Shown here piece after piece: positions 1 through 64,000 of a stretch of DNA of 64,000 bases. How positions within the stretch are numbered: position 1 is the first letter of the stretch; every line of letters begins with the position of its first letter. Origin of the DNA: an uncultured bacterium (GTDB lineage Bacteria > Nitrospirota > JACRHL01); contig CBDUXI010000006.1 in NCBI GenBank assembly GCA_965371175.1, forward strand, positions 13,973 through 77,972, read 5' to 3'. The translations under genes were made by a program, and so were the position numbers. The notes beneath the pieces were generated by a model. The model was given only the letters and a program-made list of their open reading frames with translations. It made no database searches and was not told the DNA's origin.

Positions 1-1134
1 GAACTGCTCAAAGCCATGGTGGAGGACGCGCCGTTCGTGGTGAACTGGCTCGATTCCCTGGGCGTGCTGTTCGACCGGGACGCCGACGGCAATCTGAAGG
101 TCAAAAAAGGTGGCGGCACCAGCCGGGCGCGTCTTTTGGCCTGTAAGGACTACACCGGCCTCGACATGATGCGGGTGCTCAAGGACACGGTGCTCAATGA
201 AGAGGCCATCAAGATCATTGAGTTTGCCCCCGCCATCGAACTGCTCACCGACGGCAACGGCACGGTCACCGGGGCGGTATTACAAAACCTGGATGTAGAC
301 CGGCGCATCGTGGTCAAGGCCAAGAGCGTCATCATGGCCACCGGCGGCATTGGCCGTCTGCACATTCAGAACTTTCCCACCAGCAACCATTTTGGCGCCA
401 CCGGCGATGCCCTGCCCCTGTGCTACCGGGTGGGGGCCAGACTGGCCTTTCCCGGCACCTTCCAGTACCACCCCACCGGGGCCATCTATCCGGAGCAGAT
501 GGCGGGCCTGTTGGTGACCGAGGCCATTCGCTCCGGCGGTGCACACCTGATCAACAAAAACGGCGAGCGGTTTGTAAACGAACTGGAAGCGCGCGATGCG
601 GTCTGCGCCGCCATCATCCGCGAATGCGCCGAAGGGCGCGGGGTGGATACCCCCATGGGACGGCAAGGCGTATGGCTGGACGTTCCGGTGATCGACGCGA
701 TCAACGGCGAAGGCGTGGTCACCCGGCGTTACCCGGGCATGCTCAGAAAGTACGGGCGCCACCACATCGACATCGCCACCGAGCCGGTGCTCATCTTCCC
801 CACCCTGCACTACCAGAACGGCGGCGTGGCCATCGGCGTCAACGGCGAGACCGAAATCCCCGGCCTGTACGTGGCGGGCGAAGCGTCCGGCGGCGTGCAC
901 GGCACCAACCGGCTCATGGGCAATTCGCTGCTGGACATCATCGTGTTCGGCACCCGCGCAGGCAATGTGGCGGCGCAGCGGGCCAAAGACACCCAGTTCG
1001 GCAAGCTCACCCTGAAGCATCTGGATGCCTTTAACGCAGACATGGCCAAGGCGAAGGTCAAGCCCGACATCACCTCGCCCATGCTGCTGCCCGATTATGT
1101 GCGCCGCCCGGAAGAAGAAGCGGGCGCGGCCTAG
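1..1134 (+). CDS. Partial (N-terminus outside window) FAD-dependent succinate dehydrogenase/fumarate reductase-family flavoprotein (or L-aspartate oxidase-like), C-terminal ~370 aa
   Basis: Frame open from nt 1. Motifs 'FQYHPTG' and 'LHYQNGGVAIG ... LYVAGEASGGVHGTNRLMGNSLLD' match the conserved HPT and H-Y-x-MGG regions of SdhA/FrdA/NadB flavoproteins. Followed 58 bp later by sucC. Confidence 0.75.
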   Translation, partial: ELLKAMVEDAPFVVNWLDSLGVLFDRDADGNLKVKKGGGTSRARLLACKDYTGLDMMRVLKDTVLNEEAIKIIEFAPAIELLTDGNGTVTGAVLQNLDVDRRIVVKAKSVIMATGGIGRLHIQNFPTSNHFGATGDALPLCYRVGARLAFPGTFQYHPTGAIYPEQMAGLLVTEAIRSGGAHLINKNGERFVNELEARDAVCAAIIRECAEGRGVDTPMGRQGVWLDVPVIDAINGEGVVTRRYPGMLRKYGRHHIDIATEPVLIFPTLHYQNGGVAIGVNGETEIPGLYVAGEASGGVHGTNRLMGNSLLDIIVFGTRAGNVAAQRAKDTQFGKLTLKHLDAFNADMAKAKVKPDITSPMLLPDYVRRPEEEAGAA

Positions 1135-1191
1135 CAATATCCGGCCCGGCAGGGCCATGTAAATCAGCACGGTAAGGAACAAAACGACGAC

Positions 1192-2352
1192 ATGAACGTT
1201 CACGAATACCAGGCCAAGGAACTTCTTAAAACATACGGCGTCACCGTGCCCGAAGGCGGCGTGGCGGTCACCCCGGCGGAAGCCGCCAATGTGGCCCGCG
1301 AACTGGGCGGCCCCGTGTGGGTGGTGAAAGCCCAGATTCACGCAGGCGGGCGCGGCAAGGCGGGCGGCGTCAAGGTGGTGAAATCCATCGAAGAGGTGAA
1401 AGCCGCCACCGAAAAAATGCTGGGTATGACCCTGGTGACCCATCAGACCGGACCGGAAGGCAAGGAAGTGCAGCGGGTCTACGTGGAAGACGGCTGTGAC
1501 ATTGCCCGTGAGCTGTATCTGGGTGCGGTGATCGACCGGGAGCACGGGGGCGTGACCATCATGGCCTCCACCGAAGGCGGCATGGAGATCGAGGAGGTAG
1601 CGGCAAAAACGCCGGAAAAAATCCTCATGGAGCCGATCGACCCGGCGGCGGGCCTGCAAGGGTTCCAGTGCCGCAACCTGGCCTTCAAACTGGGGCTCGA
1701 AGGCGCGCAGATCAAGGCGTTCTCCAAGTTCATGAGCGCGCTGTACACCGCCTTTGTGGAGACCGACTGCGCGCTGATGGAAATCAACCCGCTGGTGGTC
1801 ACCGGTGCAGGCGACATCATCGCGCTGGACGCAAAAATGAACTTCGATGCCAACGCCCTGTACCGGCACCCGCAAATCGAAGCCCTGCGCGACCTGACCG
1901 AGGAAGACCCGAAAGAGCTGGAAGCCGCCCGCCACGGGCTGAACTACATCGCCCTGGACGGCAACATCGGCTGCATGGTCAACGGTGCGGGGCTGGCCAT
2001 GTCGACCCTGGATATTATTCAACTAAAAGGCGGCACCCCCGCCAACTTCCTGGATGTGGGGGGCGGCGCCAATGCCGATCAGGTGCGTGAGGCGTTCAAG
2101 CTGATCCTTTCAGACAGCAAGGTGAAGGCGCTGATGGTCAACATCTTCGGCGGCATCATGCGCTGCGATATCATCGCGGAAGGCATCATCGAGGCGGCCC
2201 GGCAGGTGGACATCAACGTGCCCCTGATCGTGCGGCTGGAAGGGACCAACGTGGAACAAGGCAAGAAAATGCTGGCGGAAAGCGATGTGAAAATCATCGC
2301 CGCAGACAACCTCGACGACGCCGCCGAAAAGGCCGTGGCGGCAGTGGGGTAA
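1192..2352 (+). CDS. sucC: Succinyl-CoA synthetase (ADP-forming) beta subunit
   Basis: N-terminus '[17 protein letters not shown]' with full-length ATP-grasp domain and ligase-CoA domain. 386 aa. Adjacent to sucD. Confidence 0.95.
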
Positions 2353-2362
2353 GGGAAATATC

Positions 2363-3235
2363 ATGAGTGTACTGGTTAACAAACATACCAAGCTGATCTG
2401 TCAGGGCTTCACCGGAGCCCAGGGCACGTTTCATTCCGAACAGGCCATCGCCTACGGCACCAAAATGGTGGGCGGCGTCACCCCCGGAAAGGGCGGCATG
2501 GAGCATCTGAACCTGCCGGTGTTCAATACGGTGGAAGAAGCGGTGCTGACCACCAGCCCGGACGCCACCATGATCTATGTACCGCCGCCTTTCGCGGCCG
2601 ACGCCATCATGGAAGCGGCGGCGGCGGAAATCCCGCTGATCGTCTGCATCACCGAGGGTATTCCGGTGCTCGACATGGTGAAGGTCAAACGCTTTCTTTC
2701 CGGCAGAAAAAGCCGCCTGATCGGCCCCAACTGTCCGGGCGTCATTACCCCGGACGAGTGCAAGATCGGCATCATGCCGGGGCACATTCACAAGCGCGGC
2801 TCCATCGGCGTGGTCTCCCGTTCCGGCACCCTGACCTATGAAGCCGTCAAGCAGACGGCGGACGCGGGGCTGGGGCAGAGCACCTGCATCGGCATCGGCG
2901 GCGATCCGATCAACGGCACCGACTTTATCGACTGTTTAGAGATGTTCGAGAACGACCCGGAAACCAAAGGCATCATCATGATCGGTGAAATCGGCGGCTC
3001 GGCGGAGGAAGAGGCCGCAGAATATATCAAGGCCCACGTCAAGAAGCCGGTGGTGTCGTTCATTGCCGGGGCCACCGCGCCGCCGGGGCGGCGCATGGGC
3101 CACGCCGGCGCCATCATCGCCGGTGGCAAGGGCGGTGCCGAAGATAAATTCAAGGCGCTGGAAGCCGCCGGTGTCGCCACCGTCCGCAACCCGACCCAGC
3201 TGGGCACCCGCATGGCAGAGGTCATGAAGGGCTGA
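2363..3235 (+). CDS. sucD: Succinyl-CoA synthetase alpha subunit
   Basis: '[45 protein letters not shown]' and a conserved 'MGHAGAII' phosphohistidine region. 290 aa, 10 bp after sucC. Confidence 0.95.
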
Positions 3236-3256
3236 CGCCCGCTTGTTCAGGTCGCC

Positions 3257-4219
3257 ATGATCTACGCCACCGGATTTTACAAAGATAAGCGCTACGCCTC
3301 GATCGACGAAGTGGTCGCCGCAGCCACCAAGTGGCTGGAGGATGGCAAAATCGGCATGGTGGTGGGGTACGGCCGTCAGAGCCCGTTTACCGATCTGACC
3401 ATGCCCACCTTTGTGAATCGGGCAGAAAAGCTGGCCGACGAACTGGTGTGGAACCGGCTGTGCGATTACAACCTGCTCAACTACGCCAATCTGGGGGCGG
3501 GAGAGGCCCGGCGTGGCAACGGTGGCGTGGCCATCATGCTCAAGCCGTGCGAACTGCACAACCTGGACATCCTCATGGAAGAGGGCGACATGTCGAACGT
3601 GAATCACGACAACGTGATTCCCATGGTCATGGCCTGCGCAGGCGTGTGCGAAACCGAGGGGCTGAACGCCTATACCGAAGGCGATGCGGTGCTGAAGGTG
3701 CAGACCAAGTGCCTGGACTGCCCGGAATATGTGAGCGCCCACGGCCTCGAAAAAGTGGAGGCCGAACGGGCCGAGCGCGAAGATTACCAGCGCTACACGC
3801 GGCAGATTGAGGACGATTCCGAAATCGACTGGGGCACCACCCTGGACAAGTGCCTGCACTGCTACGCCTGCCGCAACGTCTGCCCGTCGTGCTACTGCAC
3901 CGACGGCTGCCCGGCGGATGAGGCCGCCACCGCCCATGTGAGCAACGCCCTCAAGGTCATCAAGGGCATCGACGCCAGCCGCCAGATGATCTACAACCTG
4001 GTGCGCACCTGGCATATTCAGTCGCGCTGCTCCGAGTGTCAGGAGTGCGAGCGGGTGTGCCCGGTGCACATTCCCATCATGGCGCTCAAATCCAAGCTGG
4101 GCCGGGATTTCGACGGCGAAGGCAGCCCCGGTGACGTGATTGGATTTTTGACCAACTTCGCCGCAAAAAACTTGGTTTCCAAAAAGCCGGACGCGGAACC
4201 GGCGGAGAACAAGCCGTGA
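3257..4219 (+). CDS. Fe-S protein with two ferredoxin-type CxxCxxCxxxCP motifs; N-terminal region possibly FrhB/FdhB-like
   Basis: 'CLHCYACRNVCPSCYC' and 'CSECQECERVCPVHIP' are 4Fe-4S motifs. 'KPCELHNLD' resembles the G-x-PC signature of FrhB-family proteins (weak). The stop overlaps the next gene's GTG start (GTGA). Confidence 0.6.
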   Translation: MIYATGFYKDKRYASIDEVVAAATKWLEDGKIGMVVGYGRQSPFTDLTMPTFVNRAEKLADELVWNRLCDYNLLNYANLGAGEARRGNGGVAIMLKPCELHNLDILMEEGDMSNVNHDNVIPMVMACAGVCETEGLNAYTEGDAVLKVQTKCLDCPEYVSAHGLEKVEAERAEREDYQRYTRQIEDDSEIDWGTTLDKCLHCYACRNVCPSCYCTDGCPADEAATAHVSNALKVIKGIDASRQMIYNLVRTWHIQSRCSECQECERVCPVHIPIMALKSKLGRDFDGEGSPGDVIGFLTNFAAKNLVSKKPDAEPAENKP

Positions 4220-5304
4220 GCCCGGCCGGCTTTATCCGGCCCGAAAACCTGTGGCGCATGGTGGATGTACTCCACGGTCAGGGAATTCGGGTGGTGGCCC
4301 CCACCCAGGTGGAAGCGCTGTGCCTGTTTGAGCCGGTAACCGCCTCCGATCAGGTGGTCACCGACTATCTGCTGCCGCAAAACACGTTCAAGGAGTTCCT
4401 GTTCCCCAAAGAAGAGCAGGTGTTTACCTGGATCAAAAACCCGGACGGCAGCTTTGCCGTGACCGAGCCGCCCCGTAATTTTCCCGAAACCGTCATTCTG
4501 GGCGCACGCCCGTGCGATTCTGCCGGTATTGCCATCTCGCTCACCTCGGTCTTTTCGGGCGAAAAGTTCGGTCATGAAGACCCGCTGTATATGGAGCGGC
4601 TGGCGGCCACCACCATCGTGTCTATCTCGTGCGATGCCCCCGACATTTCGTGCTTCTGCACCAGCATGGGGCTGGGGCCGGACGACCCCAAAGGCAGCGA
4701 CGTGCTGATCACCCAGACCTGCGAGGAATCGCCGGTATTCGTGGTGGAGGTGTTCGGCAAAAAAGGCGAGGCGTTCGCCCGCAATCTGGGCGACCTGCTG
4801 GAAACCGGTAGAAAGCCGAAAGAGCTGGCCGACCTGCGTGAGCAAGCAGGAGAGACCGCCCGCAAAAAGTTTGTGCGGGTGTTTGATATTGAGGGCGTGA
4901 AGGCGTTTCTGGACAACCCGGATAACTTCGACGATGAGCTGTTCGCCCGGCTGGGGCAAAAGTGCATCTCCTGCGGAGTGTGCACCTTTGAGTGCCCCAC
5001 CTGCCACTGCTTTGATTTAAAAGATGCCGGCACCAAAGAAGAGGGCGAGCGCATCAAGATATGGGATTCGTGCCAGCTGCCGGCCTTTACCATCCACGCC
5101 ACCGGCCACCAGCCGCGCCCGGAGCAGTGGGAGCGGTATCGCAACCGCTTTATGTGCAAGTTCAAATACTACGAAGATACGTTTGAAACCCAGGGTTGCA
5201 CCGGCTGCGGCCGCTGCGTGCGCGACTGCCCGGTGCATGTGGACATCACCAGCTATGCCATGCAGTCGAACAAAAAACAGCAGCTGATCGAGATTGGCTC
5301 ATGA
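4216..5304 (+). CDS. AsrA/HydB-like Fe-S subunit (anaerobic sulfite reductase subunit A / sulfhydrogenase beta family)
   Basis: 'ARPCDSAGI', 'CISCGVCTFECPTCHC' and 'CTGCGRCVRDCPVHV' align with the conserved Cys clusters of AsrA-type proteins. GTG start overlaps the upstream stop; its own stop overlaps the next ATG (ATGA). Confidence 0.8.
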   Translation: MSPAGFIRPENLWRMVDVLHGQGIRVVAPTQVEALCLFEPVTASDQVVTDYLLPQNTFKEFLFPKEEQVFTWIKNPDGSFAVTEPPRNFPETVILGARPCDSAGIAISLTSVFSGEKFGHEDPLYMERLAATTIVSISCDAPDISCFCTSMGLGPDDPKGSDVLITQTCEESPVFVVEVFGKKGEAFARNLGDLLETGRKPKELADLREQAGETARKKFVRVFDIEGVKAFLDNPDNFDDELFARLGQKCISCGVCTFECPTCHCFDLKDAGTKEEGERIKIWDSCQLPAFTIHATGHQPRPEQWERYRNRFMCKFKYYEDTFETQGCTGCGRCVRDCPVHVDITSYAMQSNKKQQLIEIGS

Positions 5305-6215
5305 GTTCCCCGGTACTTAATTCGACTTCCTCGCCGACCCTCTCGTCAGCCCCCACCGGGGCCAACCTGTACCTGCCCAAACTGGTGCGGATCGACAAGA
5401 TCATCCACGAAACCCACGACGTACGCACCCTGCGGCTGGTGTTTGTGGACGAGGCCGACCGCAAGGCGTTTTCCTACAAGGTGGGGCAGTTTGGTGAATT
5501 CTCCGTGTTCGGGGTGGGGGAGGCCACGTTCAATATCTCATCGTCCCCCACATGGGACGGGTATTTCGAGTGCTGCTTCCGCACCGTGGGCGAGGTGACC
5601 CGCGCCCTGGCCCTGCACAAGGAAGGCGATATCATCGGCTTTAGAGGGCCGTACGGCAATTGGTACGACCTGGAAAAAATGCAGGGCAAAGACCTGATCT
5701 TTGCTGCGGGCGGCATCGGTTTTCCGCCCATCCGCTGCCTGGTCTGGAACGTGCTGGCCGAGCGCGAAAAATACGGCTCCATCACCGTGGTGCACGGGGC
5801 GCGTACCCACAACGATCTGGTCTATCAGAGCGAACTTGACGAGTGGTCAAAACGGCGCGATATGCACGTGGTGAAAACCGTCGACCCCGGCGGTGAGCCG
5901 GAAGACTGGGACGGCGAGGTGGGGTTTGTGCCGTCGGTCATCGAAGAGAAAGTCCCGTGGATTCTGGAGCGGGAGGGCAAGGGTCTCAAAAACGCCATGG
6001 CGTTTGCCTGCGGCCCGCCGGTGATGACCAAATTTGTCATCGCCGCCCTCACCGGCATGGGTTTCGGGCTGGATCAAATCGGCCTCACGCTCGAAAACAA
6101 GATGAAGTGCGCGGTGGGCAAGTGCGGACGGTGTAACATCGGCAGCACCTATGTGTGCCTGGACGGCCCGATTTTTACCGCCGATCAGGTGGCATTATTA
6201 CCGGATGATCAATAG
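5301..6215 (+). CDS. AsrB/HydG/PyrK-like FAD/NAD(P)H-binding oxidoreductase subunit with C-terminal 2Fe-2S
   Basis: Ferredoxin-NADP reductase-like fold with 'GGIGFPPIRCL', and a C-terminal 'CAVGKCGRCNIG' 2Fe-2S motif typical of AsrB/sulfhydrogenase gamma/PyrK. ATG at 5301 overlaps the upstream stop. Confidence 0.8.
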   Translation: MSSPVLNSTSSPTLSSAPTGANLYLPKLVRIDKIIHETHDVRTLRLVFVDEADRKAFSYKVGQFGEFSVFGVGEATFNISSSPTWDGYFECCFRTVGEVTRALALHKEGDIIGFRGPYGNWYDLEKMQGKDLIFAAGGIGFPPIRCLVWNVLAEREKYGSITVVHGARTHNDLVYQSELDEWSKRRDMHVVKTVDPGGEPEDWDGEVGFVPSVIEEKVPWILEREGKGLKNAMAFACGPPVMTKFVIAALTGMGFGLDQIGLTLENKMKCAVGKCGRCNIGSTYVCLDGPIFTADQVALLPDDQ

Positions 6216-6263
6216 GCACGGCGAACAGGAACGACCATGAGAGAGCGGCAAGAAGGAGGGGGC

Positions 6264-6794
6264 ATGAAAATTAAAGACCTGTCGATTCTGGAGGTGCGCA
6301 TCTTAAAGCACCTGTACTGCCAGAACCCGCACCGCAATTACCGTGACCCGTCCCTGCGCTTTAAATACGAGCGCGGGCTGGAACCCACCTCCACCAACGG
6401 CATGAAGCTGCGGTTACTGCTGTCCGGGGTCAAGAGCGGCTCCGACCTGCGCCAGCGCCTGAACCCGTCGGTCTGCCTGCCGGGCGGCACCTACGGCTTT
6501 ATCTACAGCCAGTTGAAAGCCCCGAAGATTGTGGACGGCACGCGCACGCTCATGACCGAGTCGTTCAAGCGCAGTTATCACGACACCCTGCGTATTTTGA
6601 TTGCCAAAGGCCTGGTGGACGGCTTTATCGCCGGCTACGACATCGCCGAGGGGGAAGACGGCTTTCGCGCCCCGGTCCCGGCCCGCTGGCAGAAATCGGA
6701 CGGCGACTGCGTACTGGTGAACGTGAGCCTGACCGAAGACGGTTTTCAGGTGGCGAGAGGCATCTTTTTGCAACTGGCCGAGGAGGGGGATTGA
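6264..6794 (+). CDS. Hypothetical protein
   Basis: ORF with a strong RBS (AAGGAGGGGG) before the ATG at 6264. No recognisable motifs. Confidence 0.5.
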   Translation: MKIKDLSILEVRILKHLYCQNPHRNYRDPSLRFKYERGLEPTSTNGMKLRLLLSGVKSGSDLRQRLNPSVCLPGGTYGFIYSQLKAPKIVDGTRTLMTESFKRSYHDTLRILIAKGLVDGFIAGYDIAEGEDGFRAPVPARWQKSDGDCVLVNVSLTEDGFQVARGIFLQLAEEGD

Positions 6795-7393
6795 GCCGTA
6801 ACCCCACGCGGCTTTACGTCACCCGCCACGGGCAGACAGACGCCAACCTGCAACGGCGGGTGCAGGGCCAAGGCGATACGCCGCTAAACGCCACCGGCGT
6901 GGCGCAAGCCGGGGAACTGGCGGATTATTTTGCGGGGAAAACAGTGGATGCCATCGTCTCGTCCGACCTGCCCCGCGCCCGGCAAACGGCGGAACTGCTG
7001 GCCGAACGGTTAAAAATTCCCGTCAGCTACCACCCGGAGTTGCGCGCCCGGCGCATGGGCGATTACGAAAATAAAACCCACGCAGAGCTTGTGGCCGCCG
7101 ATCCGGAAAATTTCAAACGGTTAAAGCACGATCCGGATTTCGTGCCGCCGGGCGGGGGCGAATCCACCCACATGCTGATGGAGCGCATGGCCCCGTTTAT
7201 TCAGGCGACTGCGGAGCGGCATGCGGGCGGGGCGGTGATCGTGCTGTCGCATCACAAAATCTGCCAGTTGATTGTGGCGAAAATCGCCGGGGGCGAAGTA
7301 ACGCCGATCCCCAACGCGCGGCCCGCCATCGTGATCTATGATGAAACCGGCTACCGTATCCAACCACAGGAGGTCCCCCATGGCGCTGCTTGA
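6791..7393 (+). CDS. Histidine phosphatase family protein (phosphoglycerate mutase-like)
   Basis: 'VTRHGQTDAN' RHG catalytic motif. TTG start preceded by an AGGAGGGGGA RBS. Overlaps the upstream stop. Confidence 0.8.
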   Translation: MSRNPTRLYVTRHGQTDANLQRRVQGQGDTPLNATGVAQAGELADYFAGKTVDAIVSSDLPRARQTAELLAERLKIPVSYHPELRARRMGDYENKTHAELVAADPENFKRLKHDPDFVPPGGGESTHMLMERMAPFIQATAERHAGGAVIVLSHHKICQLIVAKIAGGEVTPIPNARPAIVIYDETGYRIQPQEVPHGAA

Positions 7394-7937
7394 AACCGAA
7401 AACATCCCCATGGGCACGCCGTGCCCGGACTTTGAACTGCCGGGGGTGGACGGCAAAACCTACAAATGCTGTGACGACTTTGCCGGCTCCGACGTGCTGG
7501 TGATCATGTTCATCTGCAACCACTGCCCGTACGTGATCGCCATCGAAGACCGCTACGTGGCCCTGGCCCGGTATTTTGAACATGCCAGCGTGCAGTTTGT
7601 GGGCATCTGCTCCAACGACCCGGACGACTACCCGCAGGACAATTTTGAAAACATGAAAAAACGGGCGCAGCAGAAGGGGTACGGCTTTCCGTATTTGCAG
7701 GATTTGTCGCAACAAACGGGCAAGGATTTCGGCGCGGTCTGCACCCCGGATATTTATGTGTACGACAAAAACCGGGGCCTCGCCTACCACGGCCGCTTCG
7801 ACGATAGCTGGCAGGTGCCGGAAAAGGTGAAGGAAGAGAGTTTAAAAATCGCCATCCAGACCCTGCTGGACGGCGGCGCACCGGGGGCGGATCAGGTGCC
7901 GAGCATGGGGTGTTCGATCAAGTGGCGGCGGGGGTGA
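7380..7937 (+). CDS. Thioredoxin-like/redoxin family protein
   Basis: 'MFICNHCPYV' thioredoxin-fold CxxC-type active-site region. AGGAGG RBS before the ATG at 7380. Confidence 0.7.
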   Translation: MALLETENIPMGTPCPDFELPGVDGKTYKCCDDFAGSDVLVIMFICNHCPYVIAIEDRYVALARYFEHASVQFVGICSNDPDDYPQDNFENMKKRAQQKGYGFPYLQDLSQQTGKDFGAVCTPDIYVYDKNRGLAYHGRFDDSWQVPEKVKEESLKIAIQTLLDGGAPGADQVPSMGCSIKWRRG

Positions 7938-7968
7938 TGTTCGTTTCAGACTTTCAATGAGAGGCATT

Positions 7969-8361
7969 ATGGACACTCTTCACATTCACCTGTTTAAAAG
8001 TAGTTTTGGACCATTTATTAGCCTCTTGAATAAGCATGCTATTGCTTATAGCATGAGAGAGCAGCGCGCTGGCGTACCAATGGCGTCCTCTTCCGGAGTA
8101 GTTGAGGTTCTGACGTCACCAGCAATGTGGGGCGCACTTGCTATAGTGATTCGCACATTCATAAAGAGTCAACATGATCGCAAGGTAATAATCACTACAA
8201 AAGACAATGACATCATCCATGCCGAAGGGCTTACAGCTGCTGAGTTGGAGAGCGTATTGGAACGTTCACGGAGCTTTGCCGCCATAGAAACGGGAAAGAT
8301 TCCAAATAATCCAGATTCAGAAAAGGTTGAAGTTATCGGTAGGAATTTACCAAATGGGTAG
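7969..8361 (+). CDS. Hypothetical protein (gene A of the AT-rich island); start could be 7957
   Basis: ORF in a strongly AT-rich segment, with a GAGAGG RBS before the ATG at 7969. One hydrophobic helix ('SPAMWGALAIVIRTFI'). No known motifs. Confidence 0.5.
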   Translation: MDTLHIHLFKSSFGPFISLLNKHAIAYSMREQRAGVPMASSSGVVEVLTSPAMWGALAIVIRTFIKSQHDRKVIITTKDNDIIHAEGLTAAELESVLERSRSFAAIETGKIPNNPDSEKVEVIGRNLPNG

Positions 8362-8878
8362 CGAATTTAGTGATTTTCTGGCATTCCTAACAGGTGTGGG
8401 TGTTACGCTCGTTGTAGGGTTGTTTACAGGGCGTGCAATTTATAGAGCCACGGCAGATATCAAGAAGCCGGATGTTGTTGGTGAAGATGAATGGGAAAAG
8501 TTCTGGAGTAGTGGGGGAAAGAGAGGGAAAGTTTGGATTGGCGTGTTGGAACGGATCCTGTTTTTCTTGTGTATTTGGAGTGGTTCTATAGCCCTTATTG
8601 CGGCGCTCCTTGCGTTTAAAGTTGCGACAAAATGGCGATCGTGGGATGTAATCGTCGGCTTGGCTAATTCTTTTTCGGGAGGTAAAAAAAGCCCGAGCGC
8701 GGAGGGTGCGACACCTGAATCGGGCGGATTCGTTCACCTAACCGCACGGAAGGCTATCGGATCTCGGGTTGTTACCAGTTCCCTTGTTGGGACAATGTGG
8801 AACCTGTTGGCGGCTTTTATTGGGGTTGGTTTTGGACAAGAGGTATTTCCAGCGGCGCTGAAATGGTTACAGTGCTAG
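8354..8878 (+). CDS. Hypothetical multi-pass membrane protein (gene B of the AT-rich island)
   Basis: The ATG at 8354 overlaps gene A's stop (ATGGGTAG). Predicted TM segments: 'FLAFLTGVGVTLVVGLF', 'ILFFLCIWSGSIALIAALLAF' and 'MWNLLAAFIGVGFG'. The intervening loop is Lys/Glu-rich. Alternative TTG start at 8327. Confidence 0.55.
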   Translation: MGSEFSDFLAFLTGVGVTLVVGLFTGRAIYRATADIKKPDVVGEDEWEKFWSSGGKRGKVWIGVLERILFFLCIWSGSIALIAALLAFKVATKWRSWDVIVGLANSFSGGKKSPSAEGATPESGGFVHLTARKAIGSRVVTSSLVGTMWNLLAAFIGVGFGQEVFPAALKWLQC

Positions 8879-8968
8879 CCCGTAGGTCGGGCTGAATACA
8901 ACACACCCCACCACCACCAAACCGGGCAGCCCGCCCCGGCGGGCAAATGCACAACGGGGGACAAGCCC

Positions 8969-9478
8969 ATGATCATTTACCGCGAAGAAGAACCGGGCGA
9001 TCACGACGCCATTTTCCAGATCAACCAGCGGGCCTTTGGCGGCGACGAAGAGGCGCGGCTGGTGGATGCGCTGCGTAAACAGAAACTTGTGATTACCTCC
9101 CGCGTGGCGGAGACGGTGACGAATGGGGCCGGGGTGGTGGGGCACATTCTGTTCAGCACGCTGCCCATCAAGGGAAAAAATAAAACCATCAAGGCGGCGG
9201 CGCTGGCGCCCATGGCGGTGGACCTGGAATGGCAGGGGCGGGGCATCGGCTCCAGGCTGGTGCTGGACGGGCTTGCGGAATGCCTGGAGCGGGGGGTGGA
9301 GGCCGTTATTGTGGTGGGTCACCCCAGGTACTACCCCCGCTTCGGCTTTTCCGCCGCCATGGCCGAAAACCTTTCCGCCCCGTTCTCCGGCGAGGCGTTC
9401 ATGGCCGTGGAACTTGTCCCCGGCGTGCTTTCCGGCTTTTCCGGCACGGTAAAATACCCGTCGCCGTTCGGCTGCTAG
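8969..9478 (+). CDS. GNAT family N-acetyltransferase
   Basis: 169 aa. 'QGRGIGSRLV' acetyl-CoA-binding motif in a GNAT-sized protein. Confidence 0.85.
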   Translation: MIIYREEEPGDHDAIFQINQRAFGGDEEARLVDALRKQKLVITSRVAETVTNGAGVVGHILFSTLPIKGKNKTIKAAALAPMAVDLEWQGRGIGSRLVLDGLAECLERGVEAVIVVGHPRYYPRFGFSAAMAENLSAPFSGEAFMAVELVPGVLSGFSGTVKYPSPFGC

Positions 9479-9644
9479 GGTGGTAACCCTTCGACTTAGC
9501 TCAGGGCGAACGGTTGGAAGGGCGGGCCGCATCGGTGCTTTGGGCACGCGCCCCCTGATCGGTGCTGAAAAAATCGAAAAAACCTGATAGGTTGTGACCG
9601 GCCCGGACGACGCGAATCAAACCGCCGGATACGGAGAAAAAAGG

Positions 9645-10172
9645 ATGGGGATATTCCCGCGACTGTTTGCGATCGGGTGCGTACTGCTTCTGACCTCCTG
9701 CTCGTTCTACCGGGCGGCGGACGAAGCCTATCAGCGCGACATGGACACGGTGCGGGTGCAGCACGCTCACCGCATTGTGGAGATACTGGAAGCCTATTAC
9801 GCCAAACAGGGGTATTACCCGCTTGCCGATCGGCTACAAAAAGGGCGCGTGATTGAGGTGTTTATCACCCCGCGCCCCATCCACAAGGATATTTTACGGC
9901 AGGTGGCATCCGTTCCCCTGGACCTGCACCCGTTTGACCTGCTCCAGCAAGAGGTGTTCCGGGTGCTGGGAGAAGATGCAGCACTGCCCACCGAACCGCA
10001 AAAAGTGGCCACCTTTGCCCCCAACTACCACATCTATCACCTGACCCCCCGCAGCTACTGTGTGGGGGTGCACCTCTATTTTCCGCGTGAGGGTGCCCAG
10101 CCTGTACGGGGCGGCGGCAGCCAGTACCACAAATACGATTTGTGCAGGAATATTGAGGGAACCGGGGGGTGA
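9645..10172 (+). CDS. Hypothetical lipoprotein
   Basis: N-terminus 'MGIFPRLFAIGCVLLLTSCSF' has a lipobox. GGAGAAAAAAGG RBS. Confidence 0.6.
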   Translation: MGIFPRLFAIGCVLLLTSCSFYRAADEAYQRDMDTVRVQHAHRIVEILEAYYAKQGYYPLADRLQKGRVIEVFITPRPIHKDILRQVASVPLDLHPFDLLQQEVFRVLGEDAALPTEPQKVATFAPNYHIYHLTPRSYCVGVHLYFPREGAQPVRGGGSQYHKYDLCRNIEGTGG

Positions 10173-10261
10173 ACTGCCGCCGGTCCGGGGGCAGGCCGCT
10201 TCAGGCCTGCCCGAAGGCAGGCTCAGGGTTCCGCACGAACAGCTTGCTGGTCTTCCCCCCA

Positions 10262-10298
10262 CAAAAAAAGGGCCACGGAAAACCCGTGGCCCTTTTTA
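10262..10298. terminator. Bidirectional rho-independent terminator
   Basis: Hairpin GGGCCACGG-AAAAC-CCGTGGCCC flanked by an A-tract and a T-tract. Sits between convergent genes ending at 10172 (+) and 10326 (-). Confidence 0.7.
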
Positions 10299-10325
10299 GC
10301 CCGTTATGAACGTGGCCTCCCGTTC

Positions 10326-10598
10326 TTAATGCGTCTGCTCCATAAAATAGATCTCCGGCATGCCCTGCACCCCGGCGGTCTGCATGGCATTTTTGAGCTC
10401 TTCCGACTGGGCGAACGTGTGGGCCTCTTCCAGGTCGTTCCAGTCAAATAATATGGTGACCATGTTCGGGTCGTTTTCGTCCTGCATCACCATGTCCGAC
10501 GTGCACCCGGCCTCCAGCCGGTCTTGCGCTTGGGCATCGTATGCGGGCTTCCAGCTGGCGTAGTCGGCTACCTTGTGGCGGATCAGTACTTGCGACAT
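10326..10598 (-). CDS. Small hypothetical protein (possible ABM/Dabb-like alpha+beta fold)
   Basis: 90-aa ORF with an RBS-like 'AGGAGGAGAG' on the minus strand just upstream of the start. Family assignment is tentative. Confidence 0.5.
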   Translation of the reverse strand: MSQVLIRHKVADYASWKPAYDAQAQDRLEAGCTSDMVMQDENDPNMVTILFDWNDLEEAHTFAQSEELKNAMQTAGVQGMPEIYFMEQTH

Positions 10599-10717
10599 GA
10601 CTCTCCTCCTACCTTGGAAAAATAATCAAATTGTGGGAACGGCTCGCATTATGCGCCCGGATTTTTCCGGTTTCAAGGGGGTGGGATGGATGGGGTTTGT
10701 CGGTGATTTGGGAGCAT

Positions 10718-10812
10718 CCCCTCACCCCCGCCCTCTCCCACAAAGGGGAGAGGGGGCAGACGGGCTTTTTCTCCCTCTCCCCGTTTGTGGGAGAGGGCAG
10801 GGGTGAGGGGGA
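10718..10812. repeat. REP/BIME-like composite palindrome: two ~40-bp units in inverted orientation
   Basis: The unit 'CCCCTCACCCCYGCCCTCTCCCACAAA(C)GGGGAGAGGG' occurs once forward and once reverse-complemented around a TTTTT centre. Each unit contains its own hairpin (CCCTCTCCC-ACAAA-GGGGAGAGGG). Intergenic. Confidence 0.75.
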
Positions 10813-11071
10813 GCCCGGCCCGTTCCCGTGGCCCTTGGGCCGCAAGCCAAACGGCCTCCCGGTTTGCGTTTTCTACCCCATTCCTCTATAAAACGGGCGT
10901 CAACTTAAAGCTGCAAAATTCAGGTGACGGGGCGGTGTGGGGGCAAGTTTCTTGTGTCCGTATGGTCAAAAAAACCGTGGCCTGAATGTGTCGGGTACAG
11001 GAGTCTGTCGCCGCAGCTAAAATAAGTTAAACATCTGTTTTAATTGAAATTTAAGCAAAGGGGTAGTTGCG

Positions 11072-11932
11072 ATGAATTTGAAACGAAACCTGTCTGTTTT
11101 TTCACTGGCGGCAGCGTTCATGCTGTCCGGGGCGGCCACGGCCAGCGCCGCACCCGATCTGGTGGTTTCCAGCCTGAGCGGCCCGGCCTCGGTGGAACTT
11201 GGCGAGCCGTTCCTGGCCAACATCACCCTGACCAATCAGGGCGCAGACGGCGTGGACTCGGTGGCGATCGTGCGCTATTCCGTTTTTGTCTCCACGGATA
11301 CCACCCTGGACTCGGGGGACGTGTGCGCCGGGTACGGGGGTGTGGACCGGTCCACGCTGACTGCGGGGAGCAGCTACGCGACCAGCCTCATGCTGCTGTT
11401 GAACGCCTCCAACGTGCCTGCCGATACCTATTACCTCATCGCTGCGGTGGACGACTTGTGTGGCGGTTACGGACAGGTGGTGGAAAGCGATGAATCCAAC
11501 AATGACCTGACCGGAGCCACCATCGACGTGCTGGCATCCACGGCGCAGATTGATCTGACCATTGACGACGTGATCGGCCCCAACCGGGCGCAGCGCGGCG
11601 AAGCCCTGCGGCTGGATGTCTACCTGACCAACCTGGGGCCGGATGCCGCACCGGGACTGAGTGCGACGGCGTGCGGGTTTTACGTGAGTGCGTATCTTTC
11701 CACCGATACCACCATCGACACGTCGGACACGCTGATCGGCAGGGGTTGCATGGCCTCTCTGGCCGGTGGCGCAACCTTGCGGTTCTTCAAAGATGTGACG
11801 GTTCCCGCAGATATGCCCCGTGGCTTCTACTACTGGGGTGCCATCGCGGACGATACGGAAATCCTGGGCGAAACCGACGAGACCAACAACGCCTTCGGCT
11901 CACCGGATCGGGTGAATATCACCGGCAGGTAA
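11072..11932 (+). CDS. Secreted CARDB-domain protein (two CARDB-like repeats)
   Basis: Signal peptide 'MNLKRNLSVFSLAAAFMLSGAATASA'. Repeated 'DLVVS...TNQG...' modules end in 'ESDESNNDL' and 'ETDETNNAF', as in CARDB domains. Confidence 0.7.
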   Translation: MNLKRNLSVFSLAAAFMLSGAATASAAPDLVVSSLSGPASVELGEPFLANITLTNQGADGVDSVAIVRYSVFVSTDTTLDSGDVCAGYGGVDRSTLTAGSSYATSLMLLLNASNVPADTYYLIAAVDDLCGGYGQVVESDESNNDLTGATIDVLASTAQIDLTIDDVIGPNRAQRGEALRLDVYLTNLGPDAAPGLSATACGFYVSAYLSTDTTIDTSDTLIGRGCMASLAGGATLRFFKDVTVPADMPRGFYYWGAIADDTEILGETDETNNAFGSPDRVNITGR

Positions 11933-11943
11933 TCGCGACGAAA

Positions 11944-11982
11944 TAAAAAAGGGGCTACGGAAAACCGTAGCCCCTTTTTTGT
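11944..11982. terminator. Bidirectional rho-independent terminator
   Basis: 'AAATAAAAAA-GGGGCTACGG-AAAA-CCGTAGCCCC-TTTTTT'. Sits between convergent genes ending at 11932 (+) and 12032 (-). Confidence 0.8.
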
Positions 11983-12031
11983 GGGTGACGTGACCGATTA
12001 AACCCCGGCCAAAGTTTTCTGATCTGCCGCG

Positions 12032-13690
12032 CTAGTCGTCGCCTGACACCGGCCCGGCCAGCGGGTTGGGCATTAGATATATCTGCTGAGAAATATACGG
12101 AAGGTCCTCCATCAGGTCTGGATGGACGGACACAAAAGCAATCCGGCTGCCATCGGTGCTGATCTCCGGGTTCCAAGCGTGGCGGGTTAATTCAATCGTT
12201 TCGCCGGTCTCCCGGTCAAACAGGTGTATGCGCCTCTGACGCACGTTGTGGTTAATATGGTTCAGGGCGAACACGGTAAAGTGCCCATCCCCACTTATAG
12301 ATAACGATAATCCGTATCCTTGATAGTCGGGATACCGGTCGGTATCCACGGTCATGCGGGTGATTTTCCCGGTGGCGATCTCTTCCAGGTAGGCATCGAC
12401 CACGCCGTTGGTATCGGCGGGGTCCAGGGGCGCATTGGTAAAGTAAGCGACCCAGGCACCGTCGGTGCTGATCCGGGGAACGTTCACCCTGGCGGGGGTG
12501 CCTTCCGGCCCTTTGGCCAGAATGCGGGCGCTATCGGTTTCCATGTCGTGCAGGACAAGCACCGATCTGGAGAAGGACTCACTCCTGGCGGTAAAGAGGA
12601 GCCATCGACCGTCTGCGCTGGTCTGTGCTGCCGAGCTATAGCTATAGGAGTCCCCATCCGGAAGCGTTTGGGATGGGTCTATGACCTTGTGTGTTTGCAG
12701 GTCGCGCTGGCGGATAAACGGGTAGTCCCAATTCCCCTCGGGGGTCTGTACCTGTTCCAAAAAGGTTACGTACCGGCCATTCCCACTGAGGTCGGCATGT
12801 GTGGCACCCAGGGTGCTTGGCTGGCCGGGTTTGTCCTGGCTTGCCACCTCGGTTTTTCCGGAACCGCGGTCGTGAACCAGTATGTTGGGGATGTAGTAGG
12901 GGTTCCCGCTATCTGAAAACCGGGTAGCTCCGGCAACATATGCCACGCGATCACCATCGTCGGACAGTGAAGCCGATTCCCAGGGAATGTGGCCCGCAAA
13001 GCCGTCTGGAATTGGCATGCGTTCGGTTGTGCCACGCTCCAGATCGCGCACAATGACAAGGCTGTACTCGGTTCGGGACTCCGGCACTGAGGGAGGTGCC
13101 AGATTGAGGGCGTAAGAAATAAACGCCACCCGGTCGCCCGTTCCATCTATGGCAAGCCCCCACATCGGTCCGATGGCCGGCTCCAGTTCATCGCTCACGC
13201 TCACCCGCTCGATGTCCGCAGGAATGGGGGGTGTGGGGGTTGGCGGCGGCCCGATTGTAACAGTCACCGTGCCCGGTTCCGATGTGCCGTACCGATCCGT
13301 AAGCGTGTAGGTAAAGGTGTCGACCCCCTCGGCCCCCGGATGTGGGGTGTACTCAAAGTGGTTGTTATCGTAATAGTAGCTCCAACTCCCGGCCGTCCGT
13401 AGCGTGGCCGTGCCCAGCTTGCCGTTTTCGGCAATGGCATAGGAGGGGCGTGGGGTATCCGGGGTGTGCGGTATTTTTTCTTCCGGGGAGGGATCGCTCA
13501 GGCTACCTCCCAGGCCACCGGTTACGGCATAACCCGCCGCGGTATAGGCCTCCAGGTCTATCACCGTTGGCTTTACTGTACTGCCCCCGCCGTTGTTACT
13601 TCCCCCACACGCGGTAAGCGAAAACAGCAGCAACACCGAAAGAAAGTTGAAAACGGATTTACGCCCCGGCAGGTCACACAAAAATTTCAT
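12032..13690 (-). CDS. Lipoprotein with an Ig-like/cadherin-like domain and PD40/TolB-type beta-propeller repeats
   Basis: Lipobox 'LLLFSLTACGG' with a Gly/Ser linker. 'VDTFTYTLTDRYGTSEPGTVTVTIGPPPTPTPP' is Ig-like. Recurring 'ISxDG...VAF/YVS' motifs suggest PD40-like blades. Paralog of the next gene. Confidence 0.75.
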   Translation of the reverse strand: MKFLCDLPGRKSVFNFLSVLLLFSLTACGGSNNGGGSTVKPTVIDLEAYTAAGYAVTGGLGGSLSDPSPEEKIPHTPDTPRPSYAIAENGKLGTATLRTAGSWSYYYDNNHFEYTPHPGAEGVDTFTYTLTDRYGTSEPGTVTVTIGPPPTPTPPIPADIERVSVSDELEPAIGPMWGLAIDGTGDRVAFISYALNLAPPSVPESRTEYSLVIVRDLERGTTERMPIPDGFAGHIPWESASLSDDGDRVAYVAGATRFSDSGNPYYIPNILVHDRGSGKTEVASQDKPGQPSTLGATHADLSGNGRYVTFLEQVQTPEGNWDYPFIRQRDLQTHKVIDPSQTLPDGDSYSYSSAAQTSADGRWLLFTARSESFSRSVLVLHDMETDSARILAKGPEGTPARVNVPRISTDGAWVAYFTNAPLDPADTNGVVDAYLEEIATGKITRMTVDTDRYPDYQGYGLSLSISGDGHFTVFALNHINHNVRQRRIHLFDRETGETIELTRHAWNPEISTDGSRIAFVSVHPDLMEDLPYISQQIYLMPNPLAGPVSGDD

Positions 13691-13825
13691 TACACGTCCC
13701 CTGGTTTCCCCCATCAAGCCCAGTCCGGAACGGGCTGCCTTGACGGCTGATTTGATTAAACCATCATCAATTTTATCAGGATTCTCCCATCTGGCAAATG
13801 GTGGCCGGACGGGCGCGGCCTGATG

Positions 13826-15526
13826 CTAATCCACGTCGCCGTCCACCGGCTTGCCACCCTCTCCGGCCAGCGGGTTGGGCACCACATAGATCTGGCTCGG
13901 GTTATCCGGGCTGTCCGCCGCAAGTTCCGGGTTATCGGACAAAAAGGTGATCCAGTTACCGTCGGTGCTGATGACCGGATACTGGGCATTGCGCATCAGT
14001 TCGATGGCTTCGCCGGTTTCCCGGTCAAACAGGTGCACCCGGAACTGGCTTATGGTTTGGTTGATGTGCTTCATGGTGAATACGGAAAAACGTCCGTCAC
14101 CACTGATGGAGACCGATAGTCCGAGTGGTGGAAGCCTGGGAAACCGGTCGGTGTCTACGCGCATAAGGGTGATTTTCCCGGTGGCAATCTCTTCCAGGTA
14201 GGCATTGGTTGCACCGCTGATATTGGTGGGGTCCAGGCTGTTGGCTGAGAAATATGCGGCCCAGGCACCATCGGCACTGATGGTGGGATAGAAAGCCTGC
14301 GCCGGAACGCCCGTCGGCCCCACGGCTAGGGGGCGGTCGCTGCCGTCTGCCGTGTCGTGCAGGAAGACCACATCCCCTTCGTGACCTGCGGCGTGTGCCG
14401 AAAAGGTGATGAACCGCCCTTTCCCGCTGACCTGGGGCACCCACCCGGCGGGATAGTAGGTTGCTCCATCAAGAACGGGATGGGGCAGGAGCCTGGTCGT
14501 TCCTTTTTTCAGGTCGCGCAGGTAGATGCCCGTTCCATACGTTACGGGATCGTCCAGGAGATCGGTCGCAACACTAAAAAAAGCTACGTACTGGCCACTG
14601 GCGCTCAGGTCGGCAAAAAAGGAACTGCTGTTTCCCGGGTCGCCGGCTGTGTTGCGGCTTGCCACCTCGGTTTTTCCGGACCGGAGGTTGTGGACCAATA
14701 CGTTCCAGACGTAGGTTTGATAGTAATCGTTGTCTCCGAGCGGAATCCCGGAAGCAGAAAATGAAATACGGTGTCCATCGTCGGATAGTACGGGAGTACC
14801 CGCTTCGTACTTTGCGGCGTACTGCGTGTCTCTCACCTGCACCCGTTCGGTGGTTCCGCGATCCAGGTCGCGTACAAAAATCTGGCGGATAGCAGGTTCG
14901 GGCGTATCCGGCGTCAGGTTGGTGGCTTCGGAAATAAATGCCACGTGCCGCCCCGTGCCGTCCAGCGTAGGGCGCCAGACCCCGCCGTTTGCCGGTGCAA
15001 GGTCGTCGCTTACGCTCACCCGCTCGATGCCCGCAGGGATCGGAGGTGCGGGTGCGGTTTCCGGCCCGATGGTCACGGTGACAATGCCCGGCTCGGATGT
15101 GCCGAACGGATCCGTGAGCGTGTAGGCGAACGTATCCACCCCCGCAGTCCCCTCATGCGGGGTGTATCTAAAACGGGTGATCTCGCCAGTCCACTCAAAG
15201 TAGACCGTTGTGAGCTTAACCGTGCCCAGTTCGGGACCTTCGACGATGTTGTAGCTGTAGGGGGAGGAAATTGGACTTCGCATGAAGTCTTCCAGGTCGG
15301 GCGGAAAATTCAGTTCGTTGGTGTGGCCTTGCAGGATGCCGATTACCGAGTAATCCGAAGGGGTGTATGCCTCCATATCTTCCACGATGGGCGGGAATGC
15401 TTCGGAGCTGCCGCCCCCGCCGCTACTGCTGCCGTTCAGGCCACACGCGCTCAACGACACAAAAAACAGCAGCAGGATGGCGTTAAAAAAAGTTGTACGG
15501 ATCGAACGGTTACACAAAAAGGGCAT
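13826..15526 (-). CDS. Paralogous lipoprotein with Ig-like domain and PD40-type beta-propeller repeats
   Basis: Same architecture as the upstream gene ('VDTFAYTLTDPFGTSEPGIVTVTIGPETAPAPP') and a conserved C-terminal 'PNPLAG' tail. Lipobox 'FFVSLSACG'. Start placed at 'MPFLC' (the ORF extends to 15598). Confidence 0.75.
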   Translation of the reverse strand: MPFLCNRSIRTTFFNAILLLFFVSLSACGLNGSSSGGGGSSEAFPPIVEDMEAYTPSDYSVIGILQGHTNELNFPPDLEDFMRSPISSPYSYNIVEGPELGTVKLTTVYFEWTGEITRFRYTPHEGTAGVDTFAYTLTDPFGTSEPGIVTVTIGPETAPAPPIPAGIERVSVSDDLAPANGGVWRPTLDGTGRHVAFISEATNLTPDTPEPAIRQIFVRDLDRGTTERVQVRDTQYAAKYEAGTPVLSDDGHRISFSASGIPLGDNDYYQTYVWNVLVHNLRSGKTEVASRNTAGDPGNSSSFFADLSASGQYVAFFSVATDLLDDPVTYGTGIYLRDLKKGTTRLLPHPVLDGATYYPAGWVPQVSGKGRFITFSAHAAGHEGDVVFLHDTADGSDRPLAVGPTGVPAQAFYPTISADGAWAAYFSANSLDPTNISGATNAYLEEIATGKITLMRVDTDRFPRLPPLGLSVSISGDGRFSVFTMKHINQTISQFRVHLFDRETGEAIELMRNAQYPVISTDGNWITFLSDNPELAADSPDNPSQIYVVPNPLAGEGGKPVDGDVD

Positions 15527-15891
15527 ACACAAGTACTTGTTCTGCTCAGCTTCCGGCCACGTCCGGAAGAGATAGGGGGTGTTTTCCAACAAAAACAAGC
15601 CGATACAGGCTGTTTAGACGGGAAACCAACCCTAATTTTAGCAGATACCGGAAATCCGGCCATCCCTCATTCGAGTGAAATTGTGGCCCTTGCTTTGGCG
15701 GCAGGCTCCCCGAAAACAGGGGGTGTAGCGCTTCGGTGGCACCGTGCCGCAGCCAAAAACGGGACGGTTTTTAAAAAAACTTACCCCATGACGGTGGTGT
15801 GCCGACAGGAGCCGGTGAAGGCCGTATAAGACCACGCGGCCCGGTGCTTTATTTCGACCGCGTACCCCGCCTGGGGACAGATGAGGTAACC

Positions 15892-16944
15892 ATGCTGATC
15901 AAGCGCTCTGTTCTGGCTCTATTTTTTGTATTAACCGCCGGGTGTTCGCTGCCCACAGTGATGCCTCCGCCCCACGCGGGATCGGTGCCCACAGGACCGA
16001 TGGTGGACGGCCCCGCCTCGCCCCAATCGGTGTCGGTGGCGGTATCGATACGGATGGGCGACAAGTGTCTGGAGGTGGGCTACCAGGAACCGGCCATAGT
16101 CTATTTTACGCGGGTTTCGGGACTCAACGGCAACCACTGCCAGCCCAGAGAGAAACGGTTTAAAGAAGGGTTCGATGTGGTCTCCACGGCGGGGGGGATG
16201 GCCGATACCCTTCGGTCCATCGGCGGCGACGCAAGTGGTCAGGGCAGCTTTGGCGCGGGGGGCGACCCCACCTGCCTGTTCGACGAGTACGGGAGTCCCG
16301 TATGGGAGCCGGTGCTGTACCCATCCAGCTACACCAAAGGCAACGTGGCCTACCTGATCAACGTGCCGCCGGGCCGTTATGCCGCCGTGGCGGCGGTCTA
16401 CCCCTACCGCGAATTTGGGACGAATGAGGGCAGCGCATTCCAACGCGCTCAAGAGGGCGGTATTACCCTGGATTTATCCGGCGGTCGTGGCCGGTCCGAC
16501 TCTGCGGTGGTTAATGCGGTTGTTGATGAAAAAGACCGTGGCACGATCACCGTGTTTCTTACCGAACAAGCCGTATTCGGCAGCGAGGTGGCGGCACCCC
16601 CTGGTGCGGCCGTCTACATGGGCAACGTTGTGATGAAGCGGGTTGTGTTCGGCAGGAAGTACGATGCCGTGCAGCAGATGTTCCGCGCGCAGATCGAGGC
16701 CATGGGGCCCAGCCGTATGGAGCAGTTTGTGGCATCCATGATCCGGCTGGTCGCGGGCGGTCACGATAGTAGTGGTCCCCAGAAACAGGAATCGTCCAGG
16801 TTCGTGCGCGTGGATCACGAAGGCTGGCCGCTGGATTACTTTATTACCGGCCTGCCGTACCACCTGGGCACCAGCCCGTGGGTGGAGCGCTTCCGCACCA
16901 GCTCCATGGGGAGGGTCGAAGAAAAACTGACGAGCGTCCAGTAG
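15892..16944 (+). CDS. Hypothetical lipoprotein
   Basis: 'MLIKRSVLALFFVLTAGCSLPT' lipobox. GAGGT RBS. Confidence 0.6.
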   Translation: MLIKRSVLALFFVLTAGCSLPTVMPPPHAGSVPTGPMVDGPASPQSVSVAVSIRMGDKCLEVGYQEPAIVYFTRVSGLNGNHCQPREKRFKEGFDVVSTAGGMADTLRSIGGDASGQGSFGAGGDPTCLFDEYGSPVWEPVLYPSSYTKGNVAYLINVPPGRYAAVAAVYPYREFGTNEGSAFQRAQEGGITLDLSGGRGRSDSAVVNAVVDEKDRGTITVFLTEQAVFGSEVAAPPGAAVYMGNVVMKRVVFGRKYDAVQQMFRAQIEAMGPSRMEQFVASMIRLVAGGHDSSGPQKQESSRFVRVDHEGWPLDYFITGLPYHLGTSPWVERFRTSSMGRVEEKLTSVQ

Positions 16945-16954
16945 GAACAAACAA

Positions 16955-16988
16955 GGGGCTACGGGAAACCGTAGCCCCTTTTTTTATT
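16955..16988 (+). terminator. Rho-independent terminator
   Basis: GGGGCTACGG-GAAA-CCGTAGCCCC followed by a T9 tract. Nearly identical to the hairpin at 11951. Confidence 0.8.
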
Positions 16989-17086
16989 CGGTCCCTCCCA
17001 GCGGTCAGGCGGTTGCCGGTTCCGGGCAGGTTGCCGCAGGCGACGTTCAGCGTATTACATCCTTCCGGGCTGCCTCGGAAGGCCAC

Positions 17087-18253
17087 CTACGGCCGTTCGC
17101 GGATGGCGCTCCACGGTTGTCTGGATTTGCCCAGCCCCACAGACAGCACTGCCGCTGCCGCCGCGACCAGGGCCGATATGGTGAACAGCGCGGGGGCGCC
17201 CAACTGGTCGTAATAGAGGCCGCTCAGATACATGGATACGGTCAGGCCCAGGCCAAACGACAGGCTGCTATAGAGGCTCTGGCCCGTGGTGCGGAACCGC
17301 TCCGGGATGATGCGGTGGGTGTGGGTGACCGCCGCCACGTGAAACAGGCCGAACGATGCGGCGTGCAACAACTGGGCGGGGAGCAGCACGAACATGGTGG
17401 CGGGGCCAGACATCAATCCCCAGCGCAGCACGGTAAGCAGCAGCGAAATACGCATCAACCGGCGGGTGCCCAGGCGCGCAAGCCACGGGCCGGAGCGGTG
17501 CATGGCGATCACTTCCGCCGCCACCCCCACTGCCCACAACAGGCCGATGGTGCCACGGCTGAACCCCTCGCCTTCCAGATAGATGCTGAAAAATCCGTAA
17601 AACGCTCCGTGGCTCATCTGCATGAGCATGCACACCAGATAAAACACCACCACCCTGGGGCGGGTGAGCACTTTGAATAACCCCTCTTCGTGGGGTGGGT
17701 GGGGGGCCGTGCTACGGCTTTCCGGCAGTTGCCATACGCTCCACAGGTTGAATGCCAGCAGCACCAGCACCGCCCACAGCACGGCGCTGGTGGGGGCCAC
17801 GTCGAGCACCGGGCCAAACCCCAGGGAGGCCACGATAAACCCCACCGAGCCCCACAGGCGGATGCGCCCGTAGTCCATCTGCAGGCGCTCCACCGCTTCC
17901 ATGGCGGTGGCTTCCACCAGCGGCAAAATGGCCGAGGTGAACGCGGCATAGATGGCCAGCACCACCGCCACCAGTAAAAACGTACGCACGGTGGGCATGG
18001 CGGCAAAGCTGACCAGCGCCCCGGCGCAGGCAAGGCGCATCAACATCCGGCGGGTGCCTTGCCGGTCGGCCAGCCAGCCCCAGAAGCTGGGGGTGATGAT
18101 CTTTACCAGCGGGTTGATGGCCATCAGAATGCCAATCTGGTACGGCGTGAAGCCCACGTCCAGAAAGTAGAGAGACAGGTACGGCAGAATCAGCCCGATC
18201 AGGCCAAAATAACCCAGATAAAAAGTGGACAGATGGCGGGCCGTGGCGGGCAT
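17087..18253 (-). CDS. MFS transporter
   Basis: 388 aa with 12 predicted TM helices. N-terminus 'LSTFYLGYFGLIGLILPYLSLYF' and overall MFS-like topology. Confidence 0.75.
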   Translation of the reverse strand: MPATARHLSTFYLGYFGLIGLILPYLSLYFLDVGFTPYQIGILMAINPLVKIITPSFWGWLADRQGTRRMLMRLACAGALVSFAAMPTVRTFLLVAVVLAIYAAFTSAILPLVEATAMEAVERLQMDYGRIRLWGSVGFIVASLGFGPVLDVAPTSAVLWAVLVLLAFNLWSVWQLPESRSTAPHPPHEEGLFKVLTRPRVVVFYLVCMLMQMSHGAFYGFFSIYLEGEGFSRGTIGLLWAVGVAAEVIAMHRSGPWLARLGTRRLMRISLLLTVLRWGLMSGPATMFVLLPAQLLHAASFGLFHVAAVTHTHRIIPERFRTTGQSLYSSLSFGLGLTVSMYLSGLYYDQLGAPALFTISALVAAAAAVLSVGLGKSRQPWSAIRERP

Positions 18254-18339
18254 GGGGACAGGTTAACAGGTGGGCGATTCCCCCTGCCTGAAAAAGCGTG
18301 GGGAATCGCCGGAGGGTGTGGGAAAAAACGAAGCCTGAG

Positions 18340-18762
18340 TCAGGCGCTGGTATGCGTGGGCTCACGCCCGAAATCGTACGGGGAAGGCTCACCGCCCTGG
18401 CAGTTACCGATGGTTTCGCTGGTGGTTGCCACCACCCGGCGGTATTCATCGAAAGTAAGTGGCGCGATAAATTGTCCTTTCGGGTTCCACAGTTCCATCG
18501 GACTGCCTTCGGTCCATACGATCATGACCGGTATGTTGCCGGAAAACAGCACCATGGAATCGGGCTCGTACCCGACCCTGTCCACCAGATGCAGGTGGTC
18601 CAGCAGGCGTGATTTTTCTGCACTTTTCACCGGAGAGTCCGGGGTCAGGCCGGCAGGCAATAACCCGGCGGCGGCCAGTGTGACCACCGCGCCGATCATG
18701 ATGAGTACGCTTAAAAACGGCAAAAGGCCGCGCATACGTTCCGAATTTGGGCGCATATCCAC
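18340..18762 (-). CDS. Small hypothetical membrane-anchored protein
   Basis: ORF with an N-terminal TM/signal anchor 'LLPFLSVLIMIGAVVTLAAAGLL'. No motifs. Confidence 0.4.
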   Translation of the reverse strand: MDMRPNSERMRGLLPFLSVLIMIGAVVTLAAAGLLPAGLTPDSPVKSAEKSRLLDHLHLVDRVGYEPDSMVLFSGNIPVMIVWTEGSPMELWNPKGQFIAPLTFDEYRRVVATTSETIGNCQGGEPSPYDFGREPTHTSA

Positions 18763-18846
18763 ACTCTCTTTTCGGTGGATTCACGCCTGTTCTTGAATTT
18801 TGTGCGAACGGCGGAACGTTGGTTTTACCCAGGCCCCGGCCTGCGG

Positions 18847-20139
18847 TCAGCGTTTGTCTATCGGCTGGTAGTCCCGGGCGGTGGGGCCGGTATATAGCTG
18901 GCGCGGGCGGCCGATGACCGAATCCGGCTCGTTGATCATCTCCATCCAGTGGGAAATCCACCCCACCGTGCGCCCCAGGGCGAACATGACGGTGAACATG
19001 TTGATGGGGATGCCGATGGCCTTGAGAATGATGCCGGAGTAAAAATCCACGTTGGGGTACAGCTTGCGGCTGATGAAATACTCCTCCTTGAGGGCTTTTT
19101 CTTCCAGACGCATGGCCAGCTCCAGTTGTGGATCGTCAATGCCCAGGGCGTCCAGCACCTTGTGGCAGGCTTCGCGGATGATGGTGGCCCGGGGGTCGTG
19201 GTTTTTGTATACCCGGTGGCCGAAGCCCATGAGCCGGAACGGATCGTCCGGGTCTTCGGCGCGGTCGATGACGCCATCGACGTTTTCGATCCCGTCGATC
19301 TGGTCGAGCATGGCCAGCACGGCTTCGTTTGCGCCGCCGTGGGCAGGCCCCCACAGGGTGCCGATACCTGCCGAGATGCAGGCAAACGGATTGGCGCCGG
19401 AAGAGCCCGCCAGACGCACGGTGCTGGTGGAGGCGTTCTGTTCGTGGTCGGCATGCAAAATAAAAATCTGGTCCAGGGCTTTCGCCACCACCGGGTTGAT
19501 CTCGTATTCCTCGGCGGGTACCCCGAACATCATACGCAGGAAATTTTCGGCGTATCCCAGGCTGTTGTCCGGGTACAAAAACGGCTGACCTTGAGAAAAC
19601 TTGTAGCTCCACGCGGCGATGGTGGGCATCTTGGCGATCAGCCGGTGGGCCGAAATTTCCCGGTGTTCGGGGTTATGGATGTCCAGCGAGTCGTGATAGA
19701 AGGCCGAAAGCGCGCCCACCACGCCCACCATGGTGGCCATGGGGTGAGCATCCCGGCGGAAGCCGTTATAAAAATTTTTGAGCCCCTCGTGGATCATGGT
19801 GTGCTGGGTGATGTTCGTACGGAACTCCGTGAACTGGTCCTCGGTGGGCAACTCGCCGTACAGCAGCAGGTAGCACACTTCCAGATGGGAGCTGTGCGCG
19901 GCCAGTTGCTCAATCGGGTAGCCCCGATACATGAGGATGCCCTTTTCGCCGTCGATGAAGGTGATCTTGCTTTCGCAACTGGCGGTGGAAAGGAACCCGG
20001 GGTCGTAGGTAAAGTGCCCGGTCTGGCTGTACAGCTTGCGGATATCGATGACCCGTGGACCCACGGAGGCATCGTAGATCGGCAATTCCACGGGCTTGCC
20101 GCCCTTGTCGATGGACAGGCTGGCGTGTTCGTCGCTCAT
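18847..20139 (-). CDS. gltA: Citrate synthase (type II, Gram-negative hexameric type)
   Basis: '[50 protein letters not shown]' is canonical GltA. Start taken at 'MSDEHASL' (AAGGAAGGG RBS). The ORF extends to 20232. Confidence 0.93.
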
Positions 20140-20405
20140 GGAAACCCTTCCTTGGAGATCAGTGTTTTCACCGAAGGTCGCCGTCATGGCACCCCTTTGC
20201 CCGGCATATCCTTCTTCGGCCTTATCGACCATCCGGGAGTGGACGATGAGGGTTTTTCCTTAAGAAGTGATGGTTTATCTTGCCCCATTTTCATAGCGAG
20301 CGCCATTCGCTGAACCCGCACGGCGGGTTTTCCTGCAATTGCCCCTTTCCCCGGCACGGGTAGAGACGGTATCCTGACTCTTTTGCCCACACTCTCTTTA
20401 AGGGG

Positions 20406-23400
20406 GTGGGGGCCGCAACTGGTGACCCCCTTTTCGTGCTCGATCCCAAAAACAGATTTCGACTTCGTTCCCTGCTGGCCCACTTTGGCGAAGCGCACCT
20501 GGCCCGTGGCCGCCGCCTGATGGACCGTAAAGCCGTAAGCTACGGGGAGTGGGAGGCCGACGGTGTACTGGTCTGTCAGGTCAAGGCGAAACAGACGCAC
20601 ACGGTGCGGGTGCGCCCGGCGGTGGGTCTGGATGCCGAGTGCGACTGCGGGCAGAAGAAGGTTTGCGCCCACCGGGCGGCGGTTTGCCTGTCTCTGGCCG
20701 TACGCCCGGCGGGTTCGCCGGAAGGTCCGGGCGCCCGGACCGGGCGCCAGGTTTCGTGGCAACTGGCCCTGCACCGGGCCGTGGAGCAGGCCGAGCGCCC
20801 GGTCGAGCCGGCACCTGAGGCCGTGCGCCTGATTTTCCGGCTGGAAATTGCACCGGACGGCACACCGATCATTGAAACCCACAAGGCCCAGCCGGGACCC
20901 AACGGCCCGGTGGGCGAGTCGGTGTTTGGCCTGGCCGGAAGCTGGGGCCACGACCCGCTGGAGCCAAAAGAAAAATTTTTGACTCTCGCCGACGTGGCCC
21001 TGTGCCGCATCCTCAGGCAGTACCCGGTTGACGGGCACAAAAAGGGCACCCGCACCGGCGGCGGATTCCGCTTTCAGCCGCCCATGGCCGCGCGCTACGG
21101 CGTGTTGATGGCGCTTATGCGGGGTGGACGCCTGTACGAGAAGGGCGGCACCCAGCCGCTGATGGCGGGCCCCTCCCGGCAGGTGACGCCGGTGGTGGAA
21201 GACGTCTTGCCGGATGAGACGCCAGCGGACGGCTGGATGCTCAAACTGTCCGGCGTGAGCGTGGGGACGACCGTTATTGCCGGGGAGCCGCCGCTCTATA
21301 TAGAAGGGCATACGATCGGGTCGCTGATGACGCCGTTGCCGGGATCTCTGGCGGCGCTGCTGACCACGCAGCCGGTGCATATTCCCGCCGGGGACCGGGC
21401 CGAATTTTTAACTTACTGGGTGCCGCGCCTTTCGGCTTACTCGCAGGTTTCCCTGCCGCCGGGGCTGGCCCCGCGGCGTGTTAAAGGGGTCAAGCCGACC
21501 CCGCGCATCACCCTGAGAGACGATGTGGGCGAACTCACCCTGGAGCCTGAATTTGTGTATGGCGAGGCCCCGCCGGTGGCGGCATTGAGCACGCTGGAGC
21601 CGATGGCGCACCGGGAGGATGAGGCGGTGGCCTACGTGCGCGATGCCACCGCCGAGGCGCTCTACATTGCCCGGCTGCTGACCCCGAAAACCGAAGGGCT
21701 GGAAAAACCGTCGGCCACCGGGCCGGGACGATGGGCGTATAAAGGGGACAACGCATACGACTTTTTGCTGACGGAGTTGCCCCAGCTTGCCGCAGAAGGG
21801 TGGGAAGCGTTTGGCGAGGCATCGCTGACCGACCACCGCATTTATCGGGGCAAAAGCCGCATGACCGGCCGTATCCGCTCCGGTATCGACTGGTTTGACC
21901 TGAAGATGGAGGCCGATTTCGACGGCGCGCGCATGGCCCCGGAAAAACTGCTCGCGGCCTGGGAGGCCGGTCGCCGTTTTGTGCGGCTGCCGGACGGCCA
22001 GGTGGCGCGTATTCCGGATTGGGTGCGGGACCGGGCGCAGGCGCTGGAAGAGGCGGGTCTGAGCAAAAAGGAAGAGGCGCGCCTGTCTGCGTTTCAGGTG
22101 CCGCTGCTGCTGGAGTTGACGGCTGGCGTAGCGCTGGATGCCGATGCCGATTTCCGCAAGGCGGCGGAAAAACTACAGAGGTTTGACGGCATTGCCGCCG
22201 TGGCCCCGCCAGCCGGACTAAAAGCCACCCTGCGCCCGTATCAAAAAGACGGGCTGGCGTGGCTGGAATTTTTGCGCGAGTACGGCTTCCACGGCATTCT
22301 GGCCGACGACATGGGGCTGGGAAAAACCATTCAGGTGCTGGCGCTGCTGTTACTGGAAAAACAGCGGGGCCATCTGGATAAGCCCAGCCTGGTGGTGGTG
22401 CCGACCAGTCTCATCTTCAACTGGGCCCACGAGATCAAGCGGTTTGCACCGGACCTTACCGTCACCACCTGGCACGGCCCGGACCGGTTCCGGGGGCAGG
22501 CGAAGCTTACGGGTGTGGATATCGTGCTGACCAACTACGCCCTGGTGCGGCAGGATCTGGCCCGCTTCGAAAAAATGGATTTTCACTATCTGGTGCTGGA
22601 TGAGGCCCAATACGTTAAGAATCCGGACTCCCAGGTGAGCCACGCGGTGCGTCAGTTGATCGCCCGGCACCGGTTGTCCCTCACCGGTACGCCACTGGAA
22701 AATCATCTGGGAGAGTTGTGGAGCCAGTTTGCCTATCTGATGCCGGGTTTTCTGGGCACCTCCATCCAGTTCCGGCGGCGTTTCGGCGCGCCGATTGAAC
22801 GGGGCGAAGACGATGCGGCGCGGAAACTGCTGGGCCGGGTGCGTCCGTTTATTTTGCGGCGCACCAAGGATCAGGTGGCCACGGAACTGCCGGAACGGGT
22901 GGAAACCACCCTGCTGTGCCGACTGGAAGGGGAACAGCGGGAGTTGTACGAACAGATTCGTGATCTGTACCGCACACAGGTGGCAAAAAGCATCCAGAGC
23001 AAGGGGTTGTCCCGCAGCCGGATTACCATTCTGGACGCGCTGCTCAAGCTCCGGCAGGTCTGTTGCGATCCGGCCCTGCTGCCTGCGGGGCTGGCCGGAG
23101 AGGTTACCCGGTCGGCAAAAATGGAACTGTTCGTGGAGTTTTTGACCGAGGCCCTGGAAGAGGGGCATCGGCTGCTGGTATTCAGCCAGTTCGTTTCCAT
23201 GCTCACCCGCATCCGCGGGCGGCTGGATGCGGCAGGCATTGCATATTCCTATCTGGACGGCCGCACCCGCAACCGGGAGAAAAAGGTGCGCGATTTTCAG
23301 GAAAACCCGGACATCCCGGTGTTTCTGATCAGCCTGAAGGCCGGGGGCACCGGGCTGAACCTGACCGGGGCCGACTATGTGGTGCACTTTGATCCGTGGT

Positions 23401-23630
23401 GGAACCCGGCGGTGGAACAACAGGCCACGGACCGGGCGCACCGGATTGGCCAGACTCGCAAGGTGTTTTCGTACAAGCTGATCGCCGAGGATACGGTGGA
23501 AGAAAAGATCGTTGCCTTGCAGGAAAAAAAGCGTTCCCTGTCCAACCTGTTGATGGGGGGCGAAAAGGAACTGGTGGCCGACCTGTCACTGGACGATCTG
23601 GAGCGTATTTTTGGCGATCTGGACCTGTAA
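20406..23630 (+). CDS. SNF2-family helicase with N-terminal SWIM zinc finger
   Basis: SWIM-like 'CDCGQKKVCAHRAAVCL'. SNF2 motifs include 'LADDMGLGKT', 'DEAQYVKN' and helicase-C 'LKAGGTGLNLTGADYVVHFDPWWNPAVEQQATDRAHRIGQ'. GTG start. Confidence 0.85.
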   Translation: MGAATGDPLFVLDPKNRFRLRSLLAHFGEAHLARGRRLMDRKAVSYGEWEADGVLVCQVKAKQTHTVRVRPAVGLDAECDCGQKKVCAHRAAVCLSLAVRPAGSPEGPGARTGRQVSWQLALHRAVEQAERPVEPAPEAVRLIFRLEIAPDGTPIIETHKAQPGPNGPVGESVFGLAGSWGHDPLEPKEKFLTLADVALCRILRQYPVDGHKKGTRTGGGFRFQPPMAARYGVLMALMRGGRLYEKGGTQPLMAGPSRQVTPVVEDVLPDETPADGWMLKLSGVSVGTTVIAGEPPLYIEGHTIGSLMTPLPGSLAALLTTQPVHIPAGDRAEFLTYWVPRLSAYSQVSLPPGLAPRRVKGVKPTPRITLRDDVGELTLEPEFVYGEAPPVAALSTLEPMAHREDEAVAYVRDATAEALYIARLLTPKTEGLEKPSATGPGRWAYKGDNAYDFLLTELPQLAAEGWEAFGEASLTDHRIYRGKSRMTGRIRSGIDWFDLKMEADFDGARMAPEKLLAAWEAGRRFVRLPDGQVARIPDWVRDRAQALEEAGLSKKEEARLSAFQVPLLLELTAGVALDADADFRKAAEKLQRFDGIAAVAPPAGLKATLRPYQKDGLAWLEFLREYGFHGILADDMGLGKTIQVLALLLLEKQRGHLDKPSLVVVPTSLIFNWAHEIKRFAPDLTVTTWHGPDRFRGQAKLTGVDIVLTNYALVRQDLARFEKMDFHYLVLDEAQYVKNPDSQVSHAVRQLIARHRLSLTGTPLENHLGELWSQFAYLMPGFLGTSIQFRRRFGAPIERGEDDAARKLLGRVRPFILRRTKDQVATELPERVETTLLCRLEGEQRELYEQIRDLYRTQVAKSIQSKGLSRSRITILDALLKLRQVCCDPALLPAGLAGEVTRSAKMELFVEFLTEALEEGHRLLVFSQFVSMLTRIRGRLDAAGIAYSYLDGRTRNREKKVRDFQENPDIPVFLISLKAGGTGLNLTGADYVVHFDPWWNPAVEQQATDRAHRIGQTRKVFSYKLIAEDTVEEKIVALQEKKRSLSNLLMGGEKELVADLSLDDLERIFGDLDL

Positions 23631-23847
23631 ACCGGTCACCAAGCCTTTACAGAACAGGTGATTCCGGGCTACCTTGTTTCATACAAGGGGATGCAACACA
23701 TTAAAGGGTCCGGAGCGGGTATTGGGCAATGCCTTGTTCCGGCTCAGTGCCGGTGGTAAGCGGGGAACTGCCGGCAGGAGGGCGCGGTCGTATGCAGGTT
23801 TCCTGTGTCTGCCGCCTTCCGTCTGGTCTTTGTACCGGGAGGGTGGC

Positions 23848-26355
23848 ATGATCGATAAAGGCTTTCTTGATCGGGCCAAGCTGCCGGTACGGATTATCAT
23901 CCCGCTGGTGCTGCTGGTGTTTTCCGGGCTGCTCGCCTTATACCTGTTTCAGTACAACACAAAACACGACTATCAGCATCTGGAAGAGAGCTCCAGAAAA
24001 GAGCTGACTGCCGACATGACGCGTTTGCAGTCGGCGCTCGAATACCTGTGGCAGAACGGTCACATGGAACGCATGCATAATGTGGTGGCCGAACAGTACG
24101 CAGACCCGGTGGTGCTGTCCGCCTACCTGATCGACAACTGGGGCAGCATCCGGGCCGGGCTGGACGAGACCCGCCCGGAGAGCGAATGGGCCACGGTGCT
24201 GCTGGCAAAAAGCCCGGTTGAACGCAACCGGCGGACGCTGATTATCGATGAGATACTGACCACCGGTCAGGGGGCGGTATACCTGAGTGACGACGGCACC
24301 CGGGTGGTCGGGCTGTATGCAATTCGGCTTGCGCCTGTTCCGGTCGATGATGCGCTCCAGACGGGCATTTTGTTTATGGAGCGGGACCTCACGGCTGCCA
24401 AGCAGGCGGCCCGGAGCGAGGTCATCCGGCAGGTGGCGCAGCCGAGTGTGTCGATTGCGGTGCTGGCGGCTCTGATGTGGCTGTTCTTTCACCTGGCCTT
24501 GAACCGCCGGGTGGCGCAACTGGTGACCGCCACCGAAAGACTGGCTGCGGGGGACCTGTCCACCCGTTCCGGGGTAAGCGGTATAGACGAGGTGGGGCGG
24601 GTGGCCCAGGCGTTTGACCGCATGGCCCGCCAGTTGGAGGAAGGCCGCAGTCGCCTGACCGAAAGCGAAGCGCGGGTGGTGCTGCTTTTAGACTCGGCGG
24701 CGGAGGCCATTTTCGGCATCGATCTGGACGGCAAGTGTACGTTCAGCAACCGGTCCTGCCTGTCGCTTCTGGGATATACGGATGTAGAGGAGATGCGGGG
24801 CCAGTGCATTCACGACCTGATTCACCACAGCTATCCGGACGGAACGCCGTACCCGGTGGCGGAATGTCACATCCAGAACGCCCTGATAAGCGGGCAGGAG
24901 GTGCACGTGGATGGCGAGGTGCTATGGCGCGCCGACGGCACCTGTTTCCCGTCCGAATACTGGTCGCACCCGATCAGAAAAGAGGGGGAAATTGTCGGTT
25001 CGGTGGTGACCTTCGTCGATATCACCAAGCGCAAGCGGGCGGAAGATGACCTCACCCGTGCCAATGAGGCGCTGGAAACCCGGGTGCATGAGCGTACCGC
25101 AGCGCTGGTGTCCGCCAACCGGCAGTTGATGACCGAGGCCGGCGAGCGGGAGCGGGTGGAGCTGGCCTTGACCCAGGCCAAGGAGGAGGCCGAAACCGCC
25201 AATCAGGCCAAGAGCGAGTTTCTGTCCCGCATGAGCCACGAACTGCGTACGCCCATGAATGCCATTTTGGGGTTTGCCCAGATTCTGGAGTCCGACCCCG
25301 GCGAGCCGTTGTCGTCTTCCCAGCACGAGAGTGTGCGGGAAATTTTAAGCGCGGGCTACCACCTGCTGGAGTTGATCAATGAGGTGTTGGACCTGTCACG
25401 CATCGACGCAGGTAGGCTGGACGTGCATATGGAGCCGGTGCCGGTGGGTGCCGCCGTGGACAGCGCCATCGCCCTGATCGAGCCGATGGCCGACCGGTTT
25501 AGCGTGACCCTCGACAACCGCATCGACGTGCAGGGAACCGCGTCCATTATGGCCGATATCACCCGCCTGCGTCAGGTGTTGCTGAATCTGCTGTCCAACG
25601 CGGTCAAGTACAACACCGAAAACGGGACCGTTACCGTGACGCTGGAAGAAGCGGCTGCGGGCGCCTGGCGAATCAGCGTGACCGATACCGGACCCGGCAT
25701 CCCGGAGGCGCAACAGGCCAGGCTGTTCCAGCCGTTTACCCGGTTGTCGGACGACTATACCGCCGTGGGCGGCACCGGTATCGGGTTGACCATCACCCGG
25801 CGGCTGGTGGAGTTGATGGACGGCCACATCGGTTTTGTTTCCGCACCGGGAGACGGCACCTGTTTTTTTGTGGAGTTTGCCGCTGCCGACGCCGTCCCGC
25901 AGGCGACGCAGGCGGTGCCGGAAGTCGATATGCCGCCCCATATTCCGGAGACGTCCGAAACGGGGCACTCCGGCCTGTTTGCACGGCGCAAGGTGCTGTA
26001 TATCGAAGACAACAGCGCCAACGTGGAACTGGTGCGGCGCATTCTGGCCAGAAGAGGCGATATCGAAATGCTTTCCGCCGCCACCGCGGGCGACGGTATC
26101 GACGTGGCGATAGCGCATCGTCCGGACGTGGTGCTGGTGGATATTCACCTGCCGGACATGAGCGGCTTTCAGGTGCTCGAAAAATTGCAGGGTCGTGCAG
26201 AAACCCGGCATATGCCGGTGCTGGCCTTCAGTGGTGAAAGCCTGCCTCAGGATGTGGAGAAGGGACTGGAAGCCGGGTTCTTCCGCTACCTCACCAAACC
26301 CGCCGACATCCGCACCCTGCTTGCCGCCATCGACGAGGCCATGCCAACAAATTAA
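23848..26355 (+). CDS. Hybrid sensor histidine kinase/response regulator (TM-HAMP-PAS-HisKA-HATPase-REC)
   Basis: N-terminal TM helix and a HAMP-like region. H-box 'RMSHELRTPMNAI', G-box 'DTGPGI' and 'GGTGIGL'. C-terminal receiver 'VLVDIHLPDMSGF'. The ORF begins at 23674. Confidence 0.85.
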   Translation: MIDKGFLDRAKLPVRIIIPLVLLVFSGLLALYLFQYNTKHDYQHLEESSRKELTADMTRLQSALEYLWQNGHMERMHNVVAEQYADPVVLSAYLIDNWGSIRAGLDETRPESEWATVLLAKSPVERNRRTLIIDEILTTGQGAVYLSDDGTRVVGLYAIRLAPVPVDDALQTGILFMERDLTAAKQAARSEVIRQVAQPSVSIAVLAALMWLFFHLALNRRVAQLVTATERLAAGDLSTRSGVSGIDEVGRVAQAFDRMARQLEEGRSRLTESEARVVLLLDSAAEAIFGIDLDGKCTFSNRSCLSLLGYTDVEEMRGQCIHDLIHHSYPDGTPYPVAECHIQNALISGQEVHVDGEVLWRADGTCFPSEYWSHPIRKEGEIVGSVVTFVDITKRKRAEDDLTRANEALETRVHERTAALVSANRQLMTEAGERERVELALTQAKEEAETANQAKSEFLSRMSHELRTPMNAILGFAQILESDPGEPLSSSQHESVREILSAGYHLLELINEVLDLSRIDAGRLDVHMEPVPVGAAVDSAIALIEPMADRFSVTLDNRIDVQGTASIMADITRLRQVLLNLLSNAVKYNTENGTVTVTLEEAAAGAWRISVTDTGPGIPEAQQARLFQPFTRLSDDYTAVGGTGIGLTITRRLVELMDGHIGFVSAPGDGTCFFVEFAAADAVPQATQAVPEVDMPPHIPETSETGHSGLFARRKVLYIEDNSANVELVRRILARRGDIEMLSAATAGDGIDVAIAHRPDVVLVDIHLPDMSGFQVLEKLQGRAETRHMPVLAFSGESLPQDVEKGLEAGFFRYLTKPADIRTLLAAIDEAMPTN

Positions 26356-26366
26356 ATCGGGTTTCC

Positions 26367-27605
26367 TTACCCGCCCAGCACCAGGCGTGCCCGCTCCCAC
26401 GGAGACAGGGATTTTCCCCCCAGACCACCGATCTCTTCCGTCACCCGCAGGCGCAGTTTGGGGTTGCGGGACAGCCCTTTGAAAGCCATGTCGCGCAGGG
26501 TGGTCAGCGCCGGGTTGCTCGCGTTCCAGAACAGCACCAGTTCGTCGCCCAGCCGTTGCATGGCCATGGCCGGTGGCCGCCGTTCGGTTTCATACCGGGC
26601 CAGCACCGCCGGGGGGACGCGGCCTTTGTCCAGATGTGCCGATGCGGCGGTGGCCAGACAGAGTGCATCTTCCAGCGCCAGATTCTGTCCCTGGGCCGTG
26701 TGCGGGTTCACCCCGTGGGCGGCATCTCCCAGCAGTACGGCGCCGGGCACATACCAGCGGGATGCCATGCGCCGGACGCACGGGAAGAAGGTCAGGTCGT
26801 CCCAGTTTTTCAGTGCGCGGGCGGCGGCCAAAGCGGGCGGATGAATCTGCCCGATGCGCTCGGCCAGTTTTTTGACTCCGGCTTTTTTGGCGGCGGCCAG
26901 ATCGTCCCCCGGCAGCATGTAGAAAAAATAGAGTTGCCGGTCCGATATGGGGAACAGCCCCAGAATTTCCTTTTTGCCCATGTAATAGAACCCGTCCCGG
27001 TCGAAACCGTCCGGGCGCGGCAACAGCCCGGTGAGATACCCTTCGCCGTACGGCAGATTGCTTGCCCCCACACCCATCTCGCGCTGCACCCGTGAAGCCC
27101 GTCCGTCGGCCCCGGCCACCAGCTTCGCACGTACCGTGTGACTGATGGCCCCCGTGCGGACGTGCACTCCGGCCACATTGGCCCCCTCCCGCAGCAGCCC
27201 GGTGACGGCGGCCCCCGTATGCACGCTCACATTTGGCAGGGTGCCAATTTTTTCCAGTAGCGCCTCGCGTACATAACGTGGCTGCAACACCAGGGTAGTG
27301 GGGTGGGGGTGGCTCAACTCCCGGTAGTCAAAGCTGACCAGCTCTTTTCGGCCGATGCGGCAAAAGTGGTAGAGGTGGGTTTCCGAGTGGGGCATCAAGC
27401 GCACCAGATCCAGCACCCCCAGTTGATCCAGCACGGCCAGGCCGTTGGGCTGGATAATCTCGCCGCGCACCGGCGCTTTGGGGTCCGTGTGCTTTTCCAG
27501 CACGCATATGCGCTGGCCACTCCGGCCCAGGGCCACCGCCAGGGCAAGTCCCGCCGTGCCCGCGCCGACCACGGCCACATCGACAATTTCGGGAACGGCA
27601 GTCAC
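26367..27605 (-). CDS. FAD-dependent monooxygenase, UbiH/UbiF/Coq6 family-like
   Basis: 'VDVAVVGAGTAGLALAV' GxGxxG FAD fold and a 'GDAAH' motif. Last gene of the ubiA-ubiD-FGE operon. Confidence 0.8.
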   Translation of the reverse strand: MTAVPEIVDVAVVGAGTAGLALAVALGRSGQRICVLEKHTDPKAPVRGEIIQPNGLAVLDQLGVLDLVRLMPHSETHLYHFCRIGRKELVSFDYRELSHPHPTTLVLQPRYVREALLEKIGTLPNVSVHTGAAVTGLLREGANVAGVHVRTGAISHTVRAKLVAGADGRASRVQREMGVGASNLPYGEGYLTGLLPRPDGFDRDGFYYMGKKEILGLFPISDRQLYFFYMLPGDDLAAAKKAGVKKLAERIGQIHPPALAAARALKNWDDLTFFPCVRRMASRWYVPGAVLLGDAAHGVNPHTAQGQNLALEDALCLATAASAHLDKGRVPPAVLARYETERRPPAMAMQRLGDELVLFWNASNPALTTLRDMAFKGLSRNPKLRLRVTEEIGGLGGKSLSPWERARLVLGG

Positions 27606-27621
27606 GAAAAGAACCCCGCCC

Positions 27622-28428
27622 TTACGGGGTTTTGGCGCAGCGGAAGCCCACGTCGTTCAAGCGTCCGTCCGGGTTCAGGTAGAGGCGGAACGAGGCGCGG
27701 GAGTTGTTGGCGACGATCTCCATGAACTCCTCCCGGTTCGGGTAGTGGCCGATGCTGGCCCACGAGTTGCCCCGCAGCACCCGGAAGCGCTCGCCAAATT
27801 TTCTATCTGTGGCCTCGCTGCCCGGATAGGCCTGATACCAGTCGCCGCTCCACTCCCACACGTTGCCGATCATATCCTGCACGCCGTACTGGCTGTTGCC
27901 CTTGGGGAAGCTGCCCACCGGCGCGGTGTTGGCACGGGCCACATTGGTGACTTCCTGATCGAACACATCGCCCCACGGGTAAACACGCCCGGCATTGCCC
28001 CGTGCGGCCTTTTCCCACTGAATTTCCGTGGGCAGGGACTTGCCGCCGTTCCAGACGCAGTAGTCGGCAGCGTCGTGCCAGGTGACGTGGGTCACCGGGT
28101 GCTGCGCCAGCCCTTCCGGCGGGGTTTTATTTCTTTTCCAGTGGTCCGGCGGGCGCCGCTCGGTGGCCTGCACAAACAGGGCGTAGGCGGCGTTGGTCAC
28201 CTCGGTTTGATCAATGAAATAGGCGTCCGTGTGCACGGTGCGCTCCGGCCGCTCGTTTTCATACCACGGGACCACCAGCCCCAGGTCTTCGGCGCGACCG
28301 CCCGCGTCGGTCTGATTGGTGCCCATGACGAATGTGCCTGCGGGGATTTTGATCATTCCCTCCGGCGGCGCTTTGCAGGCGGCGCATAACAGCACGGAGA
28401 TCATCCCCAAAGTAGCGGCCAGTTTCAC
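27622..28428 (-). CDS. FGE-sulfatase (SUMF1/formylglycine-generating-enzyme family) domain lipoprotein, paralog a
   Basis: GTG start gives 'MKLAATLGMISVLLCAAC' (lipobox, AAGAGGA RBS). Motifs: 'VTNAAYALF', 'HPVTHVTWHDAADYCVWNGGKSLPTEIQWEKAARG', 'YPWGD', 'GNVWEWSGDWY', 'RVLRGNSW', 'GFRCA'. Confidence 0.8.
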   Translation of the reverse strand: MKLAATLGMISVLLCAACKAPPEGMIKIPAGTFVMGTNQTDAGGRAEDLGLVVPWYENERPERTVHTDAYFIDQTEVTNAAYALFVQATERRPPDHWKRNKTPPEGLAQHPVTHVTWHDAADYCVWNGGKSLPTEIQWEKAARGNAGRVYPWGDVFDQEVTNVARANTAPVGSFPKGNSQYGVQDMIGNVWEWSGDWYQAYPGSEATDRKFGERFRVLRGNSWASIGHYPNREEFMEIVANNSRASFRLYLNPDGRLNDVGFRCAKTP

Positions 28429-29438
28429 GATGCGTCCTCTTTTGTTGGTGCGGGCGGTGTGGCCGCGCAGCGGAAGCCGAAAGAATTGTTGCGGATTTTC
28501 GGGGTAAAGCGGCTGCGGTTGTAGCTGGGGGCAGATAAGCCGCAGCCGTACGACAGACAGTCGTACCAGGAGCCGCCCCGGAGTACCCGGTTCTTGTGCC
28601 CGTAGTGGGAGTTGGAAAACTGGTTGTCCGGGTACGGCAGGTACCAGCTGGCGGTCCATTCCCACACGTTGCCGGCCATGTCGTACAGGCCGTGGGGGCT
28701 TTTGCCGTCCTCGAACGAGCCCACCGGCAGGGTGCCGCCACCTTCCCGCTTCGATGCCCACCGTTGCGGGCTGTTGGCCTTGTCCAGGGAAAACTTGTTG
28801 CCCCATGGAAACACGAACCCTTCCGGTCCTCTCGCGGCCTTTTCCCATTCCAGTTCGGTGGGCAGGCGCTTGCCTTCCCACTGGCAGAAATCGACCGCGT
28901 CGAACCAGCTTACATAGACCACCGGATGCGCCGATTTGCCCTCCGGTATCTGCCCGCCCTTCCAGTGCCGTGGCTGCCGGTGGCCGGTGGCGTCGGTAAA
29001 TTGCCGGTAGCGGGCGTTGGTGACTTCGTACAGATCGATATAAAAGCCCTCCACGAACACCTGATGCTCCGGGGTTTCATCCAGGTTGCCCTTGCCCTCG
29101 GTAATCTCGCGCCCTTCGTTGCCGATCAGGGTTTCCCCTGCCGGGATCCGGGCCATGCGGGCGGTGTCCAGTGCTTTTGCGGGCGCGGCTTGTGCGTGAT
29201 CTTCGGCGTCGGCCACGGTAGAGAGTCCGGCTGCGTGGTCCCCGGCATGGCATTCGGCGCAGGTACCCTGAGCCATGTTCACCTGCGGGCCGGTGCCGTC
29301 CGGTCCGTGGCACCTGCCGCACGCGGAGGAGGAGACTTCGGTGAACGGTTGGGGTGCCACGGGTGCATCGTTTGCGGCCATGACCGCTACGGCTCCCAGA
29401 ATACACAGCGCCGGGATCAGCGCGAGCGCCCGGAGCAT
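28425..29438 (-). CDS. FGE-sulfatase domain protein fused to an N-terminal dihaem c-type cytochrome module, paralog b
   Basis: Signal peptide 'MLRALALIPALCILGAVAVMA'. Two CxxCH haem-binding motifs ('CGRCH', 'CAECH'), then a full FGE domain ('VTNARYRQF', 'HPVVYVSWFDAVDFCQWEGKRLPTELEWEKAARG', 'RVLRGGSW'). Its stop overlaps paralog a's GTG. Confidence 0.8.
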   Translation of the reverse strand: MLRALALIPALCILGAVAVMAANDAPVAPQPFTEVSSSACGRCHGPDGTGPQVNMAQGTCAECHAGDHAAGLSTVADAEDHAQAAPAKALDTARMARIPAGETLIGNEGREITEGKGNLDETPEHQVFVEGFYIDLYEVTNARYRQFTDATGHRQPRHWKGGQIPEGKSAHPVVYVSWFDAVDFCQWEGKRLPTELEWEKAARGPEGFVFPWGNKFSLDKANSPQRWASKREGGGTLPVGSFEDGKSPHGLYDMAGNVWEWTASWYLPYPDNQFSNSHYGHKNRVLRGGSWYDCLSYGCGLSAPSYNRSRFTPKIRNNSFGFRCAATPPAPTKEDAS

Positions 29439-29442
29439 CCGC

Positions 29443-30312
29443 CTACTTTCCGTCCTTTGCACAGCGCACCCCGGAGTCGCGGAAGCGGCCCTTGGGGTCG
29501 AAGGCAAAGCGGTAGTTGGCGCGGGACATCTGGCTGATGACCTCGTGCCGGGCGTCCGGGTCAAAGTGGCCCGGCTCGCCGTAGGAGTTGCCCCGGATCA
29601 CCTTGAACTGCAAGGCGTAGTTGTCGCTTTCGTGGGTGCTTTCCGGGTACGACCGGTACCAGCTTTTGGTCCATTCCCAGGCGTTGCCGATCATGTCTTC
29701 CACGCCGTACACGCTTTTCCCCTGGGGAAAACTGCCCACCGGCATCAACCGGCCCAGGCCCCCCCGGGCCACGTTGGCGTAGTCTTCGCTAAAGGTGTCT
29801 CCCCACGGGTACAGGCGGCCGTCGGTGCCGCGGGCGGCCTTTTCCCACTCGGCTTCCGTGGGCAGGCGCTTGCCAAAGTGCTGGCACGACAGATACGCCT
29901 CGTACCAGTTCAGGCCGGTGACCGGGTAGTCGTTCGTGCCTTCCGCCGGGACTTCCCCTTTCCAGCCGCGGGGCACCCCCAGCGGCAGCTCGGTGGCGTT
30001 TAAAAATTGCAGGTACTGGGCGTTGGTCATCTCGTATTTGTCGATGTAGAAGGTGGACAACTCCAGGGTGCGCTTTGGCGTGGCGTCGGAGTACCAGGTG
30101 TACGGCAGGCCGTGTCGGGCGGCCTCGTCGTCGTCCATCCGGTCGGTGCCCATGATGAACGGACCGGCGGGGATCCGCACCATGTCGTGCAGCGGATCGT
30201 CTGCGGGTTTGGAGGTGCTGCCCGAGTGGGCGCAGCCGCCAGTCAGGGTGAGTGCACACACGGCGAGCGTAGCGATTGCACCCGTATAAAATGGTTTCAG
30301 TCGGCCAGTCAT
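29443..30312 (-). CDS. FGE-sulfatase domain lipoprotein, paralog c
   Basis: 'MTGRLKPFYTGAIATLAVCALTLTGGCAHS' lipobox. Motifs 'MTNAQYLQF', 'YPVTGLNWYEAYLSCQHFGKRLPTEAEWEKAARG' and 'GNAWEWTKSWY'. The ATG abuts the ubiD stop (TAAATG). Confidence 0.8.
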   Translation of the reverse strand: MTGRLKPFYTGAIATLAVCALTLTGGCAHSGSTSKPADDPLHDMVRIPAGPFIMGTDRMDDDEAARHGLPYTWYSDATPKRTLELSTFYIDKYEMTNAQYLQFLNATELPLGVPRGWKGEVPAEGTNDYPVTGLNWYEAYLSCQHFGKRLPTEAEWEKAARGTDGRLYPWGDTFSEDYANVARGGLGRLMPVGSFPQGKSVYGVEDMIGNAWEWTKSWYRSYPESTHESDNYALQFKVIRGNSYGEPGHFDPDARHEVISQMSRANYRFAFDPKGRFRDSGVRCAKDGK

Positions 30313-31770
30313 TTAGAGTCCGTATTCCTTCCAGCGTTGGGTGACCCGTTCCACCACCTCCGGGTCCATTTCAATCGGGCGGCCCCACTCCCGGTGGGTT
30401 TCGGGGGTCATTTTGTCGGTGGCGTCCATGCCCATTTTACTGCCCAGCCCGGATTCGGGGGAGGCAAAATCCAGATAGTCGATGGGGGTGTTTTCCACCA
30501 GCACCGTGTCGCGGGCCGGGTCCATGCGGGTAGAGATGGCCCAGATCACGTCGTTCCAGTTCCTCACGTCGATATCCTCGTCCACCACCACGATAAACTT
30601 GGTGTACATGAACTGGCGCAAAAAACTCCACAGGCCGAACATGATGCGCTTGGCGTGGCCGGGGTACTGCTTTTTGATGGAGATGATCGCCATGCGGTAG
30701 CTGCACGCCTCCATCGGCAGGTGCAGATCGACCACTTCGGGAAACTGCTGTTTGAGCAGCGGCACGAACACGTCGTTGAGCGCCAGCCCCAGCATGGCCG
30801 GTTCGTCCGGCGGACGGCCGGTGTAGGTGCTCATGTAGATGGGGTTCTTGCGGTGGGTGATGGCAGTGGCGGTAAACACCGGAAATTTTTCCACCTGGTT
30901 GTAATAACCGGTGTGGTCGCCGTACGGCCCTTCATCGGCATAGTCGGAAAGCGATACGTGCCCTTCAATCACAATCTCCGCCGTGGCGGGCACTTGCAGC
31001 GGGATGGTTTTGCAGTCGGTCACCTCGATCTTTTTACCCCGCAAGAGCCCGGCAAAATGGTATTCCGACAGGGAGTCGGGCACCGGGGTGACGGCGGCGA
31101 TGGTGGTGGCCGGTTCGCAGCCGATGGCGATGGCCACGGGGATCGGGTCTTTGTGCTTTTCGGCCCAGTTTTTGTGATCCAGCGCCCCGCCCCGATGGGC
31201 CAGCCAGCGCATGATGGCGCGTTTTTCATCCAGCACCTGCATGCGGTAGATGCCCAGGTTCACCCGGCCCCCGTCGGCCCCCCGGGTAATCACCAGCGGC
31301 CAGGTAATCAGCGGCGCGGGTTCTCCCGGCCAGCAGCCCATGACCGGCAGTTTGGTCAAATCGACCTTGTCTGCCTTGATCACCACTTGCTGACATGCCG
31401 CCCGCGAGACGGACTTGGGCGGCATGTTGAGCATGTGCTTGATCAGCGGCAGCTTGCCCATGGCATCTTTCATGCCTTTGGGCGGCTCCGGCTGCTTGAG
31501 CGAGGCGAGTAGTTCGCCCACATCGCGCAGGCCGCCCGGTTTGGTTTCCAGGCCCCGCTCCACCCGCTCCACGGTGCCAAACAGGTTGGTCAGTACCGGC
31601 CAGTCGTACCCTTTGGGATTTTCGAACAGCAGGGCGGGGCCGCCTTCGGCCAGCACCCGGCGGCTGATTTCGGTCATCTCCAGATGCGGGTCCACGGGGG
31701 CGGTAATGCGTTTTAACTGCCCGTCGGCCTCCAGGGCGGAGATGAATTCGCGCAGATCGGAAAACGGCAT
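30313..31770 (-). CDS. ubiD: UbiD-family decarboxylase (4-hydroxy-3-polyprenylbenzoate decarboxylase)
   Basis: '[40 protein letters not shown]' and full-length UbiD homology. Start placed at MPFSDL (the ORF extends to 32013). Overlaps the ubiA stop (TGATG). Confidence 0.9.
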
Positions 31771-32681
31771 CAGACGGCCCTTATCAACGGGGTGATCAAC
31801 ATGGCCAGCAAAATCACGGCCCCGGCGGGCACATGGGCACGAAATAAAGCAAACGCCTGTGCGCGGCTGAGCCCTGCCTTTACCTGTATGCCCTGACGGA
31901 TAAAGTAAATGCCCGCCGCCGCCACCACGGTTAAATAAAGCGGTCCCATGCCTTCGCGCGCGCCCGCCATGGCCAGCAGCAGGCAGGTGACCAGCAGGCA
32001 GCCGATGATCCACGCCCAGGCGGCGGACCCGAACAGGATGGCGGACGACTTCACCCCCACTTTTTTATCGTCTTCCATATCCTGAATGGCGTAGATGGTG
32101 TCGTAGGCCACGGCCCAGAAAATGGTGGCGGCAAACAGCAGGGCGGGGGTGAGGGCCAGTTCATTTTTGACCGCTGCCCATGCCATGAACGCGCCCCAGC
32201 CGAAGGCCATACCCAGAAACGCCTGGGGAATGGACACAAACCGCTTGGTAAACGGATACAGCACCGCCAGCCCCAGCCCGCAGGCGGCCAGCACAATCGT
32301 GAGCCGGTTTAAGTGCGCGATCAGCAGCACGGAAATTCCCACCAGCACGGCAAAGGCAAACAGCGCCACGGGCACGGACAGGCGGCCGGACGCCAGCGGG
32401 CGCAGACGGGTGCGGGAAACCAGCGGGTCAATCTTGCGGTCGGCCACGTCGTTGATGATGCAGCCTGCACTGCGCATCAAAAAAGCACCCACGGTAAAAA
32501 TAATCAATAAACGTGGATCGGGCCGCCCGCCGCCCGCAAGGGTCAGCGCCCACAGAGACGGGATCAACAGCAAAAAAGTGCCCCACGGGTTTTTGACCCG
32601 CATCAGGTCAAGCAGGGCGGATACGGTTTTCCGAATGCCGTGGGCCGAGCCTGGGTCCGAAGTGTCGAGTGAGCTATTCAA
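31770..32681 (-). CDS. ubiA: 4-hydroxybenzoate polyprenyltransferase
   Basis: UbiA-family '[27 protein letters not shown]' (NDxxDRxxD) motif. Eight or more TM helices. Confidence 0.9.
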
Positions 32682-32933
32682 GATCTATTACTATACAGTG
32701 TGCAGGCCGTGCGATGGTACGGTCCGGGCGGCGCTACAGTCAACTTTCAGCCCGCGCTGGAACGGCTGTGGGCACGGCTGTCCGGCCCGTTTTCCGGCGC
32801 TTTGGGCGGCACCGGAAAACGAATCGGTTTTCGACGGTTACGAACGCCAGGTTTTGTGGTAAAATTCTGTCTCCTTAAGCGTTGTATTGTCCGGTCATGA
32901 GGGGTGACCGAAAGGCTGTAGTGGGGCCGGGCG

Positions 32934-33692
32934 TTGCGCCCGTCCTGTTTGTTCCGTTACTCACCAAAACGACACGATCTGAGCCAACCCTTGACCATCG
33001 GCGTTGTTGTCTTTCCCGGGTCCAATTGCGACCACGATGTGCACCATGTGGCTGCCACCGTGCTGGGCGCGGATGTGCGTATGCTGTGGCACAAGGAAAC
33101 CGATGTTTCCGGCCTGTCCGCCATCGTCCTTCCCGGTGGTTTTTCCTACGGTGATTATTTGCGCTCCGGGGCCATGGCCAAGGTGTCGCCCATCATGAGC
33201 GAGGTCAAACGGTTCGCCGACGCAGGCCGCCCGGTGCTGGGCATCTGTAACGGCTTTCAGATACTGGTAGAGGCGCGCATCCTGCCGGGGGCGCTGGTGC
33301 GTAACCGGGATCAGCGCTTCATCTGCAGAGGCGTGTCGCTCACGGTGGAAACCACCCACTCGCCATATACCGCAAGCTACAAAAAAGGGCAGGTGGTCCA
33401 CTATCCCATCGCCCACGCCGACGGCAACTACGAGGCGTCCGCAGACACCCTGAAGCGGTTGGAAGATGACGACCGGGTGGCCTTTCGCTATGCCGATGCG
33501 AACGGCCAGGTGACCGAGGCGGCCAATCCCAACGGTTCGATGAACAACATTGCAGGAATATTGAACGCCGGGCGCAACGTGCTGGGGCTGATGCCCCACC
33601 CGGAGCGAAACGCCGAGGCCGAACTGGGCGATGCCTCCGGGCTGCCGCTGTTCTCGGCATTGCTTGCCCACCTTGAGGGATCAAGCACATGA
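32934..33692 (+). CDS. purQ: Phosphoribosylformylglycinamidine synthase subunit PurQ (glutaminase)
   Basis: '[14 protein letters not shown]' and 'GICNGFQ' with a catalytic Cys. Start uncertain: ATG at 32934 or TTG at about 32991. Confidence 0.85.
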
Positions 33693-35925
33693 CCCAGCGC
33701 ATGGCCCAACCCGATGTGACCCCGGCGCTTGCCGCCGAACACGGCCTGAGCCCGGACGAGTACGAAAAGGCCAAAAAAATCGTCGGTGGACGGGAACTTT
33801 CCTGGACCGAACTGGGCATTTTTTCGGTCATGTGGAGCGAGCACTGCTCCTACAAAAGCTCCCGCATCCATCTGGGCCGTCTGCCCACGGAAGGCCCGCA
33901 AGTGGTGCAGGGACCGGGGGAAAACGCCGGGGCGGTGGATATTGGCGACGGCCTGTGCGCGGTGTTCAAGATGGAATCCCACAACCACCCGTCGTTTATC
34001 GAGCCGTTTCAGGGGGCCACCACCGGCGTGGGCGGCATTTTGCGCGATGTGTTCACCATGGGCGCGCGCCCCGTGGCGCTGCTCAACTCCCTGCGCTTCG
34101 GCCCGCTCACCCGTCCGAAAAACAAATATCTGCTCACCCAGGTGGTGGCCGGGATCGCCCATTACGGCAACTGCATGGGGGTGCCCACCGTGGGCGGCGA
34201 GGTGTTCTTTAACGACACCTACAACCAGAACAATCTGGTCAACGCCATGTGCGTGGGCATTGCCCGGTCGGACCGGCTGTTCTTGGGCGAGGCCAAAGGG
34301 GTGGGCAATCCGGTGATGTATGTGGGGGCCAAAACCGGGCGCGACGGCATCCACGGGGCTACCATGGCCAGCGAAGAGTTTGGCGAAAACGAGGAAAAAC
34401 GGCCCACCGTGCAGGTGGGGGATCCGTTCACCGAAAAGCTGCTGCTGGAAGCCTGTCTGGAGTTGATGGCGGAAGATTACGTGGAAGGCATTCAGGACAT
34501 GGGCGCGGCAGGGCTAACCAGCTCTTCCTGCGAAATGGCCAGCCGCGCGGGCACCGGGGTGGAATTGGATCTGGATAAAATTCCGTGCCGGGAAGAAGGC
34601 ATGGTGCCGTACGAGATGATGCTGTCCGAAAGCCAGGAGCGCATGCTGCTGGTGGCCAAGCCCGGCACCGAAGAAAAGGTGCAGGCCATTTTTGAAAAAT
34701 GGGATCTGGAAGCCGCCGTGGTGGGCCGGGTGACCGACGACGGCAACCTGCGGCTACTGTTTGAAGGCAACACAGTGGCCGAAATTCCGGCTCAGAAACT
34801 GGCCGACGAGGCCCCCAAATATGATCGCCCCGCCGCCGTGCCCGAATACATCGAAATGGTGCGCGGGCTGGACGGCAACGCCATTGCCGAACCGGACGAT
34901 TACAACGAAGTGCTGATCACCCTCATGGGCACCCCCACCATCGCCAGCAAGGAATGGATTTACGACCAGTACGATCACATGGTGCGCACCAACACGGTGG
35001 TGTTGCCCGGCTCCGATGCGGCGGTGTTGCGCATCAAAGGCACGGATCGGTATCTGGCCATGTCGGTGGATTGCAACAGCCGCTACTGTATGCTGGACCC
35101 GTATACCGGCGGCGCCGTGGCCGTGGCCGAATCGGCCCGTAACGTGGTGGCCAGCGGGGCGCGTCCCCTGGGGATCACCGATTGCCTGAACTTCGGCAAC
35201 CCGGAACGGCCCGAAATCATGTGGCAGTTCGCCTCGGCCATCGACGGCATTGCCGATGCCTCGAAGGCGCTGGACGCCCCGGTGGTTTCGGGCAACGTGT
35301 CGTTCTATAACGAAACCATGGGCATGGGCATCTATCCCACCCCCACCATCGGCATGGTGGGCCTGATCGAAAACGGCAGAGTGCCGGTGCAAACGGCGTT
35401 TGCCGACGAAGGTGACCTGATCGTACTGATCGGCAACTCCGACGACGACATCGGCGGTTCCGAATACCTGGCCGTATGGCACAGCAGGGAACAGGGCATT
35501 CCGCCCCAGCTGGATCTGGAAATGGCCCGCAAGATCAACGATGCGGTGCTAAGCTTAATGGACACCGGCTGTGTAAAAAGCTGCCACGACACCGCCGAAG
35601 GGGGGCTGGCCGTGGCCCTGTCCGAATGCTCGGTGGCGGGGAATATCGGCTGCAAGGTGGGTCTTGAAACGAACGGCATGCGCATCGACGGGACGCTGTT
35701 TGGCGAAAGCCAGTCGCGCTTCGTACTGACCGTGGCCGAAGCCAACCGTGACGTGATGGAAAGCACCCTGACCGAACAGGGTGTACCGTTTACGCAGATC
35801 GGTTGGGTGACGGGCGATCGGGTGCAGATTGGCGTCGACAGAAAACTGACCATCGATGTGCCCGTGGCCGACGTGGCCGACGCCTACAACAACGGCCTGA
35901 CCCGGGCGCTGGAGAAAAAATCGGC

Positions 35926-35929
<4 letters not shown>
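33689..35929 (+). CDS. purL: Phosphoribosylformylglycinamidine synthase subunit PurL (small form)
   Basis: 746 aa with full PurL homology ('GAVDIGDG', '[23 protein letters not shown]'). ATGA overlap with the purQ stop. Confidence 0.95.
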
Positions 35930-37377
<1,448 letters not shown>

Positions 37378-37408
37378 GCGGGATGGGCCGCTTCGGAACG
37401 GTTTTTTC

Positions 37409-38437
37409 GTGAACGATAGCGCCGCCATACTGGCAAAAAAACGACAGGCGTTGATGGCGCGGCTGGAGGCGTTGTCTTCCTCCCCCCATGCGGATTTGCT
37501 GAACGGTCTGCTCGATAGCGTCTGCCGTTTTTTTGAGGGCGGTTCCGACCGGCGCGATGTAAAAATGGCCCATGTGGCCCTGCGGGAATCGCGCATGGCG
37601 CTGGAGGTGTTTGCCGCCTACCGGCATGTGCCCAAGATCACCGTGTTCGGCTCGGCCCGCACCAAGCCGGAAGAGCCGGTCTATCAGATGGCCGAGGCAT
37701 TCTGCCGTCAGATCGTCAGCCGTGGCTTTATGGTGATGACCGGTGCCGGGGGCGGCATTATGGAGGCAGCCAACAAGGGGGCCGGGCGCGAAAAAAGTTT
37801 CGGCCTCAATATCGAACTGCCGTTTGAGCAGAGTGCCAACGAGTTTATTGACGGCGATCCCAAGTTGATCGATTTTCGCTTCTTCTTTACCCGCAAGCTG
37901 TTCTTCATCAAGGAGGCCAACGCCATGGCGCTGTTCCCCGGCGGGTTCGGCACCCTGGATGAAGGGTTCGAGGCGCTCACCCTGATCCAGACCGGCAAGA
38001 GCACCCCCAAGCCGATTGTGATGCTGGAGCAGGAAGGCAGCACCTACTGGGAAGAGTGGCTGGACTACAACATCGACCACCTGCTGGCCCGTGGGCTGAT
38101 CCACGAAAACGATATGACCCTGTTTCGCATCTGCCACAAGGTGGAGGATGCCATCGATGAGATCACCCGGTTCTTCCGTGTATTCCATTCCGCCTACCGC
38201 ACCCGCGAGGGGGTGGCCATCTGGCTGTGGCGCAAGCTGGAAGAGGAGGAACTAGAGCAACTGAACAGCAGCTTCGCCAAGATGCTGGGAGACAGTGGCC
38301 GCATCACCCAGCTGTCGATCCCCCACCGGCAGGTGACGGACACGGAGCCGGACGACCTGTCGTGTCTGGACGTGTCCATGGACCACCGCCAGCAGGGCCG
38401 CCTGCGGCAGTTTATCGACGCCATCAACTCGCTGTAG
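37409..38437 (+). CDS. LOG-family (TIGR00730) Rossmann-fold nucleotide-binding protein
   Basis: 'VFGSARTKPEEPVY', 'MTGAGGGIMEAANKGA' and 'LFPGGFGTLDEGFE' (PGGxGTxxE) LOG signature, with an extended C-terminus. Confidence 0.8.
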   Translation: MNDSAAILAKKRQALMARLEALSSSPHADLLNGLLDSVCRFFEGGSDRRDVKMAHVALRESRMALEVFAAYRHVPKITVFGSARTKPEEPVYQMAEAFCRQIVSRGFMVMTGAGGGIMEAANKGAGREKSFGLNIELPFEQSANEFIDGDPKLIDFRFFFTRKLFFIKEANAMALFPGGFGTLDEGFEALTLIQTGKSTPKPIVMLEQEGSTYWEEWLDYNIDHLLARGLIHENDMTLFRICHKVEDAIDEITRFFRVFHSAYRTREGVAIWLWRKLEEEELEQLNSSFAKMLGDSGRITQLSIPHRQVTDTEPDDLSCLDVSMDHRQQGRLRQFIDAINSL

Positions 38438-38444
38438 CCACACG

Positions 38445-39086
38445 ATGGCGCGGGAAAGCCAGCGGGCCAAAAAAGAGCGGGTCGCACGCATTCTTGCCGT
38501 GCTGGCCGAAACCTACCCGGACGCCGAATGCGCCCTGGATTACAAAAATCCGTTTGAACTGCTGATCGCCACCATCCTGAGTGCCCAGTGCACCGACAAG
38601 CGGGTGAACATGGTGACTCCGCCCCTGTTTAAAGCGTTCCCCACCCCGGAGGCGATGGCGGCGGCGGACGATGGCGACCTGATCGAGCTGATCCGCTCCA
38701 CCGGCTTTTTTAACAACAAGGCGAAAAATATTCTCGCCTGTGCGCGGGACATCGTCATCCACCACAACGGCCAGGTGCCGGACAATCTGGATGCGCTGGT
38801 GAAGCTTGCCGGGGTGGGCAGAAAAACCGCCAACGTGGTGCTGGGCAACGCCTTTAACGTGCCCGGCATCACCGTGGACACGCACCTGGGGCGTATTTCC
38901 CGGCGGCTGGGGCTGACCACTCACGAAGATGCGGTGAAGGTGGAGTTCGATTTAATGAAGCTGGTCCCCAAAGACCAATGGACGCTCTTCTCCCACCGCA
39001 TGATTCACCATGGCCGGGCGATCTGCGCGGCCAGAAAGCCGAAGTGCGAAGTGTGCCCCCTGTCGCCCGACTGCCCCGCCGCCTGA
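38445..39086 (+). CDS. nth: Endonuclease III
   Basis: HhH-GPD domain ('LVKLAGVGRKTANVVL'). C-terminal 4Fe-4S motif 'CAARKPKCEVCPLSPDC'. Confidence 0.9.
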   Translation: MARESQRAKKERVARILAVLAETYPDAECALDYKNPFELLIATILSAQCTDKRVNMVTPPLFKAFPTPEAMAAADDGDLIELIRSTGFFNNKAKNILACARDIVIHHNGQVPDNLDALVKLAGVGRKTANVVLGNAFNVPGITVDTHLGRISRRLGLTTHEDAVKVEFDLMKLVPKDQWTLFSHRMIHHGRAICAARKPKCEVCPLSPDCPAA

Positions 39087-39175
39087 TTCCGATTGCCCAA
39101 GGCCCACCGTGGCGCTACGTTTGAAGTAGAGCCGGTGCCCAAGTGGGTGGGTGCCCGCAAGCCAAGGGGGGGCGT

Positions 39176-39379
39176 ATGAAAACCGAAACCGGAAAACATG
39201 AACCGTATATCCGCCAGACTGCGGCGGGGCCGTATGTCACGTGCCGGTCGTGTAACGGCAAGGGCGGCGATCACATCATCCGTTGCCACGAGTGCCTGGG
39301 GGTGGGCTTTTTGCCCGCATCCGTCTATGCAGAGATGGACCGGGCAAGGCCGCAAAAAAAGCCGCCCCGGGCGGCCTGA
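39176..39379 (+). CDS. Small hypothetical zinc-ribbon protein
   Basis: 67 aa with 'CRSCNGKGG...CHECLG' (two CxxC pairs). GGGGGG RBS before the ATG. Confidence 0.4.
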   Translation: MKTETGKHEPYIRQTAAGPYVTCRSCNGKGGDHIIRCHECLGVGFLPASVYAEMDRARPQKKPPRAA

Positions 39380-39523
39380 AACCAAAAGCGATCCGCGGCG
39401 GTAAAAAAAGCCGTCACACGATCTTTCTAAAGGGACCGCCCCGTGGTGCCGACAGGGGAGGACGCGGTGCGCTCGTACAACGCGCGCGCCCGTTCCTTTT
39501 TTTTGTTCACACGGAGGTTTCCC

Positions 39524-40132
39524 ATGGACGGTATCAGCATTACCCTCATCGCCATTTTAGTGGCGGTTGTGGTGGCGATTATTCTGGTGATCGGCATCTA
39601 CAACCGGCTGGTTTCCCTGAAAAATCGCTACACCAACGCGTTTGCCCAGATCGAGGTGCAACTCAAGCGTCGCTACGACCTGATTCCCAACCTGGTAAAA
39701 ACGGTCGAACGCTACCTGAAGCACGAGCAGGAAACCCTTACCGCCGTCATTGAGGCCAGAAATCAGGCCATGGCGGGCCTGAAGGGTGCCGCCGCCGATC
39801 CCGGAAGCGCCGCGGCCATGCAGACGCTGGCGGGTGCCGAAGGGGGGCTTGCCGGCGCCCTGGGACGCCTGAATATGGTGATGGAGGACTATCCGGAACT
39901 GAAGGCCAACGAGAACATGTCGGAGCTTTCGGAAGAGCTGACCAGCACCGAAAACAAGGTGTCGTTCGCCCGCCAGGCGTTCAACGATCTGGTGATGGGC
40001 TACAACACCTACAAGCAGTCGTTCCCGCAGATCGTTTTTGCCGGTATGTTTGGTCACGGCAGCGACGCCACCCTGCTGGAGTTTGCCGACAGCGCGCAGA
40101 TCCAGGCCGCTCCGGAAGTGGCGTTCGGCTAA
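39524..40132 (+). CDS. lemA: LemA family protein
   Basis: N-terminal TM helix, then 'YNRLVSLKNRYTNAFAQIEVQLKRRYDLIPNLV' LemA signature. ACGGAGG RBS. Confidence 0.85.
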   Translation: MDGISITLIAILVAVVVAIILVIGIYNRLVSLKNRYTNAFAQIEVQLKRRYDLIPNLVKTVERYLKHEQETLTAVIEARNQAMAGLKGAAADPGSAAAMQTLAGAEGGLAGALGRLNMVMEDYPELKANENMSELSEELTSTENKVSFARQAFNDLVMGYNTYKQSFPQIVFAGMFGHGSDATLLEFADSAQIQAAPEVAFG

Positions 40133-40162
40133 CGCCCGAAGCCATACAAAGCGACTCGGCCC

Positions 40163-42112
40163 ATGGATTTTTTTGAGGCCCAGGACGACGCCCACAAAAG
40201 TACCCGCGTCCTGATTTTCCTGTTTGCCCTGGCGGTGGTGACGCTGGTGGCGCTTGCCAATCTGCTGGTGGTGGCGGTAACCGCTGTCTCTGCCCACGGG
40301 TTCGAGGCGGGCTGGGTGCGCCTGCCCGATGCGTTCGACCCATGGACCGCCCTGAGCGTGAGCGTGGGGATGCTGGCGATTGTCTTTATTTCCAGCATGT
40401 ACAAGCTGGGCAGCCTGAACGGCGGCGGGCGGGTGGTGGCCGAGGCGCTGGGGGGCAAGCTCATCCCGCTGAACACCCCCGATCCGGACCGTAAACGGCT
40501 GCTGAACGTGGTGGCCGAAATGGCCATCGCCTCCGGCACCCCGGTGCCACCGGTGTACGAACTGCCGGGGGAAGGCTCCATCAACGCATTTGCCGCCGGG
40601 CTGACACCGTCCGATGCGGTGATCGGCGTCACCCGTGGCACCATCCGCGAACTGGACCGGGACCAGTTGCAGGGGGTGATGGCCCACGAGTTTTCCCACA
40701 TACTAAACGGCGACATGCGGCTGAACACCCGCATCTCCGGGGTGATTTACGGCATCATGGTCATCGGGCTGATCGGCCAGTATATGGTGCGCTTTCTGCG
40801 CTACGGCGGCGGACGCAAGGTGCGCACCGGGAAGTTCACCCTGCCGCTGTTTGCCGTGGGCGCGGGGCTGTCCCTTATTGGCTACGGCGGCACCGTGTTC
40901 GGGCGCATGATCCAGTCGGCGGTCAGCCGCCAGCGGGAATACCTGGCCGATGCGTCGGCGGTGCAGTTCACCCGCAATCCGCAAGGCATCTCCGGCGCCC
41001 TCAAACGCATTGGCGGGTTGCCCGCCCGGAGGTTGATGCTGAGTCCGGCGGCACCGGAGTTCAGCCATTCCTACTTCACCTCCGGGGTGCCCCCGCTGAT
41101 GGGTTTTTTGATGGCCACCCATCCCCCCCTGAAAGAGCGCATACGCCGGATCGATCCCAACTGGAACGGCAAGTTCGATACCCGTCCCGCGAAAGTTTCG
41201 AAGTCCGGGACCAAATCGGCTGATCCGGGGCTGGCGCACAAGCAGCGGAAAAAGGAAATGCTGACGGGCCAGGTCACCACAGCGGTGATCCTGGGGGCCG
41301 CCCTGCCGCAGGTGGGGCATGTCACCCGGGACGGCATCGTCGATGCCCGGTCCATTATCGAGCGCATCGGCGAGCCGGTCCGCGCCGCCTGTGAGGAGCC
41401 GTACGGCGCACGGGCGGTGATCTATCTGCTGGTCACCAGCGCCGATCAGGCGGAGCGGGAACGGCAGTTTGGTTACCTGGACGCCTATGGCGATGACGGC
41501 ATCGGCAGGCTGGCCCGCCGCCTCCACGGGCCGGTGAGCCAACTGGATCGGGCGCTGTTTCTGCCGGTGGTGGATCTGGCCATGCCCGCCTTGCGGCAGC
41601 TTTCGCCGGACCAGTACACCCGGTTCCAGGAAAACCTGGATGCGCTGGTGCACATGGACGAGCACATCACCCTGTTTGAGTGGGCGCTCACCCGGGTGCT
41701 GACCCACCACCTGAGCGGGGCGTACGGGAACGGGCGCCGGAGTGGGCGCCAGAATATACACATTGCCCGGGAGCGGCACGCTTGCGAGCTGTTGCTATCG
41801 GCCCTGGCCCACGCCAGCGTGGCGGGAGAAAACCGGGACCCCCGGGCTGCCTTCGATGCCGCGCTGAAATATCTGCAAATTCCGGGCGTGACCCTGCGTG
41901 CCGAGGATAGCGTGGGCTACGAACAGCTTGATCTGGCGCTTACGCGGCTTATCCAACTGGGGCCGCTGCACAAACGGCGTCTGTTCAAGGCGTGTGTCGG
42001 CTGTATCGAAGCCGACGGCGTGGTGGCCATCCACCAATATGAGGTGATGCGCGCCATCGCCAGCGCGCTGGACTGCCCCATGCCACCGGGGGTCACCCTT
42101 CCCGGCCAGTGA
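40163..42112 (+). CDS. M48-family zinc metallopeptidase (HtpX-like) with a long C-terminal extension
   Basis: N-terminal TM helices. 'MAHEFSHILNGD' HExxH motif and downstream 'EYLADAS'. About 300 extra C-terminal residues. Immediately follows lemA. Confidence 0.8.
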   Translation: MDFFEAQDDAHKSTRVLIFLFALAVVTLVALANLLVVAVTAVSAHGFEAGWVRLPDAFDPWTALSVSVGMLAIVFISSMYKLGSLNGGGRVVAEALGGKLIPLNTPDPDRKRLLNVVAEMAIASGTPVPPVYELPGEGSINAFAAGLTPSDAVIGVTRGTIRELDRDQLQGVMAHEFSHILNGDMRLNTRISGVIYGIMVIGLIGQYMVRFLRYGGGRKVRTGKFTLPLFAVGAGLSLIGYGGTVFGRMIQSAVSRQREYLADASAVQFTRNPQGISGALKRIGGLPARRLMLSPAAPEFSHSYFTSGVPPLMGFLMATHPPLKERIRRIDPNWNGKFDTRPAKVSKSGTKSADPGLAHKQRKKEMLTGQVTTAVILGAALPQVGHVTRDGIVDARSIIERIGEPVRAACEEPYGARAVIYLLVTSADQAERERQFGYLDAYGDDGIGRLARRLHGPVSQLDRALFLPVVDLAMPALRQLSPDQYTRFQENLDALVHMDEHITLFEWALTRVLTHHLSGAYGNGRRSGRQNIHIARERHACELLLSALAHASVAGENRDPRAAFDAALKYLQIPGVTLRAEDSVGYEQLDLALTRLIQLGPLHKRRLFKACVGCIEADGVVAIHQYEVMRAIASALDCPMPPGVTLPGQ

Positions 42113-42247
42113 TACGCCCGCTCAGGGAGTTGTGAACGTTGTTCAATTAATGTCTGCAAACACGGCTGGCGGGCTGGTGTGCCGGAAGAGTCAGGCGGTT
42201 TACCGGCAGGACGGAGCCGGGGGGGATGTGGGAGCAGGCGGGGGCGT

Positions 42248-42790
42248 TCAGCCGCTTTCGACGTCTTCCAGGGCTTGCTGGACCAGCCCCTGCACCGCGC
42301 CGAACACCCGTGGGTCGCGGGCGTTGATCTGCACGCCCAGCTCCCGTTCCGGGGCGTCGGGCTCCCACTTGGTCAGGTTGAGGCGAAAGATGGAGTCGTC
42401 CTCTTTTTGCAGCGAGTCCAGCAGACCGTTTAACGCCTGTTTGATTAACGAGACCACCACGGAGTTGGTTTCCTCATCCAGGTCGTCAAACTGGATGCCC
42501 ATGCCGTAGGCCCCTGCGTGGGCAACCCAGCCGGGCAGCTTTAAGTGGTAGGCTCTATCGCCTTCCCGCACCAGGGCGTCCACGGTGATGTTGGTGTTCT
42601 GCGGGAAGCCGTCCTTGCAGTCGACGTACAGCCCGCCACGACTCAGGTTGCGTACCCAGCCGTGCAGCTTTTCACCGCTGATCGCATCGATCATGGTGGC
42701 GCGGATGGCCACGTTGATGCCCACCCGTAAATCGGCGCGTATCTCGCGCTTGAGCGGGTGAGTGGGCGGTTTTTTCGGACGCTGTTTCAT
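42248..42790 (-). CDS. PilZ domain protein
   Basis: 'REIRADLR' (RxxxR) and 'NLSRGG' (D/NxSxGG) c-di-GMP-binding PilZ motifs. Start placed at 'MKQRPKK' (the ORF extends to 43075). Confidence 0.65.
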   Translation of the reverse strand: MKQRPKKPPTHPLKREIRADLRVGINVAIRATMIDAISGEKLHGWVRNLSRGGLYVDCKDGFPQNTNITVDALVREGDRAYHLKLPGWVAHAGAYGMGIQFDDLDEETNSVVVSLIKQALNGLLDSLQKEDDSIFRLNLTKWEPDAPERELGVQINARDPRVFGAVQGLVQQALEDVESG

Positions 42791-42947
42791 ATGGGAGCCT
42801 GTATTTGAAGGCCGGTCTTTCTTCCCCGATCTTGCGCGTGGCGCGCCGCAACCCTGAACCGGGCTGTACCGTACATGACCGCCCCCACCGGTTGCAAGCG
42901 CCCCCGCCGGAAGCCTTCCCCGTTTTTTTGCGGCCTGCCGGTGCGGT

Positions 42948-43622
42948 ATGCTCAGGGCCGTGCGCCACGCTTTTGCCATCCTCCCCCTGATTGCCCTGGG
43001 TCTGTTATTGGCCACCGCTTCAGCGAACGCCCACCGGGGCCAACTGGATGCCAACGGCTGCCACAAGGACAACAAGGCGCGTGCGTACCACTGCCATCAG
43101 GGGCCGCTTGCGGGCCGGGAGATGCCGTCTAAAAAATCGGCGGCGGCCACCCTGTGGCTGATCAATCGGCGACTTGAAACCGGCCGGGACCCGGTGGTGT
43201 TGGGACCGGGTGCACAGGTGATTGCGATAGATGGCGACAGTTTGCGTATCGACGGTCACCGGGTTCGCCTGCACGGCATCGATGCGCCGGAGCTGGAACA
43301 GCACTGCACCCGCAAGGGGCGGGAGTACCCGTGCGGAAAACAGGCAAAAAAGGCGCTGGCCCGCATGGTGGAAGACGGCCTCGTGTGCGAATTGATTGAT
43401 GCCGACTTTTACGGCCGCTTTCTGGCCCATTGCCGCACCCAAACGGGGGCGTCCATCGGATCTGCCATGGTGCGGGCGGGGTGGGCGCTGGCCTACCTGC
43501 GCTACAGTCAGGCGTACGTTGCCGAGCAAGAGGCCGCAAAAAAGGCGCGGGCGGGCATTTGGGCAGGCGATTTCACCCCTCCGTGGGTATGGCGGCAGCG
43601 AAAACAATCGTCACAAAATTGA
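42948..43622 (+). CDS. Thermonuclease (SNase-like) family protein with a signal peptide
   Basis: 'VIAIDGDSLRIDGHRVRLHGIDAPELEQ' and 'YGRFLAHC', 'AGWALAY' SNase-like motifs. N-terminal signal 'ILPLIALGLLLATASANA'. Confidence 0.7.
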   Translation: MLRAVRHAFAILPLIALGLLLATASANAHRGQLDANGCHKDNKARAYHCHQGPLAGREMPSKKSAAATLWLINRRLETGRDPVVLGPGAQVIAIDGDSLRIDGHRVRLHGIDAPELEQHCTRKGREYPCGKQAKKALARMVEDGLVCELIDADFYGRFLAHCRTQTGASIGSAMVRAGWALAYLRYSQAYVAEQEAAKKARAGIWAGDFTPPWVWRQRKQSSQN

Positions 43623-43660
43623 CATAATCGGGTTTATTTAAGTATAAATACTCATCGCCT

Positions 43661-44086
43661 TTGTTTTTTCCGTGCGGGTCTGTGTGTGCGGGGTTGGGTA
43701 TGATTGTGAATCTCAAAACCCGTGATCTATGCAAAACCTGCAACGGGGTGCGGGCCGAAGTCGTGCGGGAGGATTGTGCGGACTGCCCGGACGCTGCCCG
43801 CCTGATCAAGCGGTACGGCCCCCGGCAGGCGCAGTTGATCCGCCAGCGGCTGGCCGTGCTGGCCAAGGCCGGCTCCCTTGCAGACGTGGGCCGGACCGGT
43901 GGTGCCCAGCGGCTGCACGCCCTGTCCGGCAAACGGGCGGGCACCTGGTCGCTGGACCTGATGCACCCCCACCGTCTGCTGTTTCGCATTGCCCACAAAC
44001 AGCCCCCGTTCCGACCGGACGGCGGCATCGACTGGGGCCGGGTGACCGAAATCGAGATCGTGGGCATCGAAGACACCCATCACTGA
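43661..44086 (+). CDS. HigB-like toxin (RelE/ParE superfamily, 'plasmid maintenance system killer') with an atypical N-terminal insertion
   Basis: The C-terminal 'LSGKRAGTWSLDLMHPHRLLFRI...VTEIEIVGIEDTHH' matches the HigB-family pattern (LKGDRxGxWSIRIN...RI.F...VEIVDYH). N-terminus 'MIVNLKTRDL' resembles HigB 'MIKSFKHKGL'. A CxxC...CxxC insertion is present. No adjacent HTH antitoxin ORF was found. Confidence 0.6.
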   Translation: MFFPCGSVCAGLGMIVNLKTRDLCKTCNGVRAEVVREDCADCPDAARLIKRYGPRQAQLIRQRLAVLAKAGSLADVGRTGGAQRLHALSGKRAGTWSLDLMHPHRLLFRIAHKQPPFRPDGGIDWGRVTEIEIVGIEDTHH

Positions 44087-44103
44087 AAATACGTCAGACG
44101 AGC

Positions 44104-45147
44104 TTAGGGAGAGGCGTTTGGCGTGAACTGTTGCACCCGCTCTTTTGTGGGCGGGTGGGTGGACAGGTAGGGGGGAACGTCCAGTCCGGTGCTACCCTGT
44201 GCTTCCATGCGGCTTAAAATGTCGGCGAAGCGGGATGGGGGAATACCGGCCTGTTGCATCCGTGCAAAGGCGTACCGGTCGGCCTCGCGCTCAAAGTCGC
44301 GGGAATAGCTGGCCTGCAATAAAAAGGACGGCAGCGCCGCGGCCAGGGTGGAGGCGGAGACCACGTCGCCCACCACGGTGGCGTACAGCATCAGCACGGC
44401 GGCATCCTGCAACACGTGGCGCAGGGCATGCCGCCCCAGCACGTGCCCCACCTCGTGGGCCAGGATGCTGAACAGTTCCTCGTCGTTTTCGGACAGGTTG
44501 ACCAGATCGTCGGTAATCACCACCGTGCCCGCGGGCAGGGCCAGGGCGTTGGCGCCCAACACTTCGCTGTGGCGAAACGCCAGGCGAAAGCGAAAATGCC
44601 GGCTTGCCGATTCATCCGCTGCTCCCGCCGCCTGCAAAAATACCGCGCGCACGTGGTCCTGCACGTCCGCATCCAGCTTTGACGGGGTGAACAGTAGTCT
44701 GTCCAGTTCGGTCATGGTTTGTGCGGTAATGGCGATATCCACCTCGGGCGGCAGCAACTGCGCGGCCCGGTCGGCCAGTGCGGGCACACCATGCATCACG
44801 ATGGCCCACCCGGCAAACAGGGTGATTATCACGGCGACCGCTACCCACGATCCACGGCTTTCCAGCCGGTGGACCCACCCGGCTCCGGCGGGTTTTTCCC
44901 AGCCTGAGCGAGCCAGTGCCGCCTCCAGTTTTTCGTGGTCGTCCACCTCGATCCGCCCGCCGTCGCCTAAGTTGATGATGCGGCAGGTGTTGCCCAGCCG
45001 GGGCTGGATTTCCACCTCGGCGCTCGGCCAGGTGCGGGCGGGTTCCCCCTCGATCAGACAGGTGAGGCCGCTACGTAAAAGCTGTATCCGTACCGTGTGA
45101 CAGTGGGATTTCTGGCCGTCGAAGTAGCGGGCGGAAAGCTCGATCAC
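44104..45147 (-). CDS. M48-family zinc metallopeptidase
   Basis: 'ILAHEVGHVLGRHALRHV' HExxH. GTG start overlaps the DUF898 stop (GTGA). The longer ORF (to 45732) is an overlapping out-of-frame extension. Confidence 0.8.
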   Translation of the reverse strand: MIELSARYFDGQKSHCHTVRIQLLRSGLTCLIEGEPARTWPSAEVEIQPRLGNTCRIINLGDGGRIEVDDHEKLEAALARSGWEKPAGAGWVHRLESRGSWVAVAVIITLFAGWAIVMHGVPALADRAAQLLPPEVDIAITAQTMTELDRLLFTPSKLDADVQDHVRAVFLQAAGAADESASRHFRFRLAFRHSEVLGANALALPAGTVVITDDLVNLSENDEELFSILAHEVGHVLGRHALRHVLQDAAVLMLYATVVGDVVSASTLAAALPSFLLQASYSRDFEREADRYAFARMQQAGIPPSRFADILSRMEAQGSTGLDVPPYLSTHPPTKERVQQFTPNASP

Positions 45148-46262
45148 AGACCCACATCGATATCCATCATGTCGCCGAATTCCTCGCCGGAAGCGCTCAC
45201 CTGCGCCGCTTCCGCCTGGACAAACCGGTCCAGGTCGCCTCTTTTGAGCAGCGTCATGTTTTCGACCCGGTAGCGGGCCATGCGGATTTTTGTCCACGGG
45301 ATCGCCAGCCCGAAAGACAGCACCGTGGCGATGAGGTTGCTGAGGTATATCCAGCCCAGCGGTGCGGTTTTCAAGGTGCAGGAAAAACCGTGGGGACCGA
45401 CCCGGATGTTGTTCCATACGGTGTTGGCCGTGTGCGCCTGCACATAGGCGTATGCCGGAATAATGCAGAGCCACACGACCAGCGCCGGGATCACCGCGGC
45501 AAGCAGCCACAGCACCGGGACGATCGGGTCGTCCGGGGAGAACTGCGGGATCAGTTTGTTTGAGATCAGGGGCAGCAGGACGGTTCCGGCGAAGGTCAGC
45601 ACGGCGATGGCGAGCAGGGTCAGGCCGGATGCCTTGGTAAAGACCGAAAAAAACTGCCCGGCGGTGGCGTTCATGGCAAACGGCGTGGTGCCGAAGCGGC
45701 TGTGGTTGTAGACAAACCGGGCGCGACGCCATTGAAAGTAGGGGTAGATCAGCCCCAGGGTGAACGGGATCAGGATCGGTAGCCCGACAAACACCTTGAG
45801 CGCCTCGCTGTACTTGCCGTCAAACCCCAGGCGGATGTTGCGCCATGAACTGTTGTGCGCCCGGAAAACAAGGCTCTTGATCACCAGCCACGGCAGGGCA
45901 AACATAAAGATAAGCCCCAGCACGGTTTCCAGTCCCGGCGCCACGTAGGTGCTGCCGCTATAGACGGCAAGTGCCCCCACCACCATAATCCGCCCTTTCA
46001 GGATGCCGATGGGATTGGCCAGATAGTCGAGGGGCGCACCCGCAAGGCGGGTGTGGGCGTAAAAATAGCGCTGGGTACGCACCTTTGCCCAGGCGGAGTA
46101 GACGCCCAGGGTGAGTACCGACAGGCACAGGTTGACGATCCAGATACGAAAATATTCCCCCGCCTGCCCGGTAAATTCGAGCGGAACCTGCTCCGGCGGG
46201 GGGAGAATTTCGGCCGGGGGCGGGGAGAGGGCCTCTTCCGGCGGGCCGGGTGTGTGGTTCAT
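45144..46262 (-). CDS. DUF898 (YjgN-like) family membrane protein
   Basis: 'FTGQAGEYFRIWIVNLCLSVLTLGVYSAWAKVRTQRYFYAHTRL' is the typical DUF898 N-terminal signature. Multi-TM. Confidence 0.75.
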   Translation of the reverse strand: MNHTPGPPEEALSPPPAEILPPPEQVPLEFTGQAGEYFRIWIVNLCLSVLTLGVYSAWAKVRTQRYFYAHTRLAGAPLDYLANPIGILKGRIMVVGALAVYSGSTYVAPGLETVLGLIFMFALPWLVIKSLVFRAHNSSWRNIRLGFDGKYSEALKVFVGLPILIPFTLGLIYPYFQWRRARFVYNHSRFGTTPFAMNATAGQFFSVFTKASGLTLLAIAVLTFAGTVLLPLISNKLIPQFSPDDPIVPVLWLLAAVIPALVVWLCIIPAYAYVQAHTANTVWNNIRVGPHGFSCTLKTAPLGWIYLSNLIATVLSFGLAIPWTKIRMARYRVENMTLLKRGDLDRFVQAEAAQVSASGEEFGDMMDIDVGL

Positions 46263-46490
46263 GCTGCTTCCCCTGCTTTGGATGCCGCGCCGTGCATACG
46301 GCGTTTAGCCGTCCCCAGTGTAGCGGGGGTGCAGGGGCTTTCCCAATCGATTTTTTTTGGACCCCGGAGGTGGTGGAGATTGCGGCAGATGCGAGGCGCG
46401 TGAAGGGATAAAACGGGAGGCGTAGCGTACTACGTTGAGTGTTTTTTTCCGAGCAGCAACGAAGCAGATGGCAGCATCTCCGCCGCCTAT

Positions 46491-48269
46491 CTACTCGATG
46501 TGGGTGCTTTGGATATACAAATCCCGCAACTGGGTACCGTCCACTTTGCTGGGCGCTTCGGTGAGCAGGCAGGTGGCCTTCTGGGTTTTGGGGAAGGCGA
46601 TCACGTCGCGGATACTGGGTGCGCCCGCCAGCAGCATGGCCAGCCGGTCCAGACCGAACGCCAGCCCGCCGTGGGGCGGTGCGCCGTTTTGCAGGGCATT
46701 CAGCAAAAAGCCGAATTTGTCCGCCGCTTCCGTCTTATCGATGCCGAGCAGCCCGAATATTTTCGACTGCATGGCCTGATCGTGCATACGGATGCTGCCG
46801 CCGCCGATTTCGGTGCCGTTCCACACCAGATCGTAGGCCAGGGAGCGCACCGAGCCGGGGTCGCTCTCCAGCTTGTCCACATCGTCCGGGTGGGGGGCGG
46901 TAAACGGGTGGTGCAGGGCAATGTGGCGCTTTTCGTCCCCGTCGTACTCCAGCAGGGGGAAATCAGTGATCCATAAGAGTTCGTCCGGCTTGCCGTCGGT
47001 CAATCCCAGTCGCGCCGCCACGTGCAGGCGCAGGGCCGCCAGGGTATCGCTGACCACGGTGGTGCTGTCTGCGATAAACAGCATGATGTCGCCCGGTTTT
47101 GCGTTCAGCGCGTCTTTCATCTGCTGGATCGTTTCGACGGCAAAGAACTTGGTGATGGGCGATTCAAAGCCGGTATCCGTCACCTTGATCCAGGCCATGC
47201 CTTTGGCCTTGTAGGTTTTGCAGAACTCGGTCAGGTCGTCCAGTTCCTTGCGGGATGATTTGGCCATGCCGGGGGCGCAGATGCCTTTGACCTTGCCGCC
47301 GGATTTGATCGCGCCGGTAAACACCTTGAAGTCGCAGTTTTTGACCGTCTCGGAAAAGTCGGACAGCTCCATGCCGAAGCGCACGTCCGGCCGGTCGGTG
47401 CCGAACCGTTCCATGGCTTCATGCCAGGTCATGGTGGGCAGGGGAGCCGGCAGGTCGGTCGCTTTAATTTGCTTGAACACCTCGCGCACCATGCCTTCGG
47501 CCATGGCCATCACCTGATCCCGGTCCACGAAGCTCATCTCCAGGTCGATCTGGGTAAACTCCGGCTGGCGGTCGGCGCGCAGGTCTTCGTCTCTGAAGCA
47601 GCGCACAATCTGATAGTAGCGATCCATGCCGGCCACCATGAGCAGTTGCTTGAACAGCTGGGGCGACTGGGGCAGGGCAAAAAACGATCCCGGCACGGTG
47701 CGTGAAGGCACCAGATAGTCCCGTGCGCCCTCCGGGGTGCTTTTGGTGAGGATGGGGGTTTCGATCTCCAGAAAATCGTTGTCTTCCAGATAGTTACGAA
47801 TCACCCGCGCAAGCTTTGCCCGCATCACCATGTTGCCCATCATGGCCGGGCGGCGCAGGTCCAGATAGCGGTGGGTGAGGCGGTTGGTTTCGCCCACTTC
47901 GGCAGTGTCGTCCATGGGAATGGCGGGGGTTTTGGAGCTGTTCAGCACGGTAAGATCGGTGCCCATGATCTCCACGGCTCCGGTGGCCAGTTCCTTGTTT
48001 TCGGTTTGATCCGGGCGGGTGCGTACCGTGCCGGTGACCTGGATAACGTATTCCGGGCGCAGGGAATGGGCGGCGTCGTGCACCTGCGCGTCCTCTTCCG
48101 GGTTGAACACCACCTGGGTGAGGCCGTAGCGGTCGCGCAGGTCAATGAAGATCAGCCCGCCGTGGTCGCGCCGCCGGTGGACCCAGCCGCACAGGGTGAC
48201 CTGCTCTCCCACGTGGGAGGCGCGCAGTTCGCCACAGGTGTGGCTGCGAAAAGACGAAGGGGATGTCAT
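46491..48269 (-). CDS. aspS: Aspartate--tRNA ligase
   Basis: 'RSHTCGELRASHVGEQVTLCGWVHRRRDHGGLIFIDLRDRYG' OB fold. Class II core motifs 'FRDEDLRADRQPEFTQID' and 'GGGSIRMHD'. 592 aa. Confidence 0.95.
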   Translation of the reverse strand: MTSPSSFRSHTCGELRASHVGEQVTLCGWVHRRRDHGGLIFIDLRDRYGLTQVVFNPEEDAQVHDAAHSLRPEYVIQVTGTVRTRPDQTENKELATGAVEIMGTDLTVLNSSKTPAIPMDDTAEVGETNRLTHRYLDLRRPAMMGNMVMRAKLARVIRNYLEDNDFLEIETPILTKSTPEGARDYLVPSRTVPGSFFALPQSPQLFKQLLMVAGMDRYYQIVRCFRDEDLRADRQPEFTQIDLEMSFVDRDQVMAMAEGMVREVFKQIKATDLPAPLPTMTWHEAMERFGTDRPDVRFGMELSDFSETVKNCDFKVFTGAIKSGGKVKGICAPGMAKSSRKELDDLTEFCKTYKAKGMAWIKVTDTGFESPITKFFAVETIQQMKDALNAKPGDIMLFIADSTTVVSDTLAALRLHVAARLGLTDGKPDELLWITDFPLLEYDGDEKRHIALHHPFTAPHPDDVDKLESDPGSVRSLAYDLVWNGTEIGGGSIRMHDQAMQSKIFGLLGIDKTEAADKFGFLLNALQNGAPPHGGLAFGLDRLAMLLAGAPSIRDVIAFPKTQKATCLLTEAPSKVDGTQLRDLYIQSTHIE

Positions 48270-49180
48270 GAGCGTTTCCTTGTCGGTCGACCGGAGCTTA
48301 CGGTCTTTCCGGATGAGGTGGAACGGGGGCGGCGGGCGGGTTTGCCCGCGTCTTTCACTTTGGGGCGGGTAACACGTGCCGGTTTGGCTTTTTGTGCGGG
48401 AGCGGATGCGGGCGCATTCTTGCGGGCGGGTTTCAGGGTGCCTTTGCCTGCCTGATCCTGCCCGTCGGCCACCCTTTTCAGGCGTTCGATTTCGGCGGGG
48501 GTCAACTCCCGGTAGGTGCCGGGTTTCAGTTTTCCCACCCCCAGAAAGGCATATCCGGTGCGCCGCAGTTTCACCACGGAATGCCCCACCTTGTCGAACA
48601 TGCGGCGGATCTGGCGGTTGCGCCCTTCGTGAATAATCACGTCAAGCCAGGCGTTGGTTTTGGTGGTCTCCACCATTTCCACCTCGGCGGGGCGGGTGCG
48701 GCCGTCGTCCAGCCGGATTCCGGCGCGCAACAGGTGCAGGATCCGCTCCCCCGGTATGCCCTTGGTTTTGACCCGGTAGCGCTTGCCCACTTCGCTTTTG
48801 GGGTGCATCAGGGCGTTGGCCAGATCGCCGTCGTTGGTCATCAACAGCAGCCCTTCGGAATCCAGATCGAGCCGGCCTACGGGGAACAGGCGCATGGGCA
48901 GATGGGCCATCAACTCGGTGGCTGTGGGGCGGCCCTCCGCGTCGTGGGCGGTGGTAATCACCCCGCGTGGCTTGTACATCAGGTAGTAGGCTTTCTCCTC
49001 GGCGGCGGTGGAGATGAGCTTGCCCTTGACCTTGATGTGGTCGTTTTCCGGATCGGCCTTCTGGCCCAGGGTGGCGACCTTGCCGTTTACCTTCACCAGT
49101 CCGTCGAGGATCAGCGTCTCGGCCTGACGGCGCGAGGCGATCCCCACACGGGCGATGATTTTTTGCAGACGTTCTTCCAT
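48266..49180 (-). CDS. rluB: 23S rRNA pseudouridine synthase RluB, with a basic C-terminal tail
   Basis: S4 domain 'RLQKIIARVGIASRRQAETLILDGLV' and catalytic 'GRLDLDSEGLLLMTND'. Its stop overlaps the aspS ATG (ATGA). Confidence 0.9.
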   Translation of the reverse strand: MEERLQKIIARVGIASRRQAETLILDGLVKVNGKVATLGQKADPENDHIKVKGKLISTAAEEKAYYLMYKPRGVITTAHDAEGRPTATELMAHLPMRLFPVGRLDLDSEGLLLMTNDGDLANALMHPKSEVGKRYRVKTKGIPGERILHLLRAGIRLDDGRTRPAEVEMVETTKTNAWLDVIIHEGRNRQIRRMFDKVGHSVVKLRRTGYAFLGVGKLKPGTYRELTPAEIERLKRVADGQDQAGKGTLKPARKNAPASAPAQKAKPARVTRPKVKDAGKPARRPRSTSSGKTVSSGRPTRKRS

Positions 49181-49260
49181 AACCGACTTCGCTGAAATTA
49201 AACAAACAAACTATTTTACGGTCTTTGTGCGGCTTTATCAGCCGCACCGGTAAAAAGAGC

Positions 49261-49297
49261 AAAAAAAGGCCGGAGGCGCATGTGCACGCCTCCGGCC
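49261..49297 (-). terminator. Rho-independent terminator of tpx
   Basis: Minus strand reads GGCCGGAGGCG-TGCACATG-CGCCTCCGGCC followed by TTTTTTT, about 20 nt after the tpx stop. Confidence 0.75.
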
Positions 49298-49317
49298 TTC
49301 AGATTAACCGGCTTCGC

Positions 49318-49857
49318 TTACGCGGAAGAGGCCTGGCTACCGGCGGCCGCGCGGGCGGCATCCAGGGCGGCGTCGTAGTTCGGGGGCTCGGTCATCTCCG
49401 GCACGATTTCCACATAGGTGATGGTGTCCGATGCGTCCACCACAAAAATCGCGCGATGGTCCAGCGCATGCTCCTTGATGAGCACGCCCCAGTTTTCGCC
49501 GAAGTTGTTGTCCTTGTAGTCGGACAGCACTTCCACGTTTTCGATGCCTGCGGTTTCGCAGAAACGGTTGACGGCAAACGGCAGATCCGCCGAGATGGTC
49601 AGAATCTTCACGCCTTCCAGATTGGTGGCCTCTTCGTTGAAGCGGCGGGTCTGTGCATCGCAAACCGGCGTATCCAGCGACGGCACGGAGGAAATGATCC
49701 GCACCATACCGTTCCACTCGCTGCTTTCCACATCTGCCAGTCCTTTGCGGACGGTGAATGCGGGGGCGGCGTCGCCCGCTTTGAGTTCCGGACCGATGAG
49801 GGTGAGAGGGTTGCCTTTAAGGGTTGCTACGTTAGTGCGCTCTTGAGCCATGTTCAT
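49318..49857 (-). CDS. tpx: Thiol peroxidase (Tpx-type peroxiredoxin)
   Basis: 'IISSVPSLDTPVCDAQTRRF' peroxidatic Cys, resolving Cys in 'NRFCETAG'. Start at 'MNMAQ' with a GGGGAG RBS. Confidence 0.85.
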   Translation of the reverse strand: MNMAQERTNVATLKGNPLTLIGPELKAGDAAPAFTVRKGLADVESSEWNGMVRIISSVPSLDTPVCDAQTRRFNEEATNLEGVKILTISADLPFAVNRFCETAGIENVEVLSDYKDNNFGENWGVLIKEHALDHRAIFVVDASDTITYVEIVPEMTEPPNYDAALDAARAAAGSQASSA

Positions 49858-49999
49858 TACTCCCCGGTGACCTGCAACGGCGGGCCGTTGCACGAATATT
49901 AATTATAGATTAAACGAATGAATCTCTAATGGTACGAGGGGTATGCGCGCCTGCGCAACCTTGCCCCCGCAGCGGTGCTCACACGATGGGATTGGCCGG

Positions 50000-50812
50000 T
50001 TACGTCAGCGCGAACAAAATGACCACTCCCAGCACAATGCGGTAGGCCACAAACACGTTCATGGTGTGCCTTTCCAGCCAGATGAGCAGGTACTTGATGC
50101 ACAGCCAGGCGGACCCTGCGGCCACGGCAAACCCCACCAGCAGAGGCAGCAGGCTGGGCATGGCGGGGGTGGTTTCGATCAGGTCTTTCACCTCCAGGGC
50201 GCCGGACAGGAAGATCACCGGAATGGAAAGCAAAAATGAAAAGCGCGCCGCCGCCTTGCGGGTGAACCCCAGTGCCAGACCGCAAGTCATGGTGATGCCG
50301 GAGCGGGAGGTGCCGGGAATGAGCGCCACGGCCTGGGCCAGGCCAATCAACAGGGCGTCTTTTGCGCTCATGCCCCCCATATGCCGGGATTTGCGGCCGA
50401 CCCGGTCGGCGGCGTACAACAGCACACCGAAAAAGATGGAGGCGTAAGCGATCAGCTCCGGATCACGCCCCGCCGTGGATACCCAGTCTTTAAAGGCCAG
50501 CCCCGCCAGCCCCACGGGGATGGTGGCGCCGATCAAAAACCAGCCCATGCGGGCGTTGGCCCTTGCATCGCCCACCGGCTTGCCGAAGCCCAGACTGTGC
50601 AGCCAGCCACGGGTGATGGAAACAAGGTCGTGGCGAAAATAGACGCACACGGCGCTCAAGGTGCCCAGATGCACGATCACGTCGAACACCAGCCCCTGAT
50701 CGTCCCAGCCCAGCGCCCACGGCACCAGAATCAGGTGGGCGGAACTGCTGATCGGCAAAAATTCCGTCAGCCCCTGAACCAGGGCGAGGAGAACGGCTTC
50801 CAGATACGACAT
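50000..50812 (-). CDS. uppP: Undecaprenyl-diphosphate phosphatase
   Basis: 'LVQGLTEFLPISSSAHLIL' and 'PGTSRSGITMT' BacA/UppP motifs. 8 TM helices. Confidence 0.9.
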   Translation of the reverse strand: MSYLEAVLLALVQGLTEFLPISSSAHLILVPWALGWDDQGLVFDVIVHLGTLSAVCVYFRHDLVSITRGWLHSLGFGKPVGDARANARMGWFLIGATIPVGLAGLAFKDWVSTAGRDPELIAYASIFFGVLLYAADRVGRKSRHMGGMSAKDALLIGLAQAVALIPGTSRSGITMTCGLALGFTRKAAARFSFLLSIPVIFLSGALEVKDLIETTPAMPSLLPLLVGFAVAAGSAWLCIKYLLIWLERHTMNVFVAYRIVLGVVILFALT

Positions 50813-50819
50813 GGGGCGG

Positions 50820-52247
50820 CTATTCCATCTCTTCCAGCGGAATCTCGATCACATCGCCCAACGGGGCCAGGGCATCCATCAGCACGTCGCGCCTGCCTAC
50901 CGCTACGATGATCATACTGTCCGGGTGCAGGTGGCTCTGAACCACCCGCAGGATGTCGTCTGCGGTGACGGCCAGGGTGTTTTCCCTGAGGCGGGTCATT
51001 TCGTCCTTTGGCATGTCGAAATAATCCAGGCCCATGCGCCGGTTTACCAATTGCCCCACGGTGACCGATTTGAAGACGAATGCGTTCAGAAAGGCGTCCT
51101 TGGCCTCCGCCAGTTCCTGTTCGGTCACCTTTTCGGTCCGCATCAATTCCAGTTCTGCGAGCATCACCCGGGCCGCCTCGCCCGCCGATTCGGAGCGGGT
51201 GCGGGTGGACATGGCAAATGCGCCCAGATCCCTGGGGCCTGCCGACAGGCCACTGCCGGCGCTGTACGCCAGCCCCCTGTTGGTGCGGATTTCCTGAAAC
51301 AGGCGGCTGGTGAAGCCGCGCCCCAGAATGCGATTGGCCAGGTTCAGTGCGTAGTAGTCCGGATCGCTCCGCAAAATGGAAACATGGGTCATGCGAATCG
51401 ATACCTGATCCAGCGGGCGGTGCACAAACGCCACCCGGCGGCCGTCTATTTCCGGTACGGGGACAGGTTCGATCAGGTTTATCTCCGCCCGTGGCCAGTC
51501 GCCAAAGGCGCGTTTTATGGCCGCGATCACCTGGTCCCGGTCAAAGTCGCCGGTGATGCCCAGCGCGATCTGGTTCGGGTGGTAGTAACGGCGATGAAAG
51601 TCCAGCAGATCGGCGCGGGTGACGGCTTCGATCTCGGCGGCGGAGGTCTCCCTGGCCAGCGGGTGGTTTTCGCCGTATACGAGCTTGGCGGCCTCCCGGC
51701 GGGCGATATTGCCCGGCCGGTCGTTCTTGCGGCGCAGGGCTTCGATGGCCGCCTGCTTCTGAATCACGAGTTGGGCTTCGTCAAAGCGGGGCCTGCGCAG
51801 CATGTCGGCAAAGTGATCCAGCGCTTGCGGAAAAGTGCGGGTGAGACTGTTCATGGATGCGGATGCAGACTCCGAACCGACATGGCTGGACAGGTGAATG
51901 GCCGCGTCGGACAGGGCCTGATCCAGTGCATCCGCATTCAGGTCGCCGGCGCCGCCCTTGCGTAGCAGGGTTCCGGCAAAGCGGGCGATATGCCCTTTTT
52001 CGGGGGGTTCGTAGATGCTGCCGGTGCGGATCAGGGCGCGGATGCCGATGAGCGGCAGTTCCCGGTCGGCGAGCAGGTACAGGCGCATGCCGTTTTCCAG
52101 TTGCACCACCTCCACCTCCGGCTCGGTGACCGATACCGGGGGAAAGTGCATCTGGCGCGGGTCGGGCGACAGCGTGGCGCAGGCCGTAAGCAGCAGGGCC
52201 AGACAGGCCGGCAGGGCGGGGAAAAGAGGACGGCGTATGAGGGTCAT
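50820..52247 (-). CDS. M16-family peptidase, likely non-catalytic partner subunit (lipoprotein)
   Basis: 'MTLIRRPLFPALPACLALLLTACA' lipobox. M16 N- and C-domain homology without a clear HxxEH motif. The ATG overlaps the upstream M16 stop (ATGA). Confidence 0.75.
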   Translation of the reverse strand: MTLIRRPLFPALPACLALLLTACATLSPDPRQMHFPPVSVTEPEVEVVQLENGMRLYLLADRELPLIGIRALIRTGSIYEPPEKGHIARFAGTLLRKGGAGDLNADALDQALSDAAIHLSSHVGSESASASMNSLTRTFPQALDHFADMLRRPRFDEAQLVIQKQAAIEALRRKNDRPGNIARREAAKLVYGENHPLARETSAAEIEAVTRADLLDFHRRYYHPNQIALGITGDFDRDQVIAAIKRAFGDWPRAEINLIEPVPVPEIDGRRVAFVHRPLDQVSIRMTHVSILRSDPDYYALNLANRILGRGFTSRLFQEIRTNRGLAYSAGSGLSAGPRDLGAFAMSTRTRSESAGEAARVMLAELELMRTEKVTEQELAEAKDAFLNAFVFKSVTVGQLVNRRMGLDYFDMPKDEMTRLRENTLAVTADDILRVVQSHLHPDSMIIVAVGRRDVLMDALAPLGDVIEIPLEEME

Positions 52248-53779
52248 GGCGTCGATTCCCCATCCTCTGCGAGGGGCAACAGCTGGGCCACGGTCAGTTG
52301 TTCCGGCGTCAGGTAGCGCCGGGCCACGGCCTGGATTTCCTGTGGCGTAATGTGGGTGGCCTGTGTGTAGGTTTTGTTCAGGTAGGCCCAGTCGCCGGTC
52401 TGCATTTCGTAATATCCCAGTTGCGATGCCAGGCCGGAATTGGAGCCGAGGCCCCGGATCAGGCCGGCTTCCCACTGGGTCAGTGCCCGTTCCAGTTCCT
52501 GCCCGGTAATCGGCTCGTCCCGCAGGCGCGCGATCTCTTCTAAAATGGCGGCTTCCACTTCGGCCACCGTGTGGGGGTGGCGGGGGGATGCGCTGATGAT
52601 CAGGCGGTTCGGGTGGCGGGAGCCGGGCGACCCCCACCCGGAGCGAACCGATGTGGCGATCTGTTTGTCCCGCACCAGTGCCTGATACAGGCGGCTGACC
52701 CGACCGCCGGTCAATACTTCGTCGAGGATGGACATGGCCACCACGTCGTCGTGGCCCAGGGGGGGGGACGGAAAGCCCATCATCAATTGCGGTTCGGCTG
52801 CAAACGAAACCGTCACCCGCCGGGGCTGTGTTTGCGGCGGCTCGGATGGCAAGGCCGGGCGGGTGTACGCGCGGGCGGGCATTTTGCCGAAGGTTTTGCG
52901 AATGGCCGCAAGCGTTTGTTCCGGGTCCAGGTCGCCCACCAGGGAAATGACCATGTTGGCCGGTACGTAATGGGCTTCAAAAAACGCGACCGCCTGGGGC
53001 CGCGTCAGCTTTTTCAGGTCGGCGTCCCAGCCGATCACCGGGTTGCGGTAAGGGTGGGTGGTAAACGACGTGGAAAAGAAAATCTCGCGCAGTTGCCCGC
53101 CGGGGCTGGTATCGACCCGGGAACGGCGCTCCTCCTGCACCACCTCGCGCTCTGCATAAAACTCACGCAGGACCGGCCAGGTGAGCCGTTCGGATTCCAC
53201 CGCCGCCCACAGGGGCAGCCGGTTGGCGGGGAAGCTGACCACGTAACGGGTCATGTCGGGGCTGGTGGAGGCGTTCAGTCCCACCCCGCCGTGCCGGTGG
53301 TACAGCGCCGCGAAGGCGTTGGGCACCACATGGGTTTTGGCCTGCTCCCGCAGCTTCAGGATCGAAGCATCCAGTGCGGCCAGGGTGTCGCCGTCCTTTT
53401 CGCCTTCCTGCTCCAGTTGCTGGCGGCGGATCACCTGCCGGTCGATTTCGGCCAGCAGGCCGCGCTCGGTTTTATAGTCTGTTACCCCCAGCCTGCGGGT
53501 GCCCTTGAATGCCATGTGCTCCAGCAGATGGGCAAGGCCGGTCTGGCCGGGCCGTTCGCTGGTGCTACCCACGCCAACGGAAATGACCGCCGAGATCACG
53601 GGGGCCTGGTGCCGCTCCACCATCAGCACCGTCAGGCCGTTGTCCAGCACGTGGCGGTGGACCGGAATGTCGATGACCGGTGCGTCTGCGGCGCCTGCCG
53701 GGGCGGCCAGCAACCACCACAGCAGGACGGCTACCTTTGCCGCGCCGCGGCTGCCCGGAAAGAGCGGGCCTGCGGTCAT
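52244..53779 (-). CDS. M16-family zinc peptidase (pitrilysin/insulinase-like), catalytic subunit
   Basis: Signal peptide. 'GLAHLLEHMAFKGT' inverted zinc motif HxxEH. Confidence 0.85.
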   Translation of the reverse strand: MTAGPLFPGSRGAAKVAVLLWWLLAAPAGAADAPVIDIPVHRHVLDNGLTVLMVERHQAPVISAVISVGVGSTSERPGQTGLAHLLEHMAFKGTRRLGVTDYKTERGLLAEIDRQVIRRQQLEQEGEKDGDTLAALDASILKLREQAKTHVVPNAFAALYHRHGGVGLNASTSPDMTRYVVSFPANRLPLWAAVESERLTWPVLREFYAEREVVQEERRSRVDTSPGGQLREIFFSTSFTTHPYRNPVIGWDADLKKLTRPQAVAFFEAHYVPANMVISLVGDLDPEQTLAAIRKTFGKMPARAYTRPALPSEPPQTQPRRVTVSFAAEPQLMMGFPSPPLGHDDVVAMSILDEVLTGGRVSRLYQALVRDKQIATSVRSGWGSPGSRHPNRLIISASPRHPHTVAEVEAAILEEIARLRDEPITGQELERALTQWEAGLIRGLGSNSGLASQLGYYEMQTGDWAYLNKTYTQATHITPQEIQAVARRYLTPEQLTVAQLLPLAEDGESTP

Positions 53780-54441
53780 CGGGCGCCCCCGCCGTCCAAC
53801 CCGTGCACGATGGAAATGAGGGCTTCGATATGGTCGATCAGGTGGTCGGCTCCCGCTTCCCGGACCACCGCCTCCGGGTTCATGCCGCAGGTCAGGATGA
53901 CGGAGCGGATGCCCGCACTCCGGGCCGCCTGCACATCGGGCGGGCCGTCTCCCACCATCACCGCTTGTTCCGGGGAGACGCCAAAGTGATCCAGCGCGGC
54001 GTGGAGCATATCCGGGTCGGGCTTGGGGCGGGGCACCGTGTCTCCTGAAAGCACCAGCCCCACTCGCGCTTTAAGCCCCAGGTTGGCGACCACCCCTGCG
54101 GTGTAGATCGAAGGCTTGTTGGTGACGATGGCCTGATCCCGGTCGGCAAAGGCAGTCATGACTTTATCTACGCCGGGGTACAAGGTGGTGTGGTCGGTCA
54201 GGTGGGTCAGGTAGTGGGTACGAAAAATAGTCAGGGCGTGGTCTAGCCCGTCCGGGTCGTTCTCGCCCACGGCCTCCGTCAGCAGGGGGCGGACGCCGTT
54301 GCCCACAAAGCCGAACAGCTCCTGGTGCGGGCGGGTGGCAAGCCCTAAGTCGGTCAGGGTGCGGTTGACCGCCCGGGACAGGTCTTCCCGGGTATCGGCC
54401 AGGGTGCCGTCCAGATCGTAGAGAATCAGGCGGATGGACAT
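53776..54441 (-). CDS. HAD-IA family hydrolase (phosphoglycolate phosphatase-like)
   Basis: 'LILYDLDGTLADT' motif I and 'MVGDGPPDVQAARSAG' motif III. Start at MSIRLI (the ORF extends to 54519). Confidence 0.8.
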   Translation of the reverse strand: MSIRLILYDLDGTLADTREDLSRAVNRTLTDLGLATRPHQELFGFVGNGVRPLLTEAVGENDPDGLDHALTIFRTHYLTHLTDHTTLYPGVDKVMTAFADRDQAIVTNKPSIYTAGVVANLGLKARVGLVLSGDTVPRPKPDPDMLHAALDHFGVSPEQAVMVGDGPPDVQAARSAGIRSVILTCGMNPEAVVREAGADHLIDHIEALISIVHGLDGGGAR

Positions 54442-54576
54442 TGTCGGTGCAATCTTCGTCGAACCCGTGTGTTGGGGTAAAGGTATGTGACTCTCCGGCC
54501 CCGGCTTTTCCGCCGACACAGTGCGCCTTTTTAAGGATGCCTGTGCCAGGCCGGACGCCTGCGGCAGGTCAGGTGC

Positions 54577-57500
54577 CTACGGCAGGTCAGGAAAGATAAC
54601 ATACACCTTGCCCGCTTTTTTGCGTAGTTCGATGATCTCTTCCGTCCGACCGAACCGGCCCGGATAGACCGCGTAGCCGATCAATATCCGGATATCGGTG
54701 TTGGGCGCGGCGATGGCCAGTTCGTCCGCACCGTCCTGATTGAGGTCGCCTGCGGTCATCTGGGTGCCGAACAGGTCGGACGGTCTGGCGTCCGGCGCAA
54801 TGATCCGGGTCCGGAAGACGGGTGCGCCGCTCCCCGTATCCTGAAACAGGAAGACCACGCCGGTATCGATGCCCGCCCGGGTATCCAGAAACGGTGCGGC
54901 AATCGCCAGACTGGCGGAGCCGCTGCCGTCACCGATAAATTGTCCGGAGATGATGCGGGCACCGTAGCGCATACCGGACTCATGCATCGGGGGCGTAAGC
55001 GGCAGGCCGTCGTCCACCACCGCAAGGCCACCCGCGCCATCGTAAAAGCGGACTTCACCGCCATTGACGATCTGGGTCGGCGTGCCCCGGAAGTCGGTTT
55101 TCACCGGGTCGGTCATGGTGTGGAACGGGGCACCGACGACCAGTTCGTCGGCGGGGGGCGGGGTGCTGCCGTCGGGGTTGTCGGGTTCCGGAATGAAGTC
55201 GGCCACCGCGATTTCCAGGCCAAAGCCGCTGTAACGCCCGTTCGGCTGGATGTTCGGGTCGGAAACGGCCATCACGGTGGCCGCGTTCAGGGCGTTTCTG
55301 AGCGCCTGATTGGAAGGCTGGTCCCACGTGGCGGGTTCAAATGCATAGACGACGGACGGTGCGTGGATCAGGTCTTCAAATTCCATGGGGTCGCGGCCCG
55401 GTGCGCCCACAAAAAGTTCGGTCAGGCCGTTCCCCGACAGGTCGCCCACCGCCAGGGAACTGCCGAAGTAGCCCCCTTCTTCCGGTGTCCCTGCGGCCAG
55501 GGTGGCGCGGATGAAGGTGCCGTCGTTCCATGTGCCCGTGGCCGGCGCCAGCAGCACCTCTACCAGCCCCGCGTCGCGCAGGCCGTACACGTCGGCGTGG
55601 GGGGCGCCCACGATAATGTCGTCCCGGCCGTCTCCGTTTAAATCGTACACCAGCAGCCGGAAGCCGTAGCGGGTATTGGCGCGGGGATTGTCCGCTGTCC
55701 ATAACGGGCTGCTATCGGGCGCCAGCATGGCAGAGGACGGGGTAATCCGGGTGATGGCGGTGGGCGCACCCTCTGCATCGAGGTGATAGATATCAAAAAA
55801 ACCGGTCTTGGGATCGTTGCCGTCGGACGATCTGGCGTACGGCGCGCTGACCAGCATGTCGGTATCGCCGTCGCCGTCAAAGTCGCCGTGGGCCAGCAGA
55901 TGTCCCCAGCCGGTGGTATCGTCCGCCAGTTGACCCGGATACGGCCGGATGGAAGAGAACGGCGGGTCGGCATCAAAATACGGGTAGCCGTTGATGCGGG
56001 GCACCAGGCCGTCCCGATCCGCCGGGAACGATCCCAGCAGTACCGGCTTGTCGAAGCTGGTATCGGTGGCCGATCGGCCAAGCGGCGCAATGGTGAGGGA
56101 ACTGCCGAAGTGGATGCCCTCCTCGGGGTACTGCCCGACCGTGATGGCGCCGGTATCCGGGTCGAGGATCACCTCCGGCGCGGTCAGCAGTTCGGTGCTT
56201 TTCATCATATGCACCCGGGCAAAGCCCCATGTGTCGGGAACGGTGCCGTCGCTCAAGGCGATATGGGCCGTGGTCGAAAGCCGGTCGGTGCTGGCGTTCG
56301 GAGGGGTATATACCCCGTCTGCGGTGATATTGCCGCCGCCGATCACCTCCCACTGGGTGGAGCCCTCCGGTACGGAACCGGTAAAGGTCCGGGTGGTGAT
56401 CCGCCCTGTCCGGCCGACATATGCCTGCGGCGGGGAGACGGCGGGGAGTGCCTCGCCGGATACCAGTTGCAGGTCCAGGGTGCCGCCGGTGACGGTATCG
56501 GGCGTGCCCGCAAGCAGGTCGGGCCAGCCGTCCAGGTTCAGGTCGTGCCACGCGAACCCGGTACCGAAATTGCCACCCACTTCCGGTACTTGCGCCTTAA
56601 AGCGGCGCACGCCCATAAAGTCTCCCTGCCCTGCGGAATAATAGGTTTTGATGCGCCCCTGCCCCAGGGAGCCGGGGATGGCCACGGTCAGGTCGAACGG
56701 TTCGATGCCGTCCACGTCGTCAAACCGGAGGCGGGCGCCAAACCGGTCCACGCTGGAAGGGCCCGGCTCGCGCAGGTCGTTCAGGAACTGGAAGCGCCCG
56801 TATCCGTCTGCGGCAAACAGAAAGACCATGCCGCCGTTCACCATGCCGCCTGCGGTGGACACCGGCTGCGTCGGTGCGCCCACGGCCACGTCGGACAGGG
56901 CATCTGCGGTGACATCCGCCACGGCCAGCGCCGTGCCAAATGCCGCCCCCGCCGCAGGCAGCGGAGAGTGCACTTCGTCGGCGGCGGAGAAGGTGAGCGG
57001 GGTGGCCGCAAGGTCGGAGCGGAAAGAAAACACCCGACCGGCTCCGGCAAGGAGGGCGCCGTCCACGGTGGCCGTGGCGTCGGGGGCACCCACCAGCAGG
57101 TCGTTGAGCTGGGTTTCCTCTCCGCTGATGCCGTAGCCGGTGCAGCCGTCCAGACAGACGGTCGCCAGGGTGCTGCCAAAGGCGGCGCCCGTTTCCGGGT
57201 CGGGGGCGACAAGCGCTGCGGCAAGTTCAAACTGTACGGCGCCGGGTTGCACATCCACCACGTATACCGCGCCCGCTACGGCCAGAGCGCCGAGATCCGG
57301 GTCCACCACCGTGATGCCGGGTGCGCCCACGGCGAGCCGCAAACTGCCATCGGCGGCAAAGTGGCCGGTTTCGATGGCGGCACCAAACAGGTCACCGGCA
57401 ACCCCTGCGGGGTCGGCAACGGTTACCGGAGTGGCAAATCCCCCCGCGCCGTCCCCGAAGAATACGTGTACGGCTCCCGTGCCTGCGGCCACGCCGGTGC

Positions 57501-58500
57501 CACCCGGCTCCGACACGATCAGGTCGTTTGCCCCGTTTCCGTCCAGGTCGAGCGCGATGACCTGGCTGCCAAACGCCCCGTCGGTGACGGGGTCGGGCGA
57601 TGCAAGGAACGTTTCCACGTCACTGAACCCGTCGCTGTTGAAGGTGCGAATCCACACCTGTCCCGCCGCAAATACCGTACCTCCGGGGGTGCCGACATCG
57701 GTGCCGGGAGCGCCCACTACCACCTCGGCATACGGTCCCCCATCCAGATAGGTGGTGGTGATGTTGGCGCCAAAGCGGGCATCGCCCGCCAGCGCGCCGG
57801 CATTGTAAAAGCTTTCCGGAGCCAGGATGGTGACCTGTGCCTCTGTGGAGGTGGCCGGGTCCACGACGCTGGTTGCGCGGATGGTGTCGACGCCGGCCAG
57901 GGCGGGTGCCGTGTAGAGACCGGATGCAGTGATGGTGCCGTCACCAATCACCTCCCAGGTGACGCTTGTGTCGGGAGCGCCGGTCAGGGCCGCCTGGAAC
58001 AGAGACGCCTGATTTGGCACCAGCAGCAAACTGGGCGGATTGATGGCAATGGTCACGTCCACCGCGATGCCCTGCACCGGCAGTTTGTAGACGGGATTTA
58101 AAAAATCGTTGCTCTCAAAAATGATGTAGCCGGTGTACTCTCCGGCAACGGCGGCCACAAAGGAGATATCCACCTCTTCAGTGCGCTCGCCGCTGGCAAA
58201 GGCGGGAAGGCTGGACTTATTCACCGTAAACGCGGGGTCCGTGGAGGTGATGGACGAGATGATCAGGTCGGCGCCACCCAGATTTTCAATCTGCACGGTG
58301 AGGGGCGGGGCGGCTGCCCGGACAGAGACGTACTGAAAGTCGACTGGAATCGGAGAATATTCGGCGACTGCAAGCGCCACCCCGTCTGCGGGCGGATCCT
58401 GGGCCAAACCATGCACAGGCGGCAGACTGACCGCCAGTATCCCGGCAATGACCAGGATAAAAAACGAAGGAAAACGCAGTGAAAGGCCCAGACGGTCCAT
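54577..58500 (-). CDS. Giant secreted FG-GAP/integrin-alpha-like beta-propeller repeat protein (1307 aa)
   Basis: Signal peptide 'FFILVIAGILAVSLPPVHGLAQ'. Many repeats of 'FG...DLNGDG.DDLIVGAP' type (e.g. 'DLDGNGANDLIVSEP', 'DLNGDGRDDIIVGAP', 'DLNQDGADELAIAAP'). Confidence 0.8.
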   Translation of the reverse strand: MDRLGLSLRFPSFFILVIAGILAVSLPPVHGLAQDPPADGVALAVAEYSPIPVDFQYVSVRAAAPPLTVQIENLGGADLIISSITSTDPAFTVNKSSLPAFASGERTEEVDISFVAAVAGEYTGYIIFESNDFLNPVYKLPVQGIAVDVTIAINPPSLLLVPNQASLFQAALTGAPDTSVTWEVIGDGTITASGLYTAPALAGVDTIRATSVVDPATSTEAQVTILAPESFYNAGALAGDARFGANITTTYLDGGPYAEVVVGAPGTDVGTPGGTVFAAGQVWIRTFNSDGFSDVETFLASPDPVTDGAFGSQVIALDLDGNGANDLIVSEPGGTGVAAGTGAVHVFFGDGAGGFATPVTVADPAGVAGDLFGAAIETGHFAADGSLRLAVGAPGITVVDPDLGALAVAGAVYVVDVQPGAVQFELAAALVAPDPETGAAFGSTLATVCLDGCTGYGISGEETQLNDLLVGAPDATATVDGALLAGAGRVFSFRSDLAATPLTFSAADEVHSPLPAAGAAFGTALAVADVTADALSDVAVGAPTQPVSTAGGMVNGGMVFLFAADGYGRFQFLNDLREPGPSSVDRFGARLRFDDVDGIEPFDLTVAIPGSLGQGRIKTYYSAGQGDFMGVRRFKAQVPEVGGNFGTGFAWHDLNLDGWPDLLAGTPDTVTGGTLDLQLVSGEALPAVSPPQAYVGRTGRITTRTFTGSVPEGSTQWEVIGGGNITADGVYTPPNASTDRLSTTAHIALSDGTVPDTWGFARVHMMKSTELLTAPEVILDPDTGAITVGQYPEEGIHFGSSLTIAPLGRSATDTSFDKPVLLGSFPADRDGLVPRINGYPYFDADPPFSSIRPYPGQLADDTTGWGHLLAHGDFDGDGDTDMLVSAPYARSSDGNDPKTGFFDIYHLDAEGAPTAITRITPSSAMLAPDSSPLWTADNPRANTRYGFRLLVYDLNGDGRDDIIVGAPHADVYGLRDAGLVEVLLAPATGTWNDGTFIRATLAAGTPEEGGYFGSSLAVGDLSGNGLTELFVGAPGRDPMEFEDLIHAPSVVYAFEPATWDQPSNQALRNALNAATVMAVSDPNIQPNGRYSGFGLEIAVADFIPEPDNPDGSTPPPADELVVGAPFHTMTDPVKTDFRGTPTQIVNGGEVRFYDGAGGLAVVDDGLPLTPPMHESGMRYGARIISGQFIGDGSGSASLAIAAPFLDTRAGIDTGVVFLFQDTGSGAPVFRTRIIAPDARPSDLFGTQMTAGDLNQDGADELAIAAPNTDIRILIGYAVYPGRFGRTEEIIELRKKAGKVYVIFPDLP

Positions 58501-58654
58501 GTATCTCCGGTCAATTATGGCGGGCCACCGACGCCGGATTCGGTGCCGATACCGAATCTAGCGGTTGGACGCAGTCGCCACGCAGGGTAGAATACGCTCC
58601 GCACCCGTGCCGAACCCCCGGTCCGGAAAAAAAGGTGACGGAATACCGGTTAAA

Positions 58655-59095
58655 ATGAATGCACATCCCGTACCAGAGAAGGCTCCTGCAAGGGTCAAAT
58701 CGCTTTGCGTTCAGCGCCTGCATGAACGGGCGCACCTGCCCCGACGCGCGGACGACGGTGCGGCAGGGTACGACCTGTACGCCTGCGGTGCCCAGAACAG
58801 CCGGATCATCCGCACCGGCGTGGCCGTGGAAATTCCCGCCGACTGGGTGGGGGTGATCAAGGATCGTTCCGGTATTGCCGTGTCCGGCCGGGCGTTTACC
58901 GTGGCCGGGGTGATCGACAGTTCCTACCGGGGAGAGGTCAAAATCGTGTTCGATCGCGAGATTGACGTGGAAGACGGCGAGCGCATCGCCCAACTGGTGA
59001 TCGTGCCGCATTATTCCGGCGCGGTGAGGGAGGTGTCCGACCTTTCCCATTCTGCCCGCGGAGAGGGTGGTTTTGGGTCTACCGGAAAATTTTAG
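58655..59095 (+). CDS. dut: dUTP diphosphatase
   Basis: 'AAGYDLYA', 'GVIDSSYRGEVKI' and 'RGEGGFGSTG' dUTPase motifs. The ORF begins at 58565; start taken at MNAHPV. Confidence 0.9.
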   Translation: MNAHPVPEKAPARVKSLCVQRLHERAHLPRRADDGAAGYDLYACGAQNSRIIRTGVAVEIPADWVGVIKDRSGIAVSGRAFTVAGVIDSSYRGEVKIVFDREIDVEDGERIAQLVIVPHYSGAVREVSDLSHSARGEGGFGSTGKF

Positions 59096-59156
59096 GTGGA
59101 AAATCGCAGGGGAATCGTCCCGAATGGGTCATTTTGAGTAGAAAGATCGTGAGTTA

Positions 59157-60341
59157 ATGGACGTAATAACCGATTCCTCCCCGTATTTGCTGATTGAGGA
59201 TACGCCCGCGCTGGAAGGCTTTATGGAAAGGCTATCCGCTTGCCCGGTGCTGGCGGCGGACATCGAATCCAACTCGCTGCACCGCTATATCGAACGGGTT
59301 TCCCTGATTCAGCTGACCGGACGCGAGGCGGATGGCACCCTGCACCACGCCATTGTCGATCCCATGGCCGATGTGGATGTGAGCCTGCTCGGCCCGCTGT
59401 TTGCCGATCCGCAGGTGGTGGTGATTTTTCACGGGGCCGATTACGATGTGGTCTCGCTCAAGCGCGACTACGGCTTCCGCTTTACCGGCATATACGACAC
59501 CATGATCGCGGCCCGGGGCGCGGGGTTTGAGCGGTTTGGTCTGGCCGATCTGGTCAACCGCTACTTCCAGGTGGCCCTGGACAAACGCTACCAGAAGCAC
59601 GACTGGTCGGCCCGGCCGATTGACCAGAAGGCGCTGGATTACGCCCATCTGGATACCCGCTATCTGCCGGAAATCATGGACCTGTTGCAGGTGGAAGTGG
59701 CAAAAAACGGGCGGGAAGATCTGGTGGAGGAAGAATGCCAGTTGATCGAAGACCGGAAATGGACGCCGAAGCCGCCGGACAATAACGCTTTTTTGCGTAT
59801 GAAAGGGGCCACAAAGCTGCCGGAGGCAAATCAGCGGGTGCTGCGCGAACTGTACAACCTGCGTGATACCATCGCCCGCAAAAAGGACTGGCCGGCGTTC
59901 AAGATCATGGGCAACGAACTGCTGTTCGATATTGCCAAAGCCGTGCCGGAAGACGCCCGTGCGCTGGAGCACGCCGCAGGCACGCGCAGCCGGGTGGTGC
60001 GCCGCTACGGCCCCGCCCTGCTGGATGCCGTGGCCGCGGGGAAAATCAGTCAGGAAGAGGTCCCCAGGCCAAAGCCCACGGGAAAACGCTTTTCCCGGGA
60101 GGATGACGCCCTGTTCAATCACCTGCGTAGCTGGCGCAACGCCCATGCCAAAGTCGAGGGGGTGGAGCCCGCCATGGTGGTCAACAACATGGCTCTGCAA
60201 GAGATTGCCGCCGCCCGGCCCACCACGGCAGCCGCCATGGAAAACGTACCGGGTGTCCGGCGCTGGCAGTTGCGCCGCTATGCCGAACCGCTTGCGCAGG
60301 CGGTGGCCGAATTCCAGGCCGGAACCAAAGCGGGCGGCTAG
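59157..60341 (+). CDS. rnd: Ribonuclease D (DEDDy 3'-5' exonuclease with HRDC domain)
   Basis: Exo motifs 'LAADIESNSL', 'FHGADYDV' and 'YAHLDTRYL' (DEDDy), followed by HRDC-like repeats. Confidence 0.85.
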   Translation: MDVITDSSPYLLIEDTPALEGFMERLSACPVLAADIESNSLHRYIERVSLIQLTGREADGTLHHAIVDPMADVDVSLLGPLFADPQVVVIFHGADYDVVSLKRDYGFRFTGIYDTMIAARGAGFERFGLADLVNRYFQVALDKRYQKHDWSARPIDQKALDYAHLDTRYLPEIMDLLQVEVAKNGREDLVEEECQLIEDRKWTPKPPDNNAFLRMKGATKLPEANQRVLRELYNLRDTIARKKDWPAFKIMGNELLFDIAKAVPEDARALEHAAGTRSRVVRRYGPALLDAVAAGKISQEEVPRPKPTGKRFSREDDALFNHLRSWRNAHAKVEGVEPAMVVNNMALQEIAAARPTTAAAMENVPGVRRWQLRRYAEPLAQAVAEFQAGTKAGG

Positions 60342-60376
60342 CCCACAAAGAGCAATCGTAAGGAGTTAAACCGGAC

Positions 60377-61144
60377 ATGGGTTTGATGGATGGAAAAAAA
60401 GGGGTGATTCTGGGCGTGGCCAATGCCCGGTCAATCGCCTGGGGCGTGGCCCGCTCCCTGCACCGGGAAGGGGCCGAACTGGCCTTTACCTACGCCGGGG
60501 AGGCCGTCGAAAAACGGCTGCGGCCGTTGGCGAAAGAACTGGACGTGTCGCTGGTGATTCCGTGCGACGTGAGCGACGAATCCCAGATCAAGGACGCCAT
60601 GGATCAGGTGGGCAAGCAGTTCGGAAAAATCGACTTTCTGGTGCATTCCATCGCCTTTGCCCATAAGGAAGACCTGCGGCAACCGCTGCTGGACATCAAC
60701 CGGGAAAACTTCCTGACGTCCATGGATATCAGCGTCTATTCATTCATTTCCGCCTGCCGCTATGCGACGCCGCATCTGGCGGACAATGCCAGCATGCTCA
60801 CCCTGTCGTTTTACGGGGCCGAAAAAGTCATGCCCAATTACACCGTAATGGGGGTTGCCAAGGCCGCGCTGGAGGCCTCGGTGCGCTATCTGGCCGACGA
60901 CATGGGGCCTTCCGGCGTGCGGGTGAACAGCGTCTCCGCCGGTCCCATCAAAACCCTGGCCGCTTCCGGCATCGGCGATTTCCACACCATCCGCAACACC
61001 GCCGCCGAACGCGCCCCCTTAAGGCGCAACGTGGATATTGACGAAGTGGGTGACGCGGCCACCTATCTGCTGTCGCCCCTGTCTCGCGGGGTGACCGGCG
61101 AGGTGCATTATGTGGATGCCGGGTACAACGTCATCGGCATGTAG
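60377..61144 (+). CDS. fabI: Enoyl-[acyl-carrier-protein] reductase (NADH)
   Basis: 'KKGVILGVANARSIAWGVARSL' and a Y-x6-K active site ('YTVMGVAKAALE'). 255 aa. Confidence 0.95.
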   Translation: MGLMDGKKGVILGVANARSIAWGVARSLHREGAELAFTYAGEAVEKRLRPLAKELDVSLVIPCDVSDESQIKDAMDQVGKQFGKIDFLVHSIAFAHKEDLRQPLLDINRENFLTSMDISVYSFISACRYATPHLADNASMLTLSFYGAEKVMPNYTVMGVAKAALEASVRYLADDMGPSGVRVNSVSAGPIKTLAASGIGDFHTIRNTAAERAPLRRNVDIDEVGDAATYLLSPLSRGVTGEVHYVDAGYNVIGM

Positions 61145-61200
61145 CCGGACCGTTCGGTGCGCCGCCCGGTGCGGTTTACAGACAGGCTGTCATGCCCCCC

Positions 61201-61468
61201 AGGGCCTGTTAACACAAACGGCAACGGCGGCGTTGCTGCCCCAAATGGTGCCAGGCAAGGCGTGAGGAGAGAGTTTAGTGGTTCTAAATGAACGACGAAC
61301 AACGCAGCATGGCGGCATTTGGGGCCGGGCCCGAAGGGACGGGCCCATTTTTTCGCAGTCCGGCGTTACACAGCTTGCGCGTACAATGAGTACGCCCTTC
61401 GCTATGTGCCTTGGCCTGCAAAAAAATGGGCTCCGTCGCCGCCGTTACCGTTTGTGTTAACAGGCCCT
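61201..61468. repeat. Inverted-repeat-flanked element: 32-bp near-perfect IRs (1 mismatch) separated by ~204 bp
   Basis: 61201-61232 'AGGGCCTGTTAACACAAACGGCAACGGCGGCG' versus the reverse complement of 61437-61468, which is 'AGGGCCTGTTAACACAAACGGTAACGGCGGCG'. Lies in the fabI-ribD intergenic region. Confidence 0.7.
61327..61353 (+). terminator. Intrinsic terminator-like hairpin inside the IR element
   Basis: GGGCCCG-AAGGGA-CGGGCCC followed by ATTTTTT. About 180 nt after fabI and about 130 nt before the ribD start. Confidence 0.6.
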
Positions 61469-61483
61469 AACAATGAAAAATGG

Positions 61484-62590
61484 ATGCGCCGTGCACTGAC
61501 GCTGGCGGCAAGGGCCGAAGGACGTACCGCGCCCAACCCACTGGTGGGGGCGGTGGTGGTCAAAAACGGTCAGCTGGTCGCAGAGGGTTACCACAAGGGA
61601 CCGGGCCGTCCGCATGCAGAAGCCGAGGCCTTGAAACGTGCCGGAGCCGAGGCCCGCGGGGCGGTGCTGTACGTCACCCTGGAGCCGTGCGTGCATACCG
61701 GCAAGCGCACGCCGCCGTGCGTGCCGCAGGTGGCCAGCGCGGGGCTTTCCCGGGTGGTGGTTGGCGCGGTCGATCCCAACCCGAAAGTGGCCGGAGGCGG
61801 CATTGCCGCTCTGCAAAGCGCCGGGGTGGATGTGGAAGTCGGCTGCCTGAAAGAGCGCTGCCGGAAAATGAATGCCCCGTACGAGCAGACCATGAAAACC
61901 GGGTTGCCGTGGGTCACCGTCAAATCGGCCCAGACCCTGGACGGCAAGGTGGCCACTGCCAGTGGCGAATCAAAATGGATTACCGGCGATGCCGCCCGTC
62001 GCCACGGCCACCGGATGCGCGGCAAGAACGACATCATCCTCACCGGTATCGGCACCGTGCTGGCCGACGACCCGGAGTTGACCTGCCGCATACGGGGCAG
62101 GCAGAGCCCGGTGCGGGTGGTGGTGGACGCGGGACTTGCCACACCGCCTGCCGCCCGCGTGTTGACGGGAACCGCTGCGGTCCCTACGATTCTGGCGACG
62201 GTGGCCGGGGCCGATCCCGACCGGGCAAAAAAACTGGAAGCGGCAGGTGCCCGTATTCTTACCGTGCCGGAACAGGCAGGCCACCCGGCGGGTGGTTCGG
62301 GCGGGAGTCGGATCGACCTGGTGGCGCTGCTGAAAATGCTGGCGGAAGAAGGGCATCACCGGGTGCTGGCAGAGGGCGGCCCGACTGTTGCCGCAGGTCT
62401 TTTTGCCGCAGGACTGGTCAACCGGGTGGCGTGGTTCGTGGCGCCGTCCATCATGGGGGGCGACGACGCCAGAGGCAGTGTAGGGGGCAACGCGCCGAAA
62501 GCGCTGGCCCACATGACGCAGTTGGGGCCGATCAAGGTCCGGCGGCTGGGGGCAGACCTGTTGCTGGAGGCGGATGTGATCAAATCATGA
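61484..62590 (+). CDS. ribD: Bifunctional riboflavin biosynthesis protein RibD (deaminase/reductase)
   Basis: 'PNPLVGAVVV', 'HAEAEAL' and 'LYVTLEPCVHTGKRTPPC' CMP/dCMP deaminase zinc motifs, plus a C-terminal reductase domain. Start at 'MRRALTLA' (the ORF begins at 61319). Confidence 0.9.
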   Translation: MRRALTLAARAEGRTAPNPLVGAVVVKNGQLVAEGYHKGPGRPHAEAEALKRAGAEARGAVLYVTLEPCVHTGKRTPPCVPQVASAGLSRVVVGAVDPNPKVAGGGIAALQSAGVDVEVGCLKERCRKMNAPYEQTMKTGLPWVTVKSAQTLDGKVATASGESKWITGDAARRHGHRMRGKNDIILTGIGTVLADDPELTCRIRGRQSPVRVVVDAGLATPPAARVLTGTAAVPTILATVAGADPDRAKKLEAAGARILTVPEQAGHPAGGSGGSRIDLVALLKMLAEEGHHRVLAEGGPTVAAGLFAAGLVNRVAWFVAPSIMGGDDARGSVGGNAPKALAHMTQLGPIKVRRLGADLLLEADVIKS

Positions 62591-63024
62591 ACGAGGCGTT
62601 GGCGCGTAAGGGAGGCAAGACCGTGGGCAAATGGATGATCCGCGCACTGCTGGTGTCACTGGTGCTGGCGCTGGCCGCACCGCAAGTGGCCCAGGCGCAG
62701 GAAAGCTCGCTTAAAAGCGTCACCCGCGACGCCCTGTACGGTGGCGTGCTGGGGGCGCTGCTGGGCACCGCCGTGTTGGCGTTCGTGGATAAGCCGTCGG
62801 ACCACCTGGACTACATCGTCACCGGCGCTGCCGTGGGCATTCTGGGGGGTGCCACCTGGGGTATTTACGAATCAGCCACCTACCGCCGTCCCGCCTACCT
62901 GACGCTGGAAGGGGGCGTCGTCCGCACGGCTTTTCCCCGTCCGCACGTGCGTCTTATCCGACGGCTGACAGGTGAGCCGCCGGAAGCCGTGCTGACGTAC
63001 CGGCTGCTCGACGTACGTTTCTAG
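62587..63024 (+). CDS. Hypothetical exported/membrane protein
   Basis: In-frame tail of a long spurious ORF. Signal-like 'MIRALLVSLVLALAAPQVAQAQ' and a second hydrophobic segment. The ATG overlaps the ribD stop. Confidence 0.45.
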   Translation: MNEALARKGGKTVGKWMIRALLVSLVLALAAPQVAQAQESSLKSVTRDALYGGVLGALLGTAVLAFVDKPSDHLDYIVTGAAVGILGGATWGIYESATYRRPAYLTLEGGVVRTAFPRPHVRLIRRLTGEPPEAVLTYRLLDVRF

Positions 63025-63063
63025 GCCCTGGATGGGCCCTCTTTTTTCCTCCGGGAGATACGC

Positions 63064-64000
63064 ATGATCATCGGGATTCCCAAGGAGATCAAGGACCACG
63101 AGTTCCGGGTGGCCCTGCCGCCGGATGCGGTAGCGGAACTGACACGGGACGGGCACGAGGTGCGGGTGGAGGCCGATGCGGGCGCAGGCAGCGGCTTTGC
63201 CGATGCCGAATACGAACAGGCGGGCGCGCATGTCACGGACACTAAAACCACCTTCGACGCCGAACTGATCCTCAAGGTAAAAGAGCCGCAACGGTCCGAG
63301 ATGGGCTTCTTTCGCGCAGGGCAGGTGCTGTTCACCTTTCTGCATCTGGCCGCCAGCCGCGAAACCACCACCCAACTGCTTGCAACCGGCGTCACCGCCA
63401 TTGCCTACGAGGCGGTGCAGGATAAAGACGGCCGCCTGCCGATTTTAAAACCCATGAGCGAGGTGGCCGGCGCCCTGGCCGTGGTCAACGGCGCAAGCCT
63501 CATGGAGCGGCCCAGCGGCGGGCGCGGCGTGCTGTTGACCGGCATAGAAGGCATTCCCGGTGGCGATGTCACCGTGCTGGGCGCAGGGGTCGTCGGCACC
63601 GCCGCCACCCGGGTGGCCGTGGGCATGGGAGCATGCGTAACCGTGCTGGATCGTGCCGATGAGGCGCTGGCACGCATCCGCAAGGCATTTCCTTCCATCA
63701 CCACCCACATCAGCACTCCGGAACAGGTGGAAAAGGCCGTGACCGAGGCCGATCTGGTGGTGGGCGGCGTGCTCATTCCGGGCGCTCACGCCCCGCGCAT
63801 GGTGACCCGCCAGATGCTCGGCCACATGCGCAAGGGGGCCGTAGTGGTCGATGTGGCCATCGATCAGGGGGGCTGCGTGGAAGGCATTCGCGAAACCTCT
63901 CACACCGATCCCAGCTACCGGGAAAACGGGATTATCTTTTCGGCCATCCCCAACCTGCCGGGGGTGGTGCCGCTCACCAGCACCCGGGCGCTGGCCCGCG
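63064..64000 (+). CDS. ald: Alanine dehydrogenase (3' end outside window)
   Basis: My own translation from the ATG at 63064: 'MIIGIPKEIKDHEFRVALPPDAV...VLFTFLHLAAS...PMSEVAG...VLGAGVVGTAA...VDVAIDQGG' matches Ald throughout. Not in the ORF track because there is no stop before the window end. Confidence 0.9.
   Translation, partial: MIIGIPKEIKDHEFRVALPPDAVAELTRDGHEVRVEADAGAGSGFADAEYEQAGAHVTDTKTTFDAELILKVKEPQRSEMGFFRAGQVLFTFLHLAASRETTTQLLATGVTAIAYEAVQDKDGRLPILKPMSEVAGALAVVNGASLMERPSGGRGVLLTGIEGIPGGDVTVLGAGVVGTAATRVAVGMGACVTVLDRADEALARIRKAFPSITTHISTPEQVEKAVTEADLVVGGVLIPGAHAPRMVTRQMLGHMRKGAVVVDVAIDQGGCVEGIRETSHTDPSYRENGIIFSAIPNLPGVVPLTSTRALAR

Follow-up and report, generated by a model that had tools for sequence, protein, structure and literature searches.

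A candidate soluble NAD(P)H-linked fumarate reductase operon with succinyl-CoA synthetase and Flx-like genes in uncultured Nitrospirota

Published models that couple Flx modules to fumarate reductase (FRD) rest on genomic or transcriptomic data (PMC6315080, PMC7282089). They concern the Flx-Hdr-linked ‘novel fumarate reductase’ in the succinate operon of Pseudoclostridium thermosuccinogenes, here grouped with gut-metagenome clusters of the order mdh-fumC-hdrBCA-flxDCBA-frdBA (PMC7282089; L031), and also the tfrAB and flxABCD-hdrABC genes of Ca. Endoriftia, Thioflavicoccus and Sedimenticola, which stand in a reductive TCA (rTCA) context (Rubin-Blum 2019, PMC6315080; L099). Electron bifurcation is the published proposal for both P. 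thermosuccinogenes (PMC7282089) and the Endoriftia, Thioflavicoccus and Sedimenticola cluster, in the latter to ferredoxin (PMC6315080). Nitrospira rTCA clusters carry a block of two Fe-S genes (B1 and B2), frdA, sucC and sucD that was termed a ‘putative soluble FRD’ in a 2026 survey, and the five-subunit FRD of Hydrogenobacter thermophilus (Miura 2008) is soluble, NADH-dependent and operates in the rTCA cycle (PMC13147460). The last is likened to the present locus on this description. Its genes are reportedly dispersed. A further soluble FRD is the thiol:fumarate reductase TfrAB of Methanothermobacter.

The stretch of DNA considered here, a 64-kb window from an uncultured member of the Nitrospirota, opens with six genes, all on the + strand. 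The 3′ 70% of an frdA-like flavoprotein gene (1..1134) runs off the 5′ end of the window and has its stop at 1134. It is followed by sucC (1192..2352), for the ADP-forming succinate-CoA ligase β subunit, and sucD (2363..3235), for the α subunit, both of whose products exceed NCBIfam equivalog cut-offs (NF001913, 597 bits with a cut-off of 370; NF004230, 478 bits with a cut-off of 336). Next come genes for a FlxC-like Fe-S protein (3257..4219), a FlxB-like poly-Fe-S protein (4216..5304) and a FlxA-like FAD-NAD(P)H-2Fe-2S protein (5301..6215). An alternative TTG start for the FlxA-like gene is at 5196. The gaps after frdA, sucC and sucD are 57, 10 and 21 bp, and the trio is joined by 4-nt overlaps, GTGA at the flxC-flxB-like and ATGA at the flxB-flxA-like junction; coordinates, the 21-bp gap from the sucD stop to the flxC-like start and the overlaps were all given correctly in the initial annotation. 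Both overlaps recur in relatives, and there are no terminator-like sites on the + strand between the operon genes. Always directly 3′ of the flxA-like gene is a gene for a conserved protein of 185 aa that belongs to no known family (6237..6794, + strand; no match in Pfam and NCBIfam searches), which is syntenic at 55-73% identity in 5 MAGs and is not claimed as a subunit. A citrate synthase gene is also present within the window. The gene arrangement is not an assembly artefact because it is repeated in an independent contig, L018 (96% identical over window positions 1-7569, with identical gene order), and in related MAGs. Synteny is full in 4 further species-level MAGs (protein identity 55-91%) and runs from sucC onward in a fifth with a short contig (L014). 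These 6 orthologous loci all come from a single narrow lineage in which synteny is kept, so that the co-location counts as one evolutionary observation.

The flavoprotein fragment, which is 100% identical to residues 162-538 of protein P0059, matches Pfam FAD_binding_2 (1.8e-53) and its best NCBIfam match is TfrA (1.2e-78), under the cut-off of that model. The best fold match of its AF2 model is E. coli FrdA (1kf6_A). The catalytic His, Arg, His and Arg align with those of E. coli FrdA/SdhA in an 87%-identical orthologue whose catalytic motifs are also found in the window fragment. The earlier description of an Sdh/Frd-type flavoprotein directly upstream of sucC-sucD holds. The protein has an N-terminal extension of ~88 aa and no match to the C-terminal Succ_DH_flav_C domain (PF02910), the alignment to SdhA/FrdA stopping near model position 420. 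The His that binds FAD covalently is Asn in 15/15 full-length family members aligned (the window fragment starts after the site) and in Sedimenticola FrdA. Loss of this His would favour fumarate reduction over succinate oxidation, as is established for E. coli FrdA His44 variants. The flavoprotein belongs to a distinct TfrA-like subfamily with predicted non-covalent FAD. The features of the subfamily are all present: a length of ~535 aa, the N-extension, a GDSNT motif, a B-type Fe-S partner and flx genes in the cluster. Identity to the FrdA of 32 Flx-linked metagenome loci and of the Sedimenticola-type cluster (L099) is 48-53% over 97-98% of the length, N-extension included; GDSNT was confirmed in L099, and the B partners were aligned.

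The 5′ end of frdA and what precedes it fall just outside the window and are known from L018 and relatives. In L018 the full 538-aa flavoprotein is preceded by two paralogous SdhB/TfrB-like Fe-S genes, B1 and B2, which are also directly upstream of frdA in every relative whose contig extends there. Each product has two full CxxCxxCxxxC motifs and resembles the N-terminal Fe-S part of TfrB, with weak matches to the dhsB/TfrB profiles; the clusters predicted for each are one of the 2Fe-2S and two of the 4Fe-4S type. No membrane anchor gene is present upstream of the flavoprotein gene in L018 or relatives, and no convincing transmembrane segment is predicted in the cluster proteins. The absence of an anchor, first remarked for the window, so extends to the upstream region, where two soluble Fe-S proteins stand in place of an anchor-bearing sdhCDAB or frdABCD operon; the accompanying remark that no classical SdhB is visible is right for the window, with the correction that two non-classical SdhB/TfrB-like genes are immediately upstream. 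Identity with classical complex II (SQR/QFR) was rejected, the covalent-FAD His, the Succ_DH_flav_C domain, a classical SdhB with 2Fe-2S, 4Fe-4S and 3Fe-4S clusters and an anchor all being missing. So was identity with TfrAB: TfrA is the best-scoring model for the flavoprotein, but scores are far under the cut-offs (TfrA 350 bits versus 718; TfrB 30 bits versus 385), and a CCG thiol-oxidising domain is absent from the whole cluster.

The trio downstream of sucD is best named FlxC/FlxB/FlxA-like, after the NADH-dehydrogenase module of Flx-Hdr complexes, in whose hdr-flx clusters the same C-B-A gene order is found. The FlxC-like protein has two CxxCxxCxxxCP motifs and 7 further conserved Cys and is 27-31% identical to FlxC from hdrCBA-flxDCBA clusters. 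Its AF2 model (pLDDT 87.5) has FdhB (7bkb_E, 3.7e-9) as best Foldseek match, with FrhB next, and so the FrhB-like guess made for it proved sound at the level of fold, though without a FrhB Pfam match; the CCG (HdrD) domain also sought in it was not found. The FlxB-like protein (Pfam Fer4_22, 2.7e-31) matches the β subunit of Pyrococcus furiosus sulfhydrogenase I (SH-I; 9nez_B, 1e-24) and the FlxA-like protein (Pfam NAD_binding_1 and DHODB_Fe-S_bind) the γ subunit (9nez_C, 4e-49), near full length, with Cys motifs aligned, the C-terminal one in the latter case. Identities are 34% to clostridial FlxB and 40% to clostridial FlxA, and the nearest outside relatives are Sedimenticola FlxB (44%) and FlxA (53%). 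Of the AsrA/AsrB-like labels given initially, the homology to SH-I β/γ stands, but equivalog scores are far under cut-offs and FlxB/FlxA-like is preferred. Identity with HydBG or AsrAB was rejected on those scores (132 of 690, 113 of 750 and 110 of 323 bits for the β-like protein; 173 of 600 and 170 of 289 bits for the γ-like one) and on the absence of the cognate partners, hydrogenase α/δ and AsrC. Orthologues of the trio (65-99% identity) adjoin frdA-sucCD, never sulfur genes, wherever a contig shows neighbours. FrdA is the sole catalytic partner encoded in the cluster; Pfam and NCBIfam profiles detect neither a CCG domain nor a hydrogenase or a sulfite reductase there.

The flavoprotein subfamily also stands beside Flx genes elsewhere. 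Its gene is directly after flxA in 30/44 informative metagenome loci, as in mdh-fumC-hdrBCA-flxDCBA-B-frdA-transporter, and a 52% identical FrdA with the GDSNT motif is found inside the Sedimenticola hdr-flx rTCA cluster, near PFOR, korAB and aconitase. Such physical linkage of the subfamily with genes for the Flx NADH dehydrogenase, seen in unrelated bacteria, independently supports the interpretation first given. With the P. thermosuccinogenes and gut-metagenome systems the window locus shares the FrdA subfamily (~52% identity), with its N-extension and lack of a C-terminal domain, and a B protein with predicted 2Fe-2S and two 4Fe-4S clusters. In contrast to them it has a pair of B paralogues where they have a single B gene, flx genes after sucCD and not before frdB, and a FlxC only ~30% identical to theirs, and it has neither HdrA/B/C nor FlxD (MvhD). 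In the Endoriftia/Sedimenticola cluster, unlike here, Hdr and FlxD genes are interleaved with those for an FRD with a single B subunit. Counterparts of FlxA, FlxB and FlxC are recognizable, and those of FlxD and adjacent HdrA/HdrBC are not: tblastn gave no match for FlxD (MvhD-like, Pfam FlpD) in the 64-kb window, no FlpD gene is in syntenic loci, and HdrA, HdrB and HdrC are absent from the window and, contigs permitting, from 10 kb either side in relatives. Since both HdrA and FlxD are present in 47/47 of the other Flx loci whose upstream sequence is long enough, a Flx module working without them is without precedent among the loci examined. Given these absences and the two B subunits, the window lineage would be a variant of the kind of system previously proposed. 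The Nitrospira block is orthologous to B1-B2-frdA-sucCD here, with FrdA 60-64% identical, but it is preceded by aclBA-acn and lacks Flx genes.

The most likely function of the products of B1-B2-frdA-sucC-sucD-flxC-flxB-flxA, judged entirely from comparative genomics, is that of a soluble, non-bifurcating NAD(P)H:fumarate oxidoreductase that does not depend on the membrane, alongside succinyl-CoA synthetase, to which reading we give a probability of roughly 55%; the soluble, NAD(P)H-linked module with sucCD suggested at the outset gains support to that extent. The trio is the putative electron input, because it is homologous to FlxC/B/A and SH-I β/γ, which are NAD(P)(H)-linked conduits, with Cys motifs kept. 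In a putative complex of the Flx-like, B and FrdA-like proteins, the FAD of the FlxA-like subunit would be the site of NAD(P)H oxidation; electrons would leave through its 2Fe-2S cluster and pass via the Fe-S clusters first of the FlxB-like and then of the FdhB-fold FlxC-like protein to the two SdhB/TfrB-like proteins. They would finally reach the non-covalent FAD of the FrdA-like subunit, where fumarate would be reduced to succinate, and SucCD would activate this to succinyl-CoA, the next rTCA step. The tie of B1-B2-frdA-sucCD to the rTCA cycle comes from the position of the block after aclBA-acn in Nitrospira, and the present organism may use it in that cycle, a reading against which the citrate synthase gene in the window counts.

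Direct coupling of the trio to the FRD is where an alternative, itself unlikely, diverges: FrdA-B1-B2 would be fed by diffusible reduced ferredoxin and the trio, not an FRD subunit, would work apart from it as a soluble NAD(P)H:ferredoxin (or ferredoxin:NAD(P)+) oxidoreductase balancing the rTCA ferredoxin pool. Nitrospira, presumably ferredoxin-fed, and another Nitrospirota MAG have B-frdA without Flx genes in rTCA clusters, and so the FRD core can use another donor and the trio may be only loosely coupled; B1 and B2 do resemble ferredoxin-type adaptors, and pairs of the SH-I β/γ type are modular. Yet contiguity of Flx genes with B-frdA in distant phyla argues for direct coupling, and uphill transfer from NAD(P)H to ferredoxin has to be driven by energy for which the trio by itself offers no source. 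Rather improbable is a full electron-bifurcating Flx-Hdr-FRD with HdrABC and FlxD encoded elsewhere in the genome (2 NADH + oxidised ferredoxin + fumarate → 2 NAD+ + reduced ferredoxin + succinate). It would recover a gap of roughly 350 mV and may supply ferredoxin for OGOR and POR, and it accords both with the constant presence of HdrA and FlxD in other Flx loci and with the homology of FrdA, FlxA and FlxB to Hdr-linked systems; against it, the missing genes adjoin flx in every other case. We consider it very unlikely that FrdA, B1, B2, FlxC, FlxB and FlxA are by themselves an Hdr-independent bifurcating enzyme, in which the duplicated B subunit would be a second Fe-S branch to ferredoxin and the splitting flavin would be one other than that of HdrA, candidates being FrdA's non-covalent FAD and a flavin of the FdhB-fold FlxC-like protein; if so, fumarate reduction would directly power ferredoxin-dependent rTCA carboxylations in Nitrospirota. 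That the flavoprotein is instead L-aspartate oxidase, as once entertained, or another SdhA-superfamily enzyme with sucCD and the trio as coincidental neighbours is highly improbable, for although NadB models score nearly like SdhA/FrdA models (all under cut-offs) and one locus (L008) pairs a Flx module with an AprA-like flavoprotein, the alignment has Gly at the position of NadB Glu121 (the E. coli residue for the substrate amino group), TIGR00551 gives 296 bits versus a cut-off of 453, NadB needs no Fe-S subunits while two are co-encoded here, the best fold match is FrdA, and ~52%-identical homologues are in mdh-fumC-…-transporter operons and in ACL/aconitase/sucCD clusters.

With a soluble NAD(P)H:fumarate oxidoreductase as the favoured reading, this operon of uncultured Nitrospirota is a testable candidate for the missing electron donor of rTCA fumarate reduction in the phylum.

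Six genes on the forward strand fill positions 1-6215 of the window, where the initial annotation had placed them: an frdA-like flavoprotein gene that is cut by the 5′ end and has its stop at 1134 (FAD_binding_2, top NCBIfam model TfrA), sucC (1192-2352) and sucD (2363-3235), both above the equivalog cut-off in profile searches, and genes for a 320-aa FlxC-like protein with two ferredoxin-type motifs (3257-4219), a FlxB-like protein (4216-5304; Fer4_22, matching sulfhydrogenase beta and AsrA) and a FlxA-like protein (5301-6215; NAD_binding_1 and DHODB_Fe-S_bind, matching sulfhydrogenase gamma and AsrB). The 21-bp gap 3′ of sucD and the GTGA and ATGA overlaps reported earlier are seen in the sequence, and no terminator-like site was found between genes on the forward strand across 1-8000. 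Three more forward-strand genes, within 6237-7937, come after the flxA-like gene, closely packed or with no gap at all, and every relative has them in synteny. The first encodes a 185-aa protein with no family match; the second, for a His_Phos_1 phosphatase, has a TTG start that overlaps the stop of the preceding gene and shares 56 nt with the third ORF, which encodes an AhpC/TSA-redoxin-like protein. A thioredoxin gene has been reported after sucD in L. ferriphilum (PMC2607301).

An independent contig (L018), reached through the protein-cluster member P0176, shares 96% identity with window 1-7569 and reaches 2 kb further upstream, with genes for two paralogous Fe-S proteins, B1 (241 aa) and B2 (226 aa), and a complete flavoprotein of 538 aa; the window's fragment has 100% identity with the full-length flavoprotein P0059. 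Synteny is full in four other MAGs (ThyX, B1, B2, FrdA, SucC, SucD, the Flx-like trio, a 176-185-aa protein of no known family, His_Phos_1 and an AhpC/TSA-like protein), and in a fifth, represented by a short contig, the order is identical from sucC onward. The ThyX encoded 5′ of B1 (3023-4585 in L003; also in the syntenic loci L001, L010 and L013) has about 520 aa, where roughly half that length is usual, with the Thy1 domain as its first ~230 residues and then a weak winged-helix match. Neither the window locus, L018 nor the syntenic loci contain a membrane anchor gene, and transmembrane segments are not convincingly predicted for any of the cluster proteins. The 320-aa protein has about twenty close homologues at 65-99% identity, after which identity falls abruptly to about 30%; those with a named source are all from Nitrospirota or Leptospirillia MAGs, and an orthologue is present in only six species-level GTDB genomes.

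With NCBIfam the flavoprotein matches TfrA best, with NadB and SdhA/FrdA close behind and all far below their cut-offs. Its FAD and capping domains can be aligned with those of E. coli SdhA and FrdA, the catalytic His, Arg, His and Arg are kept, and its AF2 model (pLDDT 83.6) has E. coli FrdA as top match. The His that would bind FAD covalently is replaced by Asn in 15 of 15 aligned full-length members (the window fragment starts past this site); in His44 variants of E. coli FrdA, non-covalent FAD favours fumarate reduction. There is a helical N-terminal extension of ~88 aa, Gly aligns with Glu121 of NadB, and, as the protein ends about 50 residues past its GNSLLD motif, the Succ_DH_flav_C domain is absent. 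Alignment of B1, B2 and their relatives reveals twelve invariant Cys, arranged as Cx4Cx2Cx17C and two CxxCxxCxxxC motifs, from which one 2Fe-2S and two 4Fe-4S clusters are predicted. Profile searches found no CCG domain in B1 or B2 and NCBIfam gave weak similarity to TfrB and SdhB; a sequence search of the PDB with B2 had CdhA ferredoxin domains as top matches and did not retrieve SdhB, so that the description ‘SdhB-like’ rests on architecture and the weak NCBIfam matches.

Beyond its close homologues, the 320-aa protein is related to the FlxC proteins of hdrCBA-flxDCBA clusters. The suggestion that it is FrhB-like is borne out by fold comparison, in which FdhB of the Fdh-Hdr complex and FrhB are matches to its model (pLDDT 87.5), but not by Pfam and NCBIfam searches, which gave neither an FrhB_FdhB match nor one to the HdrD-type CCG domain. 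The FlxB-like and FlxA-like proteins are 34% and 40% identical to clostridial FlxB and FlxA over nearly full length; in P. furiosus sulfhydrogenase I their matches are beta and gamma, whose cluster motifs align with theirs. Given these matches and the FlxC relatives, the three genes encode homologues of FlxC, FlxB and FlxA and stand in the order that is usual for flx genes.

Flx and FRD genes are also linked in other bacteria. A metagenome scan by FlxC family gave 80 loci, with HdrA in all 47 that have enough upstream sequence, FlxD matches in the mapped loci, and B-like and FrdA-like genes directly after flxA in 30 of the 44 with enough downstream sequence, though many of the loci are probably from related gut organisms and these counts are not of independent events. 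Their FrdA is 48-53% identical to that of the window lineage across 97-98% of its length, N-terminal extension included. One gut locus (L031) reads LysR, malate dehydrogenase, fumarase, hdrB, hdrC, hdrA, flxD, flxC, flxB, flxA, B, FrdA and an Asp-Al_Ex transporter, an order that agrees with the P. thermosuccinogenes ‘succinate operon’ (PMC7282089). The Flx-Hdr clusters (L019-L098) are of two types, hdrB-hdrC-hdrA-flxDCBA, usually followed by B and FrdA, and hdrC-hdrB-hdrA-flxDCBA, mostly without them (exceptions L051 and L074). The closest outside relatives of the window FlxB are in Sedimenticola, where hdrC, hdrB, B, FrdA, hdrA, flxD, flxC, flxB and flxA adjoin PFOR, korAB and aconitase genes in the rTCA cluster treated by Rubin-Blum et al. 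(PMC6315080); Sedimenticola FrdA is 52% identical to that of the window lineage and has the GDSNT motif in common with it. A further locus, L008, was considered as a second Hdr-less FRD-Flx case and rejected, its flavoprotein being AprA-like above the NCBIfam cut-off. There (3500-10846) AprA-like and AprB-like genes precede a polyferredoxin-MvhD fusion, FlpD and flxCBA and adjoin a Na_sulph_symp transporter gene; here too an Flx module accompanies an SdhA-superfamily enzyme.

Elsewhere the window has housekeeping genes and none for ACL, OGOR, POR or Hdr. Citrate synthase (460 aa; 18847-20232, reverse strand; Pfam 5.5e-139) is encoded ~13 kb from the FRD operon, which bears on the choice between rTCA, roTCA and oxidative cycles; no citryl-CoA or ATP-citrate lyase genes are in the window. 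An intergenic inverted repeat at 10718-10810 has 31-nt G/C-rich arms, 94% complementary and 31 nt apart, with a nested 13-nt pair inside, and the short multi-frame ORFs there are probably not genes. On the reverse strand, two adjacent paralogues of ~560-590 aa with a Big_9 Ig-like domain (12032-15598) and a 1307-aa protein with FG-GAP repeats (54577-58500) are probably surface proteins, while a UbiH-like FAD monooxygenase, an FGE-sulfatase-domain protein and a 565-aa UbiD-family decarboxylase (26367-32013) suggest quinone biosynthesis.

The flavoprotein and B subunits are predicted to be the soluble FRD of Nitrospirota rTCA-type clusters, and in this Leptospirillia lineage an Flx-type NAD(P)H-dehydrogenase module, but not the Hdr/FlxD core for bifurcation, appears to have been gained or kept alongside it. 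Most simply, NAD(P)H:fumarate oxidoreduction would be direct, along a long Fe-S wire, with succinyl-CoA synthetase taking up the product, and our confidence in this mechanism is moderate. Loose coupling of FRD and trio via ferredoxin remains as an alternative, and is suggested by Nitrospira, where B1-B2-FrdA-SucCD follow aclBA and aconitase genes without Flx genes. The same holds for a complete bifurcating complex whose Hdr is encoded at another site in the genome; neither FlxD nor HdrABC is present anywhere in the 64-kb window or in the flanks of relatives. A non-FRD function is unlikely.

Fumarate reduction in the Nitrospirota rTCA cycle is an acknowledged open question. According to a 2026 genome survey, the FRD subunits of Leptospirillum and several Nitrospira are of A or AB type only and these bacteria are without a suitable quinol, the A/AB genes of Nitrospirota are not co-located with an Flx-Hdr-like partner, and novel FRD forms must exist in the phylum (PMC13147460); nothing on the present arrangement in Nitrospirota was found in the literature beyond that survey. 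By defining features the cluster is not classical complex II, TfrAB, sulfhydrogenase or AsrABC, nor is its flavoprotein NadB. The locus is a variant of the proposed kind that has neither Hdr nor FlxD, has two B subunits and is linked to sucCD. Here the Nitrospirota FRD core and an NAD(P)H-dehydrogenase module are joined in one operon, and the six-protein set is a concrete candidate for expression and assay. Being a natural counterpart, without Hdr, of the bifurcating Flx-Hdr-FRD that has been proposed, the locus can act as a control to tell if fumarate reduction itself depends on Hdr or if Hdr serves ferredoxin coupling alone.

Follow-up and report, generated by a model that had tools for sequence, protein, structure and literature searches.

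The system closest to the locus described here is the EACC1-caspase two-gene conflict system, reported as 'System 4' by Kaur, Burroughs, Iyer & Aravind (eLife 2020, PMC7159879). EACC1 is the constant component of this system, and the product of the gene 3' to it begins with a peptidase of the caspase superfamily, or in rare cases with a cNMP cyclase, to which variable domains are attached. In the EACC1 protein of Ktedonobacter (KrEACC1), cleavage at Asp49 frees a toxic pore-forming C-terminal fragment (Evans et al., 10.1101/2025.11.14.688446). A second group of relevant systems comes from mobile integrons: of the gene cassettes of unknown function that were tested, about a third protect against phage, and transmembrane (TM) helices are present in about a third of the protective cassettes (Kieffer et al., 10.1101/2024.07.02.601719). 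Integron cassette arrays have recently proved to be a reservoir of small genes directed against phage.

The window analyzed here is a stretch of 64,000 nucleotides from an uncultured bacterium of the Nitrospirota. It contains a low-GC island of 943 bp (7938..8880, without strand), flanked by a redoxin gene (7338-7937) on one side and a GNAT gene (8969-9478) on the other. The GC content of the island is 0.470, as against 0.619 for the window mean and 0.60-0.61 in the 2-kb flanks. With a z value of -5.1 for GC, it is the lowest among all 943-nt segments of the 64 kb, and no other segment of this length falls below 0.53. The AT-rich island of about 940 bp noticed in the preliminary description is thus real, with a GC content of about 47% rather than the 40-45% estimated there. 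The GC content changes directly downstream of the redoxin stop codon (TGA, 7935-7937) on the left side and at the stop codon of the second of two genes, named A and B, on the right. The GC3 values are 0.41 for gene A and 0.46 for gene B, compared with 0.71-0.80 for six neighboring genes; the fall of about 0.3-0.4 is limited exactly to the two ORFs, so the low GC is not due to amino-acid composition. The alike GC3 of A and B makes their joint arrival probable. This similarity speaks for co-transfer only and does not separate a pairing from accidental adjacency.

The neighbors scanned with Pfam (5196 to 10598, plus 11072-11932) comprise an oxidoreductase, a histidine phosphatase, an AhpC/TSA redoxin, a GNAT protein, an ABM-like protein, a CARDB protein, and two unknowns, with no caspase partner among them. 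The flanking AhpC/TSA redoxin, histidine phosphatase, and GNAT genes are housekeeping-like. As noted earlier for this island, no integrase, tRNA, or direct repeats mark its borders: the tRNA search of the window found none, there is no IntI-like ORF, and the flanking repeats are not meaningful. The Rfam search of the window also returned no match, and no sigma-70-like promoter was found in 7600-9100. A short hairpin read from the sequence (AGCCCG-TAGGT-CGGGCT, 8877..8893, plus strand) overlaps the stop codon of gene B; it has no T-run and was not called as an intrinsic terminator. An inverted repeat (8888-8915 / 9133-9160, with GAAT...GTTCAGC ends) was considered as a giant attC and rejected, as it extends over 273 nt, has its right arm within the GNAT ORF, and receives no score from the attC model.

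Gene A (7969..8361, plus strand) encodes a 130-aa EACC1-like protein with a predicted alpha+beta fold and one hydrophobic helix. A Shine-Dalgarno-like GAGAGG, read from the sequence, is located 4 nt upstream of its ATG (7959..7964, plus strand); an alternative ATG exists at 7957, and the family alignment favors the start at 7969. The phmmer search identified 68 homologs with 40-66% identity and E values down to 1.5e-39, several of them bearing the name EACC1. The Pfam family EACC1 (PF19953) is matched by 55 of 62 gene A relatives, and its gathering score (23.6 bits) is exceeded by 7 of the 10 relatives tested. Over PF19953 positions 16-105 of 107, relatives with 52-58% identity (phmmer E about 1e-30) reach 24.7-32.7 bits. 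The three nearest relatives of the window's A score only 0 to 18.6 bits, and the window's own A has no match to PF19953 even at E<=1. Membership of the window's A in EACC1 is therefore transitive and peripheral. Judging from sequence, the clade that includes gene A is protease-less, is tightly conserved, and lies at the margin of EACC1. The preliminary description had recognized no established family motif, a view that has to be revised for gene A, whose clade is filed under EACC1 by both Pfam and NCBI.

The AF2 model of the A protein (pLDDT 83) starts with a beta-alpha-beta unit, which is followed by a conserved, floppy loop and then by a C-terminal unit that contains the hydrophobic helix. 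The loop block (residues 31-42, REQRAGVPMASS; codons 8059..8094, plus strand) is of low confidence in the model (pLDDT 53) and nearly invariant in the family alignment, including R33, G35, M38, A39, and S41, and is a candidate processing or recognition site. The hydrophobic helix is formed by residues 51-67 (PAMWGALAIVIRTFIKS; codons 8119..8169, plus strand), with small residues close to its center; W54, A58, V60, A63, and F64 are conserved, and beta strands and helices lie on either side in the model. Gene A therefore shares with EACC1 the arrangement of one conserved hydrophobic helix with a small-residue patch and alpha+beta flanks, and the earlier picture of a protein of about 130 aa with a single hydrophobic helix holds. 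Its C-terminal tail is the longest of the family (130 aa in total versus about 110-125). An hhalign comparison between the A-clade profile and KrEACC1 gave a marginal match (E 0.0056, probability 6.6%, 29 columns), in which the hydrophobic-helix segment of A is aligned opposite the KrEACC1 helix. In the same weak register, the cleavage residue D49 of KrEACC1 lies opposite S41 of A, and the clade has no Asp there. Since this alignment is only weak, any transfer of function spans a long distance.

Gene B (8354..8878, plus strand) encodes a 174-aa predicted four-helix membrane protein of an unannotated family. Both the sequence and the ORF reading agree with the previously noted 8-nt overlap of the two genes, ATGGGTAG (8354..8361, plus strand), which extends from the B start codon to the A stop codon. 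Because A has its own Shine-Dalgarno sequence and B starts within the last codons of A, the two genes are probably read from one transcript. The B family contains 266 cluster representatives at E<=1e-3 with full-length alignments, in which G63, E66, F88, K89, K93, W94, and G146 are invariant. The AF2 model of B is all-helical (pLDDT 89, pTM 0.82) and comprises four long helices, of which three or four are hydrophobic; the earlier assignment as a multi-helix membrane protein stands, with its count of 2-3 TM helices corrected. No match to B was found in Pfam, NCBIfam, or PADLOC; its structure gave generic helical matches only against the PDB, and a PDB sequence search with the profile of an early B alignment gave noise only. 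PADLOC (PADLOC-DB 2.0) yielded no match for A or B at E<=10 and none for 63 B relatives at E<=0.01. No model of a known family in Pfam or PADLOC thus matches A or B themselves, and nothing useful came from NCBIfam or PHROGs, where the sole match (phrog_12509, to A) is weak. By sequence and model, the B family is an undescribed family of predicted four-helix inner-membrane proteins.

Outside the window, members of the A and B families are found as integron gene cassettes bounded by attC, most of them with a single gene, in arrays near intI. An attC model, in which the R''/L''-L'/R' pairing was set by hand as RNAalifold on the attC alignment gave no structure, identified 136 matches in 90 homolog loci, nearly all on the gene strand and at gene ends, with further matches in L085 (34) and L095 (at least 10). 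In a check of the model, 82% of cells were paired versus 17-45% with the partners slid, and compensatory changes were present in 54 cells. Some attC sites that can be recognized by eye (e.g., in L001 and L042) are missed or only barely scored by the model, which cuts both ways. One Lysobacter array carries 34 attC sites within 14 kb, and the TAA stop of its A homolog lies inside an R'' box. The A homologs of eight loci (L047, L051, L053, L058, L059, L062, L063, and L075) are arranged as attC-A-attC, and attC sites flank the B homologs of six others (L004, L010, L021, L028, L034 with two copies and intI, and L095). The intI gene is found upstream of A homologs on the opposite strand in L059, L075, and L089, and intI or a remnant of it is present in L034, L052, L059, L070, L075, and L089-91. 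A and B cassettes outside the window carry R'-type boxes (GTTAGGC, GTTATGT, or GTTCGAC), located 10-45 nt ahead of the start codon.

Both families are sporadic, occurring as singletons in their own clusters within integron arrays of unrelated phyla; conserved chromosomal neighbors, which would have spoken against the mobility proposed earlier, were not found. When all ORFs within 5 kb of the A homologs were clustered, no conserved partner emerged except intI and a DUF5677-like cassette gene, and no conserved neighbor of the B homologs was found. The genes downstream of A homologs include Schlafen/AlbA_2, AAA_15/21, PIN7, HEPN_AbiV, and S26 peptidase genes, and those downstream of one identical A protein differ between strains. 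The cassette lifestyle explains these hypervariable neighbors. A constant A with a hypervariable downstream effector, in the manner of Aravind, was considered and rejected for most loci, where attC separates A from those genes. Plasmid and phage collections and IMG/VR contained no copies of A or B, except for one A homolog on an IMG/VR contig, where an attC then follows A.

The integron machinery is missing from the window copy. The attC covariance model run with filters off gave nothing above 3.9 bits in 7800-9100 and a single chance match (8.8 bits, E 9.8) across the 64 kb, and tblastn with the IntI proteins of L075 and L059 reached a best E of 0.9 in the window. As there is no flanking attC, the cassette origin of the window copy is circumstantial. 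Two heptamers may be relics of it. GTTCGTT (7939..7945, plus strand) coincides exactly with the left GC boundary and precedes the A ATG by 23 nt; it is a weak, possibly fortuitous candidate for a former cassette R' box. GTTATCG (8332..8338, plus strand) lies 15 nt upstream of the B ATG within the extended C-terminal tail of A, at the same spacing as GTTATGT/GTTATGA in the solo B cassettes of L034 and L028. It receives no score from the attC model and is likewise a weak candidate, possibly left from the R' box of a lost attC.

The horizontal acquisition proposed in the preliminary description is supported by the foreign composition and compactness of the island and by the relatives of A and B in mobile, defence-rich integron cassette arrays. 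We therefore favor, at somewhat better than even chance, that the two genes of the island were acquired horizontally, as a unit, from the integron-cassette pool and became fixed between genes of a high-GC chromosome, with no integron machinery around them. The donor and the route of the acquisition are what we infer, as are a functional coupling of A and B, pore formation, and a role in defence, the last of which is plausible.

The alternative that survives best concerns the relation between the two genes. HMMs of both families were run in all six frames over 84 loci and the window, and the pair was found in the window alone, the other 47 A loci being without B and the other 37 B loci without A; the recurrence in unrelated genomes that a joint module would lead one to expect is thus not seen. 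As A and B are never together elsewhere, their adjacency may lack functional meaning, and as both are mostly solo cassettes, neither requires the other for tolerance. It is possible, though we hold it to be the less probable case, that independent A and B cassettes were fused by attC loss and later landed or were left behind in the chromosome as accidental neighbors without cooperation. The 8-nt overlap would then be, at the same modest likelihood, a by-product of A reading into the former attC and 5'UTR. The solo cassettes, the uniqueness of the pair, the longest C-terminal tail of the family, and GTTATCG at the position of the R' box in B cassettes are all consistent with such a fusion. Furthermore, L056 and L059 provide a direct precedent for attC loss joining an A cassette to unrelated genes: they carry the same A cassette (about 99% identity), their similarity begins after R' and stops at R'' of the L059 attC sites, and in L056 the A cassette is directly adjoined, with no attC, by genes for a nuclease and an S26 peptidase.

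Against accidental adjacency, no attC remnant is detectable between A and B, and three loci independently pair A tightly with a membrane protein. In L001, an A homolog and a 4-TM protein overlap by 4 nt in one cassette; in L041, the linked protein has a Zn-ribbon plus 2 TM helices; and in L057, it is a 4-TM S26 peptidase. These loci hint that A with a tightly linked membrane partner is a recurring theme rather than a matter of random neighbors. Homology of B to the tight A partners of L001 and L041 was considered and rejected (hhalign probability <=0.2%).

TA pairs are common in integron cassettes. The preliminary description saw a toxin-antitoxin or abortive-infection (Abi) pair, in which B would be a membrane-disrupting toxin checked by the small A, or the reverse, with translational coupling. 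The compactness, the overlapping genes, the one membrane protein, and the foreign composition would suit this reading, and HicB, MazE-like, and HEPN/MNT genes adjoin some homologs. A toxin and its antidote are, however, expected together, and here A occurs without B at 47 loci and B without A at 37. Single-gene cassettes with attC on both sides exist for both, and no TA or PADLOC family is matched. Since A and B are usually found separately and a protease partner is lacking, the toxin-antitoxin reading is unsupported, and we regard it as very unlikely. A native gene pair in an ordinary membrane or housekeeping role, its GC being low by chance or local constraint, would fit the housekeeping-like flanks and the absence of a mobility gene from the 64 kb, but is scarcely credible and effectively refuted by the composition (the GC3 drop confined to the two ORFs) and by the distribution (sporadic families in integron arrays, without conserved chromosomal neighbors).

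For the acquired cassette unit, we propose a mechanism that is tentative and, taken as a whole (latent A, loop trigger, membrane permeabilization, B partner), rather unlikely to hold in every part. The A protein would be produced as an auto-inhibited alpha+beta protein. A trigger (a protease, or else a cue from infection or stress) may act on its flexible conserved loop (GVPMASSSG); since Asp is absent there, this would not be a caspase-type cut. The C-terminal part with the hydrophobic helix would thereby be set free, oligomerize in the inner membrane, and permeabilize it, as shown for the distantly related Ktedonobacter EACC1. B may be a membrane-resident partner that gates or assists A, or may provide a second, independent membrane activity. 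In a wider and still more doubtful version, which we think improbable, the A clade would be a self-contained one-gene membrane-permeabilizing immune or stress module spread by integrons across phyla, with its loop triggered by a trans-acting host or phage factor in place of a dedicated caspase. Interchangeable membrane partners (4-TM, Zn-ribbon-2TM, S26 peptidase, and B) would be recruited repeatedly via attC loss, the window would hold a fused module captured in a chromosome, and B would represent a new effector or gate family.

If this is true, EACC1-type pore formers are not bound to caspase partners, and a whole clade acts solo or with swappable membrane proteins. What triggers the A clade would then become the question, and the conserved PMASSG loop would offer a concrete handle on it. 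The A clade and the unannotated B family, with its hundreds of clusters and its invariant Glu, Lys, and Trp residues in membrane helices, would also enlarge the largely uncharacterized content of integron cassettes, and the locus would be a clean case of cassette genes leaving the integron and becoming fixed elsewhere, which bears on the birth and death of cassettes. Seen from this genome only, the locus amounts to a minor accessory island of putative function.

Compared with the EACC1-caspase system, gene A is likewise small and in the 5' position, its alpha+beta product has a single conserved hydrophobic helix in which small residues are frequent, its relatives exceed the Pfam EACC1 gathering score, and a second same-strand gene (B) then follows. 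The predicted order of N-terminal unit, flexible loop, and C-terminal unit with the helix resembles the layout of the auto-inhibited KrEACC1. In contrast, the 3' gene B has no caspase or cyclase domain and encodes a 174-aa all-helical membrane protein. The residue of A equivalent to the cleavage site is Ser in the PMASSG loop instead of Asp, and members of the A clade mostly occur by themselves as integron cassettes and have no constant partner. The similarity of A to KrEACC1 is marginal, and the window's A is below Pfam detection. By analogy, the locus may also be compared with protease-gated immune pore formers (bacterial gasdermin plus protease, and Pepco), in which a latent small membrane permeabilizer is freed by removal of an inhibitory segment, although these have no sequence or fold relation to A or B and an adjacent protease is lacking in the window. 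The A and B families were not found named in the searchable literature. Unlike the phage-resistance integron cassettes (BRiCs; Kieffer et al., 10.1101/2024.07.02.601719), the window copy has neither attC nor an integron platform, and neither family is known to have a phage phenotype in experiments. The likeness to BRiCs lies in the small, promoterless one- or two-gene units, many with TM helices and without a recognizable domain, in the close homologs found both inside and outside integrons, and in the A and B homologs that are bona fide attC-bounded cassettes near intI.

The segment at positions 7938–8880 of the window is a foreign two-gene block, and it is well supported that both components belong to the integron cassette pool, one being EACC1-like and the other belonging to a new membrane-protein family. 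Gene A (7969–8361, + strand, 130 aa) and gene B (8354–8878, + strand, 174 aa) share the overlap ATGGGTAG. The start of A was placed at 7969 by family alignment (MDTLHIHLFKSSFGPF against the consensus METLPVHLFKDSFGPF) in preference to the upstream ATG at 7957, and the N-termini of the B relatives agree with a start at 8354. The GC content of the island is 0.470, against 0.619 for the window and 0.60–0.61 for the 2-kb flanks (z = −5.1), which is the minimum among all 943-nt windows of the 64 kb and the only value below 0.53. The GC3 of A (0.41) and B (0.46) likewise lies below the 0.71–0.80 of six neighboring genes. The break begins directly 3' of the stop codon of a redoxin gene (AhpC/TSA-type, 7338–7937) and ends at the stop of B, 90 nt past which a GNAT gene starts (8969–9478). 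These values bear out the preliminary description of a compositionally foreign island with two overlapping genes. As also described there, the island has no tRNA at its edges and no meaningful flanking repeats; no IntI-like ORF is present anywhere in the window. Furthermore, no Rfam family was found at the edges, and neither a sigma-70-like promoter nor a terminator on the gene strand was found around the island. An imperfect inverted repeat (28 nt, 75% complementary) between 8888–8915, just past the island, and 9133–9160, within the GNAT ORF, was judged to be a chance occurrence. The ORFs listed for a histidine phosphatase (6791–7393) and the redoxin overlap by 56 nt; the Pfam match of the latter opens at residue 26, and its true start is probably a later ATG. 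A second, milder GC dip (0.51) at 10800–11100 is non-coding and lies just 5' of a CARDB-domain gene (11072–11932).

Direct scans of family libraries with A gave no match. In a collection of 5.8 billion proteins, 68 relatives were identified at 40–66% identity (E down to 1.5e-39), with lengths of 102–177 aa, mostly 110–125 aa, and many of them carry PF19953 or the NCBI name 'effector-associated constant component EACC1'. Conservation within the clade is unusually high (mean column identity 51%). PF19953 was matched by 55 of 62 members scanned singly; 7 of 10 relatives tested individually exceed its gathering score (24.7–32.7 bits versus 23.6), with matches extending up to positions 16–105 of the 107 in the profile. 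Since most members match while the window A and its three closest relatives fall under the gathering score, A is, judged by its sequence relatives, a peripheral and transitive EACC1 member, and the earlier view of A as lacking any recognizable family motif is not supported. In the AF2 model of A (pLDDT 83), a beta1-alpha1-beta2 part (residues 2–30) is followed by a low-confidence loop (31–42, block pLDDT 53), beta3, a hydrophobic helix (51–67), beta4-beta5, alpha3 and beta6.

For B, a word-indexed search returned only B itself, whereas an exhaustive HMMER search retrieved 266 cluster representatives (E ≤ 1e-3) aligned end to end. Their lengths are mostly 145–200 aa, and they share the signature LERxLFF...WLAFKVASKWxxW..VP...GTLxN, with G63, E66, F88, K89, K93, W94 and G146 invariant. 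B is a membrane protein whose helices carry invariant charged residues. Pfam has no family dedicated to any of the members, and none of the source names of the relatives is informative. The DUF5677 domain occurs at the N-terminus of one relative (P0072, 478 aa), followed by the B-family domain. A DUF5677 gene also lies directly upstream of the A homolog in locus L002 (5327–5962), and weak matches below the Pfam cut-off were seen in cassette-array genes of two further A loci (L056, 1586–2275; L075, 2904–3689). In the B locus L093 (Hahella sp., 4165–6483), a 600-aa protein with a Peptidase_C70 domain (AvrRpt2-like cysteine protease) is followed after 33 nt by the same-strand B-family gene. In L094 (6001–12456), the B-family gene adjoins genes for a ThsB-like TIR protein, an rve transposase and phage capsid and protease proteins; this setting is mobile and rich in defence genes but is not an integron.

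HMMs of both families were applied to six-frame translations of 37 B loci, taken from GTDB genomes of species in a dozen phyla, and of 47 A loci drawn from metagenomic and assembly sequences. Within this set and the window, only the window has A and B together; the pair is not conserved. The neighbors of B are heterogeneous, and the genes 3' of A differ in every locus, including Schlafen/AlbA_2, AAA_15/21, PIN7, HEPN_AbiV and S26 peptidase genes. Downstream of the A homolog in L002, a reverse-transcriptase gene (RVT_1, 450 aa, 6754–8106, − strand) occupies the position of an intact 354-aa ORF in L073 (4317–5381), which looks like insertion of a group II intron or retroelement into that gene.

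The variable neighbors are explained by both families being integron cassettes. Among different Diaphorobacter and Aeromonas assemblies, identical A proteins sit at the same chromosomal site with differing downstream genes. The A homolog of Lysobacter solisilvae lies within an array of small same-strand genes spaced by a 60-nt repeat, GCCTAACAATTC...GGCGTTAGGC, which is a textbook attC; the TAA stop of the A homolog is part of the R'' box. This locus (L085, 1–14378; CP060820, 2563425–2577802) is a very dense chromosomal integron array with 34 near-identical 60-nt attC in 14 kb, the A homolog being one cassette; many others are too short to hold any called gene. The layout 'ccTAAc...GTTAGxx' recurs 3' of A in many loci, and R' boxes lie 10–45 nt before the A start codon. 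An attC covariance model was built on 22 sites from A and B loci with pairing drawn by hand; the pairing is supported by 82% paired cells, compared with 17–45% when slid, and by compensatory changes in 54 cells. The model located 136 sites across 90 loci, nearly all of which share the strand of the genes and lie at their ends, plus the 34 of the Lysobacter locus and at least 10 in L095. Clean attC-A-attC units were found in L047, L051, L053, L058, L059, L062, L063 and L075. For B homologs, attC lies directly 3' of the gene in L004, L010 and L021 and directly 5' in L012; it flanks the gene on either side in L028, as it does each of two identical copies in L034, and in L095 a weakly scoring site follows the gene. 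R' boxes were seen by eye 5' of B in a dozen loci. L034 (a Pseudohongiella MAG) is a complete integron with intI at 3861–4805 (−) and at least 11 attC, its identical B-family cassettes (5896–6357 and 8247–8708, both +) being about 2.3 kb apart. Divergent intI genes or remnants also lie upstream in L052, L059, L070, L075 and L089–91, as in L034. Neither family is represented in the plasmid and phage collections.

Within the window, the attC model with filters off gave one chance match (8.8 bits, E 9.8), no site scoring more than 3.9 bits near the island and no match at the second GC dip; its sensitivity is incomplete, as the sites of L001 score only 9–17 bits and L042 was missed. Two R'-like heptamers lie at the places expected of cassette boundaries: GTTCGTT (7939–7945) at the GC break, and GTTATCG (8332–8338), 15 nt before the B ATG within the unusually long tail of A. 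They are taken as leads only, because heptamers of this kind often arise by chance.

In a few cassettes, A is closely linked to another gene, and no attC separates the two. In L001, A overlaps by 4 nt a 165-aa 4-TM protein, with weak attC on both sides of the pair; in L041, a Zn-ribbon-2TM protein and then attC follow A; in L057, a NucS-like nuclease, A and a 4-TM S26 peptidase are bounded by two attC. B shows no homology to these partners. A clear case of cassette fusion through attC loss is provided by L056 (3600–4120) and L059 (1836–2380), which share an A cassette whose two copies are about 99% identical across some 420 nt. The similarity runs from just past the upstream R' to the downstream R'' of L059, where the cassette is attC-bounded. 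In L056, the cassette is flanked directly at these boundaries by NucS-like PD-(D/E)XK nuclease and 4-TM S26 signal-peptidase-like genes, the whole block being bounded by two outer attC. Partners thus come to adjoin A by attC loss, which can make new operons, and adjacency by itself is no proof of cooperation. S26 peptidases favor small residues at −1/−3, a preference that would presumably fit the invariant A-S-S-G of the A loop.

The preliminary description read the island as a horizontally acquired toxin-antitoxin, abortive-infection or anti-phage membrane module. That reading is supported in part. Its horizontal origin stands on GC content and the cassette pool. The toxin-antitoxin reading is disfavored because each gene is tolerated alone in many genomes. 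PADLOC matched 0 of 63 B-family members. A defence role is plausible, as many small anti-phage genes are known among the integron cassettes of unknown function, and TM helices are common in them (10.1101/2024.07.02.601719). B may cooperate with A or act alone.

EACC1 is encoded by the 5' gene of a two-gene system and has a single conserved TM-like helix bearing a patch of small residues; the product of the 3' gene opens with a peptidase of caspase-like type, or rarely a cyclase, joined to any of about 50 alternative domains (Kaur et al., PMC7159879). The Ktedonobacter EACC1 is cut by an Avs12-fused caspase at the putative site Asp49; toxicity is confined to the C-terminal fragment, and cleaved EACC1 permeabilizes liposomes (Evans et al., 10.1101/2025.11.14.688446). 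BLASTP found no match between A and this protein (KrEACC1, taken from the supplementary table of Evans et al.), and hhalign of the A-clade profile gave an alignment confined to beta3 and the helix (A 42–70, Kr 51–79; E 0.0056, probability 6.6%). Judged by this remote homology and the architecture in common, A most likely acts as a latent membrane-permeabilizing protein. Its release would hinge on the invariant loop rather than on a caspase-type cut after Asp, since the loop has no Asp. Collectively, the locus appears to be a cassette-borne EACC1-like gene that lacks its protease and is joined to a novel membrane partner. In the hhalign register, Kr D49 faces A S41 within the invariant PMASSSG loop; the modeled architecture of A thus looks the same as that of KrEACC1, but without the caspase P1 residue.

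Follow-up and report, generated by a model that had tools for sequence, protein, structure and literature searches.

Copper-dependent formylglycine-generating enzymes (FGE/SUMF1) have been solved from human (1Y1E), S. coelicolor (2Q17/6MUJ) and T. curvata (6S07). Their turnover takes O2 and two reducing equivalents, and to our knowledge no physiological electron donor is known. The FGE fold is also that of PvdO (5HHA; NF051459), a periplasmic dihydropyoverdine dehydrogenase without a haem domain, which helps to oxidise a hydroxylated aromatic ring in a siderophore context. A C-terminal FGE-like domain is present in EgtB, OvoA and SenA, biosynthetic sulfoxide and selenoxide synthases acting on small molecules; these cytoplasmic enzymes need in addition an N-terminal DinB-type domain with iron-binding histidines. 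Cytochrome-c-fused copper nitrite reductases combine a copper catalytic domain in the periplasm with a haem c through which electrons enter. Among quinone ring hydroxylases, UbiH, UbiI, UbiF, UbiL, UbiM and PlqH are class A flavoprotein monooxygenases and UbiU-UbiV-UbiT are O2-independent.

Aerobic Nitrospirota produce methyl-plastoquinone (mPQ) by means of MpqA and MpqD/X, homologs of UbiA and UbiD, in a pathway whose named enzymes are MpqC, MpqA, MpqD/X, MpqQ and MpqE (Elling et al. 2025, PMC11874023). The function of MpqA was demonstrated by experiment in other Nitrospirota, the mpq genes were described as 'not colocalized' except in Leptospirillum, and C1 hydroxylation was called 'unresolved', with neither an assigned enzyme nor a clear UbiH homolog reported (PMC11874023); a later paper still has no candidate for this hydroxylase (PMC12998194). 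In a published survey, mPQ genes were not found outside Nitrospirota. The main texts of PMC11874023 and of the 2025 follow-up PMC12998194 say nothing of FGE or sulfatase-modifying-factor genes.

Gene organization of the cluster

The window, a stretch of 64,000 nucleotides, belongs to an uncultured, Leptospirillia-like member of the Nitrospirota, its nearest relatives being Leptospirillia and Nitrospirota MAGs. Read directly from the sequence, six genes follow each other on the minus strand from 32681 to 26367 in the order UbiA, UbiD, FGE-a, FGE-b, FGE-c and FMO (Table 1), with junctions of -4 to +16 nt. The UbiA stop and UbiD start overlap by 1 nt (TGATG), UbiD and FGE-a abut (TAAATG), 4 nt separate FGE-a from FGE-b, the FGE-b stop and the GTG start of FGE-c overlap by 4 nt (GTGA), and the FGE-c/FMO gap is 16 nt. 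The gene calls bear out the tight single-strand operon proposed in the first-pass annotation, and Pfam/TIGR profile matches agree with its domain assignments (UbiA, UbiD, FGE and flavin monooxygenase).

Table 1. Features of the six-gene cluster, with positions in the window
Feature	Position	Strand	Length	Start codon	Remarks
Promoter-like site	32714..32743	-			TTGACT-18-TACCAT; consensus scan; 33 nt upstream of the UbiA start
UbiA-family 4-hydroxybenzoate polyprenyltransferase	31770..32681	-	303 aa	TTG
UbiD-family prenyl-hydroxybenzoate decarboxylase	30313..31770	-	485 aa
FGE-a, exported FGE-fold lipoprotein without Cys pair	29443..30312	-	289 aa		PF03781 E=9e-46
FGE-b, signal peptide, dihaem c-type cytochrome domain and FGE domain	28425..29438	-	337 aa
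FGE-c, exported FGE-fold lipoprotein without Cys pair	27622..28428	-	268 aa	GTG	PF03781 E=1e-52
8-bp hairpin across the FGE-c stop codon, then CTTTTC	27612..27631	-			terminator-like scan
Class A FAD-dependent monooxygenase (FMO)	26367..27605	-	412 aa	GTG	PF01494 E=2e-41

The promoter-like site lies in the divergent intergenic region common to UbiA and purQ, in a weak scan that gave 2 sites where 1.6 are expected by chance. The hairpin and its short T-run lie in the gap between FGE-c and FMO, ending 6 nt before the FMO start, which makes co-transcription of FMO likely rather than proven; the structure is possibly a partial terminator, or else a signal for transcript stabilisation or processing. 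In the relatives L004 and L005 the corresponding gap is 4-7 nt, so that there is no room for such a hairpin. The same six-gene order recurs in L004, L005, L087, L093 and L095, whose proteins are 54-85% identical, so the arrangement is not due to chance. The six genes are best read as one operon that would encode the ring-building half of mPQ biosynthesis.

UbiA matches PF01040 (E=1e-61) and passes the TIGR01474 cut-off (296.6 against 275.45 bits). With the UbiA proteins of orthologous Nitrospirota clusters, Ca. Manganitrophus included, it shares 44-71% identity; with the Ca. Manganitrophus-type cluster the identity is 45% for UbiA and about 61-62% for UbiD. The UbiD_N, UbiD and UbiD_C domains are all found in UbiD, which scores 561 bits with TIGR00148 (cut-off 245) and, with NF008175, 770 bits, below the cut-off of 788. 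The cluster had first been described as ubi-like; it is not a ubiquinone operon, the aerobic members of its host phylum making mPQ (PMC11874023). Since the host is a Nitrospirota, the two proteins are best read as MpqA, for the first committed step of mPQ synthesis, and MpqD. The locus thus resembles the described pathway by its phylum and by UbiA- and UbiD-type enzymes for 4-hydroxybenzoate, and several related clusters also have a UbiC-like gene; it differs in that UbiA and UbiD share an operon with three FGE genes and an FMO.

The three FGE-fold proteins

FGE-b (PF03781, E=1e-57) carries the haem motifs CGRCH and CAECH (C40xxCH and C60xxCH) ahead of its FGE domain. These motifs are invariant in 29 orthologs, which confirms the dihaem fusion noticed in the first-pass annotation, and so are C294, C299, C185 and C324. 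The N-terminal 75 residues match multihaem cytochrome families at sub-threshold level only. Export signals were expected on all three paralogs and were found: the signal peptide of FGE-b lacks a lipobox, and FGE-a and FGE-c are lipoproteins whose lipoboxes are slightly non-canonical ('LTLTGGC' at the end of the FGE-a leader, 'VLLCAAC' in FGE-c), those of their orthologs being canonical, such as LTAC, LSGC, VSGC, AAGC and LAGC.

By sequence and by fold, the best PDB matches of FGE-b are copper FGEs (Foldseek probability 1.00 for the top matches). Like them, it keeps the Cys-x4-Cys pair, spaced as in human C336/C341. Also retained are the serine of GGS, the tryptophan of GNVWEW and a structural disulfide of the C218-C365 type. 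It differs from them by its export, its dihaem cytochrome c domain and a Cys loop that is one residue longer, with the neighbours DCLSYGC; in the HMMER alignment the pair is one residue out of register with the human one, and the AlphaFold model is poor at this loop (pLDDT <50, residues 295-317). In 84 generic FGE ORFs, CxxCH motifs occur in 3 and the Cys pair in only 2, both among those 3, so that haem domain and Cys pair largely travel together. FGE-b is presumed to be the catalytic subunit. Its design logic would be that of the cytochrome-c-fused copper nitrite reductases if, as we infer, it binds copper; the folds and reactions are unrelated.

The question whether these proteins keep FGE-type cysteines or EgtB-type histidines has a divided answer, as the Cys-x4-Cys pair is kept in FGE-b but absent from FGE-a and FGE-c. 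In the place of the FGE-b loop, FGE-a has 'RGNSYGEPGH...' and FGE-c 'RGNSWASIGH...', and the only cysteines of FGE-a beyond its leader are 143 and 284, where the conserved structural disulfide is located. An FGE-c-like paralog directly follows FGE-b in most orthologous loci, and both FGE-a and FGE-c are likely to be non-catalytic partner subunits. They resemble PvdO as periplasmic FGE-fold proteins without the Cys pair; matches to the PvdO model are weak (E=1e-11 to 1e-13, 41-50 bits for a cut-off of 500). The EgtB/OvoA-type iron chemistry for C-S bonds raised earlier is not supported: Pfam gives no second domain in FGE-a, FGE-b or FGE-c, and matches to the EgtB model cover just its C-terminal positions 271-413, with 89-124 bits for a cut-off of 360.

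Conservation of the linkage with quinone genes

Taking only loci with sufficient sequence upstream, we considered 34 non-redundant FGE-b loci of the Nitrospirota type. Directly upstream of FGE-b stands UbiA in 30 and UbiD in 17, and one or both in 32, often with overlapping start and stop codons. By comparison, a UbiA neighbour is missing from all 80 generic FGE-domain loci, drawn from many phyla, that served as negative control. The link is kept through at least five gene orders: A-D-a-b-c-FMO (the five relatives above), [UbiC-like]-FGE-A-D-b-FGE (Ca. Manganitrophus L001; L006, L098, L103, L104, L118), [UbiC-like]-A-b-FGE (L167-L169 and others), C-A-D-b-FGE-UbiU-UbiV-UbiT (L170) and D-b alone (L149, L173). 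In several clusters, small monohaem cytochrome c genes adjoin divergently.

These data support the functional tie between FGE and quinone genes that had been proposed, and the random placement of FGE paralogs that would have spoken for accident is not what relatives present, since adjacency to UbiA/UbiD outlasts reshuffling. The six-gene set as a whole, however, is not the conserved unit: the constant partner is UbiA or UbiD, and FMO is confined to this clade. The association also has a taxonomic limit, as it holds in Nitrospirota but in none of 18 Nitrospinota loci, where no UbiA, UbiD or FGE paralog was found near FGE-b. Solitary orthologs are widespread there, with a near-identical active-site loop (GGSWFDCLSYGC), and more distant dihaem-FGE proteins of Gamma- and Deltaproteobacteria have no adjoining ubi genes. 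Among the top 120 homologs, no entry bears the label Nitrospira or Leptospirillum; some mPQ producers therefore probably lack the module.

Candidate ring hydroxylases encoded with the module

The monooxygenase had been called UbiH-like. It is indeed of the same class A superfamily as the flavin-dependent Ubi hydroxylases, but with TIGR01988 (UbiH/UbiF/COQ6 family) it reaches 138.9 bits, short of the cut-off of 224.65, and it belongs to a very small clade of its own, restricted to Nitrospirota, with 21 orthologs at 54-60% identity. Those with visible gene context (L004, L005, L087, L093 and L095, and the fragments L088, L091 and L158) all have the gene order of the window. More distant homologs, with 37-40% identity, form a second group, which at the single locus inspected has no link to mpq genes. 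FMO is a candidate clade-specific ring hydroxylase. In L170, the UbiV and UbiT homologs pass the NCBIfam cut-offs and the UbiU homolog is just under its own. The FGE module has nothing in common with flavin or UbiUVT hydroxylases in fold, cofactor or cellular location.

Discussion

We tentatively propose that the FGE trio is a periplasmic, cytochrome-c-fed, O2-activating module acting on the quinone ring, most likely by hydroxylating the prenylphenol at C1. MpqA would prenylate 4-hydroxybenzoate on the cytoplasmic side, where MpqD would decarboxylate the product to polyprenylphenol. Uncharged prenylphenols and quinols readily cross bilayers, and the three FGE-fold proteins would form a membrane-anchored periplasmic module that acts, on the periplasmic face of the inner membrane, on the lipid-soluble quinone head group. 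There, Cu(I) held by the cysteine pair of FGE-b would activate O2, the dihaem domain of FGE-b may pass two electrons from the periplasmic cytochrome c pool, and FGE-a and FGE-c would provide the membrane anchor or bring in the substrate. The reaction would be an O2-dependent para-oxygenation, so that the module may be the missing hydroxylase, the FMO of this clade being a possible NAD(P)H-driven alternative. It is established that Cu/O2 chemistry converts trimethylphenol to trimethyl-p-benzoquinone. All quinone-ring enzymes known to us are cytoplasmic, so a periplasmic ring step would be without precedent. Further points against this proposal are the solitary Nitrospinota orthologs, in a phylum outside the surveyed range of mPQ genes, the dihaem-FGE proteins of Gamma- and Deltaproteobacteria that lie apart from ubi genes, the probable lack of the module in some mPQ producers, and the shifted register and poorly modelled loop of the Cys pair. 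We also count against ring hydroxylation by the module the presence of FMO (this clade) or UbiU/V/T (L170) in FGE operons: as mPQ needs only one hydroxylation, the module would be redundant there.

This last observation equally favours a possible, though rather unlikely, account in which the ring is hydroxylated conventionally (by FMO here, UbiU/V/T in L170 and another enzyme elsewhere) and the FGE module is a periplasmic, cytochrome-c-linked redox accessory for the finished quinone or quinol. It might link the cytochrome c pool and mPQ by electron transfer, or use O2 to protect the pool; since it would depend on the product of the quinone genes, it would be expressed together with them. Genes for cytochrome c, Rieske/cytochrome b and bd-like oxidase adjoin some clusters; the solitary Nitrospinota ortholog without a UbiA link suggests a more general periplasmic redox role; and PvdO, whose NCBIfam model matches weakly here, is a periplasmic FGE-fold protein that oxidises a dihydroxy-aromatic ring. 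However, the module sits between biosynthetic genes and not at the operon edge (C-A-D-b-FGE-U-V-T, A-D-a-b-c-FMO), it is translationally coupled to UbiD alone in two lineages, most clusters (of the Manganitrophus-like and A-b-FGE types) have no other hydroxylase candidate nearby, and FGE-fold electron-transfer oxidoreductases are not known.

The closeness to copper FGEs in sequence and fold, with the Cys pair, the serine and the tryptophan kept, could also mean that FGE-b generates formylglycine in the periplasm on an exported target encoded elsewhere, its dihaem domain replacing the missing thiol reductant and its linkage to UbiA/UbiD reflecting shared regulation, not shared chemistry. Solitary orthologs in Nitrospinota would fit such housekeeping protein maturation. 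We hold this improbable: the six proteins contain no CxPxR target motif, the whole window lacks any sulfatase signature and Pfam calls no sulfatase in the annotated loci; the cysteines are flanked as DCLSYGC, against MCHRSYC in human; and shared regulation would explain neither an adjacency kept through at least five rearrangements nor two co-travelling non-catalytic paralogs. We think it very improbable that the trio forms a lipoprotein complex without enzymatic activity, for structure or lipid handling, comparable to GldJ, GldK or PorK, or that the genes came together by accident. FGE-a and FGE-c are indeed lipoproteins without catalytic residues, and non-catalytic FGE paralogs are many in Nitrospira genomes (six in tandem in L058, for example), but matches to the NCBIfam GldK and GldJ models are weak, far under the cut-offs, and the invariant haem motifs and Cys pair of FGE-b argue for redox catalysis. 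Accident is ruled out by the linkage frequency, 32/34 against 0/80.

The link between UbiA/UbiD and FGE is not mentioned in the literature searched, and it gives testable candidates for the only step of mPQ synthesis that still lacks an assigned enzyme.

The operon and its surroundings

Six open reading frames, read from the window sequence, run head to tail on the minus strand and encode UbiA, UbiD, FGE-a, FGE-b, FGE-c and FMO (see the table). The junctions are, in order, TGATG (1-nt overlap), TAAATG (no gap), a 4-nt gap, GTGA (4-nt overlap) and a 16-nt gap, so that the tight single-strand operon described in the first-pass annotation is borne out. Simple consensus scans gave a promoter-like site upstream of UbiA, a hairpin at the FGE-c/FMO junction and a weak terminator-like site 3' of FMO; all three are hints only, and the promoter scan did not rise above chance. 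Since the gap at the FGE-c/FMO junction is only 4-7 nt in L004 and L005, two relatives sharing the six-gene order, the hairpin looks like a local feature; it may lower read-through into FMO. Rfam and tRNA scans of the 64-kb window gave no matches.

The flanks agree with those of the two closest annotated relatives, with purQ-purL-purF divergent upstream and genes for a SNF2 helicase, a citrate synthase and an MFS transporter downstream. The single difference is a hybrid sensor kinase gene that converges on the 3' end of the operon, 11 nt separating its stop codon from that of FMO; L004 and L005 have an acylphosphatase gene and a JAB-domain gene at that spot. Elsewhere in the window we observed genes for exported and repeat proteins and a set comprising succinyl-CoA synthetase, oxidoreductase and citrate synthase genes; this set may bear on the carbon-fixation cycle that the organism uses.

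Features of the window and of related loci (a, b and c, FGE paralogs)
Feature	Location	Strand	Content
Six-gene operon	window 32681 to 26367	minus	UbiA-UbiD-a-b-c-FMO, the gene order of the window's clade
GC-rich hairpin (8 bp)	window 27612-27631	minus	encloses the FGE-c stop; then CTTTTC just before the FMO start
Hybrid sensor kinase	window 23674-26355	+	HAMP-PAS-HisKA-HATPase-receiver; between FMO and SNF2 helicase
Oxidoreductase genes	window 2363-6215	+	succinyl-CoA synthetase alpha-type gene, then three iron-sulfur/NAD-binding oxidoreductase genes (Fer4 dicluster, Fer4_22, NAD_binding_1 with DHODB Fe-S)
Exported and repeat proteins	window 12032-15598 and 54577-58500	minus	a tandem pair of exported paralogs (~560-590 aa; a Big_9 Ig-like domain in each) plus a 1307-aa protein with FG-GAP repeats
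Citrate synthase	window 18847-20232
Ca. Manganitrophus and relatives			[UbiC-like]-FGE-UbiA-UbiD-b-FGE
Further gene order			[UbiC-like]-UbiA-b-FGE; third paralog and small cytochrome c on the opposite strand
Further gene order			UbiA-FGE-b-FGE
L170 (Nitrospirota; GCA_964648095.1, CAZYNY010000052.1)	L170:3740-11032		UbiC-like-UbiA-UbiD-b-FGE-UbiU-UbiV-UbiT
L149 and L173 (two Nitrospirota lineages)	L149:7674-10186; L173:7538-10008		UbiD-b alone
L096 (also L097)	L096:8099-10150		two tandem dihaem-FGE genes
L007 (uncultured Gammaproteobacteria MAG)	L007:9061-12132		dihaem-FGE, adjacent non-catalytic FGE paralog, divergent small monohaem cytochrome c
L058 (Nitrospira sp. MAG)	L058:1677-13753		tandem FGE-paralog array
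L168 and L169	L168:8422-21068; L169:7890-21011		UbiA-FGE cluster adjoining a Nitrospira-type respiratory gene block
L001 (Ca. Manganitrophus sp., CP114553.1)	L001:15059-16458		fourth, divergent FGE-domain gene directly upstream of a molybdopterin oxidoreductase gene (Oxidored_molyb)

Quinone genes and FMO

UbiA scored 296.6 bits against the NCBIfam model TIGR01474, above its equivalog cut-off of 275.45. For UbiD, the Pfam domains UbiD_N, UbiD and UbiD_C were all found, with 561 bits against TIGR00148 (cut-off 245) and 770 bits against the E. coli-type equivalog NF008175, slightly below its cut-off of 788. The closest homologs of FGE-b and FMO belong to MAGs labelled Leptospirillia, Nitrospirota or Nitrospirae, and FGE-b orthologs farther off to Nitrospiria and Candidatus Manganitrophus. 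Aerobic Nitrospirota have neither ubiquinone nor menaquinone; methyl-plastoquinone (mPQ) is made from 4-hydroxybenzoate via the UbiA and UbiD/X homologs MpqA and MpqD/X, whose activities were demonstrated through E. coli complementation (PMC11874023). The C1 hydroxylation is an acknowledged gap in this pathway (PMC11874023), and a paper of October 2025 again lacked a candidate for it (PMC12998194); FGE or sulfatase-related genes are absent from the main texts of both studies.

The first-pass annotation had called the operon ubi-like. The presence of quinone-ring genes is supported by the Pfam and NCBIfam matches of UbiA and UbiD, but from homology and host phylum the operon is best read as an mpq operon: the searches place the host in Nitrospirota, and the genes are orthologous to those of the Manganitrophus-type cluster. 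Among the roughly 30 proteins of the window that were scanned, none was noted as a product of mpqE, mpqB, mpqX or mpqQ. FMO, previously taken as UbiH-like, does match the class A monooxygenases (PF01494, FAD_binding_3, E = 2e-41), but it stays under the cut-off of the UbiH/UbiF/VisC/COQ6 family TIGR01988 (138.9 vs 224.65 bits), and its top NCBIfam matches are generic 'FAD-dependent oxidoreductase' models, far under their cut-offs. A second FMO group with 37-40% identity showed no mpq linkage in L171, the single locus inspected.

FGE-b carries haem motifs and a putative active-site cysteine pair

The FGE-sulfatase domain PF03781 covers all three paralogs almost over their full length (E = 9e-46 for FGE-a, 1e-57 for FGE-b and 1e-52 for FGE-c). 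In FGE-b (337 aa), a signal peptide is followed by CGRCH and CAECH. We aligned 29 FGE-b orthologs, 50-70% identical, and observed that these two motifs, C40xxCH44 and C60xxCH64, are invariant and are the only invariant residues of the N-terminal part. The proposed dihaem fusion is thus upheld: two CxxCH motifs in an exported protein mark FGE-b, by its sequence, as a c-type dihaem cytochrome; the Pfam cytochrome families c3, c7 and CBB3 match it only below their gathering scores.

Four cysteines, C185, C294, C299 and C324, are invariant in the FGE domain of the 29 orthologs. C185 and C324 are the counterparts of C218 and C365 of human FGE, which form a structural disulfide, whereas C294 and C299 lie in the active-site loop with the five-residue spacing of the human copper ligands C336/C341. 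HMMER sets this pair one residue out of register (S-W-Y-D-C in FGE-b, S-Y-M-C in human), and the two pairs are nevertheless probably equivalent. The GGS serine and the GNVWEW tryptophan of human FGE are also retained. An AlphaFold2 model of FGE-b built from the 29 sequences had a mean pLDDT of 65.8, the active-site loop falling below 50, where Cys-pair geometry is not readable; its fold matches copper FGEs, ToxD, CalU17 and pFGE, the best PDB matches being FGEs.

In FGE-a and FGE-c the Cys pair is absent and 'RG.S...GH' stands in its place, as in nearly all their orthologs, so that among the three paralogs only FGE-b keeps the pair. Their leaders are short, hydrophobic and cysteine-terminated. 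LTGGC (FGE-a) and LLCAAC (FGE-c) are non-canonical when compared with the lipobox [LVI][ASTVI][GAS]C; canonical lipoboxes (LTAC, LSGC, VSGC, AAGC, LAGC, LTGC) are found in most orthologs of both.

An EgtB/OvoA-type C-S chemistry, also raised at first, was rejected. Unlike the FGE proteins of the window, EgtB/OvoA sulfoxide synthases have an N-terminal DinB-like domain with an iron-binding histidine triad. FGE-sulfatase is the sole Pfam domain in each of the three paralogs, and the EgtB model TIGR03440 gives only a partial, C-terminal match (positions 271-413) at 89-124 bits, far below its cut-off of 360.

Among 84 generic FGE-domain ORFs from many phyla, CxxCH was found in three and the Cys pair in two, both of the latter being among the former. 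Haem domain and Cys pair largely co-occur, as one would expect of haems that pass electrons to a cysteine redox site. In a rough neighbour-joining tree, all haem-fused proteins group in a single clade, apart from a second clade formed by the non-catalytic partners.

Linkage of FGE-b to UbiA and UbiD genes

Gene context was obtained from exact-protein look-ups and from a metagenome-contig scan seeded with the active-site segment only, which gave most of the data. We retained loci with the Nitrospirota-type signature GGSWYDC[LM]xYGC and at least 1.5 kb upstream, and removed near-duplicates; the resulting 34 loci are not phylogenetically independent. UbiA lies directly upstream of FGE-b on the same strand in 30 of them and UbiD in 17, one or both being present in 32/34; start and stop codons of FGE-b and UbiA or UbiD often overlap. 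A scan of a genome collection with the full FGE-b alignment was dominated by generic 'KRLPxExEWE' proteins, with no close ortholog among the matches listed, and served as a control only: among these matches, none of 80 generic FGE loci had a UbiA neighbour. As the linkage persists in 32 of 34 loci through varied gene orders, compared with none in the control, accidental juxtaposition of the FGE and ubiA/ubiD genes is very unlikely; the test of chance placement went against chance.

In L149 and L173 the dihaem-FGE gene is translationally coupled to UbiD, without UbiA or FGE paralogs nearby; the opposite strand of L149 then carries hydrogenase maturation-like genes. Of the two loci that break the linkage, one is L096, from a 44% GC organism; its two dihaem-FGE proteins carry DCLSYGC in one case and DCSFYRC in the other, and UbiA and UbiD are not nearby. 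In the Nitrospirota locus L170, UbiV (277 bits vs cut-off 275) and UbiT (69 vs 47) exceed their NCBIfam cut-offs, and UbiU comes in slightly under its own (407 vs 440). This suggests that an mPQ-type quinone is hydroxylated independently of O2, in a phylum where mPQ has been linked with aerobic life.

Two substitution roles for the module, i.e. FGE-b plus its partner FGE paralogs, were rejected. It does not replace UbiC, since UbiC-like genes coexist with it in L006, L169 and L170, nor UbiD, since it occurs with and without UbiD and is at times coupled to UbiD alone. The respiratory block adjoining the cluster in L168 and L169 comprises several cytochromes c, an EB_dh-domain protein, a cytochrome bd-like oxidase subunit and Rieske/cytochrome b. 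The fourth FGE-domain gene of L001 lies 4 kb downstream of the mpq/FGE cluster.

Relatives away from quinone genes

Solitary dihaem-FGE orthologs are common in marine Nitrospinota (L108, L112, L114, L119, L143, L163, L172 and about 30 further metagenome loci); they have CxxxCH plus CxxCH and an almost identical catalytic loop, GGSWFDCLSYGC. UbiA, UbiD or an FGE paralog was found within 8-10 kb in none of 18 Nitrospinota loci; the ortholog adjoins a lipoate-protein ligase gene, and the neighbouring genes give no functional hint. The quinone of Nitrospina was still unknown in 2013 (PMC3578206), and a 2025 survey did not find mPQ genes outside Nitrospirota. None of the distant dihaem-FGE proteins of one gammaproteobacterium, one deltaproteobacterium and two other Nitrospirota adjoins ubi genes. 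In L007, where the dihaem-FGE protein carries DCSFYRC, the module adjoins thiamine and haem biosynthesis-like genes, not ubi genes.

Because no Nitrospira or Leptospirillum label occurs among the best 120 FGE-b homologs, the module is probably missing from some mPQ producers. Nitrospira genomes have tandem arrays of up to six FGE paralogs, ~40% identical to FGE-b (L058, L020, L041, L072, L074). In the generic-locus sample, which includes these genomes, Cys pairs and haem motifs were found only in L010, L011 and one other ORF; non-catalytic FGE-fold proteins have thus undergone a large, so far uncharacterised expansion in Nitrospira.

Possible functions of the module

Three properties are directly supported: a predicted export to the periplasm, from signal peptides and c-type haem motifs; one potentially catalytic subunit with two non-catalytic ones; and a co-expression with MpqA and MpqD that is predicted to be tight. 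The broader reading, in which the module would be a redox enzyme working on the mPQ head group, is a serious possibility, if still short of probable. The reading that we rank first is narrower and correspondingly tentative: the module would be a cytochrome-c-driven periplasmic ring oxygenase, the O2-dependent C1 hydroxylase ('MpqH') of the mPQ pathway. The Cys pair of FGE-b would bind Cu(I) and activate O2 as in FGE, the dihaem domain would supply the two electrons needed by FGE chemistry, and the substrate would be a membrane-soluble ring intermediate, the prenylphenol made by MpqD, oxygenated at C1 (para). We propose this reaction because it is the only one in the pathway without an assigned enzyme, and the direct coupling of UbiD to FGE-b in two lineages fits an oxygenation of the MpqD product.

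The hydroxylase reading is limited by the solitary orthologs of Nitrospinota, by the distant relatives away from ubi genes and by the probable lack of the module in some mPQ producers. It is also limited by the enzymes that share these clusters, since the window's clade also carries FMO and L170 also carries UbiUVT. According to the main rival, itself doubtful, FMO or UbiUVT would be the hydroxylases and the module would handle the finished quinone; the location of both in the same clusters as the module favours it. FGE-b might also modify proteins as a true FGE does, with its reductant built in, which we consider improbable: the [CS]xPxR motif, and with it a CxPxR target, is absent from the six operon proteins, no sulfatase signature was found in the 64-kb window, a sulfatase was not called in any annotated related locus, and the linkage to UbiA/UbiD persists through rearrangements. 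A purely structural role, or the chance juxtaposition against which the 34 loci argue, is very unlikely.

Significance

The UbiA and UbiD part of the operon is already known biology, that of the mPQ pathway described in 2025. In the searchable literature, we found no description of a dihaem-cytochrome/FGE fusion with paralogs embedded in mPQ operons, nor of the clade-specific FMO and the UbiUVT-containing variant; searches that paired FGE or sulfatase-modifying factor with UbiA/UbiD/Nitrospira or with cytochrome c gave nothing relevant. This FGE-family enzyme is new in its fusion, its location and its genomic role, and confirmation of the hydroxylase function might make the finding new as a category. 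Whichever enzyme catalyses the C1 step, a periplasmic haem-linked FGE within a quinone operon would be surprising to the specialist and would widen the known reach of the FGE fold. The fusion would point as well to a possible physiological source of electrons for FGE-type copper chemistry; canonical FGEs are not known to have one assigned.

Ecologically, the finding also touches marine nitrite oxidisers of the Nitrospinota, in which solitary orthologs abound. mPQ, first described in 2025 as a third high-potential quinone (PMC11874023), serves as an argument for an early origin of aerobic metabolism. The locus and its relatives offer three clonable candidates for the C1 step, namely the clade-restricted FMO, UbiU/V/T in one lineage and the conserved haem-linked FGE module, and the gap is therefore open to a direct test by E. 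coli complementation, as already applied to the other Mpq enzymes. UbiU/V/T as the hydroxylase would imply O2-independent mPQ synthesis. The FGE module, if it is the hydroxylase, would be the first quinone-ring hydroxylase working in the periplasm, with an FGE-type mononuclear copper/cysteine site; its electrons would come from the cytochrome c pool, not from NAD(P)H, an economical design for lithotrophs whose NAD(P)H comes only via costly reverse electron transport.
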